From NCBI GenBank assembly GCA_964484395.1, contig CAZAFM010000002.1, positions 1 to 42,163 of the forward strand: a DNA stretch of 42,163 nucleotides. The letters are read 5' to 3'. Below, in pieces: positions 1 to 42,163 of the stretch. The first letter of the stretch is position 1, and each line of letters begins with the position of its first letter. The stretch comes from an uncultured Campylobacterales bacterium (GTDB taxonomy: Bacteria > Campylobacterota > Campylobacteria > Campylobacterales > CAZAFM01). The notes under the pieces are model-generated. The model did not search any database. It was given only the letters and a program-made list of their open reading frames with translations, and had not been told where the DNA came from. Position numbers and translations under genes: made by a program.

Positions 1-22
1 AGAAGCGATTGTTATACAGGGC

Positions 23-793
23 GTGCAATCTTATGCAGAAGGTTTTAGGGGTCGTCATGAAGGAGAGGTAAATAATCCTAATGGTGTGATTAATATGAAA
101 ATACATAATGTATTTATAGCAGCACTAGGTGAAGATATTCAATATTATTCTGCCCTTGTTCGTTCTCTTGATAGCTCATTAGGAAATATGCTCGAAAAAA
201 TGGCTATTAATATTGCTCGATTATCTTTCGAGGTGAAAAATAGTGTTAAAGGACACTTGTACCCAGAACAAACTTCTAAAATAGCGGAATTTTTGGAAGC
301 ATACAAAAATAGTAATAATCCTCTCAAGCCATCCATAGAGCACTTTGAAGAAATAAGAAAAATTCAACCTGCACAGAATTCAAGCACAGAAACAAAAACG
401 CATGTTAGTGATTACTACTTGATTGATGAAAAAACAAATACACACCATCTAATTGAGCTAAAAATTGGCGGTGATTTAGACAATAAAAAAGCTAGATCAG
501 AAAAAGAAGCAATTTTTGAGCAATTTGCTATTTTGTCCAATTCTCTTGATAGTAGTGCTAGAATAAAAGCACATTTTGCAACTGCATATAATAGATTTGG
601 TGAAGATAATGAATGGAGACAGGGTAGGGTATTGCAATTTTTTTCAAAGGAAGAACTTCTAATTGGGAAAGACTTTTGGAATTTTGTATGTAAATCCGAT
701 AATGGATACAATTTAGTTTTGGAAGTTTATAGAAAAAACGCCCACTATATTACAGACGCACTAGAGGAAGTAAAAAAAATTTATATGAATTAG
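23..793 (+). CDS. putative type II restriction endonuclease (PD-(D/E)XK-like); 5' end uncertain or truncated by the window edge
   Basis: ORF 23..793 has a GTG start and stays open in frame back to nt 2. The true start may therefore lie upstream of the window, or at the in-frame ATG at 95. It contains a D...E-x-K signature (VSDYYLIDEKTNTHHLIELKIGGDLD). It lies 15 nt upstream of two co-oriented DNA methyltransferase genes and is very AT-rich. The family cannot be confirmed without a database search. Confidence 0.5.
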   Translation: MQSYAEGFRGRHEGEVNNPNGVINMKIHNVFIAALGEDIQYYSALVRSLDSSLGNMLEKMAINIARLSFEVKNSVKGHLYPEQTSKIAEFLEAYKNSNNPLKPSIEHFEEIRKIQPAQNSSTETKTHVSDYYLIDEKTNTHHLIELKIGGDLDNKKARSEKEAIFEQFAILSNSLDSSARIKAHFATAYNRFGEDNEWRQGRVLQFFSKEELLIGKDFWNFVCKSDNGYNLVLEVYRKNAHYITDALEEVKKIYMN

Positions 794-808
794 GTAAGAT
801 TAGTAGCA

Positions 809-1930
809 ATGCAGACATTAATAAAATGGCCAGGTGGCAAAACGCAAGAGTTTAGGTATATTAGTAATCTAATACCTAGTTTTGAAAGGTATATAGAGCC
901 TTTTTTCGGTGGTGGAGGCATATATTTTCAGCTCGAGCCAAATAAAGCAATGATTAATGACATATGCGAAGAACTCATACATTTTTATTCATTAATAAAA
1001 TGTGAAAAAAAAAGAGAGGAATTTAAAAAAGAGCTGTATGAATATGTTGACAACTGGGAGAAAATATCAACATATGTTGATATTTTTGAGAATGAACTAA
1101 TAAACCTATATAAAATTTTTAAAGACAATAAAATTACAAAGACACAACTAGGGCATGAGGTTAATTCGATTATAATAAGAAATGAAGATAAGTTCAATGG
1201 ATTATTTTCACATTTTTTTTGCTTAGATGAGAGCAATCTTCTTAACAATATAATTAAAAATTTAATTTCGAAAATTCAAAGAATGAAAAAAATAGAAGAA
1301 GAAAGGGATGAATTGCCAGATGTAGACATACATAAGAATATAGAGACGGCTTTTAGGAGTGGATTTTATATGCATTTTCGTGATGTCATGAATTACGAAG
1401 GTAATAGATATCAAATGACACTACCAAAAAAAATTGCTAATTACTATTTTGTAAGAGAGTTTTGCTATGGTTCAATGTTTAGGTTTAATTCAAGTGGTCA
1501 CTTTAACATTCCATATGGCGGAATTGCTTACAATAGTAAAGATTTTCGAAAAAAAGTAGATTATATTTTTAGCAACGAAGTCATAAAAATGCTAGGAAAT
1601 ACATCTATTTCTAATAAAGACTTTGAGACTTTTTTAAGGGAAAATCATTTTTCAAACAAAGATTTTATTTTTATTGACCCTCCATATGATAGTGATTTTA
1701 GTGATTATGAAAAAAAGAAATTTGGTAAAAATGACCAATTAAGACTTGCCGATTGCTTGTCAACTATAAAAGCTAACTTTATTTTGATTATAAAAAATAC
1801 AGATTTTATTTTTAATCTTTATAAAAATATGAAAAATATTAAAATTGATAGTTTTGAAAAAAGTTATTTGTACAATGTAAAAGGAAGAAATAATAGAGAT
1901 GTAGAGCATCTGATTATTTATAATTTTTAA
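809..1930 (+). CDS. Dam-like (D12, alpha-class) N6-adenine DNA methyltransferase with an enlarged central region
   Basis: N-terminal KWPGGK and SAM-binding EPFFGGGGIY motifs, with the catalytic DPPY (FIFIDPPYDSDF) near the C-terminus. This motif order is typical of alpha-class Dam-family enzymes. At 373 aa it is longer than Dam, which is about 280 aa. Confidence 0.85.
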   Translation: MQTLIKWPGGKTQEFRYISNLIPSFERYIEPFFGGGGIYFQLEPNKAMINDICEELIHFYSLIKCEKKREEFKKELYEYVDNWEKISTYVDIFENELINLYKIFKDNKITKTQLGHEVNSIIIRNEDKFNGLFSHFFCLDESNLLNNIIKNLISKIQRMKKIEEERDELPDVDIHKNIETAFRSGFYMHFRDVMNYEGNRYQMTLPKKIANYYFVREFCYGSMFRFNSSGHFNIPYGGIAYNSKDFRKKVDYIFSNEVIKMLGNTSISNKDFETFLRENHFSNKDFIFIDPPYDSDFSDYEKKKFGKNDQLRLADCLSTIKANFILIIKNTDFIFNLYKNMKNIKIDSFEKSYLYNVKGRNNRDVEHLIIYNF

Positions 1931-1931
1931 C

Positions 1932-2711
1932 ATGAGAGATATAATTAACACTGTTGTTCATGGAGATTGTGTAGAGGAGTTGAAAAAAATAGATAACAAC
2001 TCTATTGATTTAATTTTTGCTGATCCTCCTTATTATTTGCAGCTACCAAAGAAAAAAAGATTAAAAAGAGCTAATGGTACCGAAATAATTCCAGTAGATA
2101 GTGATTGGGATAAGTTTGATAGCTATGAAGATTATGATGGATTTACAAATCAATGGATTTCTGAGTGCCAAAGAGTGGTTAAGCCTAGTGGATCGATTTG
2201 GGTTATGGGTATGTACCATAATATTTTTAGAGTAGGTACAATAATGCAAAATTTAGGGTTGTGGTTTCTTAATGATATTATATGGGTAAAAACCGACGCT
2301 CTTCCAAATTTGAATGGAAGAAGATTTACTAATAGTCATGAAACATTGATTTGGGCTGTCAAAAATAAAGAGTGTACAAGTTATTTTTTCAACTATGAGT
2401 TAATGAAAAAAATGAATGGTGGAAAGCAAATGAAAGATACTGATTGGATTTTTGGATTATGTAGAGGAAAAGAGAGAATAAAAGATGAGAATGGAATTAA
2501 AATTCATCCAACTCAAAAGCCATTAAAGCTTATCCAGCAAGTTTTGTTAGCTTCAAGTAAAAAAGGTGATTTAGTCCTAGACCCCTTTTTTGGAACTGGC
2601 ACTACAGGGGTGGTTGCGAAAGCTCTAGAAAGGGATTGGATAGGAATAGAGAAGGAGAAAAAATATGTTGATATCGCAAATAAAAGAATTTCAGAATATA
2701 AAAGATATTAA
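1932..2711 (+). CDS. beta-class N6-adenine (N4/N6 family) DNA methyltransferase, CcrM/HinfI-like
   Basis: DPPY (LIFADPPYYL) is N-terminal and FxGxG (DPFFGTGTTGVVA) is C-terminal, which is the beta-class order. It also carries the HPTQKP motif and a NYELMKKMNGGKQMKD...ERIKDENGIKIHPTQKP stretch resembling CcrM/M.HinfI/DpnA-type enzymes. The start lies 1 nt after the stop of the upstream methyltransferase gene. Confidence 0.88.
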   Translation: MRDIINTVVHGDCVEELKKIDNNSIDLIFADPPYYLQLPKKKRLKRANGTEIIPVDSDWDKFDSYEDYDGFTNQWISECQRVVKPSGSIWVMGMYHNIFRVGTIMQNLGLWFLNDIIWVKTDALPNLNGRRFTNSHETLIWAVKNKECTSYFFNYELMKKMNGGKQMKDTDWIFGLCRGKERIKDENGIKIHPTQKPLKLIQQVLLASSKKGDLVLDPFFGTGTTGVVAKALERDWIGIEKEKKYVDIANKRISEYKRY

Positions 2712-2777
2712 AAAAGTTAACTTTCACAAATTAGCTTTTTGATAAACTTCCAAAAATCAACACAGTAGGTAAAAAAT

Positions 2778-3935
2778 ATGTCAAAAGAGTTTGTTTTTAC
2801 TTCAGAGTCCGTTACAGAAGGGCATCCAGATAAGATGGCAGATCAGATAAGTGATGCGATACTAGACTACATTATAGAGAGAGACCCACTTGCAAGAGTA
2901 GCGTGTGAGACTATGCTATCAAATGGTTTTTGCATCATAGCAGGGGAGATAAATACCGAGACTTATGCTCCTTTACAAAATATAGCAAGAGATGTGATAC
3001 GAGATATAGGCTATACAGATGCACTTTTTGGGTTTGACTATAGAAGTGCAGGCGTGCTAAATGGCGTAGGAGAGCAAAGTGCTGATATAAACCGCGGAGT
3101 TGATAGGGCTGATGGAGAGGTAGGGGCAGGTGATCAAGGATTGATGTTTGGATATGCTTGCTCTGAGACTGATGTGCTTATGCCACTTCCTATATATCTA
3201 GCACATAAGCTTACAGAGGAGCTTGCATCTGCAAGAAAGAGTGGAAATCTCCCATTTTTGCGCCCAGATGGGAAGGCTCAAGTAAGTATAAAATATAAAG
3301 ATGGTATACCAGTTAGTGTAGAGTCCATAGTGGTATCTACTCAGCACGCACCTGAGGTGTCATACGAAAAGCTAAAGGATGCAGTTATAGAGGAGATAAT
3401 CTACAAGATAGTTCCAAATGATTTGATATCCAATAACATAACTTATCACATAAATCCAACAGGTAGATTTGTTATTGGTGGACCTCAAGGGGATTGTGGG
3501 CTTACTGGTAGAAAAGTGATAGTTGATACTTATGGAGGCTCATGCCCACATGGCGGAGGTGCTTTTAGTGGAAAAGACCCTAGTAAAGTCGATAGAAGTG
3601 CAGCTTATATGGCAAGATATATAGCCAAAAACCTAGTAGCCTCAGGAGTGCTCTCAAGAGCTACTGTGCAACTAGCATATGCAATTGGTGTAGTAGAGCC
3701 TATATCTGTGATGCTAGACTCACATGGAACCTCAAAAATCGCAGAAGAAAAAATAGAAAAGTGCATAAGAGATGTTTTTAAACTAACACCAAGAGGAATT
3801 ATAGAATCCCTAGAGCTTATTAGACCAATATATAGAAAGACCGCTAGTTATGGGCATTTTGGCAGGGAACTTCCAGAGTTTAGTTGGGAGAAGCTTGATA
3901 AAGTAGATGAAATTAAAGAGTATTTAGGGGTTTAG
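2778..3935 (+). CDS. metK: S-adenosylmethionine synthetase
   Basis: 385 aa with the hallmark motifs [19 protein letters not shown] and [19 protein letters not shown]. Confidence 0.97.
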
Positions 3936-3998
3936 ATTAATCCTCATTTTATTATTTATTTGGAATAATACCCCGTACTCAAAAAACAAGGAGAGTTT

Positions 3999-4277
3999 AT
4001 GGCTGTTTATATTAATGATACTTGCATAGCTTGTGGAGCGTGTATTGATGAGTGCCCTGTAGAGGCTATTGTAGATGATGATGATAATCCAAATGCGGAT
4101 GGGACATACTATGTATATCCAGATAAGTGTGTAGAGTGTGTAGGCTACCATGATGAGCCAGCATGTGCGGCTTCGTGCCCAACTGATGGCTGTATCGTAT
4201 GGGATGCTTGTGTAGAGGGTATGGCTTGTAGAGAAGATGTAACTACAAGAGACAGATCTGAGCCTTGTGTAAACTAA
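3999..4277 (+). CDS. 2x[4Fe-4S] ferredoxin
   Basis: 92 aa with the CIACGACIDECP and CVECVG...C...CP cysteine patterns of a dicluster ferredoxin. Confidence 0.9.
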   Translation: MAVYINDTCIACGACIDECPVEAIVDDDDNPNADGTYYVYPDKCVECVGYHDEPACAASCPTDGCIVWDACVEGMACREDVTTRDRSEPCVN

Positions 4278-4283
4278 CCCCTT

Positions 4284-4320
4284 AAGCTGAAGCTTTTTGC
4301 TTCAGCTTTCTACATTTTTT
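4284..4320 (+). terminator. candidate intrinsic terminator after the ferredoxin gene
   Basis: Perfect 10-bp stem (aagctgaagc / gcttcagctt, 4284..4293 and 4299..4308) with a 5-nt loop, followed by T-rich sequence (tttctacatttttt). It begins 7 nt after the stop codon. Confidence 0.5.
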
Positions 4321-4403
4321 AAACCTTTTTTAACATTCATTTAGATACAATTGCGAACTTTTTTAACCCACAAACACAATTTAATACATTTTAGGGAGAT
4401 TTT

Positions 4404-4817
4404 ATGGAGAGAACACTATCTATTATCAAGCCTGATGCAGTCAAAAAAGGCGTTATAGGCAAAATTCTTGATAGATTTGAGAGTAATGGACTAAAGATAG
4501 CTGCAACTAAGAAAGTTTGGCTAAGCAGAGCAGAAGCAAAAGAGTTTTATGCAGTACATAAAGAGAGACCTTTTTTTGGTGAGCTAGTTGACTTTATGGT
4601 TAGTGGTCCTGTTGTTGTATCAGTTCTTGAAGGTGAAAATGCTGTTACTAAAAACAGAGACCTAATGGGAGCTACAAACCCAAAAGAGGCAGCTTCTGGT
4701 ACTATTAGGGCTGATTTTGCAGAGAGTATAGATGCAAATGCAGTTCATGGAAGTGATAGCTTAGAGAATGCACAAAAAGAGATTTCTTTCTTTTTTGCTG
4801 GATGTGAGATATACTAA
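4404..4817 (+). CDS. ndk: nucleoside diphosphate kinase
   Basis: 137 aa with the [13 protein letters not shown]-terminus and the NAVHGSDS active-site His motif. Confidence 0.97.
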
Positions 4818-4820
4818 AAC

Positions 4821-5186
4821 TTGAAAGTAGAGTTTAAAAAGATAGCTAAAACTCCCAAAGAGTTTGAAGCTAACTACCTAGATGAAGGTTCAAGCCTCAT
4901 CTTTAAAGGTAGTTTTTTAAAAAAGAGCTCAGGACTTGTAAAGATAGAGGGTAGTTTGAGCGGTACTCTTAGCAAGGCTTGTGATATTTGTGCTGAGGAT
5001 GTAGGACTTGAGCTATATGAAGAGATAAAGCTCTATGCTAGCCAAGAACTCTACAGTGGAGATGATTCTATAGATGTTATAGAGTTTGAGGACTCAGAGC
5101 TTGACTTTGATGTTTTGCTTCAAAGTGAGATTGAGTCTATTAGAAGTGATTATTTTAGATGTAAAAATTGCATAAAAGGAGAATAA
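4821..5186 (+). CDS. YceD/DUF177 family protein (large ribosomal subunit accumulation protein)
   Basis: 121 aa and acidic, with paired C-x2-C motifs (CDIC...CKNC). It lies immediately upstream of rpmF, which is the conserved yceD-rpmF-plsX-fabH arrangement. Predicted TTG start. Confidence 0.7.
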
Positions 5187-5187
5187 A

Positions 5188-5337
5188 ATGGCAGTACCAA
5201 AAAGACGCGTTAGTAAAACAAGAGGCGCAAAAAGAAGAACTCACTACAAGTTAACACTTGCAAAACCTATAAAAGATAGTGATGGAACATGGAGAATGCC
5301 TCATAGAGTAAACAAATTTACTGGTGAGTATAAATAG
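5188..5337 (+). CDS. rpmF: 50S ribosomal protein L32
   Basis: Hand-translated; the ORF is below the size cutoff of the ORF track. Product: [49 protein letters not shown] (49 aa). It has the canonical L32 N-terminus MAVPKRR.SK.R...RR.H and sits between yceD-like and plsX. Confidence 0.92.
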
Positions 5338-5344
5338 TTAAATA

Positions 5345-6325
5345 ATGACAAAAGTTGCACTTGATTGTCTTGGCGGAGATCATGGGTCAACTCCGCTTAT
5401 AGAAGGCGCTATTGCTGCTTTAAAAGAGAAAAGCAATGTAGAGCTTTTTTTAGTTGGAGATGAGGAGGAGTTAAAAATCTCTATCCCTCAAAAACTAAGA
5501 GATAGATGCCAGATTATACATACTGATGAATTTATAAATATGGATGCTCCCTCCACTGAGGCTTTGCGAAGAAAAGATAGCTCTATATATATCTGCATGG
5601 AGCTTTTAAGAGAGAAGAGAGTAGATGCAGTAGTCTCTGCTGGACATAGTGGTGCAACCATGAGCTTAGCAACACTTAGAGTTGGAAGGATTGAGGGAAT
5701 TACTCGTCCTGCTATAGCTACTTTTCTACCTCAGATTGATGGAAGTCGTGCTCTTTTGCTTGATGCTGGTGCAAATATGGACTGCAAGGCTGAACATCTG
5801 GTGCAGTTCGCAATACTTGGGAGAGAATATGCAAAAGACATCATCAAAAAAGAGAACCCAAGAGTAGGGCTATTATCAATTGGATCTGAAAAAAGCAAAG
5901 GTGATGAGCTTACCAAAGATACTTATGAGATGCTTGAGGGTAGTGAGGGTTTTATAGGAAATGTTGAGGGAAATGACCTCTTTGGAGCTAAAGTTGATGT
6001 TATTGTTTGTGATGGATTTGTAGGTAATGTAGTGCTCAAAACTGGTGAAGGAACTGGTGAAGCTATAGGAGCTATTATAAAACAAAAAACCAAGAAATCC
6101 CCCTTTGCTATCATAGGTGCTATGCTTATGAAAAAAATCTTCAAAGAGCTAAAAAAAGATATAGACTACGCAGAGTATGGTGGAGCACCTCTGCTTGGGG
6201 TAAATGGTTGTGTTATCATAGGACATGGAAAAAGCAACTCAAAAGCTATCAAAAACGCAATCTTTCAAGCCTGCACAGTTGTAAACTCTGGATATGTTGC
6301 TCATGCCAAAAGTAAGGTGCAGTAG
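5345..6325 (+). CDS. plsX: phosphate acyltransferase PlsX
   Basis: 326 aa with the VALDCLGGDHG N-terminus and SAGHSGA motif. Conserved position upstream of fabH. Confidence 0.95.
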   Translation: MTKVALDCLGGDHGSTPLIEGAIAALKEKSNVELFLVGDEEELKISIPQKLRDRCQIIHTDEFINMDAPSTEALRRKDSSIYICMELLREKRVDAVVSAGHSGATMSLATLRVGRIEGITRPAIATFLPQIDGSRALLLDAGANMDCKAEHLVQFAILGREYAKDIIKKENPRVGLLSIGSEKSKGDELTKDTYEMLEGSEGFIGNVEGNDLFGAKVDVIVCDGFVGNVVLKTGEGTGEAIGAIIKQKTKKSPFAIIGAMLMKKIFKELKKDIDYAEYGGAPLLGVNGCVIIGHGKSNSKAIKNAIFQACTVVNSGYVAHAKSKVQ

Positions 6326-7327
6326 TTGCCAGAAGTTTACGCTTCTCTTAAATCTATAGGTGCTTTTGTTCCTCCATATACTCTAAAAAATAGTGAGCTT
6401 GAAAAGATGGTTGACACCACTGATGAGTGGATTACTAAAAGAACAGGAATAAAAACTCGCCATATAGCAAAAAATCAAGATTGTAGTGATATGGCTGTAG
6501 AGGCTGCAAAAAAAGCAATAGATAGAGCAACAACAGACAAAAAAGAGATAGACCTCATTATATGTGCTACCATCTCTCCGGATTATCTCTGTATGCCTTC
6601 AACAGCATCTGTTATAGGTGATAAGCTTGGACTTAATGGAGTTCCCGCTTTTGATATAAGTGCTGCTTGTAGTGGGTTTATATATCTACTCTCCATTGCA
6701 AAAGCGTTCATAGAGTCAAAAACATACAAAAATATCCTAATAATAGGTGCTGAGAAGCTCAGTGCCATAGTTGACTACGAAGATAGAGCAACTTGTGTAC
6801 TTTTTGGTGATGGGGCTGGGGCTGCTATTATTGGAGTAACTGAGGATAAAAACAAGTCTATTTTAGATGTAAACATTGCAAGTGATGGCAAGTATTGGGA
6901 TTTTTTAGTTACGCCTGGATGCGGAAGTAAAAACCCTGCAAGCACAAAGGTGCTTGAAAAAAAAGAGAACTTTATGAAAATGAAGGGAAATGAGACATTT
7001 AAGCTTGCAGTTAAGACTCTCTCAAATGATGTTAATGAGATACTTGCAAAAAACTCTATATCTTCAAGTGAGGTAGATTACTTCATACCCCATCAAGCAA
7101 ACTTAAGAATAATAAAAGCTGTTGGTGATCTTCTTGATTTTGATGAGAAACAAATAGTTACGACAGTACAAAAGTACGGAAACACCTCATCAGCCTCAAT
7201 ACCTATGGCAATAGAAGATACTTATAATCAAGGAAAGCTCAAGGGAGGAGAACTCCTACTACTAGATGCTTTTGGTGGAGGGCTTACTTGGGGTAGCTCT
7301 CTTCTATACTTCAACCCTAACGGTTAA
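6326..7327 (+). CDS. fabH: 3-oxoacyl-ACP synthase III
   Basis: 333 aa with the active-site context [12 protein letters not shown] and the HQAN motif ([11 protein letters not shown]), plus [13 protein letters not shown] start is required because the conserved N-terminus precedes the first in-frame ATG. Confidence 0.95.
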
Positions 7328-8282
7328 AAAGCACCCCAATACCCACTCTATCTATAGCTCTATCATAGTCCACCAAACTCTCACCATAGCCACTAAAATA
7401 TCGTAAATAGAGATAGAATGTACTAAGAGGATAGGAGTAATCAAGAGTTAAGTTTCCCCTGTTTTGTTCAAAGTTTAGGTTGTTTTGGAGAGCTATTCCA
7501 AACTCATGTTTATAATAAGGGATAGTAACCTCAAATCTTCCACTTCCTAAATAATCTGTAATATTTGGATTATCATCACCCTTTGGGTCGCCTGGATAGG
7601 ACTTTTTCTTCTCAGGTATTCTATACCATCCTGTTAGCTTAAAGTCTATCTCTCTAAAGCCAAAGTTAACTTCTGCCAAAAGTCTATCCCAGCTTCTGCT
7701 ATTCTTCACATTTCCACCATTTGATTGATGGATATATCCTGCTTTGTATGATTTAAAATCTAACCCAAAAAACTCTCTGTCTATTGGAGATTCATAATAT
7801 ATCTCAGGTGCATAATTACTCTCTCTAAAGGGTCTTGAGTCATCACTATCATATACTTGCCAATATGAGTTCTGTGTATAGGCTAGGTATATATCTCCTT
7901 GGCTTCCAAGTACATCTGGTAAGATGTTTTTTTTGAAACTAATCTGAAACTGCGCTTCACTCTGTAGCCTATTTGGTATGTTTTGTGTAGAGTAGGTTAC
8001 TGGAAGTATGTAGTTTTTCTTATAAGTTTCTAACCAAAAAAGCCTTGTAAGTAGGTCATCATGGTTATCTTCAGCACTTTTTGTGATATGGAGTAGCTCT
8101 TTTTTCTGTTTTTCTAGTAGGAGCTCTATATCTTTTTGGTTTTTTACATTTAGTGTCTGGCTTCTTAGGTCTATGACACTGTCTTTTAAGCTAACATTAT
8201 CATCTACTATAAGTGTTATAGTCACCTCTTTAGCGTAGAGACTTATGGTGAGTATGGATAAGAGTAGAAGAGGGAGTCTCAT
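7317..8282 (-). CDS. pldA: outer-membrane phospholipase A (OMPLA)
   Basis: 321 aa with a signal peptide ([17 protein letters not shown]), the OMPLA catalytic region YIHQSNGG...SRSWDR and a YWQVYD motif. Confidence 0.9.
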
Positions 8283-9163
8283 CGGTTAAGCAGGTCTTTT
8301 AGACTCTTTTGTGGATTTTTACCTTCTATGATTTCAAAGACCTCATTAGCTATAGGGGTATAGAGTGAGTGTTTTTTAGCTAGCTCTACAACTGCCTTAG
8401 TGGTATAAACCCCTTCAGCCACCTCCCCTAGGCTTTTTAGTATGTCATCTAAAGATGTGCTTTTAGCTAGCATAAGCCCAACTCTAAAGTTTCTTGATAG
8501 GTCTGAGTTAGCCGTCAAAAAGAGGTCTCCTGAGCCACTAAGTCCTAAAAAAGTCTCAGCCCTTCCACCAAAAAACTCTCCAAACCTAGCTATCTCAACT
8601 AGCCCCCTAGAAGTAAGTGCAGCTCTTGCATTTAGCCCAAGCCTAAGCCCCTCACATATTCCAGATGCAATTGCTATGATGTTTTTGTAAGCACCTGCTA
8701 TCTCACCACCAGTTATATCATCACTAAAGTAGGGTTTGATAAAAGGTGGGAATGATTTTGCAAAATCTTCTGACTTCTGTCTGTTTTTGGAAAAAATAGT
8801 TAGAGCTGTTGGTAGTCCTCTTTCAACCTCTTTTGCAAAAGAGGGTCCACTTAAAAAAGCAAGCCTCTCTTCATCAATTACTCTTCTTGCTATTACATCT
8901 AAAAACTCAAGAGTAGTAGAGTCTATTCCTTTGGAGGCTATGACAAAAAACACATCTCTATTTTTGCAGTTTTCTAACCACTCTCTTAACACTTGTGCAG
9001 ATATAGCAACTATGACTACCTCTGCATTAAAAGCCTCTTTAAGCTCTACTTGATTAAACCCATCTAGCTCTCTTCTACTTGTGATGGTTGTTTGGTTTGT
9101 GATAGAAAAAGCCTTGTATAAAGCTCTCCCCCAAGCCCCACCTCCAATAATAGCTATCTTCAC
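8279..9163 (-). CDS. gpsA: NAD(P)H-dependent glycerol-3-phosphate dehydrogenase
   Basis: 294 aa with an N-terminal Rossmann motif ([11 protein letters not shown]) and GpsA-like core motifs (SKGI, NRNFRVG-like SRNFRVG). Confidence 0.95.
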
Positions 9164-10581
9164 TCTGCTAGCTTATCTTTTAGTAAGGCATTTACTGCTT
9201 GCGGATTTGCACCTTTTAGGTTTTTCATGACTTGTCCTACAAAAAATCCTATAAGCTTATCTTTTCCTGCTCTATACTGCTCTACTTGAGCTGGGTTTGC
9301 AGCTACTACTTCATCTATTATTTTAAGAATTGCAGAGTCATCATTTACCTGCTTTAGTCCTAGTTTCTCTATTGCTTCATCTACCTCTATATCCTCACTA
9401 AAGAGGTGATCTAGTATCTCTTTTGCACCTTTTCCGCTGATGGTTTTATCATCTATTCTTGCAACTATGGTTGAAAGTTTTTTAGGGGTGATAGGACACT
9501 CAGTAAGGCTCATTCCATTTTTAAGCCTACCAAAAAGCTCCACACATAGCCAGTTAGCTGCATTTTGAGGTTTGATTTTCTCTTCTAGCATCTCTTCAAA
9601 AAAGAGTGCGCTTTCTACTTCATTAGTAATCGTAATAGCATCATCCTCTTTTATGCCAAGTGCTACGAATCTCTCTCTTTTACTATCTGGAAGTTCTGGG
9701 ATGTTTTGGGCTTCTTCTAGTAGTTTAGTAGGTATCTCTACAGGAAGAAGGTCTGGGTCTGGGAAGTAGCGATAGTCACTACTCTCTTCTTTGCTTCTCA
9801 TAGACTTGGTAATCCCCCTATCCGTATCAAAAAGCCTAGTCTCTTGAACAACCTCTTGTTCATACACTCCTCTCTCCCAAGCCTCTATCTGTCTTTCTAC
9901 CTCGTAGTTTATGGCTTTTTGGATAAATCTAAAACTATTTAGGTTCTTAATCTCAACTCTAGTGTATAGCTTCTCATCACCTTTTGGACGGATAGATATA
10001 TTTGCATCACATCTAAAAGAGCCTTCTTGCATATTTGCATCTGAAATATCTAGATATCTAACTATCGCATGAAGTTTCTTTAGATATGCAGTTGCCTCTT
10101 CAGGGCTTCTTAAATCTGGCTCACTTACTATCTCTAAGAGTGGAGTTCCGGCTCTATTTAGGTCTACATGACTTACATCTTCATGGTGGATGTTTTTACC
10201 AGCATCTTCTTCTAGGTGCGCTCTTGTGATACCTACTCTTTTATGCTCTCCACTCCCTAGGTCAATGATTAAGTGACCATCACTAACTATAGGTATCTCA
10301 AACTGTGATATTTGATATGCCTTTGGAAGGTCTGGGTAGAAGTAGTTTTTTCTTGCAAAGATTGAGTTTTGATTGACTTTAGCATCAACTGCATATCCAA
10401 ATGAGGCTGCTTTTTTAACCACCTCTTTGTTTAGCACAGGCAGAGCACCAGGAAGTGCTAGGCAGGTTGGGCATACATTTTTGTTTGGCTCTTCTCCAAA
10501 GCTTGTTGCACATGAACAAAAAATCTTTGTTTTTGTATTTAACTGGGCGTGAACCTCTAGCCCTATAACTGTTTCAAACAT
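9160..10581 (-). CDS. gatB: Asp-tRNA(Asn)/Glu-tRNA(Gln) amidotransferase subunit B
   Basis: 473 aa with the GatB N-terminus [22 protein letters not shown] and a C-terminal GatB/YqeY-like tail. Confidence 0.97.
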
Positions 10582-10669
10582 TGTTTATTCCTCTCTATTA
10601 AGCCGTTATTTTTGTTTTTATTTTAGCTAAATTTTAAGAAAAGTTTCCTAAACCCAAAACTCGCAGAGA

Positions 10670-10686
10670 TGGAACAATAGTTGCTT
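10670..10686 (+). promoter_or_regulatory. sigma54 (RpoN) -24/-12 promoter upstream of flgE
   Basis: The sequence tGGAACaatagTTGCtt has the canonical 12-nt spacing from the first G of the -24 GG to the G of the -12 GC. The GC lies about 39 nt upstream of the flgE ATG, with an AAAGGA RBS in between. flgE is a known sigma54 class gene in Campylobacter and Helicobacter. Confidence 0.75.
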
Positions 10687-10722
10687 TTTAACTTGCAATG
10701 AAATTAGATTAAAGGATCGAAA

Positions 10723-12894
10723 ATGTTAAAGTCACTATGGTCCGGTGTCAGCGGTATGCAGGCACACCAAATAGCACTTGATGTAGAAGGTAATAACATC
10801 TCAAATGTTAATACAACAGGTTTTAAGTACTCTAGAGCAAACTTTGCAGATATGCTTTCACAAACAAAACGAATAGCAACATCTCCGCAATCAAGCAGAG
10901 GTGGTCAAAACGAGCTAGCAATTGGACTAGGAACACAGATAAACTCAACTCAGAAGATATTCCTCCAAGGCTCAATACAATCAACTGATAAAAACACAGA
11001 TATGGCAATCCAAGGAGATGGGTTTTTTATGGTGAGTGCAGATGCTGGGAGCACATATAGATATACTAGGTCAGGGGATTTTACCTTTGATGCTAATGGA
11101 AATCTTGTAGATAATAATGGTTATGTGGTTCAAGGCTGGCTAAAAGAGATAAGTTCTGATAGTGATGCTTGTGAGGGTGAAGATTTGTTTACTAAAGTAG
11201 ATAGCTCAGGTCCTACACAAAACATACAGATAGACCCAGGGCTAACCCTGCCTGCCAAATCTACTGGAGAGATACAGCTAAAAGCTAACCTAACCTCTGG
11301 GGATACTGTAGAGCAGATGGAGTGTATATATGAACTAGATTCAAGTGCATCAACATCAGCAGATGGAAGTAATATGAGGTATGATAGTAATGGTGAGCCA
11401 ACTCAGTTAGCAGAGGACTTTGGAGTTCTTTTTAATGATGATGGAGAGGCTTTTAATCTAACAGCAGGTCAGGGTATATGGATGAGCTATAACACAGCTC
11501 AAGTAACTGCTGCAAATCCAGTCGCAGCTGGTGACCCTGGTCCTGGAACTATTACTTTTGAACTGAGTGATGGTTCAAATTATGATATAAACTACAACCT
11601 AAGTGATGCTACAGCTACTGCTACAGATAATGCAAATACCATAGCAACAGCTATAAACCAAAGATCAGAGCATACTGGTATAGAGGCAGTTGTAACTGGA
11701 GCTGGTAGCGATACGCTTCAACTTATAAACTACAATGATGATACTATAGGTAAATCAAAAAATATTAGAGTTGAACCTGGTGCAACAGCTTCATCAGGCT
11801 TCGATGCTGCTGGGCAAGAAGACATTACAGCATATAGGTACAATTATACAGATGCTCCAAATGCAGACTCTGCAAGTGGACAGTTTAAGACTACTGAGGA
11901 TTTAAGAGCTCTAGTTCAACAAGATGCAAATATAGAAAAGAGCGGAACTTATGTAGAATCAGCAGCCTCTGTTCAGGTTACTGTAAATGATGCAGGTAGA
12001 TTTGAGATAAAAAACCAAGATGATGGTGATACTAGTGCTGATTCTCTAAGGTTAGCAGTGACTGCTTATAGTGATACCAATGTTAGTGCAAATACTAGGT
12101 TTACAAGTACATTTGCTGCTCTGAATGCTTCACTAAGTGAGGACTCATTTTTGACAACCACGGCTATAAATGCAGCTAGCCATTATACTAGTATAGAGGT
12201 GTTTGACTCACTTGGGTCTAAGCATGTTATGGAGTTTGAGTTTAGGAAAACAGGAAGCTCTGAGTGGAGCTGGAGGTCAGTAGTTCCAGAGCCCGGAGTA
12301 ATCACAGGACATCCAGATACTAAAAACAATGTTTATGAAAACGGGACTGTGACATTTAACAATGATGGATCACTAAGAGGCTTTAATCCGCCAACACTTC
12401 AGTATGACCCACAAAATGGCTCCAAGGCTCCTCAGCTTATACGGCTTGAGTGGGGAACTAGTGGAAAGTATGATGGCTTGACAAGTGTTGATATGCCCTC
12501 ATCAACTGAGAATATAAAACAGAATGGATTTGGTGCAGGTGATTTATTGCAGATAAGAACTGATGCTACAGGGACGCTTCTTGGAAGTTTTAGTAATGGT
12601 AAAACAGTGGGGCTTGCTCAAGTTGCAATGGCAAAGTTTGCTAATAATGCTGGACTTCAGAGTGAAGGAAATAACCACTTCTCTCAATCAGCCAATAGTG
12701 GTGATCCAATAGTAGGAGAAGCAGCAACTAGCGGTAGAGGCGAGATAGCAGCAGCAAGTCTTGAGATGAGTAATGTTGACCTATCACGAAGTCTAACACA
12801 ACTAATAGTTGTCCAAAGAGGTTTTCAAGCAAACTCTAAAACAGTAACCACTTCAGATCAAGTATTAAACACCTTGCTAGGTCTAAAACAGTAA
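10723..12894 (+). CDS. flgE: flagellar hook protein FlgE (large epsilonproteobacterial type)
   Basis: 723 aa with the conserved flagellar rod/hook N-terminus (MLKSLWSGVSGMQAHQIALDVEGNNISNVNTTGFK) and C-terminus (EMSNVDLSRSLTQLIVVQRGFQANSK). It has the large central insertion seen in Helicobacter and Campylobacter FlgE. Confidence 0.95.
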   Translation: MLKSLWSGVSGMQAHQIALDVEGNNISNVNTTGFKYSRANFADMLSQTKRIATSPQSSRGGQNELAIGLGTQINSTQKIFLQGSIQSTDKNTDMAIQGDGFFMVSADAGSTYRYTRSGDFTFDANGNLVDNNGYVVQGWLKEISSDSDACEGEDLFTKVDSSGPTQNIQIDPGLTLPAKSTGEIQLKANLTSGDTVEQMECIYELDSSASTSADGSNMRYDSNGEPTQLAEDFGVLFNDDGEAFNLTAGQGIWMSYNTAQVTAANPVAAGDPGPGTITFELSDGSNYDINYNLSDATATATDNANTIATAINQRSEHTGIEAVVTGAGSDTLQLINYNDDTIGKSKNIRVEPGATASSGFDAAGQEDITAYRYNYTDAPNADSASGQFKTTEDLRALVQQDANIEKSGTYVESAASVQVTVNDAGRFEIKNQDDGDTSADSLRLAVTAYSDTNVSANTRFTSTFAALNASLSEDSFLTTTAINAASHYTSIEVFDSLGSKHVMEFEFRKTGSSEWSWRSVVPEPGVITGHPDTKNNVYENGTVTFNNDGSLRGFNPPTLQYDPQNGSKAPQLIRLEWGTSGKYDGLTSVDMPSSTENIKQNGFGAGDLLQIRTDATGTLLGSFSNGKTVGLAQVAMAKFANNAGLQSEGNNHFSQSANSGDPIVGEAATSGRGEIAAASLEMSNVDLSRSLTQLIVVQRGFQANSKTVTTSDQVLNTLLGLKQ

Positions 12895-12900
12895 TAGCTG

Positions 12901-14859
12901 ATGGACTTTCTGCAAGTCATTGAAAATGGAACTTGTGAGGAGTGTGAAAGAGCTCTAGCAAAACGCCTAGAGCTTAACTCCTCTTTTTTCAAAAAACACT
13001 ACAAAAAAGTTTACCCCCTTCTAACAAGAGAGCCATCAAACTACCAACTATATGTAGGTGAAGATGGTATTAACATCTACAACCTAGTAAACAAGAACTT
13101 TGTCTACCCTAAAAAAGAAGGGAAACACACATTTGTAGATATATCAAAGCAGTTTGCCACAAATCCTCTAAACAATCCTCTATGGAGACTTTCAAACAAT
13201 GACATCTACATAAACAAGATGGAGATAGAGAAGTTTGAGCAAAGTGGTGCTATACAAAATAGAGTAGTTGAGATGGGGTTAAGAAATGAAGACCTTCATA
13301 AAGGAATCTTACATCTTCCTTCAAATATGCTTCCAGTAACCTCTCTATTTGGGCTAGGAGGTGGGCTTTATTTAGAGTATCTACAAAACTCATTTGAGTA
13401 TATTCACTCACTTCTTGTTTTTGAAGAGAGTTATGATTTTTTTCGTATATCGTGCTGTTTTGTTGACTATCCTGCACTATTTAAGAGAATGGGGAGTGAA
13501 TCTCTCTATTTTTTTGTTGAGGATATCATTGATAGGAAGCTTATAAAAAGCTTTTTTACAAAAAGGCGTTTAACATCTAATTATATAAGACTTGAGCTTA
13601 CTCTATATAGCACTCCTAAGATAGAAGAGGTAAAAAAAATAGTTAGACTTGAGCAGTACTCAAACTCAAGAGGTTGGGGAACATATGAAGATGAGATGAT
13701 AGGTGTTAGAAACTCAAAAAGAAATATGAGTATTAAAGATGGAAAACTAAAATATCCAACACTTGCACATCCAAAAAAGCTAAACTACCCTATATGTGTT
13801 GTAGGAAATGGTCCAAGCCTTGATGATCTTATACCTTTTTTACAAAAAAACAAAAACAGTATGATAATTATCTCTTGTGGAACAGCCCTAAAACCTTTAC
13901 GAAACAATGGAATAAAACCAGACTTTCAGCTTGAGATTGAGAGGCTTCCTTTTTTAAAAAAGATATTAGAAGATTCTGAAATTGAAGATATTCCAATTAT
14001 TGGAGCAAATATAGTTGATAGCTCTACTCTTGAAGCTTCAAAAGAGGCTTATGTGTTTATGCGAGGCTCTTCTGCTCCTACCTATCTTAAAAAACCAAAA
14101 TTCACTCTTGAGCATAGCTATCCATTTGTAGGAAATGCTGGACTTGCTTTTGCTTTGGAGTTTGCTTCTTCAATCTATTTAGTTGGGCTAGATATGGGGT
14201 ATAAAAAGGGTAGAAGCAAACATGCAAAAAACTCATTTTATGGGGATGAGGACAACTTACTTCCAAAAGACGCTGTAGAGACTAAAGGAAACTTTAGTGA
14301 TGATATATACTCAACTCCACTCTTCTCTCTATCAAGAGAGATGGCAGAACTAGCCATTATGCTATCAAAGAACAAAAATGTATACAACCTAAGTGATGGG
14401 GCGTATATAAAGGGAGCTAAACCACAAAAAGAGTTATTAACTCTAAAAAAAATAGATAAAGAAGCTGCAGTTAAAAAACTAAAGAGCTCTTTTAGTAATG
14501 ATAGAAATATGGTAAAAGAGATAGAAGAGGAGTTTGAAAAGAAGAGCTTTAAAGAGTATAGAGAGGGGCTTTTTAAAATACTAAATAGACCTATAAATAG
14601 TAAAAGGGAGCTCTATATAGTTCTAGATGATGCATATACTTTTATAGAGAATTATAAAGCTAAAAACAGAGCTTTTGGGATACTTCTAAATGGTAGTACA
14701 AACCACATACTTTTGAGTATTTTTGTAGTTCTTATGCATATTAAAAGAGATGATATAGGATTTATCTATTCAAGACTTATTAAGATTTTTGAGGATGGAT
14801 TTGAACTTTTTGAGTCAAAATACTTTTTTTCCTCTATGTTTGCAAAAATGGAACAGTAA
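12901..14859 (+). CDS. motility accessory factor (Maf/DUF115 family, putative flagellin glycosyltransferase)
   Basis: 652 aa, which is the typical Maf size. The central DUF115-like motif is ICVVGNGPSLDDL...ISCGTALKPLRNNGIKPDFQLEIER. It starts 6 nt downstream of flgE. Confidence 0.7.
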   Translation: MDFLQVIENGTCEECERALAKRLELNSSFFKKHYKKVYPLLTREPSNYQLYVGEDGINIYNLVNKNFVYPKKEGKHTFVDISKQFATNPLNNPLWRLSNNDIYINKMEIEKFEQSGAIQNRVVEMGLRNEDLHKGILHLPSNMLPVTSLFGLGGGLYLEYLQNSFEYIHSLLVFEESYDFFRISCCFVDYPALFKRMGSESLYFFVEDIIDRKLIKSFFTKRRLTSNYIRLELTLYSTPKIEEVKKIVRLEQYSNSRGWGTYEDEMIGVRNSKRNMSIKDGKLKYPTLAHPKKLNYPICVVGNGPSLDDLIPFLQKNKNSMIIISCGTALKPLRNNGIKPDFQLEIERLPFLKKILEDSEIEDIPIIGANIVDSSTLEASKEAYVFMRGSSAPTYLKKPKFTLEHSYPFVGNAGLAFALEFASSIYLVGLDMGYKKGRSKHAKNSFYGDEDNLLPKDAVETKGNFSDDIYSTPLFSLSREMAELAIMLSKNKNVYNLSDGAYIKGAKPQKELLTLKKIDKEAAVKKLKSSFSNDRNMVKEIEEEFEKKSFKEYREGLFKILNRPINSKRELYIVLDDAYTFIENYKAKNRAFGILLNGSTNHILLSIFVVLMHIKRDDIGFIYSRLIKIFEDGFELFESKYFFSSMFAKMEQ

Positions 14860-14865
14860 TTGCTG
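14849..14865 (+). promoter_or_regulatory. second sigma54 -24/-12 promoter match, overlapping the maf stop codon, upstream of the LPP20/FlgP-like gene
   Basis: The sequence tGGAACagtaaTTGCtg has the same spacing as the flgE promoter. The GC lies 32 nt upstream of the ATG at 14895, with the same AAAGGA RBS context. Confidence 0.6.
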
Positions 14866-14894
14866 AACTTAAGAAAATACTCAAAGGATAGAGA

Positions 14895-15407
14895 ATGAGA
14901 AATGGATTTTTTGCACTTGCTCTTGCAGGAATGATGGTTTCAGGATGTGCACATCAAAAGCAGTCAAATATGGATGCCTCTCAATCACCCGCTCAGCCAC
15001 AAGCACCACAACATGCACCAGGGGATGAGATAAATGTGGCACCAGGTGTTATACCTAATGCTCCTATTTTAAATGAAGCTCAGATGATTGAAATCACTGC
15101 AGTAGGTATGGGAGTAGCTCCAGAGTCTACTATCTCACCAGCTCAAGCTTTAGCACTAGCTAAAAGAGCAGCAATTGTTGATGGCTACAGACAACTAGGT
15201 GAAAAAATGTATGGTATTAAAGTAAATGCTAAAGAGACAGTAAAAGATATGATTATGAGAAACTCAGTTGTTAGAACCAGAGTTTTTGCAGTAATCAAAA
15301 ATGCAGAAGTTATAGAGACAGCTTTTAAAGATGGACTTTGTCAAGTTCAGATGGAGCTAAAGCTAGATGCTGAAAGATGGAGATATATTCTAACTGGTAG
15401 AAAATAA
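14895..15407 (+). CDS. LPP20/FlgP family lipoprotein
   Basis: 170 aa with a lipobox (LAGMMVSGC). The C-terminal pattern GMGVAP...AKRAAIVDGYRQLGEKMYGIKV...V.G.I.NAEVIE...DG.C.V.MELKL is typical of the LPP20 domain. It lies in a flagellar gene neighbourhood and has a sigma54 promoter match upstream. Confidence 0.6.
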   Translation: MRNGFFALALAGMMVSGCAHQKQSNMDASQSPAQPQAPQHAPGDEINVAPGVIPNAPILNEAQMIEITAVGMGVAPESTISPAQALALAKRAAIVDGYRQLGEKMYGIKVNAKETVKDMIMRNSVVRTRVFAVIKNAEVIETAFKDGLCQVQMELKLDAERWRYILTGRK

Positions 15408-15408
15408 A

Positions 15409-15906
15409 TTGAACCATATTTTGTCCAAAACTCTACTTCTTGGGGTTTTGGGTCTTTTTTTTACTGCTTGTAGCCCTAAGATAACTACACTTGATTCAAC
15501 TTCATACTTTATGGTGATGAAAACAGAAACTATAAGGTTTGCAGATAGTGGCTTTATCAAAAAAACAGCAAATGATGGATACTACATAGAGCTTTTTAGT
15601 GCTGGAAATGCACTGTTTTGGCTTCTTTTAGAAGATGGTAAGGTGTGTAGTGAAGATGGATGCATAACGCAAAAAAACTTCATAGACAGTGAACTCTCAG
15701 AGTACTATCCAGAAAGCATCTTAAAAAATATCATCTCAAAAAAGCCTATTTTTGACTCTACAAATCTTATAAAAACTCCAAATGGCTTTAGACAAAAACT
15801 CAAAAAGAGAAGTAGCTATGATATTAACTATGAAGTAACTAAAAATAGTGTATATTTCAAAGATAATCTAAATGGAATACTTCTAAATTTTAAGGAGCTT
15901 CATTGA
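15409..15906 (+). CDS. hypothetical lipoprotein
   Basis: 165 aa with a signal peptide and lipobox (LGLFFTAC). The TTG start is 1 nt after the upstream stop. I recognise no family. Confidence 0.5.
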
Positions 15907-16745
15907 AGTATGTAGGAGCACATGTAAGTGCAAGTGGTGGAGTTGAGAATACTCCACTTAGGGCTAAAAATATAGGGGCTAAAGCTTTTGCACTTTTTAG
16001 CAAAAATCAACGCCAATGGGGAGGTAAACCTTTAAGTGAAAAAAACATTGATGAGTTTAAAAAAAACATAAAAATAGCTGGTATAGAGCCAAAGCACATA
16101 CTTCCTCACGATAGCTACCTTATAAATCTAGGCCATCCAGATAAGCAGAAACTTCAAAAAAGTCGTGAGGCGTTTATAGATGAGGTGCAAAGATGTGAGC
16201 TTTTAGGGCTGGATAGGTTGAATTTTCATCCCGGAAGTCATCTAAGAGAGATGAGTGAGGATGATTGTATTAAGCTTGTAGCTGAGTCTATAAACCTAGC
16301 CTTGCAAAAAAGCAGGGGTGTGAGTATGGTTATAGAAAACACAGCAGGACAAGGTAGTAATATTGGCTATAGATTTGAGCATCTAGCCAAAATTATAGAG
16401 CTAAGTGATGATAAATCGCGCATGGGGGTATGTATAGATACCTGTCATATGTTCGTTGCAGGGTATGATATAAGAGATAGGGAGAGTTATGAAAAAAGCT
16501 TTTCTCTGTTTGATAGTGTAGTTGGGTTTGAGTATCTAAAAGGTATGCACTTAAATGACTCAAAAGTCCCCTTTGCCTCCAAAAAGGATCGTCACCATAG
16601 TATTGGGAAGGGTGAGATAGGGTGTGAGGCTTTTAAGCTCATAATGAATGACCCTAGAATGGATGATATACCCTTAATACTTGAAACCATAGATGACACT
16701 ATTTGGGATAAAGAGATAGAGATGCTCTATGGGTTTATAAGCTGA
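15903..16745 (+). CDS. nfo: endonuclease IV (AP endonuclease)
   Basis: 280 aa with the [14 protein letters not shown]-terminus and metal-ligand motifs ([29 protein letters not shown]). The TTG start is needed to retain the conserved N-terminus. Confidence 0.95.
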
Positions 16746-16845
16746 CTTCATATACATAATGATACCAAATCTAGACTTGGTCGGTTTATAAGGTAGTTTT
16801 ACCTCTTTAGGTGATATACTTTACTCAAAAAAAGGTTATACTACT

Positions 16846-18576
16846 TTGCAATACATCATCGATTTTTTGGAAAAACCCAATATAGAAGATACAGAAGTCT
16901 ACAAACATCTAAAAGCCCAAAAAGATGAAGCACTAATTTTGAGACATATGCTAAAGGAGTATCTATCTGCTAATGAAGACTGCTCTGTTTTTGATATTCT
17001 AAACTCAGTTTTTGATAGTAAAAACTACTCATACCTAAACAAGCTAACACTTATTAAAAACCTCATGGAGTTAGGCTGGATATCACAAAACAGCTTTTTG
17101 CATCTAAAGGTAAATGAGATAAGCTCCCTTGAGCTTCTAAATACCTCTGTAAGCCTATCTCCGACTTTTTTACGCCTACTTGAAGAGGGAAATGTAGATG
17201 TAGTTCTACCTGAAGTAAAGCCATATAGTGACCATCTAGAGTATCTGCAAGATCAGTTCTTAAGAATAGAGCTTCACAGGAAGATTTCTACACTAAAGTC
17301 AAGCTATACGCAAAACTCTCCCTTTGTCTCACGCGTTAGAAGTGAGCTAAAGTTGGTTGAGAAGAGGATAAGTGAGAGGCTAAATATCACAAAAGACAAA
17401 CCTGATATACTACATTTTTTTAAAGAAAACACACTTCAGGAGTGTGAGCAGACTGTATTTTTAGCACTGCTAAAAGAGGAATATTCAGGAAGTGATGACT
17501 CTTTAAGAGAGATGAATGCCTTGATTGATCTAATAAGTAGTGATGAAATAGATAGGATAAAAAACAGAGGTTTTTTGGATGAGCACTCAAAGCTTATAGA
17601 AAAAGGCTTGATTGATTATGATGAGATTCTCACCCCTTTTGGTGGGATAGTTAGGAATTTTTTCATACCAGAAGAGATACTCCAAAAAATAGTCCATCCG
17701 CAAAAAAAGAAGAAAAAGCAGAGAATTAGACTTGATACACTAGTAAAAGAGCAAGATATATTTGAGTTTATCACACCAAAAAAAGACCTTGATAGTGTAA
17801 TACTCCATCCAAAAACTAGAGAGAGGCTGGATGCATTACTAAAACAGCTAGATAGTAGTGTGCTAAATCGCCTAAAAGAGTGGGGAATTATAGATAAAAA
17901 AAGAGACCTAAATGCAAGGATAATCCTATATGGACCACCAGGAACAGGAAAGACGCTAACTGCTATCTCACTTGCTAAATCTATGAAAAAGCAGGTGCTT
18001 AGCTTTGATTGCTCAAACATCCTCTCTATGTATGTAGGTGAGAGTGAGAAGAATGTAAGAAAGATTTTTGATACATACAAGGACATAGCCAAAAAGATAA
18101 AAAATGAACCAGTTTTGCTTCTAAATGAGGCAGATCAGTTTCTTAGCTCAAGAACTGTAAATACAAGCGGTAGTGCTGATAAGATGCATAATCAGATGCA
18201 AAATATCTTCTTAGAGCAGATTGAGAAGTTTGAGGGAGTGCTAATTGCTACTACAAACCTACTTGAGACTATTGACCCGGCATTTTCAAGAAGGTTTAAC
18301 TACAAGATAGAGTTTACAAAACCAAACAGAGCTCAAAGAGAGCTACTTTGGGAGAAGTTTTTACCAAAAAACGCAATGTATGCAGAAGATTTTGATATGT
18401 CTAAACTTGCAGATTTTACACTAACAGGTGGACAGATAGAGCTAATAGTCAAAAACTGTGCTTTAAGAGTTGCTAGTAAGGATAATCCTCTTTTTAAAGA
18501 AGATGATTTTATTGAAGAGATTCAAAGAGAGCAAAATAGCACTTTTGATAGTGAGAAAATGATGGGTTTTTTATAA
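16846..18576 (+). CDS. AAA+ family ATPase with an uncharacterised N-terminal domain of about 330 aa
   Basis: 576 aa with Walker A GPPGTGKT (nt 17932..17955), Walker B-like VLLLNEAD, and an arginine-finger region DPAFSRRF. Predicted TTG start. Confidence 0.8.
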   Translation: MQYIIDFLEKPNIEDTEVYKHLKAQKDEALILRHMLKEYLSANEDCSVFDILNSVFDSKNYSYLNKLTLIKNLMELGWISQNSFLHLKVNEISSLELLNTSVSLSPTFLRLLEEGNVDVVLPEVKPYSDHLEYLQDQFLRIELHRKISTLKSSYTQNSPFVSRVRSELKLVEKRISERLNITKDKPDILHFFKENTLQECEQTVFLALLKEEYSGSDDSLREMNALIDLISSDEIDRIKNRGFLDEHSKLIEKGLIDYDEILTPFGGIVRNFFIPEEILQKIVHPQKKKKKQRIRLDTLVKEQDIFEFITPKKDLDSVILHPKTRERLDALLKQLDSSVLNRLKEWGIIDKKRDLNARIILYGPPGTGKTLTAISLAKSMKKQVLSFDCSNILSMYVGESEKNVRKIFDTYKDIAKKIKNEPVLLLNEADQFLSSRTVNTSGSADKMHNQMQNIFLEQIEKFEGVLIATTNLLETIDPAFSRRFNYKIEFTKPNRAQRELLWEKFLPKNAMYAEDFDMSKLADFTLTGGQIELIVKNCALRVASKDNPLFKEDDFIEEIQREQNSTFDSEKMMGFL

Positions 18577-18600
18577 AAACATAAAGAACTCTCTAATTGG

Positions 18601-18632
18601 GTAGATACTACACATCGCAGTGAAGTATCTAC
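18601..18632 (+). terminator. hairpin downstream of the AAA+ gene (possible terminator)
   Basis: The arms gtagatact / agtatctac form a 9-bp stem that extends by cac/gtg inside the loop. It begins 25 nt after the stop codon. The trailing T-tract (atagattatctttt) is weak. Confidence 0.3.
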
Positions 18633-18805
18633 ATAGATTATCTTTTAAATATACACTAATCTCAGTGTTTTCATCTACAACTTAGACTACATTTTATGCG
18701 TGTTACTTTTTTAAACAATTTCTATTATTTTATACTTCATACTCTATATTTAGATTTTGATAAAGAGTTTTTAATAATTTTTTGATATAGTTTTCTTTAA
18801 CAATC

Positions 18806-18823
18806 TTAGATAAGTTTATCTAA
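18806..18823. promoter_or_regulatory. perfect 8-2-8 palindrome TTAGATAAGTTTATCTAA in the nuo promoter region (candidate operator)
   Basis: ttagataa and ttatctaa are exact reverse complements separated by 2 nt. The palindrome ends 33 nt upstream of the nuoA ATG and abuts a -10-like TAATAT. The half-sites (GATAA/TTATC) resemble Fur-box hexamers. Confidence 0.4.
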
Positions 18824-18856
18824 TATAAAAGCATTAAATCTATTAAGGAGAGGTAG

Positions 18857-19246
18857 ATGACTCATATAGAGACCGCACATCCGTATTTTGGGGTGTTTGT
18901 GTTTTTTGTACTCACTTTTGGTGCATTTTTCGCAACACTTCTTTTGACAAGATTTATCAGTGGAAAGCTAGCTAGAAAAGATACTGAGAAGTTAAAACTA
19001 GCTATGTATGAGTGTGGTCCTGAACCCACGAAACAACCAAACAAAGTTTCGGTTCAGTGGTATATGCTCGCACTTCTATTTATTATATTTGATGTGGAGA
19101 TTATATTTATGTTTCCTTGGGCTGTTGATTTTAAGATACTTGGTTGGTTTGGATTTGCAGCTATGTTTATATTTTTACTACTACTAACTATTGGTTTTGT
19201 ATATGAGTGGAAGAAAGGAGCACTAGAATGGCGCAGCATAAAATAA
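18857..19246 (+). CDS. nuoA: NADH-quinone oxidoreductase subunit A
   Basis: 129 aa with three TM segments and the YECGPEP motif typical of NuoA/ND3. AAGGAGAGG RBS upstream. Confidence 0.92.
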
Positions 19247-19737
19247 ACTACTTTAAAGACAGTGGGCTACCAGTTGTTTTAACAACAGTAGATCACCTCC
19301 TTAATTGGGGTAGAAGTAACTCTTTGTGGGCATTAACCTATGGGCTTGCTTGCTGTGCTATTGAGATGATGGCAAGTGGTGCTAGTAGATATGACTTTGA
19401 TAGGTTTGGTACTATCTTTAGAGCTAGTCCTAGACAATCAGACCTCTTAATTCTCTCAGGTACTCTTACAAAAAAGCACGCTGAGTTCTTAAGAAGACTC
19501 TATGATCAAATGCCAGATCCTAAGTGGGTTATCAGTATGGGAAGTTGTGCAAATACAGGTGGTATGTTTAATACCTATGCAACAGTTCAAGGTGTTGATA
19601 GGATAGTTCCTGTTGATATATATCTTCCTGGATGTGCTCCTAGACCTGAATCACTTCAGTATGCAGTTATGATGCTTCAAAGAAAGATAAGAAGTCAAAA
19701 AGCTTCAAAAAGAGCTCCAGAAAAGAGGTTTGTCTAA
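19228..19737 (+). CDS. nuoB: NADH-quinone oxidoreductase subunit B
   Basis: It carries the [15 protein letters not shown] and LPGCAPRPE motifs (N2 cluster ligands). I prefer the ATG at 19228, which gives MAQHKINYF and has an AAGGAG RBS 8 nt upstream, over the GTG at 19207 from the ORF track. Confidence 0.95.
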
Positions 19738-20540
19738 TGAGAGAGTTTAAGCCAAAAGATAATGTTCAAAAAAAGTCATACTACACTGATAGGTTTTGGG
19801 TTGCACCAAAGGTTCCTAGAGAGAAGCCAGAAGATAGTGAGGTTTTTAGAAGTAATCTTGAAGAGATAAAGTCAATTGTATCCATAAAAGATGCTTTTAT
19901 AGAGCTTGGAAATCTTGTGCTTATAGTTGAGCACCAAGAGCTTCACTCTTGCATAAAAGCTCTAAAAGAGAGACTAAAATATGATATTCTAACAGAAATG
20001 AGTGCAATTGACTATTTAGCTAAATGTGATGGTTTTGAGCTTTTTTATCAAATGCTAAATATACAAAAAGCAAAGAGAGTAAGAGTTAAGTGCTTTTTGC
20101 CAAAAAATCATGCAGGAGAGAGTGTAAGTGATCTTTTTAGATCTGCTGATTGGGCTGAGCGAGAGTGTTATGATATGTTTGGAATAAGATTCAACAATCA
20201 TCCACATCTAAAGCGAATCCTTATGCCTGATGATTGGGAAGGTCATCCACTACTTAAAAGCTACCCACTTCATGGAGATGATTTTGCTCAGTGGTATGAG
20301 GTGGATAAGATATTTGGAAAAGAGCATAGAGAGCTTATTGGACCAGAAAATAGAGATGGCGCATTAATAGATAGATATGATACGCATAGATTTGCTAGGA
20401 TTGGTCATGAAGTTCCTTTTGGAGAGGATATTAGTGAGGGTGAGCCTGATACTGAGATAAGGTATTATGAGGATAAGAGACCTCCATTACTACCTGATTA
20501 CAAGCCTGAAAACTCAAAACAGCTAAAAGTTAGAAAGTAG
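19737..20540 (+). CDS. nuoC: NADH-quinone oxidoreductase subunit C
   Basis: 267 aa with the [15 protein letters not shown] motif. The start overlaps the nuoB stop (TAATG). Confidence 0.93.
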
Positions 20541-20548
20541 GGGAGAAT

Positions 20549-21781
20549 ATGCAACAACCAAATAGACTTGAACCCTTTTATGAAAATATAAATTTTGATA
20601 GAGTTGATAACACTATGGTTGTCAACTTCGGTCCTCAACACCCTTCAGCCCATGGTCAGCTAAGACTAATGCTAGAGCTTGAGGGTGAGCAGGTTATAAA
20701 AGCTTATCCAGATATTGGTTATCTTCACAGAGGTATGGAGAAGATGGCTGAAAATATGATTTATAATGAGTTCCTACCTACTACTGATAGGATGGATTAT
20801 ATTGCAGCTAGCTCTAACAACTACGCCTTTGCTTTAGGAGTTGAGAGGTTACTTGGAATAGAAAATGATATACCAAGACGAGCTAAGATAATAAGAACCA
20901 TGCTTTTGGAGCTAAATAGAATAGCATCTCACCTTTTTTGGCTTGCTACTCATGCACTTGATGTTGGGGCTATGAGTGTTTTTCTTTTTTGCTTTAGAGA
21001 GAGGGAGTTTGTGCTTGATCTTATGGAGGACTATTGTGGAGCTAGGCTTACACACTCTGCAGTAAGAATCGGTGGAGTTCCACTAGATCTTCCTGAAGGG
21101 TGGACTAACCAGCTTAGAGACTACTTGGATAAGTTTCCTGAAGCTATTGCTGATTATGAAGGGTTATTAGATCAAAACCGTATCTGGAGAATGAGACTTG
21201 ATGGAGTTGGTATTTTAACTCCTGATGACGCTAAGAACTGGGCGTGTTCGGGTATTATGCTAAGAGGAAGTGGTATTAAGTGGGATATTAGAAAAGAGGA
21301 GCCTTATGAGCTATATGATGAACTTGATTTTGAGGTTCCAGTAACTGATACTTGTGATAGTTATGGTAGATATAAGCTCTACTTAGAAGAGATGAGGCAA
21401 TCTACAGATATTCTCTATCAGCTTTTAGATATGTATAGTGAAAGTGAGCCTGGACTTATGGCACATGCTCCAAAATATATATCAGCTACTAAAGAGGATA
21501 TGATGACTCAAAACTACTCTTTAATGCAACACTTTGTACTTGTTACTCAAGGTATGAGACCACCTATTGGAGAGGTTTATGCACCTACTGAGTCTCCTAA
21601 GGGAGAGCTTGGGTTTTTTATAAGAAGTGAGGGAGAGCCATATCCATATAGGCTAAAAGTTAGAGCACCTAGCTTTTATCACACTGGACTTTTAAACGAC
21701 CTTCTACCAGGACACTATTTGGCTGATGTTGTAACAATTATCGGTACTACAAATATTGTCTTTGGTGAAGTAGATAGATAG
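20549..21781 (+). CDS. nuoD: NADH-quinone oxidoreductase subunit D
   Basis: 410 aa with [17 protein letters not shown] and the C-terminal GEVDR motif. Confidence 0.97.
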
Positions 21782-21790
21782 GAGTTGATG

Positions 21791-22021
21791 ATGAAAAGGT
21801 TTGATCTTAGACATCTTAAGAGTGATTTTGAAGAGAGAATGAAAGAGCTTTTAAGTCGTGACCTAAAGGACGGTGAAGTTGGTATTTTTATGTTTGAAAT
21901 TGGTGATTTTACGCCTGTGCAAAAAAGTGCTGATACTATCAAAGAGCTAGGTCATGAGCTTCTAAACTCTTTAAAATTCAACGAAGTTGACTGGACTATA
22001 GTTGTAAGGAAGTGCGCTTGA
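21791..22021 (+). CDS. small Cys-poor protein occupying the NuoE position (epsilonproteobacterial NuoE replacement, Cj1575c/HP1264-like by position)
   Basis: The ORF track starts at TTG 21785, followed by tandem ATGs at 21788 and 21791. I chose 21791 for its spacing to the AGGAG at 21780..21784. The product has 76-78 aa and a single Cys (penultimate residue), so it cannot ligate a NuoE-type [2Fe-2S] cluster. It sits between nuoD and the NuoF-position gene. Confidence 0.6.
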   Translation: MKRFDLRHLKSDFEERMKELLSRDLKDGEVGIFMFEIGDFTPVQKSADTIKELGHELLNSLKFNEVDWTIVVRKCA

Positions 22022-24015
22022 GTGCATTTTTGTTTACTGCTTGGAAAGATCAAGTAATAGATAATAGAGGCAAGCCAAAGGAGTCTTGGGAGGAGTGTTC
22101 TTTCAAGCTACCAGCTGACTTTTACGGAGGTACTAAATCTAAAGCCTTTGTAGGTTGGGATGGATTTGCCATTTTTGATGATAGTGTAGATGTTATCAAG
22201 CTCCTAAAAGAGTATGCTCTGCAGTATCAAAACTACTCAGAAGCCTGTGGAAGATGTGCTCCTGGAAGATGGGGTGGACAGGTTTTGCATGATGTGCTTG
22301 ATAAAGTAGCTAGAGGAGAGGGTCAAAGAAGTGATCTTGATCAGCTCAAAAGCTCTTGTAATATGATGAAAGAGACTAGTAAATGCGAGATAGGTAGGAC
22401 TGTTCCTATCTCTATACTTAAAGCTTTGGAGTATTTTAATGATGAATTTGAAAAAGCAATCTCCTCTAAAGCTCCAAGTAGTGGATATGAGAAGGATAGT
22501 AGCTTTTTTAAAGCAAAAGTAACAGCACCTTGTATTGATGCTTGCCCTGCTCATGTTGATATACCAGCATATATTGAGGGTGTGAGGGATTTAAGATATG
22601 ATGACTCTTTGAGGGCAACTAGAAAAACAATGCCTTTAGCTCATACTTGTGGAAGAGTGTGTCCGCATCCTTGTGAGAGTGAGTGTAGACGAGAAAACCT
22701 AGATAGTGCTATTTCTATTATGGAGTTAAAAAGAATTGGGGCTGATTATGAGGATGAGTTTGATAAAAAGTGGCTCCATCCACAAGAACAAAAACCAAGT
22801 AATGGAAAAAAAGTAGCAGTTATAGGTTCAGGTCCTGCTGGTCTAACGGGAGCATATTACTTAGCGCTTGAAGGTGTAGAGTGTGATGTATATGAAGAGC
22901 TTCCAGTTCTAGGTGGTGAAGTAGCAGTTGGAGTTCCAGAATATCGAATGCCTATAGGAAAGTACAATGAAGATATAGAGCTTGTAAAATCAGTTGGTGT
23001 GAACTTTATCACAAATACAAAAGTAGATGCTGAGATGATGAGAGAGCTTGAGAGGAAGTATGATGCAATACTCATAGCCACTGGCACAAGACTGTCTAAA
23101 AAAGTTAGAGCAGAGGGTGAAGACCCAAGCTTGGAGGGCTACTGGCCTGCTATTCCTTTTTTAGATCAGATAAATCTACATGACAAATACGGAATAGGTG
23201 AAGCAGTTGATTTAACCGGAAAAACTATAGTGTGTGTAGGTGGTGGTTTTACATCCATGGATGTTGTTAGATGCTCTATTAGAGCAGGAGCTAAAAGAGT
23301 AGTTATGCTCTATAGAAGAGATGAGAAAACCATCATCAAAAACACCTCTTATGAAGAGTATCATGAAGCTGTAGAAGAGGGTGTTGAGTTTGTTTTTCAG
23401 AGTGCTATAAAAAAGATAAATAGCTCAAATGGAAAGATTGATAGTGTAACTTGTGCAATGTATGAGATGGTCTATCCAGAGGATGGAGGAAGACCTCAGC
23501 TTGTTGAGCTAGAAGGGCATGACTACACTATGGAAGTAGACTTCGTGATACCTGCAGTCTCCCAAGATGCTGATCTCTCTCATATCCCGCAAGAATGGGA
23601 GATAGAGCTAACTAGCTGGAATACAATCAAAACTGATGGAAGAACTTACGCTACAAACAGAGCTGGAATATTTGCAGCAGGTGATTGCGAGTATGGTCCT
23701 ATGACTATTGTAAATGCTGTAGGTCAGGCTAAGAGGGCTGCCTCAGTTATGGCTAGATATCTTCAAAGTGGAGAGCTCACTCTTAGTGATGAAGAGATTA
23801 TGGAAGACAACCTAAGAAAACTCAGAGTTTATGACAAAAATGAAGTAGTTAGAGGATGGCTAAAAGGGCTTTCTAGAGAAGAGAGTGAGAAGCTTGCAGT
23901 AGAGATTAGAAAAGATAATAACCAAGAGGTAAACTTTGGTCTAACAAAAGAGCAAGCCATAGATGAAGCAAATAGATGCATGAGATGCTACTATATTGCG
24001 ATGGTTGAGGTGTAG
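22018..24015 (+). CDS. fusion protein at the NuoF position: NuoF C-terminal-tail-like domain plus GltD/NfnB-like [4Fe-4S]/FAD/NAD(P)H oxidoreductase
   Basis: The ORF track starts at GTG 22012. TTG 22018 has better spacing to the AAGGAAG RBS (22006..22012). The N-terminal region GFAIFDDSVDVIKLLKEYALQYQNYSEACGRCAPGRWGG aligns to the NuoF segment ending in ESCG.C.PCR.G, with the third Cys replaced by Gly. This is followed by CIDACPAHVDIP...CGRVCPHPCESECRR (GltD N-terminal Fe-S domain), VAVIGSGPAGLTGAYYLA (FAD GxGxxG), VCVGGGFTSMDV (second Rossmann fold) and GIFAAGDC. No NuoF FMN/NADH glycine-rich motif is visible. Confidence 0.75.
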   Translation: MSAFLFTAWKDQVIDNRGKPKESWEECSFKLPADFYGGTKSKAFVGWDGFAIFDDSVDVIKLLKEYALQYQNYSEACGRCAPGRWGGQVLHDVLDKVARGEGQRSDLDQLKSSCNMMKETSKCEIGRTVPISILKALEYFNDEFEKAISSKAPSSGYEKDSSFFKAKVTAPCIDACPAHVDIPAYIEGVRDLRYDDSLRATRKTMPLAHTCGRVCPHPCESECRRENLDSAISIMELKRIGADYEDEFDKKWLHPQEQKPSNGKKVAVIGSGPAGLTGAYYLALEGVECDVYEELPVLGGEVAVGVPEYRMPIGKYNEDIELVKSVGVNFITNTKVDAEMMRELERKYDAILIATGTRLSKKVRAEGEDPSLEGYWPAIPFLDQINLHDKYGIGEAVDLTGKTIVCVGGGFTSMDVVRCSIRAGAKRVVMLYRRDEKTIIKNTSYEEYHEAVEEGVEFVFQSAIKKINSSNGKIDSVTCAMYEMVYPEDGGRPQLVELEGHDYTMEVDFVIPAVSQDADLSHIPQEWEIELTSWNTIKTDGRTYATNRAGIFAAGDCEYGPMTIVNAVGQAKRAASVMARYLQSGELTLSDEEIMEDNLRKLRVYDKNEVVRGWLKGLSREESEKLAVEIRKDNNQEVNFGLTKEQAIDEANRCMRCYYIAMVEV

Positions 24016-24016
24016 T

Positions 24017-26269
24017 ATGGAGAAGTTTTCTTTTGTAATAAACAATGAACCTATAGTAGCAACAAAAGGGCAGACTATCCTAGAAGCGGCAAGAGAAGCT
24101 GGAATCTATATACCTACACTATGCTACTTACCAAAGCTAGAGCCTATCTCATCATGTCGATTATGTGTGGTTGAAGTTGAAGGACAAGATGGGTTTGTAC
24201 TTAGCTGTCAAACTCCAGCAATTGAAGGAATAGAGGTTAGGGTAGATAGTGAAGCACTAAAAGAGTATAGGACTCAGATAATGAAGTTTTACTGCATAAA
24301 CCACCCACTTGAATGCGGAGTGTGTGATCAAAGTGGTGAGTGCGGTTTGCAAAATATGACTTTAGAGCTTGGAGTAGATAATCAAGAGTTTATGGCAAAA
24401 GAGAAGAAGAGAGATTTGAGTGATTGGGGGCTTTTGCAGTATGATGAGAGTCTATGTATCTTGTGTGAACGATGTGTTCATACTTGTAATGAGATAATAG
24501 GTGATGATGCTATCAAAATCTCTTATGGTGGCTACTCTTCAAAGATAGTTCCTTATAATGGCGAGAGCTTGGAGTGTAGTGATTGTGGTGAGTGTGCTGA
24601 GGTCTGTCCTGTAGGAGCGATTATTGTCAAAGACTTTCAGTATAGCTCAAATGCGTGGGAGTTAGATAAGATAGATTCAACTTGTGCTCATTGCTCAAAT
24701 GGATGCTATATAGAGTATGAAGTAAAGCAAGAGGGTACACTTAATAAAGATAGTTATAAAATCTACAGAACTGCATCTGATGCAGATTTCTCATATCTCT
24801 GCGGTGCAGGTAGATTTGGCTATGACTTTGAGAATAGAGCCTCTAAAGATAGTTCAGCTTTTAGTAACGCTCTAGAAGCCTTCAAAAAAGCAGATACTAT
24901 AGCCTTTGATAGCTATATCACTAATGAAGAAGCTTTGATTTTACAAAAACTAAAAGAGAAGCTAGGAGTTAAGCTAGTAAACAAAGATGCACTAGCCTAT
25001 CAAAACTTCTTAAAAGAGTTTAGCTTAAAATCTAAAAAAAGCCTATATGATGGGGATTTAGAAGATATAAAAAGATCAGGTCTAGTAGTTCAAGTAGGTT
25101 CAAGAAGTAGGGATAATCACCCTGGAATTAGATACGCTATAAATGAAGCTATAAAAAAGCAAGGAGCCCTCTTTGTTGATTGTCACCCAGTAGAAGATAC
25201 TGAGATAGAGAAGTCACTGCATATCAAATATGAAGCAGGTTGCGAAGAAGCCCTCATAGCACTTATTGCAAAAGCAGTAGTTTCAAAAGATAGTAGCACT
25301 CAGAGCTTTTTTGACGCACTTGATGTTGGATATTTGCAGGCTGAAGCCAATATATCTGAAAAAGAGATAGAAAGAGTAGAAAAAGAGTATAAAAAAAGAA
25401 CTCACAAAACCCTAATAATAGGCTCTGACCTCTACACTCACAAAAGATCAAAAAACATAGCCAAACTAGTAGGTCTTATAGAAGCAAATAGTGACTTTAA
25501 AGTAATACTAATACCAACCTCTACTAACACTCTTGGAGTATCATTAATATGTGATTTAGACAAAGAAGAGGGAAGCTATACTGTAGGTTATAATGTAGAA
25601 GGAGACTTCAAACTCTCCTCTTTAGGAGATGGTGAGCTTGATATGCCAGCTCTAAATCAACAAGAGGGAACATTTACTAATATAGACAAAAGAGTAGTAA
25701 AACTAAACCCCGCCCTACCATATAGTGGATATGAGCTAAATGATATAGCAAAAGCTCTAGGTTTAACTAACAAACACACTATAGATTATACAAAAGAGCT
25801 TCCAGAAGCTAAGGGGTATAAATCTATAGAGTTTGACCAACTTCCTAACTCATTTTTAAATAATGGAAAAGAGGATAGAGGATATCTACTACAAAACATA
25901 GATTGCCCAAGTGAAGAAAACTCCTCAATAGAGCCAATAGAAGAGCTAGAAGAGTATAATGGAACAATTATATATCTATCAAACCCAATACTGCAGTTTA
26001 ATAGATATACGGCAAAGGCTAGTACACTTAAAGGCGGTGGTGATATACTAAGAGCCTCAAAACAGTTTATGGTAGCTGCAAAACTTCAGAGTGAAGGAGT
26101 TGTAAGACTTGAAGGTGAAGGTGTAAAAAGAGAGATAAGGTTAGAGGTTGATGACTCTTTAAAAGGAACTATCGCTCTTTTTCCACATTTTGATGATCCA
26201 AGTTTAGATGGAGAGTATAAGTACAAAAGAGTAGAAATTACAAATTTATCGGTGGGTAGAGATGAGTAA
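24017..26269 (+). CDS. nuoG: NADH-quinone oxidoreductase subunit G paralog 1
   Basis: I prefer the ATG at 24017 (MEKFSFVINNEP), 1 nt after the upstream stop, over the TTG at 23996. It has a [2Fe-2S] motif (CYLPKLEPISSCRLCVVEV...C), the His-ligated cluster motif NHPLECGVCDQSGEC, CILCERCVHTC, CSDCGECAEVCPVGA and CAHCSNGC...C (N7-like). A molybdopterin-oxidoreductase-like C-terminal half follows. Confidence 0.85.
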   Translation: MEKFSFVINNEPIVATKGQTILEAAREAGIYIPTLCYLPKLEPISSCRLCVVEVEGQDGFVLSCQTPAIEGIEVRVDSEALKEYRTQIMKFYCINHPLECGVCDQSGECGLQNMTLELGVDNQEFMAKEKKRDLSDWGLLQYDESLCILCERCVHTCNEIIGDDAIKISYGGYSSKIVPYNGESLECSDCGECAEVCPVGAIIVKDFQYSSNAWELDKIDSTCAHCSNGCYIEYEVKQEGTLNKDSYKIYRTASDADFSYLCGAGRFGYDFENRASKDSSAFSNALEAFKKADTIAFDSYITNEEALILQKLKEKLGVKLVNKDALAYQNFLKEFSLKSKKSLYDGDLEDIKRSGLVVQVGSRSRDNHPGIRYAINEAIKKQGALFVDCHPVEDTEIEKSLHIKYEAGCEEALIALIAKAVVSKDSSTQSFFDALDVGYLQAEANISEKEIERVEKEYKKRTHKTLIIGSDLYTHKRSKNIAKLVGLIEANSDFKVILIPTSTNTLGVSLICDLDKEEGSYTVGYNVEGDFKLSSLGDGELDMPALNQQEGTFTNIDKRVVKLNPALPYSGYELNDIAKALGLTNKHTIDYTKELPEAKGYKSIEFDQLPNSFLNNGKEDRGYLLQNIDCPSEENSSIEPIEELEEYNGTIIYLSNPILQFNRYTAKASTLKGGGDILRASKQFMVAAKLQSEGVVRLEGEGVKREIRLEVDDSLKGTIALFPHFDDPSLDGEYKYKRVEITNLSVGRDE
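24800..25048 (+). repeat. 249-bp block, 100% identical to 27108..27356
   Basis: I compared the two copies base by base. The block is in frame in both nuoG paralogs and encodes CGAGRFGYDFENRASKDSS...SLKSKKSLY. The flanking sequence is diverged on both sides. Confidence 0.95.
25404..26023 (+). repeat. 620-bp block identical to 27862..28481 except for one synonymous mismatch
   Basis: I compared the two copies base by base at an offset of 2458 nt. The only difference I found is 26005 A versus 28463 G (AGA versus AGG, both Arg). The block is in frame in both paralogs (KTLIIGSDLYTHKRSK...NRYTAKAS). Confidence 0.93.
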
Positions 26270-28718
26270 AGTTACAATTCATATTGATGGAAGACCAATA
26301 GAGTGCAATGAGGGTGAGTATGTCCTTGATGTTGCAAGAGGTGAGGGGATATTTATTCCAGCTATATGCTATCTAAATAGATGTTCTCCAAGTCTAGCTT
26401 GCAGGATATGTATGGTAGAGAGTGATGGTAAGAGTGTGTATGCATGTAATGCAAAAGCAAAAGATGGCATGAATATTACAGTATCTACTCCTGAGATTGA
26501 GGAGGAGAGACGAAATATTATGGAAGTGTATGACATTAACCATCCTCTTCAGTGTGGAGTATGTGATCAAAGTGGTGAGTGTGAGCTTCAAAACTACACT
26601 CTAGAGATGGGAGTAGAAACCCAAAACTTTAGCATTCAAGACACTGCTAGACCAACAAAGGAGTGGAGTGATTTTATTACTTATGACTCATCGTTGTGTA
26701 TAGTATGTGAGAGATGTACTACAGTCTGTAAAGATATGGTAGGTGACATGGCTCTAAAAACCATACCTAGGGGTGGTGAGCAACTAGATAAAGGACTAAA
26801 AGAGACTCTTAGTAAAGATCTCTTTGCTATGTGGAATAAGATGCAAAAGTCCATAATAGGTCCTGTAAGTGGTGAGCGTTTGGAGTGTAGTGATTGTGGT
26901 GAGTGCATATCTGTATGTCCTGTGGGAGCTATTAGTAGTAGTGGTTTTAGCTACAGCTCAAACGCGTGGGAGCTAGAGAAAACACCTAGTGCTTGTGCGC
27001 ACTGCTCTATAGCATGCTTGCTAAACTATGAGACAAAACACACTTCAGTAAGTAATAGTAGACCTAAAATCTATAGGGTAACTAATGATTTTGCCTTTCA
27101 ATCTCTTTGCGGTGCAGGTAGATTTGGCTATGACTTTGAGAATAGAGCCTCTAAAGATAGTTCAGCTTTTAGTAACGCTCTAGAAGCCTTCAAAAAAGCA
27201 GATACTATAGCCTTTGATAGCTATATCACTAATGAAGAAGCTTTGATTTTACAAAAACTAAAAGAGAAGCTAGGAGTTAAGCTAGTAAACAAAGATGCAC
27301 TAGCCTATCAAAACTTCTTAAAAGAGTTTAGCTTAAAATCTAAAAAAAGCCTATATAGTGCCTCTTTAGAAGATGTTTATAATGCAGATTTCACAGTAGT
27401 AGTTGGTTCAAACCTTAAAAGTGATGCGCCAATACTTAAATATGCACTAAATAACTCTTTGAAAATCAACAAGGCTGCTAGTGCTTATTTTCACACCTTA
27501 AAAGACGCACAAATAGAATCAACCTCTAAAAATCTCTCCTCTTTTACCTATCTGCCAAACCAAGAGGAGAAGCTACTCTATCTTCTTGCAGATTCATTCA
27601 TAGAGGAAGATAGAAAGCCAACTGAGCTAAAAGAGCAAACAGATAAGTTTAAATCTAAAAAAATAAAGCAGACAGAAGAGAAGATAAAAGAGAAGATAAA
27701 AGAGGTAGTAGAGGTAGATGGTGAGAGTAAAGAGGTAGAAAAAGTAGTCGAAAAAACTATCACAAAAGAGGTAGAGTACATTCACAACTCCCTACTTGAT
27801 ACCCTAAATATTTCTCATACTGACTTTGCTACCTTACTATCTACATTGAGTAAAAAAGAGAACAAAACCCTAATAATAGGCTCTGACCTCTACACTCACA
27901 AAAGATCAAAAAACATAGCCAAACTAGTAGGTCTTATAGAAGCAAATAGTGACTTTAAAGTAATACTAATACCAACCTCTACTAACACTCTTGGAGTATC
28001 ATTAATATGTGATTTAGACAAAGAAGAGGGAAGCTATACTGTAGGTTATAATGTAGAAGGAGACTTCAAACTCTCCTCTTTAGGAGATGGTGAGCTTGAT
28101 ATGCCAGCTCTAAATCAACAAGAGGGAACATTTACTAATATAGACAAAAGAGTAGTAAAACTAAACCCCGCCCTACCATATAGTGGATATGAGCTAAATG
28201 ATATAGCAAAAGCTCTAGGTTTAACTAACAAACACACTATAGATTATACAAAAGAGCTTCCAGAAGCTAAGGGGTATAAATCTATAGAGTTTGACCAACT
28301 TCCTAACTCATTTTTAAATAATGGAAAAGAGGATAGAGGATATCTACTACAAAACATAGATTGCCCAAGTGAAGAAAACTCCTCAATAGAGCCAATAGAA
28401 GAGCTAGAAGAGTATAATGGAACAATTATATATCTATCAAACCCAATACTGCAGTTTAATAGGTATACGGCAAAGGCTAGTGAGCTTAGTAGTGAACTAT
28501 ATCTATCTATCTCAAAGACTCTTGCAGAGGAGCTTGGTGTAGAGAGTAAAGATGTGCTAACCCTAAGTAGTGAGGGCGGCAGTATAAGTTTAGAGTGTGT
28601 AGTAGATAGCTCTCTTGTTAATAGTGCGGTTTTAGTTCCAGATTTTATTCAATCTAAAGATATTGATACTCTTTTTAAACAGAGTAGATATATCAAAGCA
28701 GACATAAGGAAGGTGTGA
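26262..28718 (+). CDS. nuoG: NADH-quinone oxidoreductase subunit G paralog 2
   Basis: 818 aa with the same full set of Fe-S motifs as paralog 1 (CYLNRCSPSLACRICMVE, NHPLQCGVCDQSGEC, CIVCERCTTVC, CSDCGECISVCPVGA, CAHCSIAC). The N-terminal 290 aa are only moderately similar to paralog 1. It contains a K/E-rich insertion and overlaps paralog 1 by 8 nt. Confidence 0.85.
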   Translation: MSKVTIHIDGRPIECNEGEYVLDVARGEGIFIPAICYLNRCSPSLACRICMVESDGKSVYACNAKAKDGMNITVSTPEIEEERRNIMEVYDINHPLQCGVCDQSGECELQNYTLEMGVETQNFSIQDTARPTKEWSDFITYDSSLCIVCERCTTVCKDMVGDMALKTIPRGGEQLDKGLKETLSKDLFAMWNKMQKSIIGPVSGERLECSDCGECISVCPVGAISSSGFSYSSNAWELEKTPSACAHCSIACLLNYETKHTSVSNSRPKIYRVTNDFAFQSLCGAGRFGYDFENRASKDSSAFSNALEAFKKADTIAFDSYITNEEALILQKLKEKLGVKLVNKDALAYQNFLKEFSLKSKKSLYSASLEDVYNADFTVVVGSNLKSDAPILKYALNNSLKINKAASAYFHTLKDAQIESTSKNLSSFTYLPNQEEKLLYLLADSFIEEDRKPTELKEQTDKFKSKKIKQTEEKIKEKIKEVVEVDGESKEVEKVVEKTITKEVEYIHNSLLDTLNISHTDFATLLSTLSKKENKTLIIGSDLYTHKRSKNIAKLVGLIEANSDFKVILIPTSTNTLGVSLICDLDKEEGSYTVGYNVEGDFKLSSLGDGELDMPALNQQEGTFTNIDKRVVKLNPALPYSGYELNDIAKALGLTNKHTIDYTKELPEAKGYKSIEFDQLPNSFLNNGKEDRGYLLQNIDCPSEENSSIEPIEELEEYNGTIIYLSNPILQFNRYTAKASELSSELYLSISKTLAEELGVESKDVLTLSSEGGSISLECVVDSSLVNSAVLVPDFIQSKDIDTLFKQSRYIKADIRKV
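27108..27356 (+). repeat. second copy of the 249-bp identical block (partner 24800..25048)
   Basis: See the partner feature. The offset between copies is 2308 nt. Confidence 0.95.
27862..28481 (+). repeat. second copy of the 620-bp block (partner 25404..26023)
   Basis: See the partner feature. The offset between copies is 2458 nt, with one mismatch. Confidence 0.93.
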
Positions 28719-29707
28719 TGGAAGGTTACATAATTGGTACAATAATCAAAGTCTTAATAATCCTACTTGTCTTTTCAGCAGTTGCTGGATTTTTGACATA
28801 TATGGAGAGGAAAGTATTGGCATTTATGCAAAGAAGGTTAGGACCTACTGTTGTTGGACCCTTTGGTGTGCTTCAGATACTAGCTGATGGTATAAAGCTA
28901 GCTACAAAAGAGGATATAGTTCCTCAGAATGCTTTAAAACCTGTCTTCTTGTTTGCTCCAATTATTACAGCAGCTACAGCATTTATTGCGATGGCACCTA
29001 TTCCATTCTTCCCTGAGTTTGAGATGTTTGGAATTACGGTTAGACCTATTGTTGCTGATATTAATGTGGCTTTACTTTTTGTTTTTGGTGTAGCTGCAGT
29101 TGGTATTTATGGGATTTTACTAGGTGGTTTGGCATCTAATAACAAATGGTCACTTCTTGGAGCTGCTAGGGCTACTATTCAGCTTCTTAGCTTTGAGATT
29201 ATCTCAGGATTATCAATTTTGGCTCCAATTATGATTATAGGCTCACTCTCATTGATTGACATCAATAATCATCAAGATGGTGGGATTTTCTCTTGGCTTA
29301 TATGGCAACAGCCTGTTGCATTTATCCTATTCCTAATAGCTGGGTATGCTGAGACAAATAGGACTCCATTTGACCTTCTTGAGCATGAAGCTGAGATTAT
29401 TGCAGGGTATGGAACTGAGTACTCTGGGATGAGATGGGGTATGTTTTTTATAGGGGAGTATGCAAACCTTATAACATTAGCATTTTTAGCCAGCCTCATA
29501 TTTTTGGGTGGGTTTAACCCTCTTTGGTTTATTCCTGGAGGTATAGCAATACTTCTTAAGGTTTTCTTTTTCTTGTTTTTGTTTATGTGGGTAAGGGCTG
29601 CATGGCCACACATAAGACCAGATCAGCTTATGTGGTTGTGCTGGAAGGTGCTAATGCCAATAGCTTTGGTGAATATACTAATAACTGGCCTAGTGCTGAT
29701 GATATAA
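28718..29707 (+). CDS. nuoH: NADH-quinone oxidoreductase subunit H
   Basis: It has the [14 protein letters not shown] motif, is polytopic, and has an EYS/GM.W..FF..EY region. The ORF begins GTG-ATG (28715/28718). I chose the ATG, which overlaps the nuoG2 TGA. Confidence 0.95.
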
Positions 29708-29717
29708 GGAGAGATTG

Positions 29718-30305
29718 ATGAGTATAGAGTATAAGCACATAGATATAAACCCTTCTCCTAAAAAGCCATGGCAGCAGTTCATGCAGGTTATGAGTAGAAC
29801 CTTTAAAAGAGAGCTTTTTGTAGGATTGGGGATTGTTTTTAGAGAGATGGTAAAAAGAGGCAACTCACACGCAACGCAGTATCCAAAAGAGAAGCTTCCT
29901 ATAAGTCCAAGATATAGAGCTATACATGAGCTACTAAGACTATTAGAGAGTGGACATGAGAGATGCATTGGGTGTGGACTTTGCGAGAAGATATGTATAA
30001 GTAACTGTATCAGAATGGACACTCACAAGGGTGAGGATGGAAGGAAAAAGATTAGTGAATATACAATTAACTTTGGTAGGTGTATTTTTTGTGGTTACTG
30101 TGCTGAGGTTTGCCCAGAGCTTGCTATTGTTCATGGTGGGAGATATGAAAATGCAAGTGAGCAAAGAGCGCACTTTGGACTTAAAGAGGATATGTTAACA
30201 CCAATTGATATGTTTAAAAACGGTTCACAAAAAGAGTTCCCTGGATTTGGTGCACCAAGTCCTGATGCTGATTCTAGAATCAAAAAAACGCCACTGGCAT
30301 ACTAA
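29718..30305 (+). CDS. nuoI: NADH-quinone oxidoreductase subunit I
   Basis: It has two ferredoxin-type motifs, [11 protein letters not shown] and [12 protein letters not shown]. The ORF begins TTG-ATG (29715/29718). I chose the ATG. Confidence 0.95.
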
Positions 30306-30315
30306 GGATTGAAAT

Positions 30316-30906
30316 ATGTATGAAACTATAGCTTTTTATATTTTTGGAGCCCTCAGTGCAGCGATGTTCTTGATGACGGTCACTACCAAAAATGTCATTT
30401 ACGCCTTAAGTACACTTGCTGCTGGAATGATTTTTATATCAGCTTTTTTCTTTCTTTTAGATGCTGAGTTTTTAGGGGTTGTTCAGATAGTCGTCTATAC
30501 AGGAGCTGTTATGGCACTATATGCATTTGGTATGATGTTTTTTGATACTATCAAAGATGTTGATGAAAAGGTAGAAAATCCAAGGCAACTCTTCTTATAT
30601 ACTGGTCTTTCAGCTCTTATGATTGTACTTATCTTTTCAGCACCTATTATTGGTGATAATCTAATTACGCAAAATCCTATACCTGAAGATATGGGAAATA
30701 TTGAAGCTATTGGACTTGTGATTTTTACTAAGTATCTAGTTCCTTTTGAGCTTGCAGCTGTGATGCTTCTAGTGGCTATGATTGCTGGTATTATCTTGGC
30801 TGGTAAAAAGATGGATCAGAGTCTTACACTAATGTGTGAAGAGGATGAGAACATAGAAAAAGATGACTACATCAAGGTTAAAAAACACAAAGGAGCAGCT
30901 AAATGA
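30316..30906 (+). CDS. nuoJ: NADH-quinone oxidoreductase subunit J
   Basis: 196 aa and hydrophobic, with five predicted TM segments. The VVYTGAVM motif and its position between nuoI and nuoK support the call. Confidence 0.9.
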   Translation: MYETIAFYIFGALSAAMFLMTVTTKNVIYALSTLAAGMIFISAFFFLLDAEFLGVVQIVVYTGAVMALYAFGMMFFDTIKDVDEKVENPRQLFLYTGLSALMIVLIFSAPIIGDNLITQNPIPEDMGNIEAIGLVIFTKYLVPFELAAVMLLVAMIAGIILAGKKMDQSLTLMCEEDENIEKDDYIKVKKHKGAAK

Positions 30907-31205
30907 TAACACTTCATCACTACCTCTTTTTGAGCGCACTCCTCTTTTTTATAGGGGTGTTTGGAGTTCTAAGAAGAAAAAACTTACTGCTGCTCTTTTT
31001 TGCAACAGAGATTATGCTAAATGCGGTAAATATAGGCTTTGTAGCACTATCTCACTATATGTTTGACTTAACTGGGCAGATTTTTGCGTTTTTCATCATT
31101 GCGGTTGCTGCTTCTGAAGTTGCTGTTGGTTTGGGACTTGTCATACTCTGGTATAAGAGAAAAGGCACACTAGACCTAGATACTCTAAAAAGCATGAACG
31201 GATAA
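30903..31205 (+). CDS. nuoK: NADH-quinone oxidoreductase subunit K
   Basis: 100 aa with three TM segments and the AA.E.A.GL motif (VAASEVAVGLGLV). It overlaps nuoJ by ATGA. Confidence 0.95.
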   Translation: MITLHHYLFLSALLFFIGVFGVLRRKNLLLLFFATEIMLNAVNIGFVALSHYMFDLTGQIFAFFIIAVAASEVAVGLGLVILWYKRKGTLDLDTLKSMNG

Positions 31206-31214
31206 AGGATAGAT

Positions 31215-33050
31215 ATGGAGTTACTAGTATATATTGCACTTTTTTCACCACTCCTAGGAGCGATAATAGCGGGTGCTTTTGGTACAAGACCTAAAATAAC
31301 AGCACTAGGTGTGATAAACTCAGCGCTTTTAGGTCTATCTTTTGTATCTACGCTTATTCTTTTTATTTTTGTGGTGCAGGGTTTTAAGTTTGAGACGGTA
31401 CTTTTTGAGTGGATAGCAACTGGAGGTCTATATATTCCTTTTGGATTTGTAGTTGATCAAGTAAGTGGAACTATGATGCTTGTAGTAACTCTTGTTTCTA
31501 CATGTGTTCATATCTACTCAATTGGATATATGGAGCATGACAAAGGCTACAACAGATATTTCTCATATTTATCGGCATTTGTTTTTTCAATGATGGTTCT
31601 TGTTATGAGTGATAACTTCGCGGGACTATTTATAGGCTGGGAAGGTGTTGGTCTTTGCTCTTGGCTTCTTATAGGTCACTGGTATGATAGGGATAGTGCA
31701 TCTTGGGCTGCAAATGAAGCGTTTATTATGAACCGTGTGGCTGACCTTGGGATGCTTTTTGGTATGTTTATCATCTACTGGACATTTGGAACACTACAGT
31801 ATAATGAGGTTTTTGCTCAAGTAGATGGGGCAAATGGTTATGTGTTAACCTTAATAGCAGTTTTCTTGTTTATTGGTGCTATGGGTAAATCAGCTCAGTT
31901 TCCTTTTCATACATGGCTTGCTGATGCGATGGAGGGTCCAACTCCAGTCTCAGCACTAATCCACGCCGCTACTATGGTAACAGCTGGTGTTTACTTAGTT
32001 ATAAGATCATTTGAGATATTTGCTCTAACACCTGAGGTGTCTATGTTTATCGCCTATCTTGGAGCATTTGTTGCTATATTTGCAGCATCTATGGCATTAG
32101 TAAATGATGATTTAAAAAGAATTATTGCTTATTCAACTCTTTCACAGTTAGGATATATGTTTGTGGCAGCTGGAATAGGTGCATACTGGATAGCGCTTTT
32201 CCACCTTATGACTCATGCATTTTTCAAATCCCTTCTTTTCTTAGGAGCTGGAAATGTAATGCATGCTATGCATGATAAGCTTGATATAAAAAAGATGGGA
32301 CAACTATATAAGCCTATGAGATGGACAGCTATTTTGATGATTATAGCTTCACTTGCCCTTGCTGGTATCTATCCATTTGCAGGCTTCTTCTCAAAAGATT
32401 TGATACTTGAAGAGGCATTTACTGGAAGCCACTTTATACTGTGGTTAATCCTTTGGGTTGCTGCTGGTATGACGGCATTTTATAGTTTTAGACTTATTAT
32501 GCTTGTCTTCTTTGGTGGTAAAAACCACAATGACCATCCACATGAAGCACACAACTATGTACTTTGGGCGATGGTACCACTTGCAGTCTTGGCAGTTATT
32601 GCAGGCTTTTTTCAGCATCCATTTTTTGAGTATGTGCAAAAGGTGCTACCGGGCAATCGTAATATGATAGATAGTACGACCTTTGCTGTACTTGTAGCTC
32701 TGGCTCTTACTATGGGTGTTGGTGGTACACTCATAGCCATATTTAAGTACAAAAAACCATACAATAATGACAAGCCTAGAGGCTTCTTATATAGACTGTT
32801 AAAAAATCAGTACTACATACCATCTTTTTATGAAGAGAGTATTACAAAGCCATACTTTAGGCTATCAAGATTTGCTTGGAAAGAGATTGATATGAGGATT
32901 GTGGATGCTACGGTTGACTTTATTGCTACTTTTATCTACAGAAGCGGTGACAAAGCAAGGGTTATGCAAAGTGGTAATCTTTCACTGATGTTAAGATGGA
33001 TGGCTTTAGGTCTAATATTTATCTTAATACTTGCATACACATTTAGGTAA
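31215..33050 (+). CDS. nuoL: NADH-quinone oxidoreductase subunit L
   Basis: 611 aa antiporter-like subunit with WEGVGLCSWLLIGHWY, KSAQFPFHTWL and PTPVSALIHAATMV motifs. Confidence 0.96.
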   Translation: MELLVYIALFSPLLGAIIAGAFGTRPKITALGVINSALLGLSFVSTLILFIFVVQGFKFETVLFEWIATGGLYIPFGFVVDQVSGTMMLVVTLVSTCVHIYSIGYMEHDKGYNRYFSYLSAFVFSMMVLVMSDNFAGLFIGWEGVGLCSWLLIGHWYDRDSASWAANEAFIMNRVADLGMLFGMFIIYWTFGTLQYNEVFAQVDGANGYVLTLIAVFLFIGAMGKSAQFPFHTWLADAMEGPTPVSALIHAATMVTAGVYLVIRSFEIFALTPEVSMFIAYLGAFVAIFAASMALVNDDLKRIIAYSTLSQLGYMFVAAGIGAYWIALFHLMTHAFFKSLLFLGAGNVMHAMHDKLDIKKMGQLYKPMRWTAILMIIASLALAGIYPFAGFFSKDLILEEAFTGSHFILWLILWVAAGMTAFYSFRLIMLVFFGGKNHNDHPHEAHNYVLWAMVPLAVLAVIAGFFQHPFFEYVQKVLPGNRNMIDSTTFAVLVALALTMGVGGTLIAIFKYKKPYNNDKPRGFLYRLLKNQYYIPSFYEESITKPYFRLSRFAWKEIDMRIVDATVDFIATFIYRSGDKARVMQSGNLSLMLRWMALGLIFILILAYTFR

Positions 33051-33062
33051 GGAGAGTAGAGA

Positions 33063-34580
33063 ATGGAATTTATTTTATCTATATTGATATTTTTTCCGAT
33101 GGTAGCGGGACTTCTTGGGCTTATTATTAGAGAGCACACAAGGACTTACGCTATTGTGGTTGCAGCCATTGAGTTTATACTCTCTTTAGTTCTATGGGCT
33201 AGGTTTGATAGTAGTAACCCTGGGATGCAGTTTATTGAGAAGTTACCACTAGTTCCTGATTTTGGTATTAACTACTTTGTGGGTGTTGATGGTATATCTC
33301 TGTTTTTAGTTGTACTTACTACATTTATTACTCTTCTTGGGATTATAGGGCTTAGCGAAAAAAGACAGATTAAAAACCTTGTGATAACACTACTCTTTTT
33401 AGAGAGTATCATGGTAGGTGTCTTTTTAGCACTTGATGCAATACTCTTTTATATATTCTGGGAGCTTTCACTTGTGCCAATGCTCTATATTATAGGTGCA
33501 TGGGGTAGTGGTAGAAGAATATACGCAGCTATTAAGTTCTTCTTGTATACTTTTACAGGTTCTCTTATAATGCTAGTAGGTATGCTTGTAGTTGCATATA
33601 AATACTATCTAGCTACTGGAATGTGGAGCTTTAGTATACTTGATTGGCATATGCTTATACTTCCATTTGACCTTCAGTGGTGGTTGTTTTTGGCGTTTTT
33701 TATTGGGCTTGCGGTCAAAGTTCCTATGTTTCCATTTCATACATGGCTACCATATGCGCATGGTCAAGCACCAACTATAGGTTCAGTCATACTAGCAGCA
33801 GTTCTCCTTAAGATGGGTACATACGGTTTTGTGCGTCTCTCCTTGCCAATGTTTCCAGATGCAGCAGTAGCTTTTATTATGCCAGTGGCAATATTGTCAC
33901 TGATAATGATAATCTACACTGCACTCATAGCATTTGCACAAGAGGATATGAAGCAGGTTATTGCTTATAGTTCTATCTCTCATATGGGTGTTATTATGAT
34001 AGGTATATTTGCTCTAAATGTAGAAGGGATTACTGGGTCTATATTTTTTATGCTCTCTCACGGTATAGTTAGTGCAGCCCTGTTTATGCTAGTTGGGGTG
34101 ATATATGACCGGCGAAAAACCAAACTTATGAGTGAGTTTGGAGGACTTGCAACATCAATGCCAATGTTTGCTACTATGTTTGGACTAATGCTTATGGCTT
34201 CAGTTGGACTTCCTTTGACTATGGGGTTTGTGGGTGAGTTCTTAAGTTTACTTGGTTTTTATCAAATATCTCCTTTTATGACTATCTTAGCAGGGACTAG
34301 TATCATACTTGGAGCAGTCTATATGCTTCATTTATATAGGAAGTCATTTTTTGGGAAGCTAACAAATGATGCTAATAAAAACCTAAAAGACCTAAATAAG
34401 AATGAGCTAATGGCTTTAGTGCCGATGGCTTTAGTTGTTATCTGGCTTGGTATCTATCCAAAACCAGTTCTATCTCCAATTGATACAAGCGTAAAATCGC
34501 TTGTTGATTTGATGGAGAAAAAATCCATAACAGTTGAAGCAAAAGAGACACTGTTAAAAGCTAAAGTGGAGGTGAAGTAA
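33063..34580 (+). CDS. nuoM: NADH-quinone oxidoreductase subunit M
   Basis: 505 aa antiporter-like subunit with [13 protein letters not shown] and AYSSISHMG motifs. Confidence 0.95.
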
Positions 34581-36058
34581 TGGATTTTGTAAATATATCT
34601 ATTGAAGCACTAAATATGCCTTCACTATACCCTGTTATGGTGACTATAGTGGGTGCACTTGTGATTTTGGGGATTGATCTTTTTAGTAAAAACACTTCTA
34701 GAAGCTTCTATACAATACTTACTATTGTGTTTTTACTACTAGATGTAGGTGTTGTCATATCTTATAGTGGCGGACTTAGAGGCTTTTTTGATGTGATGCT
34801 CTTAGATGGTTTGTCTATTTTGTCGCAGGTTATAATGCTTATAGCCTCAGCTCTGTTTATCTTACTAGCCCTAACTTCTAAGAGATATCATGAGTACTCA
34901 TATCCTGAGTACTATGCACTCTTTTTGTTTATGATAGCAGGTTTTCAGTTTATGGTTAGCTCAGATAACCTTATACTGATATTCTTAGGACTTGAGACAG
35001 CAAGTCTCTCACTATATGCTATTATTGCTATGCATAATAGAACTTCAGCCTTTGAAGCAGCTATTAAGTACTTTACTATGGGTGCAATGGCTGCAGGCTT
35101 ATATGCCTTTGGCTCTATGATATTGTATGGAGTTAGTGGAACTGTTGAGATATACAAAATAGCAGAGGCAGTAGCCCTAAATGGAGAGTCTTTGATGCTA
35201 TTTGTAGGTGTTGGCTTCATATTAGCATCTATTGGGTTTAAGGTTGGGCTATTTCCTTTTCACACTTGGGTGCCTGATGTCTATGAGGGTTCTAGTGCGG
35301 CAGTTGCAGGCTATCTGTCTATAGTTCCAAAAATAGCCGCTTTTGTTGTTGCTATAAGGTTTTTTGAGTTTTTTATAGACTTAGATATATTGTGGGTTAG
35401 GGATGTTTTATACATTATCACAGTTCTTACAATGACTTTACCAAATATGATGGCATTAGTTCAAAGTGATGTCAAACGAATGCTAGCATATAGCTCCATA
35501 TCTCATGCAGGATTTGCTCTAGCTGCTATTATGATTGCAACGACTCAGTCTAATAGTGCATTTTTCTTGTATTGGTCTCTGTTTTTGTTTACTAATCTAG
35601 GTGCGTTCACTATGCTTTGGGTGTCAAGACATAAAAAACATGTGTGGGATGATAGGTTTGACCATCCATATGAGAAGTTTTCAGGACTTATCAAGATAAT
35701 GCCTGTAGGTGCTATAATAATGGCTATTTTTATGTTATCTTTAGCTGGGCTGCCTCCATTTGCACTTTTTTGGGGCAAGTTATATCTTATGAGTTCTGCG
35801 GTTAATGCTGATTATGTGATACTAGCACTTATCATGGCGATAAATAGTGCAATAAGTGCATACTACTACTTAAAGCTAATAGTATATATGTTCTTAAAAG
35901 ACCCAATTGTAGATACAAATACAGCATATATGAGAAATGCATCACTAGCTCTAAAAACAGTACTTGGTATATCTGCTATAGTTGTGTCATTCTCATTTTT
36001 AATTGTTTCGCCTCTACTAAATATAATCTATCAGTATGTTCTTAAGAGTGGCTTCTGA
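34580..36058 (+). CDS. nuoN: NADH-quinone oxidoreductase subunit N
   Basis: 492 aa antiporter-like subunit with [18 protein letters not shown] and AYSSISHAG motifs. The start overlaps the nuoM stop (TAATG). Confidence 0.95.
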
Positions 36059-36104
36059 TGCGTTTATAAACAGCTTTTTAGCCCTCTTGGGCTAATATGC
36101 TTTT

Positions 36105-38450
36105 ATGAAAAAAATAGTCCTTATACTACTTAGTGCAATATATCTTTACTCTATAGAGATTACTCTTAATAGTGGAAGAGAAGCAGGTAAAAACTTTGCT
36201 GTACTTAATATAGAGAAAGAGACCCCATTTACATGTAAAGAGATAGTTGAAGATGGAAGAGTGAGTCTTGTGAGATGTCTTTTTGAGAAAGCTCCACCAT
36301 ATAAGCTAACTCGCTCTAGAAATGCTTTTTTTGATATAGAATTTAAAAACATAGAAGATATGTTTGCAATAGAGATATCTCTAAAACAAGAGAGTCTTTT
36401 GATTCCCATACCTTTTAGCCTTGAAGGGGATATGGTTGGGTATGAGACAGATGAGATGAGCGCTAAAAGATGGCAGATAATATCCTATGAAGATAAACTT
36501 CCTTTTATTCAAAAAAGCAAAAGTGCTGGTATAAACTTCCCCATAGAGATAACAAACTACAAATACCCAACTGTCGGGGCACTCGATTTTAGAGGTGAAC
36601 CTATTAATTTTGAAGCAGGTCCTGATGTTGATGAGTATTTGGTCATAAAAAATCTTATGGAGAGTGAGCAGTATGAGCTTGCTATTATGCAAATAGATGA
36701 TGTTTTGGACGACTATCCTCAGACAGTTTTTAGAAGTGACTTGGAGCTTTTTAAGATAAGAGCAATGTATGAGCTCGGTGATAAGGCTGATAAAGAGAGT
36801 CTTATAGAGTTTGCAAAAAGATGGATACGCGAAAATGCAGCTGAAAATAGTGCTTCTGAGGTGCTTTTAATAATTGCTGATACTTATGCATCTATGGGGT
36901 TTTATGATGAAGCAAACTACTACTTTGATAGGATATTCTTTGAGCACAAGGGTGAAAAATATGAAAAACTGGCAAAAATAGCACTTGGTGATACTTTTGC
37001 AAATAGAGATAATGCACAAAAAGCCTATGAACTATATAATGAGGCGCTTTTTGAAACTGATGATGTAGGAGTGGCTTCACTTGCGGCTTTTAGGCTTGGT
37101 AGTATGATGCTTGATGCTAAGGAGTATAGTAGTGCAAAAGATAGTTTTGAAAAAATTCTATCAGCAAATCCAAAGTTTTTTAAACAGAAGTTTGATCAAT
37201 CTTCAAACATAGCTGAGAGTTTTGCTGAGGCTGGAGAGTATGGTATAGCTGCTAAAATTGCAGAAGCACTATACGAAAACACAAAAAGAACAAATCCACA
37301 CTATGAGACATTAGGAATCAAAAAAGCTAGATGGTTTGATGAAGCAGGAGAGAATAAAAAAGCCTTGCAAGCTTATAGAGAGTATCTTGATACATTTACT
37401 AATGGTGCTTTTGTAGATGAGGCAAGAAAGGGAATAGACTCTCTTTTTATAAAAGATGCAGATGATAGTAATCGCTCACTTGATGAGATGAATAAAATAG
37501 TAGATGAATATCCTCAAAGTAGTGAGATATACAAACAAGCACTTTTACAAAAAGCAAAAATACTTCTAAATGAGCAAAAATATGAAGATGTACTAGATAT
37601 GGATGATAAGTTAAGGGATTTTAATAGTTCAAAACCTATCTTAGATGATGCTGCTACAACCCTTGCAAGAGAGGCAGCTAAAAAGAGAGATTGTGACCAG
37701 CTCTTTTACTACATAATAGAGTATAACCTAGATATAAAAAGCCTAGATGTTGATAGAGTTGCTTTTGAGTGTGGTATGAAACTGGGCTTTTTTGATAGAG
37801 TAAAAGATGTTCCACAAACGCACCTAAATGATAAGAAGCTAGAAGATAGGCTTTTTTGGATGAATGCTTATGCAGAGGTGCTTTTTAAAGAGGATAAAAT
37901 CAACCTATTTTTGGATGTAGCCAATGATCTTTTGACACTATCTAATGATATGGATATAGACTCCTATAATGCAATATACTTTAAAATGCTAAAAGCCTAT
38001 ATTGAGCAAAACAACCAAGATATGGTATTAAGTACGATAGAAAATATTGAGCAACACTTCAGTAGTGATTCAAGAATGCTTGAAGCTTATAAAAGCGTAG
38101 CTGACTTTTTAAACAGCAAAAATCAAAAGCAAGCAGCACTTAGCTACTACAAAAAGCTTCAAACCCTGCAACAAAATCTAAATAGATATCCATACTCTCC
38201 AGAGCTTACACTTTCGATAATGGATATATATAGCTCGCAAAAAAACAACCAAGAGCTAATCAGAGCATCTGAGGATATAAAAAACTTAGATAAAGCAAAT
38301 GAAGCAAAATACTACTATCTACTAGGAAGTGCATATCAAAATCTAAATGACAATCAAAATGCAATAGATAGTTTTGATGCTTGCATTGATGCTAAAAGTG
38401 ATAGCCCATACGAACAGCTATGTGCTGAGCTAAAGGGCTTGATTGAATAA
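36105..38450 (+). CDS. secreted/periplasmic tetratricopeptide-repeat (TPR)-like protein
   Basis: 781 aa with an N-terminal signal-like segment (MKKIVLILLSAIYLYS). It has many helical repeats rich in A/Y/L with a TPR-like periodicity (for example AQKAYELYNEAL, KKALQAYREYL, QNAIDSFDACI). I recognise no specific family. Confidence 0.55.
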   Translation: MKKIVLILLSAIYLYSIEITLNSGREAGKNFAVLNIEKETPFTCKEIVEDGRVSLVRCLFEKAPPYKLTRSRNAFFDIEFKNIEDMFAIEISLKQESLLIPIPFSLEGDMVGYETDEMSAKRWQIISYEDKLPFIQKSKSAGINFPIEITNYKYPTVGALDFRGEPINFEAGPDVDEYLVIKNLMESEQYELAIMQIDDVLDDYPQTVFRSDLELFKIRAMYELGDKADKESLIEFAKRWIRENAAENSASEVLLIIADTYASMGFYDEANYYFDRIFFEHKGEKYEKLAKIALGDTFANRDNAQKAYELYNEALFETDDVGVASLAAFRLGSMMLDAKEYSSAKDSFEKILSANPKFFKQKFDQSSNIAESFAEAGEYGIAAKIAEALYENTKRTNPHYETLGIKKARWFDEAGENKKALQAYREYLDTFTNGAFVDEARKGIDSLFIKDADDSNRSLDEMNKIVDEYPQSSEIYKQALLQKAKILLNEQKYEDVLDMDDKLRDFNSSKPILDDAATTLAREAAKKRDCDQLFYYIIEYNLDIKSLDVDRVAFECGMKLGFFDRVKDVPQTHLNDKKLEDRLFWMNAYAEVLFKEDKINLFLDVANDLLTLSNDMDIDSYNAIYFKMLKAYIEQNNQDMVLSTIENIEQHFSSDSRMLEAYKSVADFLNSKNQKQAALSYYKKLQTLQQNLNRYPYSPELTLSIMDIYSSQKNNQELIRASEDIKNLDKANEAKYYYLLGSAYQNLNDNQNAIDSFDACIDAKSDSPYEQLCAELKGLIE

Positions 38451-38470
38451 ATTTAATAGGAGATTTATAG

Positions 38471-38842
38471 ATGAAATTTACAAACACACAAAAAGCACCT
38501 CAAGCCATAGGTCCATACTCTCAAGCAGTAGTAGTAAATGGTATGGTTTTTAGTTCAGGACAGATTGCACTAAAGCCTAATGGTGAGTTTTTAGAAGGAG
38601 GCGTACAAGAGCAATGCGAACAGGTGCTAAAAAACCTAAAAGAGGTTCTTGAGGCTTCAGGAAGTAGTATGGATAGAGTGATTAAGACTACGGTTTATTT
38701 GGTGAATATGGATGATTTTACACTAGTAAATGAGGTATATGCAAAACATTTTGGAGACCATAAGCCTTCTCGAAGTGCAGTAGCAGTTAAGACACTACCA
38801 AAAAATGCACTAGTAGAGATTGAGGCAATTGGGATAGTTTAA
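38471..38842 (+). CDS. ridA: RidA/YjgF family reactive-intermediate deaminase
   Basis: 123 aa with the APQAIGPYSQAV and PSRSAVAV..LPK.ALVEIEAI motifs. Confidence 0.9.
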   Translation: MKFTNTQKAPQAIGPYSQAVVVNGMVFSSGQIALKPNGEFLEGGVQEQCEQVLKNLKEVLEASGSSMDRVIKTTVYLVNMDDFTLVNEVYAKHFGDHKPSRSAVAVKTLPKNALVEIEAIGIV

Positions 38843-38918
38843 ACAAATATTAATAAAGTTTTGTGTACAATCGCAAACTCAAAAATTCACAGCATAATTT
38901 GTATAGAAGGTTTAAAAT

Positions 38919-39230
38919 ATGCAAGCTATTATAAAAAGCGGCGGTAAGCAGTATAAAGTAGAAGAGGGTGATATTCTTTTTCTAGACAAAATGGGATTAG
39001 AGCCAAGCTCAAAAGTAGAATTTGACTCTGTTCTTGGTATCAGCAAAGATGATGGTTTTGTAGCTGGAACTCCTCTAGTTAGTGGGGCAAAAGTAGAAGG
39101 CGAAGTCATCAAAGAGGGAAAAGCTAAAAAAGTAGTTATCTATAAAAAGAGAAGAAGAAAAGATAGTAAACTAAAAAAAGGCTTTAGAAGAGAATATACT
39201 CAAGTAAAAATCACAAAAGTAGCACTTTAG
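38919..39230 (+). CDS. rplU: 50S ribosomal protein L21
   Basis: 103 aa with the [19 protein letters not shown]-terminus and K/R-rich C-terminal region. Located upstream of rpmA. Confidence 0.96.
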
Positions 39231-39239
39231 GAGTAGAGA

Positions 39240-39494
39240 ATGGCACACAAAAAAGGTCAAGGTAGTACCCAGAATAATAGGGATTCAGCTGGTAGACGCT
39301 TAGGCGTTAAAAAGTTTGGTGGAGAGCTTGTAAGGGCTGGAAATATCATAATGAGACAAAGAGGCACAAAAATCCACCCTGGTGAAAATGTAGGTATGGG
39401 AAAAGACCACACTATATTTGCCATGGTAGATGGTGTTGTAACATTTGAAAGAAAAGACAAAGATAGAAAAAAAGTCTCAGTTTACCCTGCATAG
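39240..39494 (+). CDS. rpmA: 50S ribosomal protein L27
   Basis: 84 aa with the [24 protein letters not shown] and [10 protein letters not shown] motifs. Confidence 0.97.
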
Positions 39495-39534
39495 TTCTTC
39501 CCACCTGAGGGGTTCTTACACCCTTTTATTAATA

Positions 39535-39703
39535 TAATTCTTGCAAAACTGCAAGAATTAAGAGCACTTGCTAAAGTGCGAGAGCCTACTGCTGGTGTAG
39601 CTAAGCGGAACTTCAAACAAAGTGCCGAATGGTAAACTCAGCGTTAGCGTAGCTTTAAGGAGCTTGGCTTCTTAAAGCGTATCATTGAGTTCTGCAAGAA
39701 CTC
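39535..39703. other. highly structured intergenic segment between rpmA and obg (candidate cis-regulatory leader or small RNA)
   Basis: At least five hairpins are visible by eye. H1 is 39535..39560, an 11-bp perfect stem taattcttgca/tgcaagaatta. H2 is 39564..39579, gcact/agtgc. H3 is 39606..39627, cggaact/agtgccg. H4 is 39652..39678, a 12-bp stem gctttaaggagc/gcttcttaaagc. H5 is 39687..39703, gagttct/agaactc. The 5' arm of H1 can alternatively pair with tgcaagaa in H5. There is no ORF of 60 aa or more and no tRNA-like T-loop. Confidence 0.35.
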
Positions 39704-39721
39704 TAATCAAAAAGGAAAAAT

Positions 39722-40789
39722 TTGTTTGTCGATAGAGTAGAGTTTGAGGTTAGCTCAGGATCTGGTGGTGCTGGTGCAGTGTCATTTAGGCGAGAGAAGT
39801 TCATACCAAAGGGTGGACCTGATGGTGGTGATGGTGGTTATGGTGGTTCGGTATACTTCTTGGTTGCCAACAACTGTGATACCTTATCAAGCTATAGAGG
39901 TAAAAACAAACTAAAAGCCAAAAATGGAGCCCAAGGTGAGGGTAAAAATAAGTTTGGAAAAAAGGGTGAAGATTTGATTCTAACTGTTCCAAAAGGAACT
40001 CAAGTCATAGATATGGAGAGTGGTGAGTTACTTTTAGACCTACTTGAAGATGATAAAAAGTATCTTTTTTTAGAGGGTGGAAAAGGTGGAAAAGGAAATA
40101 GTAACTTCAAAACTTCTACAAATCAAAGACCAACATACGCACAAAAAGGGCTTCCTGGAGTTTCTAAAAAGATAAAACTAGAACTAAAACTCATAGCTGA
40201 TGTAGGACTTGCTGGCTTTCCTAATGTCGGAAAATCCACCCTTATCTCAGTCATATCAAATGCAAAACCAGAAATTGCAAATTATGAGTTCACAACTCTA
40301 ACTCCAAACCTAGGAGTAGTGGATGTAGATAGTGATGCTTCTTTTGTAGTAGCTGATATACCCGGTATTATAGAGGGTGCTAGTGATGGAAAAGGACTTG
40401 GGTTAGAGTTTTTGCGACACATAGAGAGAACAAAGGTCAATCTTTTTATGATAGATGTAAGTAACTATAGAGATATAAAAACTCAGTTTGCATCACTAAA
40501 AAAAGAGCTAAATCTATACTCAGAAGTGCTAGGCTCAAAGAGGTTTGCAGTAGCTTTAAGTAAGATAGATCAGTTTGAAAAAGATGAAATTGATGGGTTT
40601 CTTAAAGAGTTTGTAAAGATTTTTAAGAAAAAACCAAACAGAACCACCAAGTCAAACTATCTATATTGGGAGAGTGAAGAAGTTAAGGCAAATGAGCCAT
40701 CTTTTGTTCTTCCAATCTCATCTGCAACTTCTACAAATATAGATGAACTAAAAGCTTTACTATTTCACTTTGTCAAAGAGGATGCGTAG
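39722..40789 (+). CDS. obg: GTPase Obg/CgtA
   Basis: 355 aa with the MFVDRVEF N-terminus (requires a TTG start), the glycine-rich Obg fold ([16 protein letters not shown]), G1 GFPNVGKST and G3 DIPGIIEGA. Conserved rplU-rpmA-obg synteny. Confidence 0.96.
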
Positions 40790-41557
40790 TTGAAGAGGAT
40801 TGTTTTAAAGGTCGGTAGTGCAGTTTTGACGGAGAGAAGTGAGCTTGCTTTAGAGCGGATTGATAATCTTGTTGAGTTTATAGGGGAGCTAAAAAACGAG
40901 TATGAAGTGATGCTTGTAAGCTCAGGAGCTGTTGCTGCGGGATACACAGAGTTAGCACTTGATAAAAGCTTTTTAGCTAATAAGCAAGCTTTAGCCTCAC
41001 TAGGTCAGCCACTTTTGATGAAGCAGTACTACAAAAAGTTAAAAGCTAAAGGTATTTTGTGCTCACAAATACTCTTGACTGCTGATGATTTTGATTCAAG
41101 AAAGAGAACTGAGCATGCTAAAAATGCTGTTGAGGTTATGTTAAAAAATGGGATAGTCCCTATTATTAACGAAAATGATGTAACCGCTACTGAGGAGCTT
41201 GTTTTTGGAGATAATGATAGGCTATCTGCTCATGTTTGCTACTATTTTGATGCCTCTATGCTTGTGGTTCTAACTGATGTAGATGGTTACTATGACTCAA
41301 ATCCAAGAGAGAATCCCTCTGCAAAAATGTACAAAAAAAGAGACAAAATAGATAAAAATGAGCTTATAGTTGAGCATAAACAGAGCTCTTCATTTGCAAC
41401 AGGTGGAATTAAAACAAAACTACAAGCTGCGCAATTTTTACTTGAGAATGGGAAAAAGATGTTTTTAACAAGTGGGTTTGACCTTAGTTTTGCTAGGGAG
41501 TATTTGATAGAGGGTAGACATACTAAAGGAACTCTTTTTGCAAAAGGTCTTGAGTGA
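40790..41557 (+). CDS. proB: glutamate 5-kinase (short form without PUA domain)
   Basis: 255 aa with MKRIVLKVGSAVLT (TTG start), VSSGAVAAG and FGDNDRLSA motifs. Confidence 0.93.
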   Translation: MKRIVLKVGSAVLTERSELALERIDNLVEFIGELKNEYEVMLVSSGAVAAGYTELALDKSFLANKQALASLGQPLLMKQYYKKLKAKGILCSQILLTADDFDSRKRTEHAKNAVEVMLKNGIVPIINENDVTATEELVFGDNDRLSAHVCYYFDASMLVVLTDVDGYYDSNPRENPSAKMYKKRDKIDKNELIVEHKQSSSFATGGIKTKLQAAQFLLENGKKMFLTSGFDLSFAREYLIEGRHTKGTLFAKGLE

Positions 41558-42163
41558 GGGTAGTTTTTTTTGGTTCATCATCCTACTCAGCTACTATATA
41601 TGAGGCGTTAAGAGATGATAGAGATATTGAGGTAGTAGCTGTTTTTACTCAGCCAGATAAGCCAGTAGGAAGAAAGAAAAGAATAACTCCATGTGTGATG
41701 AAGCAGTTTTTATTAGATACAGAAGATAGTGTTGAGCTCTTTCAGCCAAAAAGCCTCAAAGATGAAGGAGTCTATGAGAGTTTGGAGGCTTTAGAGCCTG
41801 ATTTTATAGTAGTGGCCTCTTATGGTCAGATAGTTCCTAAAAACATACTTGATATTTGCCCTCCTATAAACCTACACGCCTCTTTGCTTCCAGAGTTTAG
41901 AGGTGCTAGTCCTATACATGAGGTGATACTGCTTGAAAGAAGATTTACAGGAGTTAGCTCTATGTACATGAGTGAAGGGCTAGATGAGGGTGATGTACTA
42001 GGCTTTAGATATGTAGAGATAGGTAGAGATGAGAGTATAGAGGAGCTTTTTAACAAGCTAAGTGTTGCTGCTGCAACTCTTGCTCTAAGCACACTTAAAG
42101 AGTATAAAAAACTAGTAAGATTAAAGCAGTTTACCCCAAAAGCTAGTTATTGCAAAAAGGTTA
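41554..42163 (+). CDS. fmt: methionyl-tRNA formyltransferase (3' end outside the window)
   Basis: Hand-translated open frame from the GTG at 41554, which overlaps the proB stop (GTGA), to the window end: MRVVFFGSSSYSATIYEALRDD...VFTQPDKPVGRKKRITPCVMKQF...FIVVASYGQIVPKNILD...INLHASLLPEFRGASPIH. The motifs HASLLP..RGA.PI and QPD.P.GR are diagnostic for Fmt. The ORF is absent from the ORF track because it has no stop in the window. Confidence 0.9.
   Translation, partial: MRVVFFGSSSYSATIYEALRDDRDIEVVAVFTQPDKPVGRKKRITPCVMKQFLLDTEDSVELFQPKSLKDEGVYESLEALEPDFIVVASYGQIVPKNILDICPPINLHASLLPEFRGASPIHEVILLERRFTGVSSMYMSEGLDEGDVLGFRYVEIGRDESIEELFNKLSVAAATLALSTLKEYKKLVRLKQFTPKASYCKKV

What the first reader, a model, noticed from the sequence alone, without database searches (positions are those of the whole stretch)
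21791..24015. Complex I operon with a non-canonical electron-input module: a Cys-poor mini-protein plus a NuoF-tail::GltD-like flavoprotein fusion in place of NuoE/NuoF
In a canonical nuo operon, nuoE ([2Fe-2S]) and nuoF (FMN, NADH site, N3 [4Fe-4S]) lie between nuoD and nuoG.

Here the nuoE slot encodes a protein of about 77 aa with a single Cys. The nuoF slot encodes a protein of about 665 aa. Its first ~170 aa resemble only the C-terminal tail of NuoF. The rest is a full GltD/NfnB/SudA-type module: the Fe-S domain CIDACP...CGRVCPHPCESECRR, the FAD motif GSGPAGL, a second Rossmann fold GGGFTSMD, and GIFAAGDC.

Campylobacter and Helicobacter are known to lack NuoEF. They carry two unrelated proteins instead (Cj1575c/Cj1574c, HP1264/HP1265), and flavodoxin is proposed as the electron donor. 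Fusing the Cj1574c-position protein to a pyridine-nucleotide/FAD oxidoreductase would give this complex I an FAD-based NAD(P)H site instead of the FMN site.

GltD-like NfnB is a bifurcating flavoprotein. The module could therefore couple NAD(P)H with a low-potential carrier, or support reverse electron flow in a chemolithoautotroph. That last point is inference.
Basis: partly seen in the sequence, partly recalled or inferred. Interest (0 to 1): 0.8.

Follow-up and report, generated by a model that had tools for sequence, protein, structure and literature searches.

The report
NADPH-type input module of complex I
In this sulfur-bacterium-like genome, the respiratory complex I operon replaces its usual NADH-binding subunits with a small iron-free protein and a truncated NuoF fused to an NADPH/FAD enzyme; the arrangement is real and conserved, but it has already been described and its function has never been tested in the laboratory.

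Summary
Between nuoD and two nuoG copies lie two genes. One encodes a 76-aa protein of the HP1264 family (PF16514). The other encodes a 665-aa protein with four parts: the NuoF C-terminal four-helix bundle only (no FMN/NADH domain), a GltD-type two-cluster Fe-S domain, FAD and NADPH Rossmann folds, and a C-terminal CxxC element.

The fusion is not an artefact. More than 100 homologues have the same length and architecture. The gene sits in the same operon slot in 64 of 75 assessable Campylobacterota loci.

It is not new. McNichol and Sievert (bioRxiv 2019) described the Sulfurimonas orthologue Suden_1824 as an NfnB homologue replacing NuoF. They proposed reverse electron flow to NADP+ and ferredoxin.

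New details from this work:
- The fusion is an N-terminally truncated NuoF::GltD and shows no similarity to the short F-slot family of other Campylobacterota (to which Cj1574c is assumed, untested, to belong).
- Its Fe-S domain is circularly permuted, as in StnC/NfnABC.
- The N3 motif has lost its third Cys in all Campylobacterota copies.
- The same fusion sits in nuo operons of Thermodesulfobacteriota.

The most likely function is an FAD-based NADP(H) site of a reversible, proton-motive-force-coupled quinone oxidoreductase. Bifurcation remains speculative.

The parts
18857..21781 (+). nuoA, nuoB, nuoC and nuoD (18857-19246, 19207-19737, 19737-20540, 20549-21781)
   Evidence: Pfam Oxidored_q4, Oxidored_q6, Complex1_30kDa and Complex1_49kDa. 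Promoter-like sites lie at 18749-18826, upstream of nuoA (weak evidence).
21791..22021 (+). E' gene: a 76-aa protein in the NuoE slot. It belongs to the HP1264/Cj1575c family and has no Fe-S ligands (one non-conserved Cys).
   Evidence: PF16514 NADH-UOR_E at 5.7e-39. 60% identity to PDB 2lxr. A GGAG ribosome-binding site lies 6 nt upstream of the ATG.
22018..24015 (+). F' gene: a 665-aa truncated NuoF::GltD fusion. The start is probably TTG 22018, overlapping the E' stop as TTGA; the ORF is open from GTG 22012.
   Evidence: AlphaFold2 model with pLDDT 88 and pTM 0.88.
22018..22521 (+). F' N-terminal domain: a remnant of the NuoF SLBB end plus the four-helix bundle that normally carries cluster N3. 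The motif is CGRCAPG...C, with the third Cys replaced by Gly.
   Evidence: NADH_4Fe-4S at aa 76-148. nuoF_fam positions 295-410 of 410. Alignments to the NuoF-like chains HydB, HoxF and NfnB. Gly in 32/32 Campylobacterota copies against Cys in 18/18 Thermodesulfobacteriota copies.
22522..22758 (+). F' Fer4_20 core, with six Cys: C174, C178, C213, C217, C221 and C225 (ORF numbering).
   Evidence: Pfam Fer4_20 model positions 29-110. The Cys are invariant in 120 sequences.
22807..23730 (+). F' FAD and NADP(H) Rossmann domains: GSGPAGL, PEYRMP, GGGFTSMD, LYRRDE and GIFAAGDC.
   Evidence: Pyr_redox_2 at 5.8e-26. Alignment to NfnB 4ylf_B and to 9bov_A. Foldseek top hits are 9bov_A, 9n5u_A, 8oh5_C, 5jca_L and 4ylf_B.
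23911..23991 (+). F' C-terminal element. It is the first 28 positions of the Fer4_20 domain, including RCMRC (C656, C659), displaced to the C-terminus by circular permutation.
   Evidence: The C-terminal 75 aa alone hit Fer4_20 positions 2-28 (1.2e-4). An artificial re-joined sequence matches positions 2-110 in one stretch at 94.5 bits, against 68.5 bits for the core alone. The order is the same as in StnC/9bov_A.
24017..26269 (+). nuoG1: the NuoG paralogue that co-occurs with F'.
   Evidence: NCBIfam PRK08493 NuoG, plus Fer2_4, NADH-G_4Fe-4S_3 and Fer4_Nqo3. It is the closer of the two paralogues to the single NuoG of the Thermodesulfobacteriota operons (220 against 177 bits).
26262..28718 (+). 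nuoG2: the NuoG paralogue shared with operons that lack F'.
   Evidence: PRK08493 over its full length at 1132 bits. Where the single NuoG of an F'-less locus is visible, it is more G2-like.
28715..36058 (+). nuoH, I, J, K, L, M and N.
   Evidence: Pfam NADHdh, Fer4, Oxidored_q3, Oxidored_q2 and three Proton_antipo_M hits. A terminator-like hairpin lies at 36078-36095.

Best explanation
The 665-aa protein (F') is the nucleotide-binding subunit of a non-canonical complex I. The FMN/NADH half of NuoF has been lost, and a GltD/NfnB-type FAD flavoprotein specific for NADP(H) has taken its place.

Proposed electron path (inferred): NADPH, then FAD, then the two [4Fe-4S] clusters of the permuted Fer4_20 domain, then the retained NuoF four-helix bundle (N3 site), then the NuoG clusters, NuoI, NuoB and finally menaquinone.

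The retained NuoF tail is the piece that docks on NuoG in canonical complex I. The 76-aa E' protein is a cofactor-less structural stand-in for NuoE.

The enzyme would be a reversible NADPH:menaquinone oxidoreductase coupled to the proton-motive force. In a chemolithoautotroph of the Sulfurovum/Sulfurimonas type it would run mainly backwards, from quinol to NADP+, to supply reductant for CO2 fixation.

Shown: the domain content, the conservation of ligands and motifs, the operon position and its conservation. Inferred: physical attachment to the complex, the electron path and the direction of flow.
For: Architecture and cofactor motifs:
- Domain architecture and absence of the FMN domain.
- Eight invariant Cys for two clusters.
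- Invariant GxGxxG, PEYR and YRR motifs in 120 Campylobacterota sequences and across 50 sequences from two phyla.

Relatives:
- The best sequence and fold matches are NADPH-binding GltD domains of StnC/NfnABC, NfnB, GltD and DPD.
- Recombinant StnC binds FAD and oxidises NADPH, passing electrons down a linear cluster chain (PMC7483475, PMC10482914).

Operon context:
- The gene overlaps or abuts its neighbours: TTGA with E', and 1 nt before nuoG1.
- It occupies the nuoD-nuoG slot in 64 of 75 assessable Campylobacterota loci.
- It occupies the same slot in 3 loci from two Thermodesulfobacteriota operons. No other N-module subunit is encoded in those operons, although one of the two (L083) has an adjacent divergent NuoE/NuoF::GltD/NuoG-like cluster.

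Literature:
- The same reading was published for Suden_1824.
Against: - No biochemical data exist for any member of the family.
- The N3 motif has only three Cys in every Campylobacterota copy. The cluster that should bridge the GltD module to NuoG may be altered or absent.
- Two NuoG paralogues and the E' protein are not explained by a simple NADPH site.
- The relative SfrAB of Geobacter is reported to be soluble (my own knowledge, plus a UniRef name for P0040). Attachment to the membrane complex is therefore not guaranteed.
- NADPH rather than NADH specificity rests on sequence motifs only.
Confidence: 0.6

Rival explanations
1. Dual-output complex I (the McNichol and Sievert model). Driven by the proton-motive force, the complex takes electrons from two menaquinols and reduces both NADP+ (at F') and ferredoxin or flavodoxin. 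The second site would be a NuoG paralogue or the E' side. The mechanism would resemble bifurcation or confurcation.
For: - Homology of F' to the bifurcating NfnB, with the Arg of PEYR conserved.
- Two NuoG paralogues and an E' protein of the family linked to flavodoxin-dependent complex I in C. jejuni.
- Co-occurrence pattern: F' comes with NuoG1, and E' comes with a NuoG2-like subunit. This suggests two merged modules.
- These organisms have no known route to reduced ferredoxin for the rTCA cycle.
Against: - In the closest solved homologues (StnC-type GltD domains) the FAD does not bifurcate, although the same Arg is present.
- No NfnA-like second exit path from the FAD is encoded in the operon.
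- The Thermodesulfobacteriota operons have F' with one NuoG and no E', so F' itself does not need the extra parts.
- The energetics are borderline (my estimate).
Confidence: 0.2
2. F' and NuoG1 form a separate soluble SfrAB-like NADPH:acceptor (ferredoxin) oxidoreductase. It is merely co-encoded with complex I, whose own peripheral arm uses E' and NuoG2.
For: - F' and NuoG1 are gained and lost together. Where the NuoG of an operon lacking F' is visible, it is a single G2-like subunit.
- UniRef names a homologue 'NADPH-Fe(3+) oxidoreductase', that is, SfrB-like.
- SfrB is listed among GltD-like relatives.
Against: - In the Thermodesulfobacteriota operons the only NuoG follows F' directly and no alternative input module is encoded in the operon itself.
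- F' keeps exactly the NuoF part that contacts NuoG in complex I.
- Translational coupling within the operon implies stoichiometric co-production.
Confidence: 0.12
3. The long ORF is an artefact: two genes joined by a sequencing or assembly error, or a decaying pseudogene.
For: None, apart from the unusual architecture. The window does contain suspicious identical tracts in nuoG1 and nuoG2, but these lie outside F'.
Against: - More than 100 homologues of 664-669 aa at 66-76% identity have the same domain order.
- 64 independent loci carry the same single ORF.
- 255 of 667 positions are invariant.
- The single-chain model is confident, with pTM 0.88.
Confidence: 0.01

Closest known systems
Suden_1824-type NuoF replacement of chemoautotrophic Campylobacterota complex I (McNichol and Sievert, bioRxiv 10.1101/717884; noted earlier by Weerakoon and Olson 2008)
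   Same: Same operon slot, same two-NuoG context and same NfnB/GltD homology with the NADPH motif. Sulfurimonas loci in my survey carry the same gene, with about 50% identity in the N-terminal domain and about 70% in the GltD part.
   Different: Only the lineage differs. The closest database homologue is 76% identical, and the window appears to come from an uncultured relative of Sulfurovaceae. Function is untested in every member.
GltD-like domain of StnC / NfnABC (PDB 8oh5_C, 9bov_A, 9n5u_A)
   Same: Best sequence match (E = 1e-84) and best fold match (E = 4e-44). The Fer4_20 domain has the same circularly permuted order, with the RCxxC element after the flavin domains. The site is an NADPH/FAD site that feeds a chain of Fe-S clusters towards NuoG- and NuoF-like modules.
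   Different: In Stn the GltD module is inserted into a NuoG-like protein. It works with an FMN-containing full-length NuoF homologue in a soluble bifurcating enzyme. Here it is fused to a NuoF tail without FMN and is encoded inside a membrane complex I operon.
NfnB / SudA / GltD (PDB 4ylf_B, 5jca_L, 6s6s)
   Same: FAD and NADPH folds, eight Cys for two [4Fe-4S] clusters, and the YRR and PEYR motifs.
   Different: No NfnA or GltB partner is present. The first Fer4_20 element is moved to the C-terminus. There is an extra N-terminal NuoF tail.
Canonical NuoF (Nqo1, 51-kDa subunit)
   Same: The C-terminal four-helix bundle (NADH_4Fe-4S), with the first, second and fourth N3 Cys.
   Different: It lacks the FMN/NADH Rossmann-like domain. 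The third N3 Cys is Gly.
Flavodoxin-dependent complex I of Campylobacter and Helicobacter (Cj1575c/Cj1574c, HP1264/HP1265)
   Same: The E-slot protein is the same family (60% identity to HP1264).
   Different: The F slot differs. The short F-slot proteins of related genera resemble the C-terminal half of NuoG and show no similarity to F'. I could not obtain Cj1574c or HP1265 themselves.
Full-length NuoF::GltD fusions (for example the 826-aa protein at L083 1066-3546, next to NuoE- and NuoG-like genes)
   Same: Collinear alignment across the NuoF-tail/GltD junction: 33% identity and E = 6e-103 over 560 residues.
   Different: These proteins keep the Complex1_51K and SLBB domains. F' looks like their N-terminally truncated derivative.

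Membership tests
Campylobacterota non-canonical complex I F-slot fusion (Suden_1824 type) | Encoded between the NADH-UOR_E gene and the first of two nuoG genes in a nuo operon | tested here: met
   The same order is seen in 64 of 75 assessable related loci.
Campylobacterota non-canonical complex I F-slot fusion (Suden_1824 type) | About 665 aa with NADH_4Fe-4S + Fer4_20 + Pyr_redox_2 and no Complex1_51K | tested here: met
   119 homologues of 650-690 aa share the architecture.
Campylobacterota non-canonical complex I F-slot fusion (Suden_1824 type) | Direct similarity to Suden_1824 itself | not tested
   The sequence was not in hand. Sulfurimonas spp. loci (L041, L046, L063, L068) carry the homologue.
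Canonical NuoF | FMN/NADH-binding Complex1_51K domain | tested here: not met
   No hit at E <= 0.01 in Pfam. nuoF_fam aligns only its last 115 positions.
Canonical NuoF | Four Cys ligands of cluster N3 (CxxCxxC...C) | tested here: not met
   The motif is CGRCAPG...C, with the third Cys replaced by Gly in 32/32 Campylobacterota sequences. It is Cys in 18/18 Thermodesulfobacteriota homologues.
GltD / NfnB / SudA flavoprotein family | Fer4_20 domain with eight Cys for two [4Fe-4S] clusters | tested here: met
   All eight Cys are invariant. The domain is split: model positions 30-110 lie at aa 171-249 and positions 2-28 lie at aa 634-660.
GltD / NfnB / SudA flavoprotein family | FAD GxGxxG fold and an NADPH fold with the phosphate-binding YRR motif | tested here: met
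   GSGPAGL, GGGFTSMD and LYRRDE are invariant. The fold match to 4ylf_B and 5jca_L has target-normalised TM-scores (TMt) of 0.76-0.79.
GltD / NfnB / SudA flavoprotein family | A partner subunit (NfnA or GltB) that provides the second electron path needed for bifurcation | tested here: not met
   None is encoded in the operon (18857-36058). The flanking ORFs I scanned code for flagellar hook and Maf-like proteins, an AAA ATPase and a TPR/DUF7494 protein. The rest of the genome was not seen.
GltD / NfnB / SudA flavoprotein family | Electron-bifurcating FAD | not testable with these tools
   The Arg of PEYR is conserved in both bifurcating NfnB and non-bifurcating StnC, so sequence cannot decide.
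Stn / NfnABC StnC-type GltD insertion | Permuted order: Fer4_20 core, then flavin domains, then the RCxxC element | tested here: met
   Collinear alignment of aa 170-660 to 9bov_A residues 100-567. Re-joining test.
Stn / NfnABC StnC-type GltD insertion | GltD module embedded in a NuoG-like polypeptide and partnered with an FMN-containing NuoF homologue | tested here: not met
   NuoG1 and NuoG2 are separate genes. No Complex1_51K protein is encoded in the operon.
SfrB of Geobacter SfrAB (NADPH-dependent soluble reductase) | Sequence similarity to SfrB and pairing with an SfrA (NuoG/FdhA-like) subunit | not tested
   This is only a lead. UniRef names homologue P0040 'NADPH-Fe(3+) oxidoreductase'.
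Short F-slot protein family of other Campylobacterota (assumed, not verified, to include Cj1574c/HP1265) | Sequence similarity to the short F-slot proteins | tested here: not met
   Sulfurospirillum P0469 against F': best E = 2.1. The same protein against NuoG1: E = 1e-24.
NADH-UOR_E (HP1264/Cj1575c) family, for the 76-aa protein | Full-length match to PF16514 | tested here: met
   5.7e-39 over positions 1-74 of 74. 2lxr_A at 1.1e-26.

The most novel reading that the evidence does not exclude
A cross-phylum class of complex I, found in Campylobacterota and Thermodesulfobacteriota, has an N-module that is a truncated NuoF::GltD FAD flavoprotein. In Campylobacterota this class has merged with the E'/NuoG2 module of the flavodoxin-type enzyme. 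The merged machine would use the proton-motive force to push quinol electrons simultaneously onto NADP+ and ferredoxin or flavodoxin. That would be the missing source of low-potential reductant for the rTCA cycle in sulfur-oxidising autotrophs. The invariant Cys-to-Gly change in the N3 motif would be part of the re-wiring.
Probability: 0.2. Interest if true: 0.85.

Novelty: new member of a known kind. Interest (0 to 1): 0.45.

Why it matters
How rTCA-cycle Campylobacterota obtain NADPH and reduced ferredoxin from sulfur compounds is an open question. These bacteria are major primary producers at vents, seeps and redoxclines.

This operon is the leading candidate for the answer, and it is conserved across the group. 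Showing that complex I can carry an FAD/NADPH site instead of the FMN/NADH site would widen the known modularity of the enzyme. It would also change the energy budgets used to model chemosynthetic carbon fixation.

The locus in this window adds no new principle beyond the published hypothesis. The comparative details found here give concrete handles for experiments:
- the truncated-NuoF origin of the fusion;
- the permuted Fe-S domain;
- the three-Cys N3 site;
- the pairing of F' with NuoG1;
- the presence of the fusion in Thermodesulfobacteriota.

Tried and rejected
1. Fetching Cj1574c/HP1265. No tool gave these sequences. I used the short F-slot proteins of related loci and a Sulfurospirillum homologue as proxies. 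The link to Cj1574c itself remains an assumption.

2. Reading the S. denitrificans genome paper by a guessed PMC id. The paper is not held.

3. Literature searches combining nuoF, gltD and Epsilonproteobacteria, or nuoF, nuoE, Sulfurimonas and glutamate synthase, found nothing. A later search found only the 2019 preprint.

4. The genome-contig scan with the E' alignment returned only the 80 closest loci, all relatives of Sulfurovum, Sulfurimonas and Nitratifractor. Helicobacter and Campylobacter operons were not sampled.

5. I wanted Cys-to-Cys distances between the N3 site and the Fer4_20 clusters from the AlphaFold model. Coordinates are not exposed, so the electron path could not be checked geometrically.

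6. A spare Cys (C116) as a fourth N3 ligand is rejected. It is Ser in 64% of homologues.

7. A sequencing-error fusion is rejected on the comparative evidence.
Full report
**What is in the sequence**

The + strand of the window carries a compact 15-gene nuo operon (18857-36058). The order is nuoA, B, C, D, a 76-codon gene, a 665/667-codon gene, two nuoG paralogues, then nuoH through nuoN. Neighbouring genes abut or overlap:
- 9 nt lie between nuoD and the small gene;
- the small gene's stop and the probable TTG start of the large gene overlap as TTGA;
- 1 nt separates the large gene's stop from the nuoG1 ATG;
- nuoG1 and nuoG2 overlap by 8 nt, and nuoG2 and nuoH by 4 nt.

Promoter-like sites precede nuoA, and a terminator-like hairpin follows nuoN (weak evidence). 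Co-transcription is therefore very likely, although it was not measured.

**The small protein (E')**

It matches Pfam PF16514 'NADH-UOR_E' over its whole length (5.7e-39). It is 60% identical to the H. pylori protein solved as PDB 2lxr. It has one Cys, at position 75, and that Cys is not conserved. It cannot hold the [2Fe-2S] cluster of NuoE.

**The large protein (F')**

Numbering is from GTG 22012.
- aa 33-150 align to the last 115 positions of NuoF models. These cover the end of the SLBB domain and the four-helix bundle that holds cluster N3 (NADH_4Fe-4S, 7e-20).
- No Complex1_51K (FMN/NADH) domain is detectable.
- aa 171-249 are a Fer4_20 domain.
- aa 266-573 are the FAD and NAD(P)H Rossmann folds of the GltD/NfnB family.

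**The fusion is not an artefact**

A search of 5.8 billion proteins gave more than 4,500 hits. The best 120 are almost all 664-669 aa, 66-76% identical, and share the same Pfam architecture. They come from Hydrogenimonas, Nitrosophilus and many Campylobacterota MAGs. In an alignment of 120 sequences, 255 of 667 positions are invariant. An AlphaFold2 model built on 50 sequences is confident as a single unit, with pLDDT 88 and pTM 0.88.

**Synteny**

I scanned one genome per species with the E' protein. More than 576 loci matched, and the 80 closest were fetched.
- Of 75 loci long enough to judge, 64 have the order nuoC, nuoD, E', F', nuoG1 (and nuoG2 where the locus reaches it), as in the window.
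- Eleven lack F'. In six of these (L018, L048, L051, L060, L074, L080) a single NuoG that is closer to G2 is followed directly by nuoH. L027 and L049 show a G2-like NuoG, but the contig ends before nuoH. The other three contigs end earlier.
- In those loci the F slot is empty or holds a 281-450-aa protein. That protein resembles the C-terminal, non-Fe-S half of NuoG. Several Sulfurovum loci also have a divergent 335-aa Pyr_redox_3 flavoprotein gene there.

**F' is not a 'Cj1574c-type protein plus flavoprotein'**

The short F-slot family reaches Sulfurospirillum (P0469, 245 aa; JGI labels some members 'subunit F').
- P0469 aligns to NuoG1 residues 353-505 and 632-742 (E = 1e-24).
- It shows nothing against F' (best E = 2.1).

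F' residues 31-587 instead align collinearly, across the NuoF-tail/Fer4_20 junction, with residues 262-800 of an 826-aa protein (E = 6e-103). That protein has Complex1_51K + SLBB + NADH_4Fe-4S + Fer4_20 + Pyr_redox_2. F' is best described as an N-terminally truncated NuoF::GltD.

I could not obtain Cj1574c or HP1265 themselves. Their membership of the short family is an assumption.

**Relation to solved structures**

By sequence, the best PDB matches for aa 170-660 are:
- 9bov_A (1.2e-84);
- NfnB 4ylf_B (3.8e-77);
- 9n5u_A and StnC 8oh5_C (about 1e-74).

By fold, the best four matches are the GltD-like domains of NfnABC/StnABC. NfnI-L, NfnB, Xfn, GltD and DPD follow.

**The Fer4_20 domain is circularly permuted**

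HMMER aligned F' aa 629-659 to NfnB residues 12-42, which lie in front of the rest of the domain in NfnB. I tested this in three ways:
- the C-terminal 75 aa alone hit Fer4_20 model positions 2-28 (1.2e-4);
- the internal part hits positions 30-110 (68.5 bits);
- an artificial sequence joining the C-terminal element to the internal part matches positions 2-110 in one stretch (94.5 bits).

The first two of the eight cluster Cys (RCMRC, C656/C659) therefore sit at the extreme C-terminus, as in StnC-type proteins. All eight Cys are invariant.

**The N3 site is altered**

The canonical motif ESCGKCxPCRxG...C reads SEACGRCAPGRWGG...C in F'. The third Cys is Gly in 32 of 32 Campylobacterota sequences. 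It is Cys in 18 of 18 Thermodesulfobacteriota homologues. A nearby Cys (C116) is not conserved. I cannot tell whether the site binds a three-Cys cluster, a cluster with a non-Cys ligand, or nothing. The published description of Suden_1824 comments only on the NfnB-like ligands.

**Wider distribution**

I searched 1.84 billion representative proteins with the N-terminal 170 aa. This found many 650-685-aa proteins at 30-42% identity with the NuoF tail at residue 2-4 and the same overall architecture. A follow-up search showed they are abundant in Thermodesulfobacteriota, 'Deltaproteobacteria' and Syntrophaceae MAGs.

In three loci from two such operons the gene lies between nuoD and a single nuoG (whole or split) in a full nuo operon. 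Those operons have no NuoE or E' gene. One of them sits next to a divergent cluster that encodes a NuoE-like protein, the full-length NuoF::GltD and a short NuoG-like protein. The single NuoG of these operons is closer to the window's NuoG1 than to NuoG2 (220 against 177 bits).

Together with the co-occurrence pattern above, this suggests two units. F'+NuoG1 would be one ancestral unit. E'+NuoG2 would be the unit shared with flavodoxin-type operons. This is inference.

**What is already published**

McNichol and Sievert (bioRxiv 10.1101/717884) state the following:
- Suden_1824 replaces NuoF in S. denitrificans;
- it is homologous to T. maritima NfnB (33% identity);
- it keeps the NADP(H)-phosphate residues and the cluster Cys;
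- the arrangement, with two NuoG, is universal in Sulfurimonas and Sulfurovum.

They propose that complex I runs in reverse to reduce NADP+ and ferredoxin together. They credit Weerakoon and Olson (2008) with first noting the non-canonical NuoEF and the duplicated NuoG. In the held library I found no biochemical or structural study of the enzyme.

**Mechanism**

The simplest reading is an FAD-based NADP(H) site wired into the complex I cluster chain. This would give a reversible, proton-motive-force-coupled NADPH:menaquinone oxidoreductase.

My own estimate from standard potentials:
- Taking menaquinol at about -75 mV and cellular NADP+/NADPH at about -370 mV (the latter value from PMC10482914), the gap is about 0.3 V per electron.
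- That gap can be paid by 4 H+ per 2 e- at a normal proton-motive force.
- Ferredoxin at -450 to -500 mV cannot be reached on the same stoichiometry. The dual-output model is therefore energetically tight.

The bifurcation idea inherits from NfnB. In the closer StnC homologue, however, the FAD was shown not to bifurcate. It delivers electrons one at a time along a linear cluster chain, even though the 'bifurcation' Arg is conserved. F' has that Arg (PEYRMP), but no NfnA-type second exit is encoded.

My probabilities:
- about 0.6 for the plain NADP(H) module;
- about 0.2 for dual NADP+/ferredoxin output;
- about 0.12 for a soluble SfrAB-like enzyme made of F' and NuoG1;
- about 0.01 for an artefact.

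**Verdict**

The finding is real and was read accurately. Its central idea is a rediscovery of a published, still untested hypothesis, so interest is moderate. The window's copy is a new, fairly divergent member: the closest homologue is 76% identical, and the nearest loci are MAGs labelled Sulfurovum, Nitratifractor or 'Campylobacteraceae'.

The incremental results here sharpen what an experiment should look for:
- the truncated-NuoF origin;
- the permuted Fe-S domain;
- the clade-specific three-Cys N3 motif;
- the F'/NuoG1 pairing;
- the Thermodesulfobacteriota operons.

Noticed in passing
window 24800-25048 = 27108-27356 and 25404-26004 = 27862-28462: nuoG1 and nuoG2 share two exactly identical DNA tracts of 249 bp and 601 bp. 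The rest of the two genes is about 60-80% identical or cannot be aligned at the DNA level. None of the 80 related loci has any direct exact repeat of 40 nt or more, although nuoG2 is only partly covered in those loci. This points to recent gene conversion between the tandem paralogues, or to an assembly chimera.
   Followed up: partly
L018 6001-11589; also L048, L051, L060, L080, L012, L038: A second type of nuo operon occurs in Sulfurovum. It has E' with a Lys/Glu/Ala-rich C-terminal tail and a divergently transcribed 330-340-aa Pyr_redox_3 flavoprotein (YpdA/TrxR-like). In most of these loci a roughly 447-aa protein resembling the non-Fe-S C-terminal half of NuoG follows. Where the contig reaches it, there is a single G2-like NuoG. 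There is no F' fusion.
   Followed up: partly
L081 5161-17971, L082, L083 5110-17953: Thermodesulfobacteriota/Syntrophaceae MAGs carry nuoA-B-C-D, then the truncated NuoF::GltD fusion (650-656 aa, canonical four-Cys N3 motif), then nuoG-H-I-J-K-L-M. They have no NuoE or E' gene. I did not find this described in the papers I searched.
   Followed up: partly
L083 145-4530 (- strand): A cluster lies divergent from that nuo operon. It encodes a NuoE-like 2Fe-2S thioredoxin-like protein (154 aa), an 826-aa full-length NuoF fused to Fer4_20 + Pyr_redox_2, and a 247-aa NuoG N-terminal-like protein. It is a possible soluble relative or ancestor of the F' module.
   Followed up: partly
protein P0125 (962 aa): This F' homologue has an insertion of about 300 aa of low-complexity sequence (Ser/Asn/Gln/Lys-rich) between the NuoF tail and the Fer4_20 domain. 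The linker therefore tolerates large insertions.
   Followed up: no
L032 5989-6786, L035 5992-6819, L024, L037, L039, L043, L047: In many Sulfurovum loci the ORF that contains E' extends to about 200-275 codons. The window's copy is the minimal 76 aa. Where I read the sequence (L018, L057, L080) the extension is Lys/Glu/Ala-rich. The distance from the end of the E' match to the start of F' ranges from 5 to 594 nt.
   Followed up: no
F' residues C408, C421 (ORF numbering; window 23233-23235, 23272-23274): Two Cys in the NADPH Rossmann fold (VCVGGG and VVRCS) are invariant in Campylobacterota copies. In Thermodesulfobacteriota copies they are Val/Ala and Ser. Their role is unknown. They arise in the same clade that lost the third N3 Cys.
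   Followed up: no
window 10723-18576 and 36105-38450: The flanks of the operon encode a flagellar hook protein FlgE (10723-12894), a Maf/MptE-like protein (12901-14859), an AAA ATPase with a winged-helix domain (16846-18576) and, downstream, a DUF7494/TPR protein (36105-38450). None has an obvious link to the nuo genes.
   Followed up: no
protein P0001: The database copy of the window's own F' protein is only 538 aa (81% of the length), on a 21.9-kb contig. Another assembly of this organism probably breaks inside or near the gene.
   Followed up: no

Follow-up and report, generated by a model that had tools for sequence, protein, structure and literature searches.

The window analysed here, the whole 42,163-nt stretch of DNA, comes from a 140-contig metagenome-assembled genome (MAG) from the metagenome of a hypersaline microbial mat, the sole representative of its own family among the species sampled. 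The nuo operon it carries is the only one in this genome, and the gene order is nuoABCD, a NuoX-like gene, a gene for a flavoprotein in which the tail of NuoF is joined to a GltD-like module, two nuoG genes (encoding NuoG1 and NuoG2), and nuoH-N. The genes are:

18857-19246, forward strand: nuoA (Pfam Oxidored_q4, Oxidored_q6, Complex1_30kDa and Complex1_49kDa were matched across nuoA-D)
19207-19737, forward strand: nuoB (same Pfam set)
19737-20540, forward strand: nuoC (same Pfam set)
20549-21781, forward strand: nuoD (same Pfam set), closing the upstream part of the operon (nuoA-D, 18857-21781)
21785-22021, forward strand: NuoX-like small protein, 78 aa (Pfam PF16514, NADH-UOR_E, E 6e-39)
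22012-24015, forward strand: flavoprotein, 667 aa (Pfam PF10589, PF14691 and PF07992; NCBIfam NAD(P)-binding and GltD families)
24017-26269, forward strand: NuoG1, the short paralog, 750 aa (ORF, Pfam, Fe-S ligands, NCBIfam, placement in the NuoG1 clade, AF2 model)
26262-28718, forward strand: NuoG2, the long paralog, 818 aa (ORF, BLASTP, Pfam, Fe-S ligands, NCBIfam, tree)
28715-29707, forward strand: nuoH (Pfam NADHdh), followed by nuoI-N

The ORF coordinates confirm that the tandem pair of 750 and 818 aa with an 8-nt overlap, as originally predicted, is real. The NuoG1 gene starts with an ATG one base past the stop codon of the flavoprotein gene, with GAGG 7 nt upstream, the NuoG2 gene, which shares 8 nt with it, also starts with ATG, and the start of nuoH overlaps the NuoG2 stop codon (TGATG). 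NuoG1 and NuoG2 are translationally coupled within one operon. Neither NuoE nor an FMN-binding NuoF was detected in this operon with Pfam and NCBIfam profiles, and the genome has just one other NuoF-like gene, which belongs to a Hox-type hydrogenase cluster on a separate contig. The flavoprotein consists of the C-terminal (N3-type) domain of NuoF fused to a GltD/NfnB-like module with two [4Fe-4S] clusters, FAD and an NAD(P)H site. It has no PF01512 domain, and the NuoF models align to it over their final ~115 positions only. This flavoprotein replaces NuoF in the operon.

Both NuoG proteins score well above the curated cut-off of 591 bits for NF006305/TIGR01973 (NADH-quinone oxidoreductase subunit G; 883.5 bits for NuoG1 and 1131.9 bits for NuoG2), and the AF2 model of NuoG1 (pLDDT 89.5) has a full NuoG/FdsA-like fold. 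Each copy has the full set of Fe-S ligands that had been claimed for it, namely 20 ligands for one [2Fe-2S] and four [4Fe-4S] clusters. These are the ligands of N1b (C36, 47, 50 and 64 in NuoG1; C36, 47, 50 and 62 in NuoG2), N5 (H96, C100, 103 and 109; H94, C98, 101 and 107), an 8-Cys two-cluster ferredoxin domain (C147, 150, 153 and 157 with C187, 190, 193 and 197; C146, 149, 152 and 156 with C209, 212, 215 and 219) and an N7-type site (C223, 226, 230 and 262; C245, 248, 252 and 283). All of the sites listed in the original prediction are present, but the list was one [4Fe-4S] site per copy short, the additional site lying in the 8-Cys domain. The N1b, N5 and N4 ligand sets are complete in both copies and invariant among 38 homologues. 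In one relative (L029), NuoG1 no longer has the N7 site and retains only some of the 8-Cys ligands, despite the presence of the flavoprotein.

The first ~260-290 aa of the two proteins share 45-50 % identity, in line with the earlier estimate of about half of the residues. NuoG2 includes two inserts, one of ~22 aa in the ferredoxin-like domain and one of ~70 aa that is rich in K and E, which appear as gaps at NuoG1 positions 172/173 and 436/437 when the two proteins are compared using BLASTP. Overall identity is 57 %, a value raised by two identical tracts of 83 and 206 aa. The mosaic nature of the pair past its N-terminal part did not feature in the original prediction. At the nucleotide level the tracts are:

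24800-25048, forward strand: tract A in NuoG1, 249 nt, exact match, encoding NuoG1 residues ~262-344
27108-27356, forward strand: tract A in NuoG2, 249 nt, exact match (identity to the NuoG1 copy; unitigs)
25404-26004, forward strand: tract B in NuoG1, 601 nt, exact match, the proteins being identical over NuoG1 residues 464-669
27862-28462, forward strand: tract B in NuoG2, 601 nt, exact match, NuoG2 residues 535-740

In NuoG1, the part encoded by tract A reaches from the last N7 ligand to the end of the first Rossmann-like unit, and the segments around tracts A and B share only about 24-28 % protein identity.

Short reads have difficulty with exact repeats as long as 249 and 601 nt, the genome is a draft MAG of a mat metagenome, and one contig (run X4) and two database proteins (P0009 and P0004, the latter transcriptome-derived) fuse the NuoG1 head to the NuoG2 tail via tract B. 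Hence, an assembler might have made the pair or its identical tracts from the repeats of a single nuoG or of two plainly diverged ones. However, in the Logan unitigs of the source run, tracts A and B are each collapsed into a single unitig, with depths of 15.9 and 15.5, respectively, against 6.3-8.6 for the flanks, while both mid segments and the piece joining the NuoG1 tail to the NuoG2 head are present at single depth. The same pattern was found in three further samples from another study (four runs and two studies in all), and there is no orphan NuoG fragment elsewhere in the assembly. Finished single-contig genomes of relatives carry the same tandem pair with exact tracts of 618-619 nt in the same place. 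The order of the two mid segments, which rests on the orthology of each since the unitig graph alone cannot set it, also agrees with that of the orthologues. As the tracts are found at about twice the unitig depth, an assembly artefact, named in the original prediction as the way in which it could fail, is therefore scarcely credible, and the finished genomes argue to the same effect. Exact repeats of this kind do break draft assemblies, and chimeric NuoG gene models enter databases as a result.

Three segments, namely the Fe-S head, the mid segment and the C-terminal beta-barrel, are copy-specific in every genome, and outside segments A and B orthologues are far closer across genomes than paralogs. 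Within segments A and B, NuoG1 proteins from different genomes share 47-53 % identity, no higher than the 47-56 % between the NuoG1 of one genome and the NuoG2 of another. Monophyly of NuoG1 was rejected for A and B together (AU test, p 1.6e-44), and the columns outside them recover the NuoG1 clade at 100 %. At its longest, the exact match between the two genes extends over 601 nt in this genome, over 619 and 618 nt in a pair of finished genomes that belong to one genus, and over 580 and 188 nt in members of two further families. Within a genome the block-B copies are 97-99.8 % identical, versus 60-80 % between genomes, and two congeners that are 20 % apart in block B are yet each 99.4-99.5 % identical internally. 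An older tract, about 90 % identical and with mostly synonymous differences, was seen in one relative (L053). The two block-B copies also have near-equal bit scores throughout one family, several finished genomes included; as a proxy for identity (150 genomes) such scores are informative only in high-scoring families, and unrelated near-ties occur, for example in G028. In total, homogenisation of these two segments was seen in at least five families, finished genomes included.

The tracts are thus bounded by diverged sequence, the segments are incongruent, and identity within a genome exceeds that between orthologues. We read tracts A and B as the products of recurrent intrachromosomal gene conversion between NuoG1 and NuoG2. 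The coincidence of the tract borders could have a purely mechanical origin, rather than a functional one, since heteroduplex formation would not extend into flanks as diverged as these. Segments A and B retain no orthology signal that would reveal the donor, not even where a genome has no recent tract. P0004 and P0009, the closest relative proteins, turned out to be hybrids of a NuoG1 head and a NuoG2 tail. A contig break at tract A in G040, a candidate for a NuoG1/NuoG2 repeat, proved to be an overlap of the same NuoG1 region. A literature search returned nothing relevant on nuoG gene conversion.

The pair is carried by other genomes. The trio of flavoprotein, NuoG1 and NuoG2 was found in 25 of the 40 sampled genomes of the order, and 16 of the 20 loci fetched from relatives have the trio with a short then a long NuoG before nuoH. 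In a tree of the N-terminal Fe-S domain, the NuoG1 copies form one clade with 100 % support, and the single-copy NuoG proteins from four Campylobacter-type operons branch within the NuoG2 copies. NuoG2 is therefore the orthologue of the standard subunit, and the earlier claim that one copy is the true complex I subunit finds support in the tree that had been suggested. The duplication is old and common to most families of the order. However, NuoG1 is closer than NuoG2 to an outgroup NuoG (187 versus 150 bits against 7q5y_A in a PDB sequence search), and therefore placing NuoG2 in the canonical position draws on orthology within the order only.

Full NuoG1 lies directly downstream of the flavoprotein in all 25 flavoprotein-bearing relatives, and none of the 15 relatives without the flavoprotein (40 sampled) has a full NuoG1; in its absence the Fe-S half of NuoG1 has been lost. 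NuoG1 and the flavoprotein are thus co-inherited. In Campylobacter-type operons, the place of NuoG1 before nuoG is occupied by a protein of 247-290 aa that aligns only to NuoG1 residues ~355-508 and ~630-746; all Fe-S sites are missing, and this remnant is kept alongside NuoG in the single-NuoG operons. In Campylobacter, and in three other single-NuoG operons, this is the protein at the Cj1574c position (NuoY-type). Retention of the remnant was counted in favour of NuoG1 being a bound subunit.

The original proposal that the other copy extends the electron wire towards the GltD-like module is consistent with the co-occurrence of NuoG1 and the flavoprotein and with the loss of the Fe-S half where the flavoprotein is absent, a comparison of gene content that supports a role for NuoG1 in extending the wire. 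NuoG2 would occupy the canonical NuoG position on NuoI/NuoCD and NuoG1 would be a stably attached additional subunit whose Fe-S head connects the chain with the NADP(H)/FAD flavoprotein. The predicted path runs from FAD via two [4Fe-4S] clusters to the NuoG1 clusters, the NuoG2 clusters, N6a/b, N2 and quinone. Proton-motive force would probably drive this chain in reverse, and the NAD(P)H so made, perhaps together with reduced ferredoxin, would feed the rTCA cycle. In vent and sediment Campylobacterota, the two-NuoG complex I is thought to support CO2 fixation by uphill electron transfer to NAD(P)H and ferredoxin. The copy-specific segments may carry subunit-specific contacts and segments A and B may form an interchangeable structural core, so that conversion there would be tolerated.

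The suggestion that the copies are alternative input modules, sharing one site in two populations of complex I fed either by the flavoprotein or by flavodoxin/ferredoxin, fits less well. Both copies have full NuoG folds with complete ligand sets, and identical segments A and B would give both the same core surfaces, but the mid segment and C-terminal barrel differ at about 24-28 % identity, and the same docking surfaces are therefore unlikely. The genes are also translationally coupled in one operon and strictly co-inherited, and an Fe-S-less NuoG1 remnant beside NuoG fits an additional subunit, not a substitute. We consider this arrangement unlikely. That NuoG1 and the flavoprotein instead make up a separate soluble NADPH:ferredoxin-type oxidoreductase, partly NfnABC/Bfu-like and unattached to complex I, is very improbable. 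Soluble Nfn-Bfu enzymes do join NuoG-like Fe-S domains to GltD-like modules, and the PDB matches include NfnA (9n5u) and, for the Fe-S head, also HydA of the soluble bifurcating hydrogenases 7t2r/7t30. However, the FMN/NAD(H)-binding NuoF-like subunit and the NuoE-like [2Fe-2S] subunit of Bfu/NfnABC enzymes are both missing from the operon; with only the C-terminal NuoF domain, no FMN/NADH-binding domain and no NuoE, the flavoprotein is therefore not a Bfu core. The flavoprotein occupies the same place, inside the operon between nuoD and nuoH, in at least 17 families, and the NuoG1 remnant is retained in complex I operons from which the flavoprotein has been lost.

Returning to NuoG1 as an additional subunit, we rather favour a joint reading in which the pair is a functional mosaic, with specific contacts in the unconverted parts and two interchangeable modules kept identical by ongoing conversion, in parallel in at least five families, and in which the Cj1574c-position protein is a stripped NuoG1 remnant. 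If so, the flavodoxin-dependent complex I reported for C. jejuni arose from a two-NuoG, NADPH-linked ancestor via stepwise loss, and NuoG1 ancestry would give the Cj1574c-position protein an evolutionary origin. A literature search found no paper stating either part of this reading, and nothing relevant linking Cj1574c, or NuoX/NuoY, to NuoG. The segment map separates interchangeable parts, copy-specific parts and parts surviving in the reduced Campylobacter-type enzyme, and leads to testable predictions of where the contacts of NuoG1 and NuoG2 differ. To our knowledge, the architecture of a two-NuoG complex I has never been solved; a PDB sequence search found none for enzymes of this type, and its best matches cover the first ~280 aa only.

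Concerted evolution by gene conversion is exemplified by tufA/tufB and the rRNA operons. The nuoG pair shares with tandem bacterial paralogs that evolve in concert near-identity within a genome, divergence between species and tree incongruence along the gene. In this pair, the two proteins are subunits of a single enzyme and only two internal segments are converted, with the same borders in several families, whereas the other three segments never convert.

Canonical 14-subunit complex I has one NuoG, docked to NuoE/NuoF, whereas here there are two, each with an extra [4Fe-4S] site, in an operon without NuoE or an FMN-binding NuoF. The whole-chain fold nevertheless matches that of canonical NuoG/Nqo3 (E. 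coli 7z7r and T. thermophilus 4hea) and the alpha subunit of FdsA-type formate dehydrogenases (TM 0.75-0.80), with the same N1b, N5, N4 and N7 ligand patterns. In the Campylobacter/Helicobacter-type enzyme, nuoX and nuoY take the place of nuoE and nuoF and flavodoxin is the donor, according to Weerakoon & Olson (2008) as cited in PMC6682613. It has the same operon backbone and PF16514 small protein, and its NuoG is the orthologue of NuoG2 but lacks the N7 cysteines; there is no flavoprotein.

Taken as a whole, the locus is most probably explained as the described non-canonical complex I of chemolithoautotrophic (sulfur- and hydrogen-oxidising) Campylobacterota, of which NuoG1 and NuoG2 are the known pair. 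Here, as in two-NuoG operons, NuoE and NuoF are absent, a PF16514 protein and the NuoF-tail/GltD/NfnB-like flavoprotein lie between nuoD and nuoG, and tandem full-length NuoG genes, short then long, directly precede nuoH. The layout and both hypotheses on the pair were already published for Sulfurimonas denitrificans and relatives, and the novelty implied by the original prediction is not supported. Of its readings, the orthologue and, by comparison only, the extended wire find support, and the alternative modules fit less well. The S. denitrificans genes are Suden_1824 (NfnB-like 'NuoF'), Suden_1823 (short NuoG) and Suden_1822 (long NuoG), and both NuoG copies are expressed (bioRxiv 10.1101/717884, which credits Weerakoon & Olson 2008 with first noting the layout). 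The two enzymes have the same gene order, with a short (~750 aa) then a long (~820 aa) NuoG, the same GltD/NfnB-like flavoprotein for NuoF, and the same extra 4-Cys cluster plus N7 in NuoG. The long copies share the insert that separates the two Cys groups of the ferredoxin-like domain and the ~70 aa in the C-terminal half, the short S. denitrificans NuoG having the same two 'missing regions' as here (bioRxiv 10.1101/717884). However, the copies are 57 % identical here versus 36 % overall in S. denitrificans (bioRxiv 10.1101/717884).

The window holds a single nuo operon, in which two adjacent genes encode NuoG-like proteins, NuoG1 (P0001) and NuoG2 (P0002):

18857-21781, +, nuoA-D
21785-22021, +, small PF16514 protein, 78 aa
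22012-24015, +, flavoprotein, 667 aa, with a NuoF C-terminal domain, a GltD-type two-cluster domain and an FAD/NAD(P)H domain in that order
24017-26269, +, NuoG1, 750 aa
26262-28718, +, NuoG2, 818 aa
28715/28718 (start), +, nuoH

The ATG of NuoG1 is one base past the TAG stop of the flavoprotein gene, NuoG2 starts inside the end of NuoG1 (8 nt overlap) and its TGA overlaps the nuoH ATG; judged from sequence, the operon genes are translationally coupled. No second nuo operon was found in the genome assembly, and the sole other NuoF-like gene, the only FMN-type NuoF homologue of the genome, lies within a Hox-type hydrogenase cluster. On contig C18 of this genome (G000; approximately 7188-10205, reverse strand), NuoF-like (537 aa frame), HoxU-like (250 aa) and [NiFe]-hydrogenase large-subunit-like genes are found together and probably encode a Hox-type NAD(P)-linked hydrogenase.

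Both proteins score above the curated NuoG cut-off (NCBIfam) and each retains 20 ligands, namely all of those of N1b, N5, the eight-Cys two-cluster ferredoxin domain and the N7-type site. The original prediction of two NuoGs with complete Fe-S ligand sets is therefore confirmed; all of the cluster sites it named are present, but it listed one cluster per copy fewer than were found. The AlphaFold model of NuoG1 (pLDDT 89.5, pTM 0.92), with TM scores of 0.75-0.80 to Escherichia coli NuoG and Thermus thermophilus Nqo3, has the predicted fold of a complete NuoG/FdsA. The best solved NuoG homologue, PDB chain 7q5y_A, is matched by NuoG1 at 187 bits versus 150 bits for NuoG2, which bears lineage-specific inserts yet is the copy kept in all operons. 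Some relatives have lost ligands in a lineage-specific manner: the NuoG1 of locus L029 (genome G018) has lost the N7 site, which reads CTPT, and part of the eight-Cys set (CCCS-WCC). The N7 cysteines are absent from the NuoG2 of L029 and of L030 (genome G023), as in all four single-copy NuoGs, with which these two NuoG2s cluster.

A tree built on the N-terminal Fe-S domain places the 17 NuoG1 sequences in one clade (100 % support) and nests the single NuoG of four operons lacking the flavoprotein among the NuoG2 sequences. This placement of the single-copy proteins identifies NuoG2, by phylogeny, as orthologous to the standard NuoG of Campylobacterota, and NuoG1 as the additional copy, which accompanies the flavoprotein. 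The duplication is old.

The overall identity of NuoG1 and NuoG2, 57 %, is distributed very unevenly. Two tracts are exactly identical at the DNA level:

24800-25048 = 27108-27356, tract A, 249 nt
25404-26004 = 27862-28462, tract B, 601 nt

Outside them, the proteins share 45-50 % identity in the N-terminal domain and approximately 24-28 % in the 'mid' segment between the tracts and in the C-terminal segment, which is a beta-barrel domain in the NuoG1 model. In the same model, the first Rossmann-like unit past the N7 site makes up segment A and most of the next alpha/beta domain makes up segment B, and both segments have the top model confidence (96-99). Over segments A and B, NuoG1 proteins from different genomes share 47-53 % identity, which is not above NuoG1 versus NuoG2 between genomes (47-56 %), and same-genome pairs are higher at 53-60 %. 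Orthology is thus lost in these segments even in genomes without recent tracts. The A and B columns reject NuoG1 monophyly (AU p 1.6e-44, delta lnL 714), and all columns outside them recover the NuoG1 clade with 100 % support, a pattern of concerted evolution by recurrent gene conversion limited to two segments.

The source genome, a MAG, derives from the metagenome of a microbial mat. In the Logan unitigs of the run that best contains it, tracts A and B are each a single collapsed contig (depth 15.9 and 15.5), and the unique pieces, including both mid segments and the piece joining the NuoG1 tail to the NuoG2 head, have depths of 6.3-8.6, as two true copies predict. An assembly artefact is ruled out by these depths, and the same structure held in three runs of another study. 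The graph alone does not settle the order of the mid segments; each matches orthologues in repeat-free genomes. No stray NuoG fragment was found elsewhere in the assembly.

In run X2, tract B contains a two-variant bubble (A>T and C>T; depths 4.8 and 4.5) at 25516 and 25519 (= 27974 and 27977), and runs X3 and X4 show the variant linked to the NuoG2 copy. Either strains are polymorphic here, or other populations have copies that differ by two bases. Tract B, as a direct repeat of 601 nt with a spacing of 2458 nt, is prone to deletion. One run X4 contig joins 25403 to 27862, and this contig and proteins P0009 (from a 2.6 kb contig) and P0004 run from the head and mid segment of NuoG1 through tract B into the tail of NuoG2. 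P0004, Trinity isoform 'i2' of a relative in a eukaryote transcriptome set, is 81 % identical to NuoG1 and implies a transcribed relative with the same repeat. The hybrids could stem either from the path that an assembler took across the repeat or from real 2458 nt deletion variants.

Homogenisation recurs in other genomes. The longest exact match between the NuoG1 and NuoG2 genes reaches 619 nt in one and 618 nt in the other of two finished congeneric genomes. A third family has 580 nt and a fourth 188 nt, and the remaining twelve relatives compared have 17-37 nt. The borders of block B coincide (NuoG1 aa 460-672 in the window; 470-681, 467-679, 467-665, 471-597 and 476-670 in others), and its nucleotide identity is 97-99.8 % within a genome versus 60-80 % between genomes. 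The two congeners differ by 20 % in block B but are each 99.4-99.5 % identical internally, and conversion therefore occurred later than their split. In L053, the locus of the nearest relative without exact repeats, the tracts are approximately 90 % identical with mostly synonymous differences (17 : 3 and 16 : 2), which looks like an older conversion event decaying. Contigs of fifth-family drafts break inside block B, with ends of 141-142 nt that are 96.5-100 % identical. Over the drafts of two families other than that of the window (L045/L046 in G010, L047/L048/L052 in G031 and L037 in G029), the ends at such breaks measure 141-172 nt, and the two NuoG copies are 96.5-100 % identical in them. 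One family in a sample of 150 genomes has two block B copies with near-equal scores throughout, several finished genomes included, and several genomes of the break-prone families have one block B match or none. The repeat harms assemblies and gene calls.

Between their nuoD and nuoG, the four single-NuoG operons, one of them from a Campylobacter, have one gene for a product of 75-80 aa and another for a product of 247-290 aa. The larger product matched no Pfam family, and the four proteins score 177, 163, 89 and 61 bits against a NuoG1 HMM; against the NuoG2 HMM two score 50 and 39 bits and two have no match. A profile of 41 such proteins, mostly from Campylobacter, aligns to NuoG1 aa ~355-508 and ~630-746 (hhalign probability 100 %, E 8.5e-47), with approximately 120 block B residues cleanly deleted. 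The structural model (pLDDT 93.7) matches mainly chains of the molybdopterin-oxidoreductase family, Nqo3 included, and otherwise only weakly small beta-barrel domains. This protein is, on sequence evidence, a truncated NuoG1. Reduced forms of NuoG1 lie at these loci in relatives:

L032:6650-7522, +, truncated NuoG1
L033:6065-6910, +, truncated NuoG1
L034:6395-7162, +, truncated NuoG1
L035:6382-7125, +, truncated NuoG1
L042:4920-6338, -, intermediate form of NuoG1, 472 aa

An intermediate form, a 472 aa NuoG1 without the Fe-S head, is present in G012, a genome without the flavoprotein. The ligand losses in the L029 and L030 proteins count as further steps of reduction. The simplest reading is that Campylobacter-type operons arose by stepwise reduction of a two-NuoG ancestor. 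What survives of NuoG1 is essentially its copy-specific parts, which fits a role for such parts in anchoring it to the complex, the Fe-S head serving the flavoprotein.

NuoG1 and the flavoprotein are inherited together, and the cofactor sites of both NuoGs in the window are intact. We suggest that NuoG2 occupies the canonical NuoG site and that NuoG1 would be an additional bound subunit, whose clusters may link the FAD and two [4Fe-4S] clusters of the flavoprotein to the chain. The enzyme would probably run in reverse and, as has been proposed (bioRxiv 10.1101/717884), feed the rTCA cycle with NAD(P)H and perhaps also with reduced ferredoxin. Segments A and B may form an interchangeable core, so that conversion would be tolerated there, and conversion outside them may be purged or mechanically blocked. 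Taken together, the statements on the identity and evolution of the pair are likely to be correct; for the wiring of NuoG1 clusters between flavoprotein and chain, the case is evenly balanced.

The pair is not unusual within its order. The flavoprotein is present in 25 of 40 sampled genomes of the order, every time straight upstream of a short and then a long NuoG. Genera with the pair include Nitratiruptor, Nitrosophilus, Hydrogenimonas, Sulfurimonas and Sulfuricurvum. Neither the conversion mosaic nor the NuoG1 origin of the Campylobacter-type protein was found in the searchable literature. The finding of two NuoGs is real but already known, and the window adds a member from a family with no other sampled representative. 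In Sulfurimonas denitrificans, expression of both copies was reported, as were two 'missing regions' of the short NuoG that recur in the window, with the hypotheses that one copy is an electron shuttle to a NuoF replacement or a bifurcation site, in a study that credits Weerakoon & Olson 2008 (bioRxiv 10.1101/717884). Its complex I genes have the same order as those in the window, NfnB-like (Suden_1824), then short NuoG (Suden_1823), then long NuoG (Suden_1822).

Follow-up and report, generated by a model that had tools for sequence, protein, structure and literature searches.

Segmental concerted evolution of a tandem nuoG pair in the two-NuoG complex I operon of Campylobacterota

Segmental concerted evolution is said to have been described by Pride and Blaser in J Mol Biol in 2002 for babA/babB and related outer-membrane-protein paralogs of Helicobacter pylori. 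These bab/hop genes are dispersed surface adhesin genes, and their conversion reportedly provides a strain with variation in antigens or adhesion. Gene conversion between tufA and tufB of Salmonella and E. coli was reportedly described by Abdulkarim and Hughes in 1996; there, RecA-dependent non-reciprocal exchange is said to keep duplicated housekeeping genes near-identical, synonymous sites included. The theory of sequence-dependent gene conversion and duplicate escape is attributed to Walsh in 1987 and to Teshima and Innan in 2004. According to these models, conversion lasts only above a similarity threshold, selection for divergence produces sharp mosaic boundaries, and a lineage can escape permanently.

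The two-NuoG complex I of chemoautotrophic Campylobacterota is thought to feed the reverse TCA cycle with reduced ferredoxin and NAD(P)H. A preprint refers for this non-canonical enzyme to Weerakoon & Olson 2008 and Sievert et al. 2008 (cited in bioRxiv 10.1101/717884). The same preprint discusses the NfnB homology of the Sulfurimonas protein Suden_1824, describes the long nuoG copy of S. denitrificans (Suden_1822) as carrying two extra regions, and reports that both nuoG copies are expressed and are 36% identical, without shared tracts (bioRxiv 10.1101/717884). In the present study, we analysed a 42,163-nt stretch of DNA, called the window here, in which two segments of the adjacent nuoG genes are nearly identical at the nucleotide level. 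The pattern is very probably best explained by recurrent gene conversion, with two conversion islands in the tandem nuoG pair. We regard it as genuine segmental concerted evolution, well supported by the data; the process is of a known kind.

Two nuoG genes in a non-canonical operon

The operon in the window runs in the order nuoA-D, a small NuoE-like gene, an NfnB/GltD-like gene at the NuoF position, nuoG1, nuoG2 and nuoH-N (Table 1). The assignment of nuoH-N also drew on the gene calls of a co-linear locus (L001), with Oxidored_q2 and Proton_antipo_M, and the small NuoE-like gene was also found in locus L002 and in Nitratiruptor and Nitrosophilus loci. The mechanical open reading frame of nuoG1 starts at TTG 23996, compared with the ATG at 24017 adopted here, and there is an 8-nt overlap between the end of nuoG1 and the start of nuoG2. 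The window thus has the two-NuoG architecture, consisting of a PF16514 NuoE-like gene, an NfnB/GltD-like gene and a tandem of short (~750 aa) and long (~820-830 aa) nuoG genes. This architecture was shared by 67 of 80 related loci carrying both complete genes. In this non-canonical complex I operon of Campylobacterota, nuoG1 and nuoG2 are anciently duplicated tandem paralogs.

Both products were recognized as NuoG. A phmmer comparison with the Aquifex NuoG chain 7q5y_A gave E=6e-54 for the nuoG1 protein (G1) and 9e-43 for the nuoG2 protein (G2). Pfam placed an N-terminal 2Fe-2S ferredoxin-like domain, followed by NuoG-type 4Fe-4S cluster motifs, in both genes, and the genes sit in the nuo operon between the NuoF position and nuoH, as expected of nuoG. 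The AF2 model of G1 (pLDDT 89, pTM 0.91) was compared by Foldseek and matched T. thermophilus Nqo3 (4hea_3 and 3i9v_3, TM 0.73), E. coli NuoG (0.75-0.78) and FdsA (0.77-0.79), so the model predicts a C-terminal molybdopterin-oxidoreductase-like (MopB-like) fold for G1; by sequence, the PF00384 and PF01568 matches to this domain were sub-threshold only. An entry exactly identical to the nuoG2 protein was found in GCA_046542465.1. The exact look-up returned no match on record for the nuoG1 protein, probably because public assemblies break inside nuoG1, and a second protein search found no G2 orthologs closer than 62% identity.

Table 1. Positions of the operon genes and of the nuoG1/nuoG2 segments in the window.
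Feature	Position	Strand	Evidence or remark
nuoA	18857-19246	+	Pfam, nuoA-D set: Oxidored_q4, Oxidored_q6, Complex1_30kDa, Complex1_49kDa
nuoB	19207-19737	+	Upstream operon part; Pfam set as for nuoA-D
nuoC	19737-20540	+	Upstream operon part; Pfam set as for nuoA-D
nuoD	20549-21781	+	Upstream operon part (nuoA-D = 18857..21781); Pfam set as for nuoA-D
Small non-canonical NuoE-like gene, 78 aa	21785..22021	+	Pfam PF16514 NADH-UOR_E, E=6e-39
NfnB/GltD-like flavoprotein with NuoF-type 4Fe-4S segment, replaces NuoF	22012..24015	+	Pfam NADH_4Fe-4S, Fer4_20, Pyr_redox_2
nuoG1, 750 aa from ATG 24017	24017..26269	+	Pfam Fer2_4, NADH-G_4Fe-4S_3, Fer4_Nqo3
26-nt patch TTGGAGTGTAGTGATTGTGGTGAGTG, encodes LECSDCGEC cysteine motif	24569..24594 = 26880-26905	+	String comparison
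Block A, nuoG1 copy (G1 aa 262-344)	24800..25048	+	100% identical to 27108-27356, 249 nt; pS 0.00
G1-type spacer, 355 nt	25049..25403	+	23% aa identity to G2 spacer; +68 bits G1 over G2 profile
Block B, nuoG1 copy (G1 aa 463-669)	25404..26023	+	619/620 nt identical to 27862-28481; pS 0.01
Only paralog-specific difference within blocks	26005 A / 28463 G	+	Arg codon third position, AGA vs AGG, synonymous
G1-type C-terminal tail, beta-barrel in model	26024..26269	+	Paralog-specific profiles, AF2 model
nuoG2, 818 aa	26262..28718	+	Pfam Fer2_4, NADH-G_4Fe-4S_3, Fer4_Nqo3
Block A, nuoG2 copy (G2 aa 283-365)	27108..27356	+	= 24800-25048, 0 mismatches
G2-type spacer, 505 nt, K/E-rich insertion	27357..27861	+	Paralog-specific profiles
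Block B, nuoG2 copy (G2 aa 534-740)	27862..28481	+	Direct string comparison with 25404-26023
G2-type C-terminal tail	28482..28718	+	Paralog-specific profiles
nuoH, I, J, K, L, M, N (downstream operon part)	28715..36058	+	Pfam NADHdh, Fer4, Oxidored_q3

Two homogenised blocks within diverged genes

Outside the two blocks, nuoG1 and nuoG2 are ~40-50% alike. A sequence-only reading of the window had given the coordinates and identities of the blocks, the spacer lengths (355 vs 505 nt) and the single synonymous difference at 26005/28463, all of which proved exact to the base. Direct string comparison showed that block A cannot be extended by even one base on either side, and all four block boundaries are abrupt, with identity falling from 100% to ~50% within a few bases. 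In G1, the fourth Cys of the N7-type cluster motif immediately precedes block A, whose start coincides with that of the predicted MopB-like domain. The repeat search gave the same block pairs, spaced as direct repeats at 2308 nt (A) and 2458 nt (B), and no third copy of either block anywhere in the window. The homogenised share of nuoG1 was about 39% (869/2253 nt). The codon alignment covers 2220 aligned nt, of which 620 are discordant, and its longest runs of identity measure 601 and 249 nt. When the sites were permuted 10,000 times, no run exceeded the maximum of 47 nt, which excludes chance.

The proportion of synonymous differences (pS) was 0.00 in block A and 0.01 in block B, compared with 0.70 in the N-terminal region, 0.59 in the spacer and 0.56 in the tail. 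Near-zero values confined to the blocks indicate gene conversion and not constraint on the protein. Even in unconverted genomes, the similarity between paralogs is higher in the blocks than in the spacer and tail, as would be expected if purifying selection with codon bias, or an embedded nucleotide or RNA element, kept them alike without any recombination. This account has a virtually negligible probability, for synonymous sites show zero divergence in the blocks but have reached saturation in the Fe-S domain, which is as conserved as the blocks or more so, and the blocks differ by 30-40% between lineages, so that no fixed nucleotide element is conserved; nor did a search for structured RNA in the region return any Rfam matches.

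The mosaic was further examined with paralog-specific HMMs built from unconverted genomes. The G1-minus-G2 scores of the window's G1/G2 were +136/-163 bits for the N-terminal region, +68/-86 for the spacer and +31/-42 for the tail, so that all these regions were classed as the correct paralog type, whereas the blocks scored equally on the two profiles (-4 and -12). Neighbour-joining (NJ) bootstrap support for a split of all G1 from all G2 was 1.0 in the N-terminal region, 1.0 in the spacer and 0.86 in the tail, and 0 in both blocks. Paralogs thus grouped by genome within the blocks and, in the other regions, by paralog type, and in block B the G1 and G2 of the same genome were sisters with support 1.0 in eight genomes. 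Both nuoG copies in the window are intact with flanks of the correct type, as expected of exchange without crossover. The synonymous sites, the permutations and the incongruent trees together bear out the earlier claim of non-reciprocal recombination between diverged paralogs.

Several more specific proposals were discarded. Assignment of a donor from the HMMs and from the closest relative, P0001, failed, as the blocks are equal on both profiles and P0001 is a G1/G2 chimera. GC-biased conversion gave an inconsistent signal, with block B GC3 raised only in Nitratiruptoraceae and not in the window, L002, L006 or L021. Programmed cassette conversion of the pilE/pilS kind was rejected because both copies are full-length, co-oriented and in one operon, with no further copies in the window; pilE/pilS-like antigenic variation does not suit products that are cytoplasmic redox subunits and not surface-exposed. 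Finally, the 26-nt identical patch in the Fe-S region had been put forward as a trace of conversion, and this did not hold. In 62 unconverted paralog pairs, the longest exact run had a median of 18 nt and a maximum of 32 nt and reached at least 26 nt in four, so the patch lies within the range of unconverted pairs. Strains differ at its first base (24569 T>C in sequencing runs X2-X4, 26880 T>C in run X1). The patch is therefore not evidence of conversion and is attributed to constraint.

The identity of the blocks could also have been created by an assembler, which would have duplicated or homogenised segments that are single or diverged in the genome. The window is apparently an entire metagenomic contig, same-species public assemblies are broken or chimeric at the repeats, repeat collapse imposes an identical consensus, and bubble popping can also inflate interior identity. 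The runs holding the locus were examined as Logan contigs. The unitig graph of X1, an independent metagenome holding 97% of sampled words, reproduced the window, with a depth of 6.3-8.6 in unique parts, 15.9 in the 249-nt block A unitig and 15.5 in the 601-nt block B unitig. Since both blocks lie at double the unique depth in X1, they are not an assembly duplication; in X2-X4, where depth was low (3-9x) and noisy, a clean 2x for the blocks was not seen in all runs. In addition, four finished isolate chromosomes carry this mosaic too, and partly decayed versions (L002 with 88% nt identity, L009, Nitrosophilus alvini) are beyond an assembler's power to create. An artefact is therefore extremely improbable.

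Repeat collapse nevertheless bears on the fine detail of the blocks. A collapsed repeat receives one consensus in de Bruijn assembly, which could hide a few paralog-specific SNPs in the block interiors. The sole surviving difference, which also occurs in L001 and at which the shared block B unitig of X1 terminates exactly, lies 18 nt from the block edge, where a de Bruijn assembler can still phase. At 27305/24997, both window copies carry C, and L001 and the single double-depth unitig of X1 carry A; this co-varying SNP would show homogenisation since the strains split, subject to the same repeat-collapse caveat. The linkage of each spacer to its gene in the window rests on the contig as given together with orthology.

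The short-read assembly hazard foreseen in the sequence-only reading is real, as broken and chimeric public assemblies demonstrate. One public assembly has a contig break exactly 55 nt before the distinguishing SNP, and G1/G2 chimeras joined through block B occur in one public MAG contig, one Logan contig and one Trinity transcript. The chimeric sequences are L003, L004 and P0001; L003 and L004 show block A, the G1 spacer, block B and then the G2 tail and nuoH. An exact 37-mer of block B had no match in JGI metagenome contigs. Such chimeras, together with direct repeats whose spacing makes an ideal substrate for deletion and amplification, would fit repeated unequal crossing-over, in which deletion leaves a chimeric single nuoG that is then re-duplicated. 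However, that process would homogenise the sequence between and beyond the junctions, and the spacers and tails are still anciently diverged and of the correct type in all genomes examined. Moreover, the chimeric Logan unitig has a mean depth of 6.87, close to the ~7.0 expected for a collapsed two-copy repeat (unique flanks 4.4-4.8x) and not that of a single-copy deletion allele, and the G1-upstream, G2-upstream and G2-spacer unitigs are all in the same run. L003 and L004 were therefore read as repeat collapse, and not as a genuine 2458-bp deletion or an extended conversion tract, and unequal crossing-over was considered very improbable. Of the suggestion that the repeats would yield a chimeric single nuoG by deletion, the chimeric forms were indeed found, but their depth better fits assembly collapse. 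Automated annotation can accordingly report a spurious single nuoG where assemblies are broken or chimeric at the repeats.

Recurrence across lineages and the edges of the blocks

The same two segments were homogenised independently in at least four clades, and the converted finished isolate genomes were those of Nitratiruptor sp. SB155-2 and three Nitrosophilus species. The G1/G2 amino acid identity in blocks A/B was 1.00/1.00 in the window, 0.95/0.94 in L002, 0.92/0.98 in L006, 0.94/0.97 in L021, 0.76/1.00 in L008, 0.73/0.86 in L009 and 0.65/0.73 in L005. It was 0.99/0.97 in N. alvini, 0.98/1.00 in N. kaiyonis, 0.76/1.00 in N. labii and 0.84/1.00 in SB155-2, against a baseline of 0.55/0.47 in Sulfurimonadaceae-type genomes. 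The nucleotide identity of block B in the finished genomes was 99.4% over 633 nt in SB155-2, 99.5% over 629 nt in N. kaiyonis, 97.6% over 619 nt in N. alvini and 100% over 631 nt in N. labii. In no genome did the identity of the N-terminal region, spacer and tail depart from baseline (about 0.5, 0.2 and 0.27), and the N-terminal Fe-S domain, inter-block spacer and C-terminal tail were unconverted in all genomes examined. Between genomes, block identity was only 0.6-0.7, and orthologs of congeneric species were already saturated at synonymous sites (pS 0.6-0.8). Together with the clustering in the trees, these values indicate independent events.

Conversion events of different ages were evident. 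The pS of block B was 0.00 in N. labii, L008 and SB155-2 (window 0.01), 0.03-0.10 in N. kaiyonis, N. alvini, L006 and L021, 0.30-0.41 in L005 and L002, and 0.70 in L009. The two blocks also differ in age within one genome, as in SB155-2 (pS 0.33 in A, 0.00 in B). Conversion has been escaped altogether in Sulfurimonadaceae; in this family, Sulfurovum and Hydrogenimonas, both genes are retained and their blocks share only 45-56% identity. The earlier description of the recombination as recent is right for the last events in the window, which were very recent (0/249 and 1/620 differences), but the case is not an isolated one, as conversion recurs in several lineages. A literature search found no published report of conversion or identical segments in the two-NuoG complex I. 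All converted lineages share their block edges, at about reference aa 261-346 for block A and 458-674 for block B, and the edges agree within about 5 codons between clades. Partial tracts were seen in L005, where 365 nt extend from the shared left edge, and in SB155-2, with 165 nt inside A.

Gene conversion very probably operates here as follows. Two segments of the MopB-like C-terminal domain, block A of about 83 codons and block B of about 207 codons, evolve in concert. The direct repeats would misalign and recombine homologously through RecA-type, presumably RecA-dependent, strand exchange, and the segment of one paralog would overwrite that of the other without crossover, each conversion returning the segments to nucleotide identity. 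The Fe-S domain, the spacer with its 150-nt indel and the tail are presumably too diverged for strand exchange and probably functionally specialised too. Because of this divergence, tracts would end at the same places, by lost homology and/or selection, leaving two islands with sharp conserved edges. Blocks A and B are converted in separate events, the longer block B more often.

Selection may also maintain the identity itself, in that both NuoGs would present the same surface to a shared partner or to each other and function would set the edges. This reading does not deny gene conversion and extends it, with conversion as the vehicle for co-adaptation; we consider it possible but on balance unlikely. 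The agreement of the edges holds across clades whose blocks differ by 30-40%, whereas neutral erosion should shrink the islands inward from their edges, and the edges match secondary-structure and sub-domain boundaries in the AF2 model. Conservation of the spacer compared with block B was 0.65 vs 0.63 among orthologs and 0.21 vs 0.47 between paralogs; a spacer conserved among orthologs and yet paralog-specific points to flanks that are specialised rather than simply quick to evolve. Once converted, the blocks stay near-identical in protein while synonymous sites drift, with pN 0.02-0.03 at pS 0.41-0.50 in L002 and pN 0.09 at pS 0.70 in L009. However, ordinary ortholog comparisons, in which block B had a pN of 0.13-0.14 at saturated pS, gave a pN/pS at least as low as that of the blocks after conversion, so special purifying selection on the blocks is not needed and was rejected. 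The diverged blocks of Sulfurimonadaceae, Sulfurovum and Hydrogenimonas show that identity is not generally required for function.

A more particular form of this idea, which we advance tentatively and think rather improbable, is that the islands are a shared docking module of about 290 MopB-like residues for the same partner or for each other within the ferredoxin/NAD(P)H-linked complex I of these chemoautotrophs. If so, selection would favour conversion, keeping the docking surfaces co-adapted, and the Fe-S domain, spacer and tail would carry paralog-specific functions. The island pattern would then be a sequence-level map of the enzyme's subunit architecture, and the loss of conversion in Sulfurimonadaceae would mark a change of architecture.

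Comparison with known systems

Recurrent gene conversion makes the nuoG pair an unusually clean natural case of bacterial segmental concerted evolution, with fixed-edge islands, independent resets, all stages of decay and one large escaped clade. The mosaic divides each NuoG into the interchangeable blocks A and B and the paralog-specific Fe-S domain, spacer and tail, which can guide mutagenesis and modelling. The operon of S. denitrificans resembles that of the window in the NuoE and NuoF replacements and in having a short and a long nuoG, the long one with the two extra regions known from Suden_1822. It differs in the lack of shared tracts, and our survey agrees, as Sulfurimonadaceae are unconverted.

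Like the bab/hop genes, the nuoG pair belongs to Campylobacterota, has one part homogenised within the genome and another that is paralog-specific, and gives conflicting trees. Unlike them, the nuoG genes are adjacent core respiratory genes with two islands and a never-converted spacer, and the pattern extends across families. Like the tuf genes, they are duplicated genes in which non-reciprocal exchange keeps sequence near-identical, synonymous sites included. In tuf, however, the whole coding sequence is reportedly homogenised and the products are equivalent, whereas the homogenised segments of nuoG1 lie in otherwise 20-50% identical proteins. All three patterns expected from the theory of sequence-dependent conversion and duplicate escape are seen in nuoG, which makes these models testable on real genomes, including those of cultured strains. 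The theory consists of models; the nuoG islands and the escape of Sulfurimonadaceae are observed across a phylogeny.

The complex I operon and its two nuoG genes

The window operon is a non-canonical complex I of chemoautotrophic Campylobacterota. In Sulfurimonas denitrificans, NuoE and NuoF of complex I are replaced and two distinct NuoG copies occur (36% identical, both expressed, the longer with two extra regions); the complex was proposed to work in reverse and to supply the reverse TCA cycle by reducing ferredoxin and NAD(P)+ (bioRxiv 10.1101/717884). Both window proteins carried the N-terminal 2Fe-2S and 4Fe-4S NuoG domains. The AlphaFold2 model of nuoG1 was confident (pLDDT 89, pTM 0.91) and was superposed on Nqo3, E. 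coli NuoG and FdsA with TM values of 0.73-0.79. Block A started directly past the last cysteine of the N7-type cluster motif, where the molybdopterin-oxidoreductase-like domain begins; block B comprised most of the remainder of this domain, and the never-converted tail was the terminal beta-barrel. The spacer insertion of nuoG2 was strongly charged and K/E-rich (…KIKQTEEKIKEKIKEVVEVDGESKEVEKVVEKTITKEVEY…) and matched the region of Suden_1822 that the literature describes as having no obvious motif. Elsewhere in the window, an apparent type II restriction-modification cluster was found beside metK, and two adjacent ORFs without a Pfam match lay between a Maf-like flagellin-modification gene and an AP-endonuclease-2/xylose-isomerase-like TIM-barrel gene.

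Features of the window (positions in nt)
Feature	Position	Remark
Restriction-modification cluster	23-2711	apparent type II
TdeIII-family endonuclease	23-793
D12-class N6-adenine methyltransferase	809-1930
N6_N4 methylase	1932-2711
Maf-like flagellin-modification gene	12901-14859
Two ORFs	14895-15906	170 and 165 aa
nuoA, B, C, D	18857-21781	complex I operon
"NuoE-like" gene	21785-22021	78 aa; PF16514
Flavoprotein gene	22012-24015	667 aa; NuoF-type 4Fe-4S, Fer4_20, Pyr_redox_2 domains
nuoG1	24017-26269	750 aa from ATG at 24017
nuoG2	26262-28718	818 aa
nuoH to nuoN	28715-36058
26-nt patch	24569-24594 / 26880-26905
Block A	24800-25048 / 27108-27356	249 nt
Block B	25404-26023 / 27862-28481	620 nt
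nuoG2 spacer insertion	27357-27861	nuoG2 aa ~440-520

Direct comparison of the two genes reproduced exactly the block coordinates of the sequence-only reading, with 0 mismatches in block A, one in block B (26005 A / 28463 G, a synonymous third-position difference between the arginine codons AGA and AGG) and spacers of 355 nt (nuoG1) and 505 nt (nuoG2); the exact interior identity could mask a few paralog-specific SNPs, as a short-read assembler gives one consensus for both copies of a collapsed repeat. Block A could not be extended by even one base on either side, and at all four edges an identity of 100% gave way over a few bases to roughly 50%, in agreement with the diverged surroundings described earlier. 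A repeat search of the 42-kb window recovered both block pairs and no third copy of either. The codon alignment contained 620 differences in 2220 aligned nt, with longest identical runs of 601 and 249 nt, compared with at most 47 nt in 10,000 site permutations. Outside the blocks, protein identity was 48% in the N-terminal region, 23% in the spacer and 26% in the tail. At 24997/27305, the window had C in each copy of block A, and A was found in the co-linear locus L001 and in metagenome run X1, where block A was one unitig of double depth. At this SNP the paralogs co-vary between strains of 99.95% identity, and this points to very recent homogenisation, subject to the repeat-collapse caveat given above.

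Recombination, constraint and assembly

The Nei-Gojobori pS between nuoG1 and nuoG2 was 0.00 in block A and 0.01 in block B, compared with 0.70 in the N-terminal region, 0.59 in the spacer and 0.56 in the tail. Protein-level selection cannot explain such a pattern at synonymous sites; constraint was thus ruled out as the cause of block identity, and the earlier attribution to recombination was borne out.

Mis-assembly, which the sequence-only reading had raised as another source of the identical tracts, was checked by unitig depth. The locus was found in four independent metagenome runs (microbial mat and hypersaline lake). Run X1 covered it best, with 97% of sampled words, and its Logan unitig graph matched the window piece by piece. 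Depth was 6.3-8.6 in the unique parts, 15.9 in the 249-nt block A and 15.5 in the 601-nt block B unitig, which ended precisely at the A/G SNP. These depths indicated two genomic copies of each block and contradicted an assembly artefact as the source of the duplicates. The graph alone cannot tell which spacer is linked to which gene; assignment was made by nuoG1 and nuoG2 (G1 and G2) profiles built on unconverted sequences from other genomes. The N-terminal region, spacer and tail were unambiguously G1-type in nuoG1 and G2-type in nuoG2, and both gene lengths agreed with those of orthologs.

A shorter identical patch in the Fe-S region had also been read as a sign of conversion. This 26-nt patch codes for the LECSDCGEC cluster motif. 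The longest perfectly matching stretch per pair had a median of 18 nt and a maximum of 32 nt in 62 pairs of unconverted paralogs (at least 26 nt in 4/62), and the first base of the patch was polymorphic between strains; the patch is therefore no evidence of conversion.

The repeats had further been expected to yield a chimeric single nuoG and to endanger short-read assembly. Sequences of the chimeric form do exist: a public MAG contig (L003; GCA_048618415.1, JBMCDF010000160.1, 1-2654, annotated "ferredoxin, partial") in which block A, the spacer of G1 and block B are followed by the tail of G2 and by nuoH, a Logan contig of the same form from SRR21542053 (L004), and a eukprot Trinity transcript (P0001; TRINITY_DN3071_c0_g1_i2). 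However, the chimeric Logan unitig had a depth of 6.87, where collapsed two-copy blocks with single-copy flanks predict ~7.0, and the parts that a deletion would lose were present in the same run. All three sequences were thus read as assembly chimeras, and a real deletion allele was rejected. The transcript was the closest relative of nuoG1 (N-terminal region 92% identical), and its tail shared 54% identity with G2 and 25% with G1, making it a G1/G2 chimera; its presence in a eukaryote transcriptome indicates that this eukaryote has a close relative of the window bacterium as symbiont, prey or contaminant. The assembly hazard was also evident in GCA_046542465.1, whose nuoG2 contig begins within block B at window 25950, 55 nt ahead of the A/G SNP, the mark of an assembly graph broken at k=55.

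Recurrence across lineages

The nearest relative with a long contig (L002) had the same operon and matched the window at ~70% of nucleotides. Within L002, G1 and G2 were 88.5% identical across 650 nt at block B, block A was raised too, and blastn gave no alignment between them away from the blocks. One genome per species was then surveyed, giving 80 loci, 67 with both genes complete (Sulfurimonas, Sulfuricurvum, Hydrogenimonas, Nitratiruptor, Sulfurovum and unnamed Campylobacterales), and four finished isolate chromosomes were added. The Sulfurimonadaceae-type baseline of within-genome G1/G2 amino acid identity was 0.51 (N-terminal region), 0.55 (A), 0.21 (spacer), 0.47 (B) and 0.27 (tail). 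None of the surveyed genomes exceeded it in the N-terminal region, spacer or tail.

Within-genome G1/G2 identity of the blocks (amino acids; nucleotides for block B of finished genomes)
Genome or locus	A, aa	B, aa	B, length	B, nt identity
Window	1.00	1.00
L002	0.95	0.94
L006	0.92	0.98
L021	0.94	0.97
L008	0.76	1.00
L009	0.73	0.86
L005	0.65	0.73
Nitrosophilus alvini	0.99	0.97	619 nt	97.6%
N. kaiyonis	0.98	1.00	629 nt	99.5%
N. labii	0.76	1.00	631 nt	100%
Nitratiruptor sp. SB155-2	0.84	1.00	633 nt	99.4%

On sequence comparison, blocks A and B were homogenised repeatedly, by independent events in different lineages. Between genomes, the blocks were only 60-70% identical in protein, and congeneric species were already synonymous-saturated (pS 0.6-0.8). 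In neighbour-joining trees (50 bootstraps), the separation of every G1 from every G2 received support of 1.0 in the N-terminal region and spacer, 0.86 in the tail and 0 in both blocks, and in block B the same-genome copies were sisters with support of 1.0 in the window, L002, L008, SB155-2, N. alvini, L006, L021 and L005. The edges coincided in every converted lineage (reference residues ~261 to 346 for A, ~458 to 674 for B), with shorter, younger sub-tracts in L005 (365 nt from the common left edge) and SB155-2 (165 nt within block A). Block B pS formed a continuum of ages, from 0.00 through 0.03-0.10 and 0.30-0.41 to 0.70. The pS of A and B differed within one genome (0.33 vs 0.00 in SB155-2, 0.68 vs 0.00 in L008), indicating that the blocks were converted separately, the longer more often. 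Between the close relatives L008 and N. labii (L088), ortholog pS varied strongly along the two genes, from 0.06 (G1 tail) and 0.13 (block B) through 0.38-0.47 (G1 N-terminal region and block A) to 0.57 (G2 spacer); such a mosaic suggests that strains have exchanged DNA by homologous recombination in addition to the intragenomic conversion.

Mechanism, selection and known systems

The mechanism with the best support is homologous recombination of the tandem direct repeats without crossover, in which a segment of one paralog would be copied over that of the other; its enzymology is something that we infer. A tract could start and end only where the paralogs remain similar enough for strand exchange, a limit that would be passed in the Fe-S domain (~58% nt identity), the spacer (150-nt indel) and the tail (47%). 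With flanks too diverged for exchange, the blocks would endure as two self-perpetuating islands, and lineages whose blocks drifted too far, such as Sulfurimonadaceae, have escaped. Cycles of unequal crossing-over are an unlikely source of the shared segments, because they would homogenise the spacer and tails as well, and both are anciently diverged everywhere. The blocks lack a paralog-type signal that would reveal the direction of transfer (G1 versus G2 profile score differences of -4 and -12 bits, compared with >100 bits in the N-terminal region). Block B GC3 was above that of the flanks in both nuoG copies of Nitratiruptor and Nitrosophilus (L085-L088, L008; 0.51 vs 0.29-0.42 in SB155-2), a possible trace of GC-biased conversion; it was not raised in the window, L002, L006 or L021.

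Identity might itself be favoured, if both NuoG subunits dock on a common partner or on each other. The edges are kept across deeply diverged clades and fall at structural elements of the G1 model. The spacer was conserved among orthologs much like block B (0.65 vs 0.63) but was far more different between paralogs (0.21 vs 0.47), which indicates functionally specialised flanks. However, the post-conversion pN/pS of the blocks was ordinary, which speaks against special constraint, and many lineages function with blocks only ~50% identical; we therefore consider such selection rather improbable.

Complex I with two NuoG has already been described (bioRxiv 10.1101/717884), and among the papers searched, no report appeared on conversion or identical segments between nuoG paralogs. 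The process is ordinary, but as a natural experiment the system is very clean, and its islands give a testable partition of an enzyme without a solved structure. Bacterial paralogs are well known to undergo gene conversion, as in tufA/tufB, rRNA operons and the bab and hop genes of Helicobacter pylori. Unusual here are two separate islands within otherwise strongly diverged genes, island edges conserved across families, the representation of all decay stages together with one escaped clade, and the occurrence of conversion in a core respiratory enzyme.
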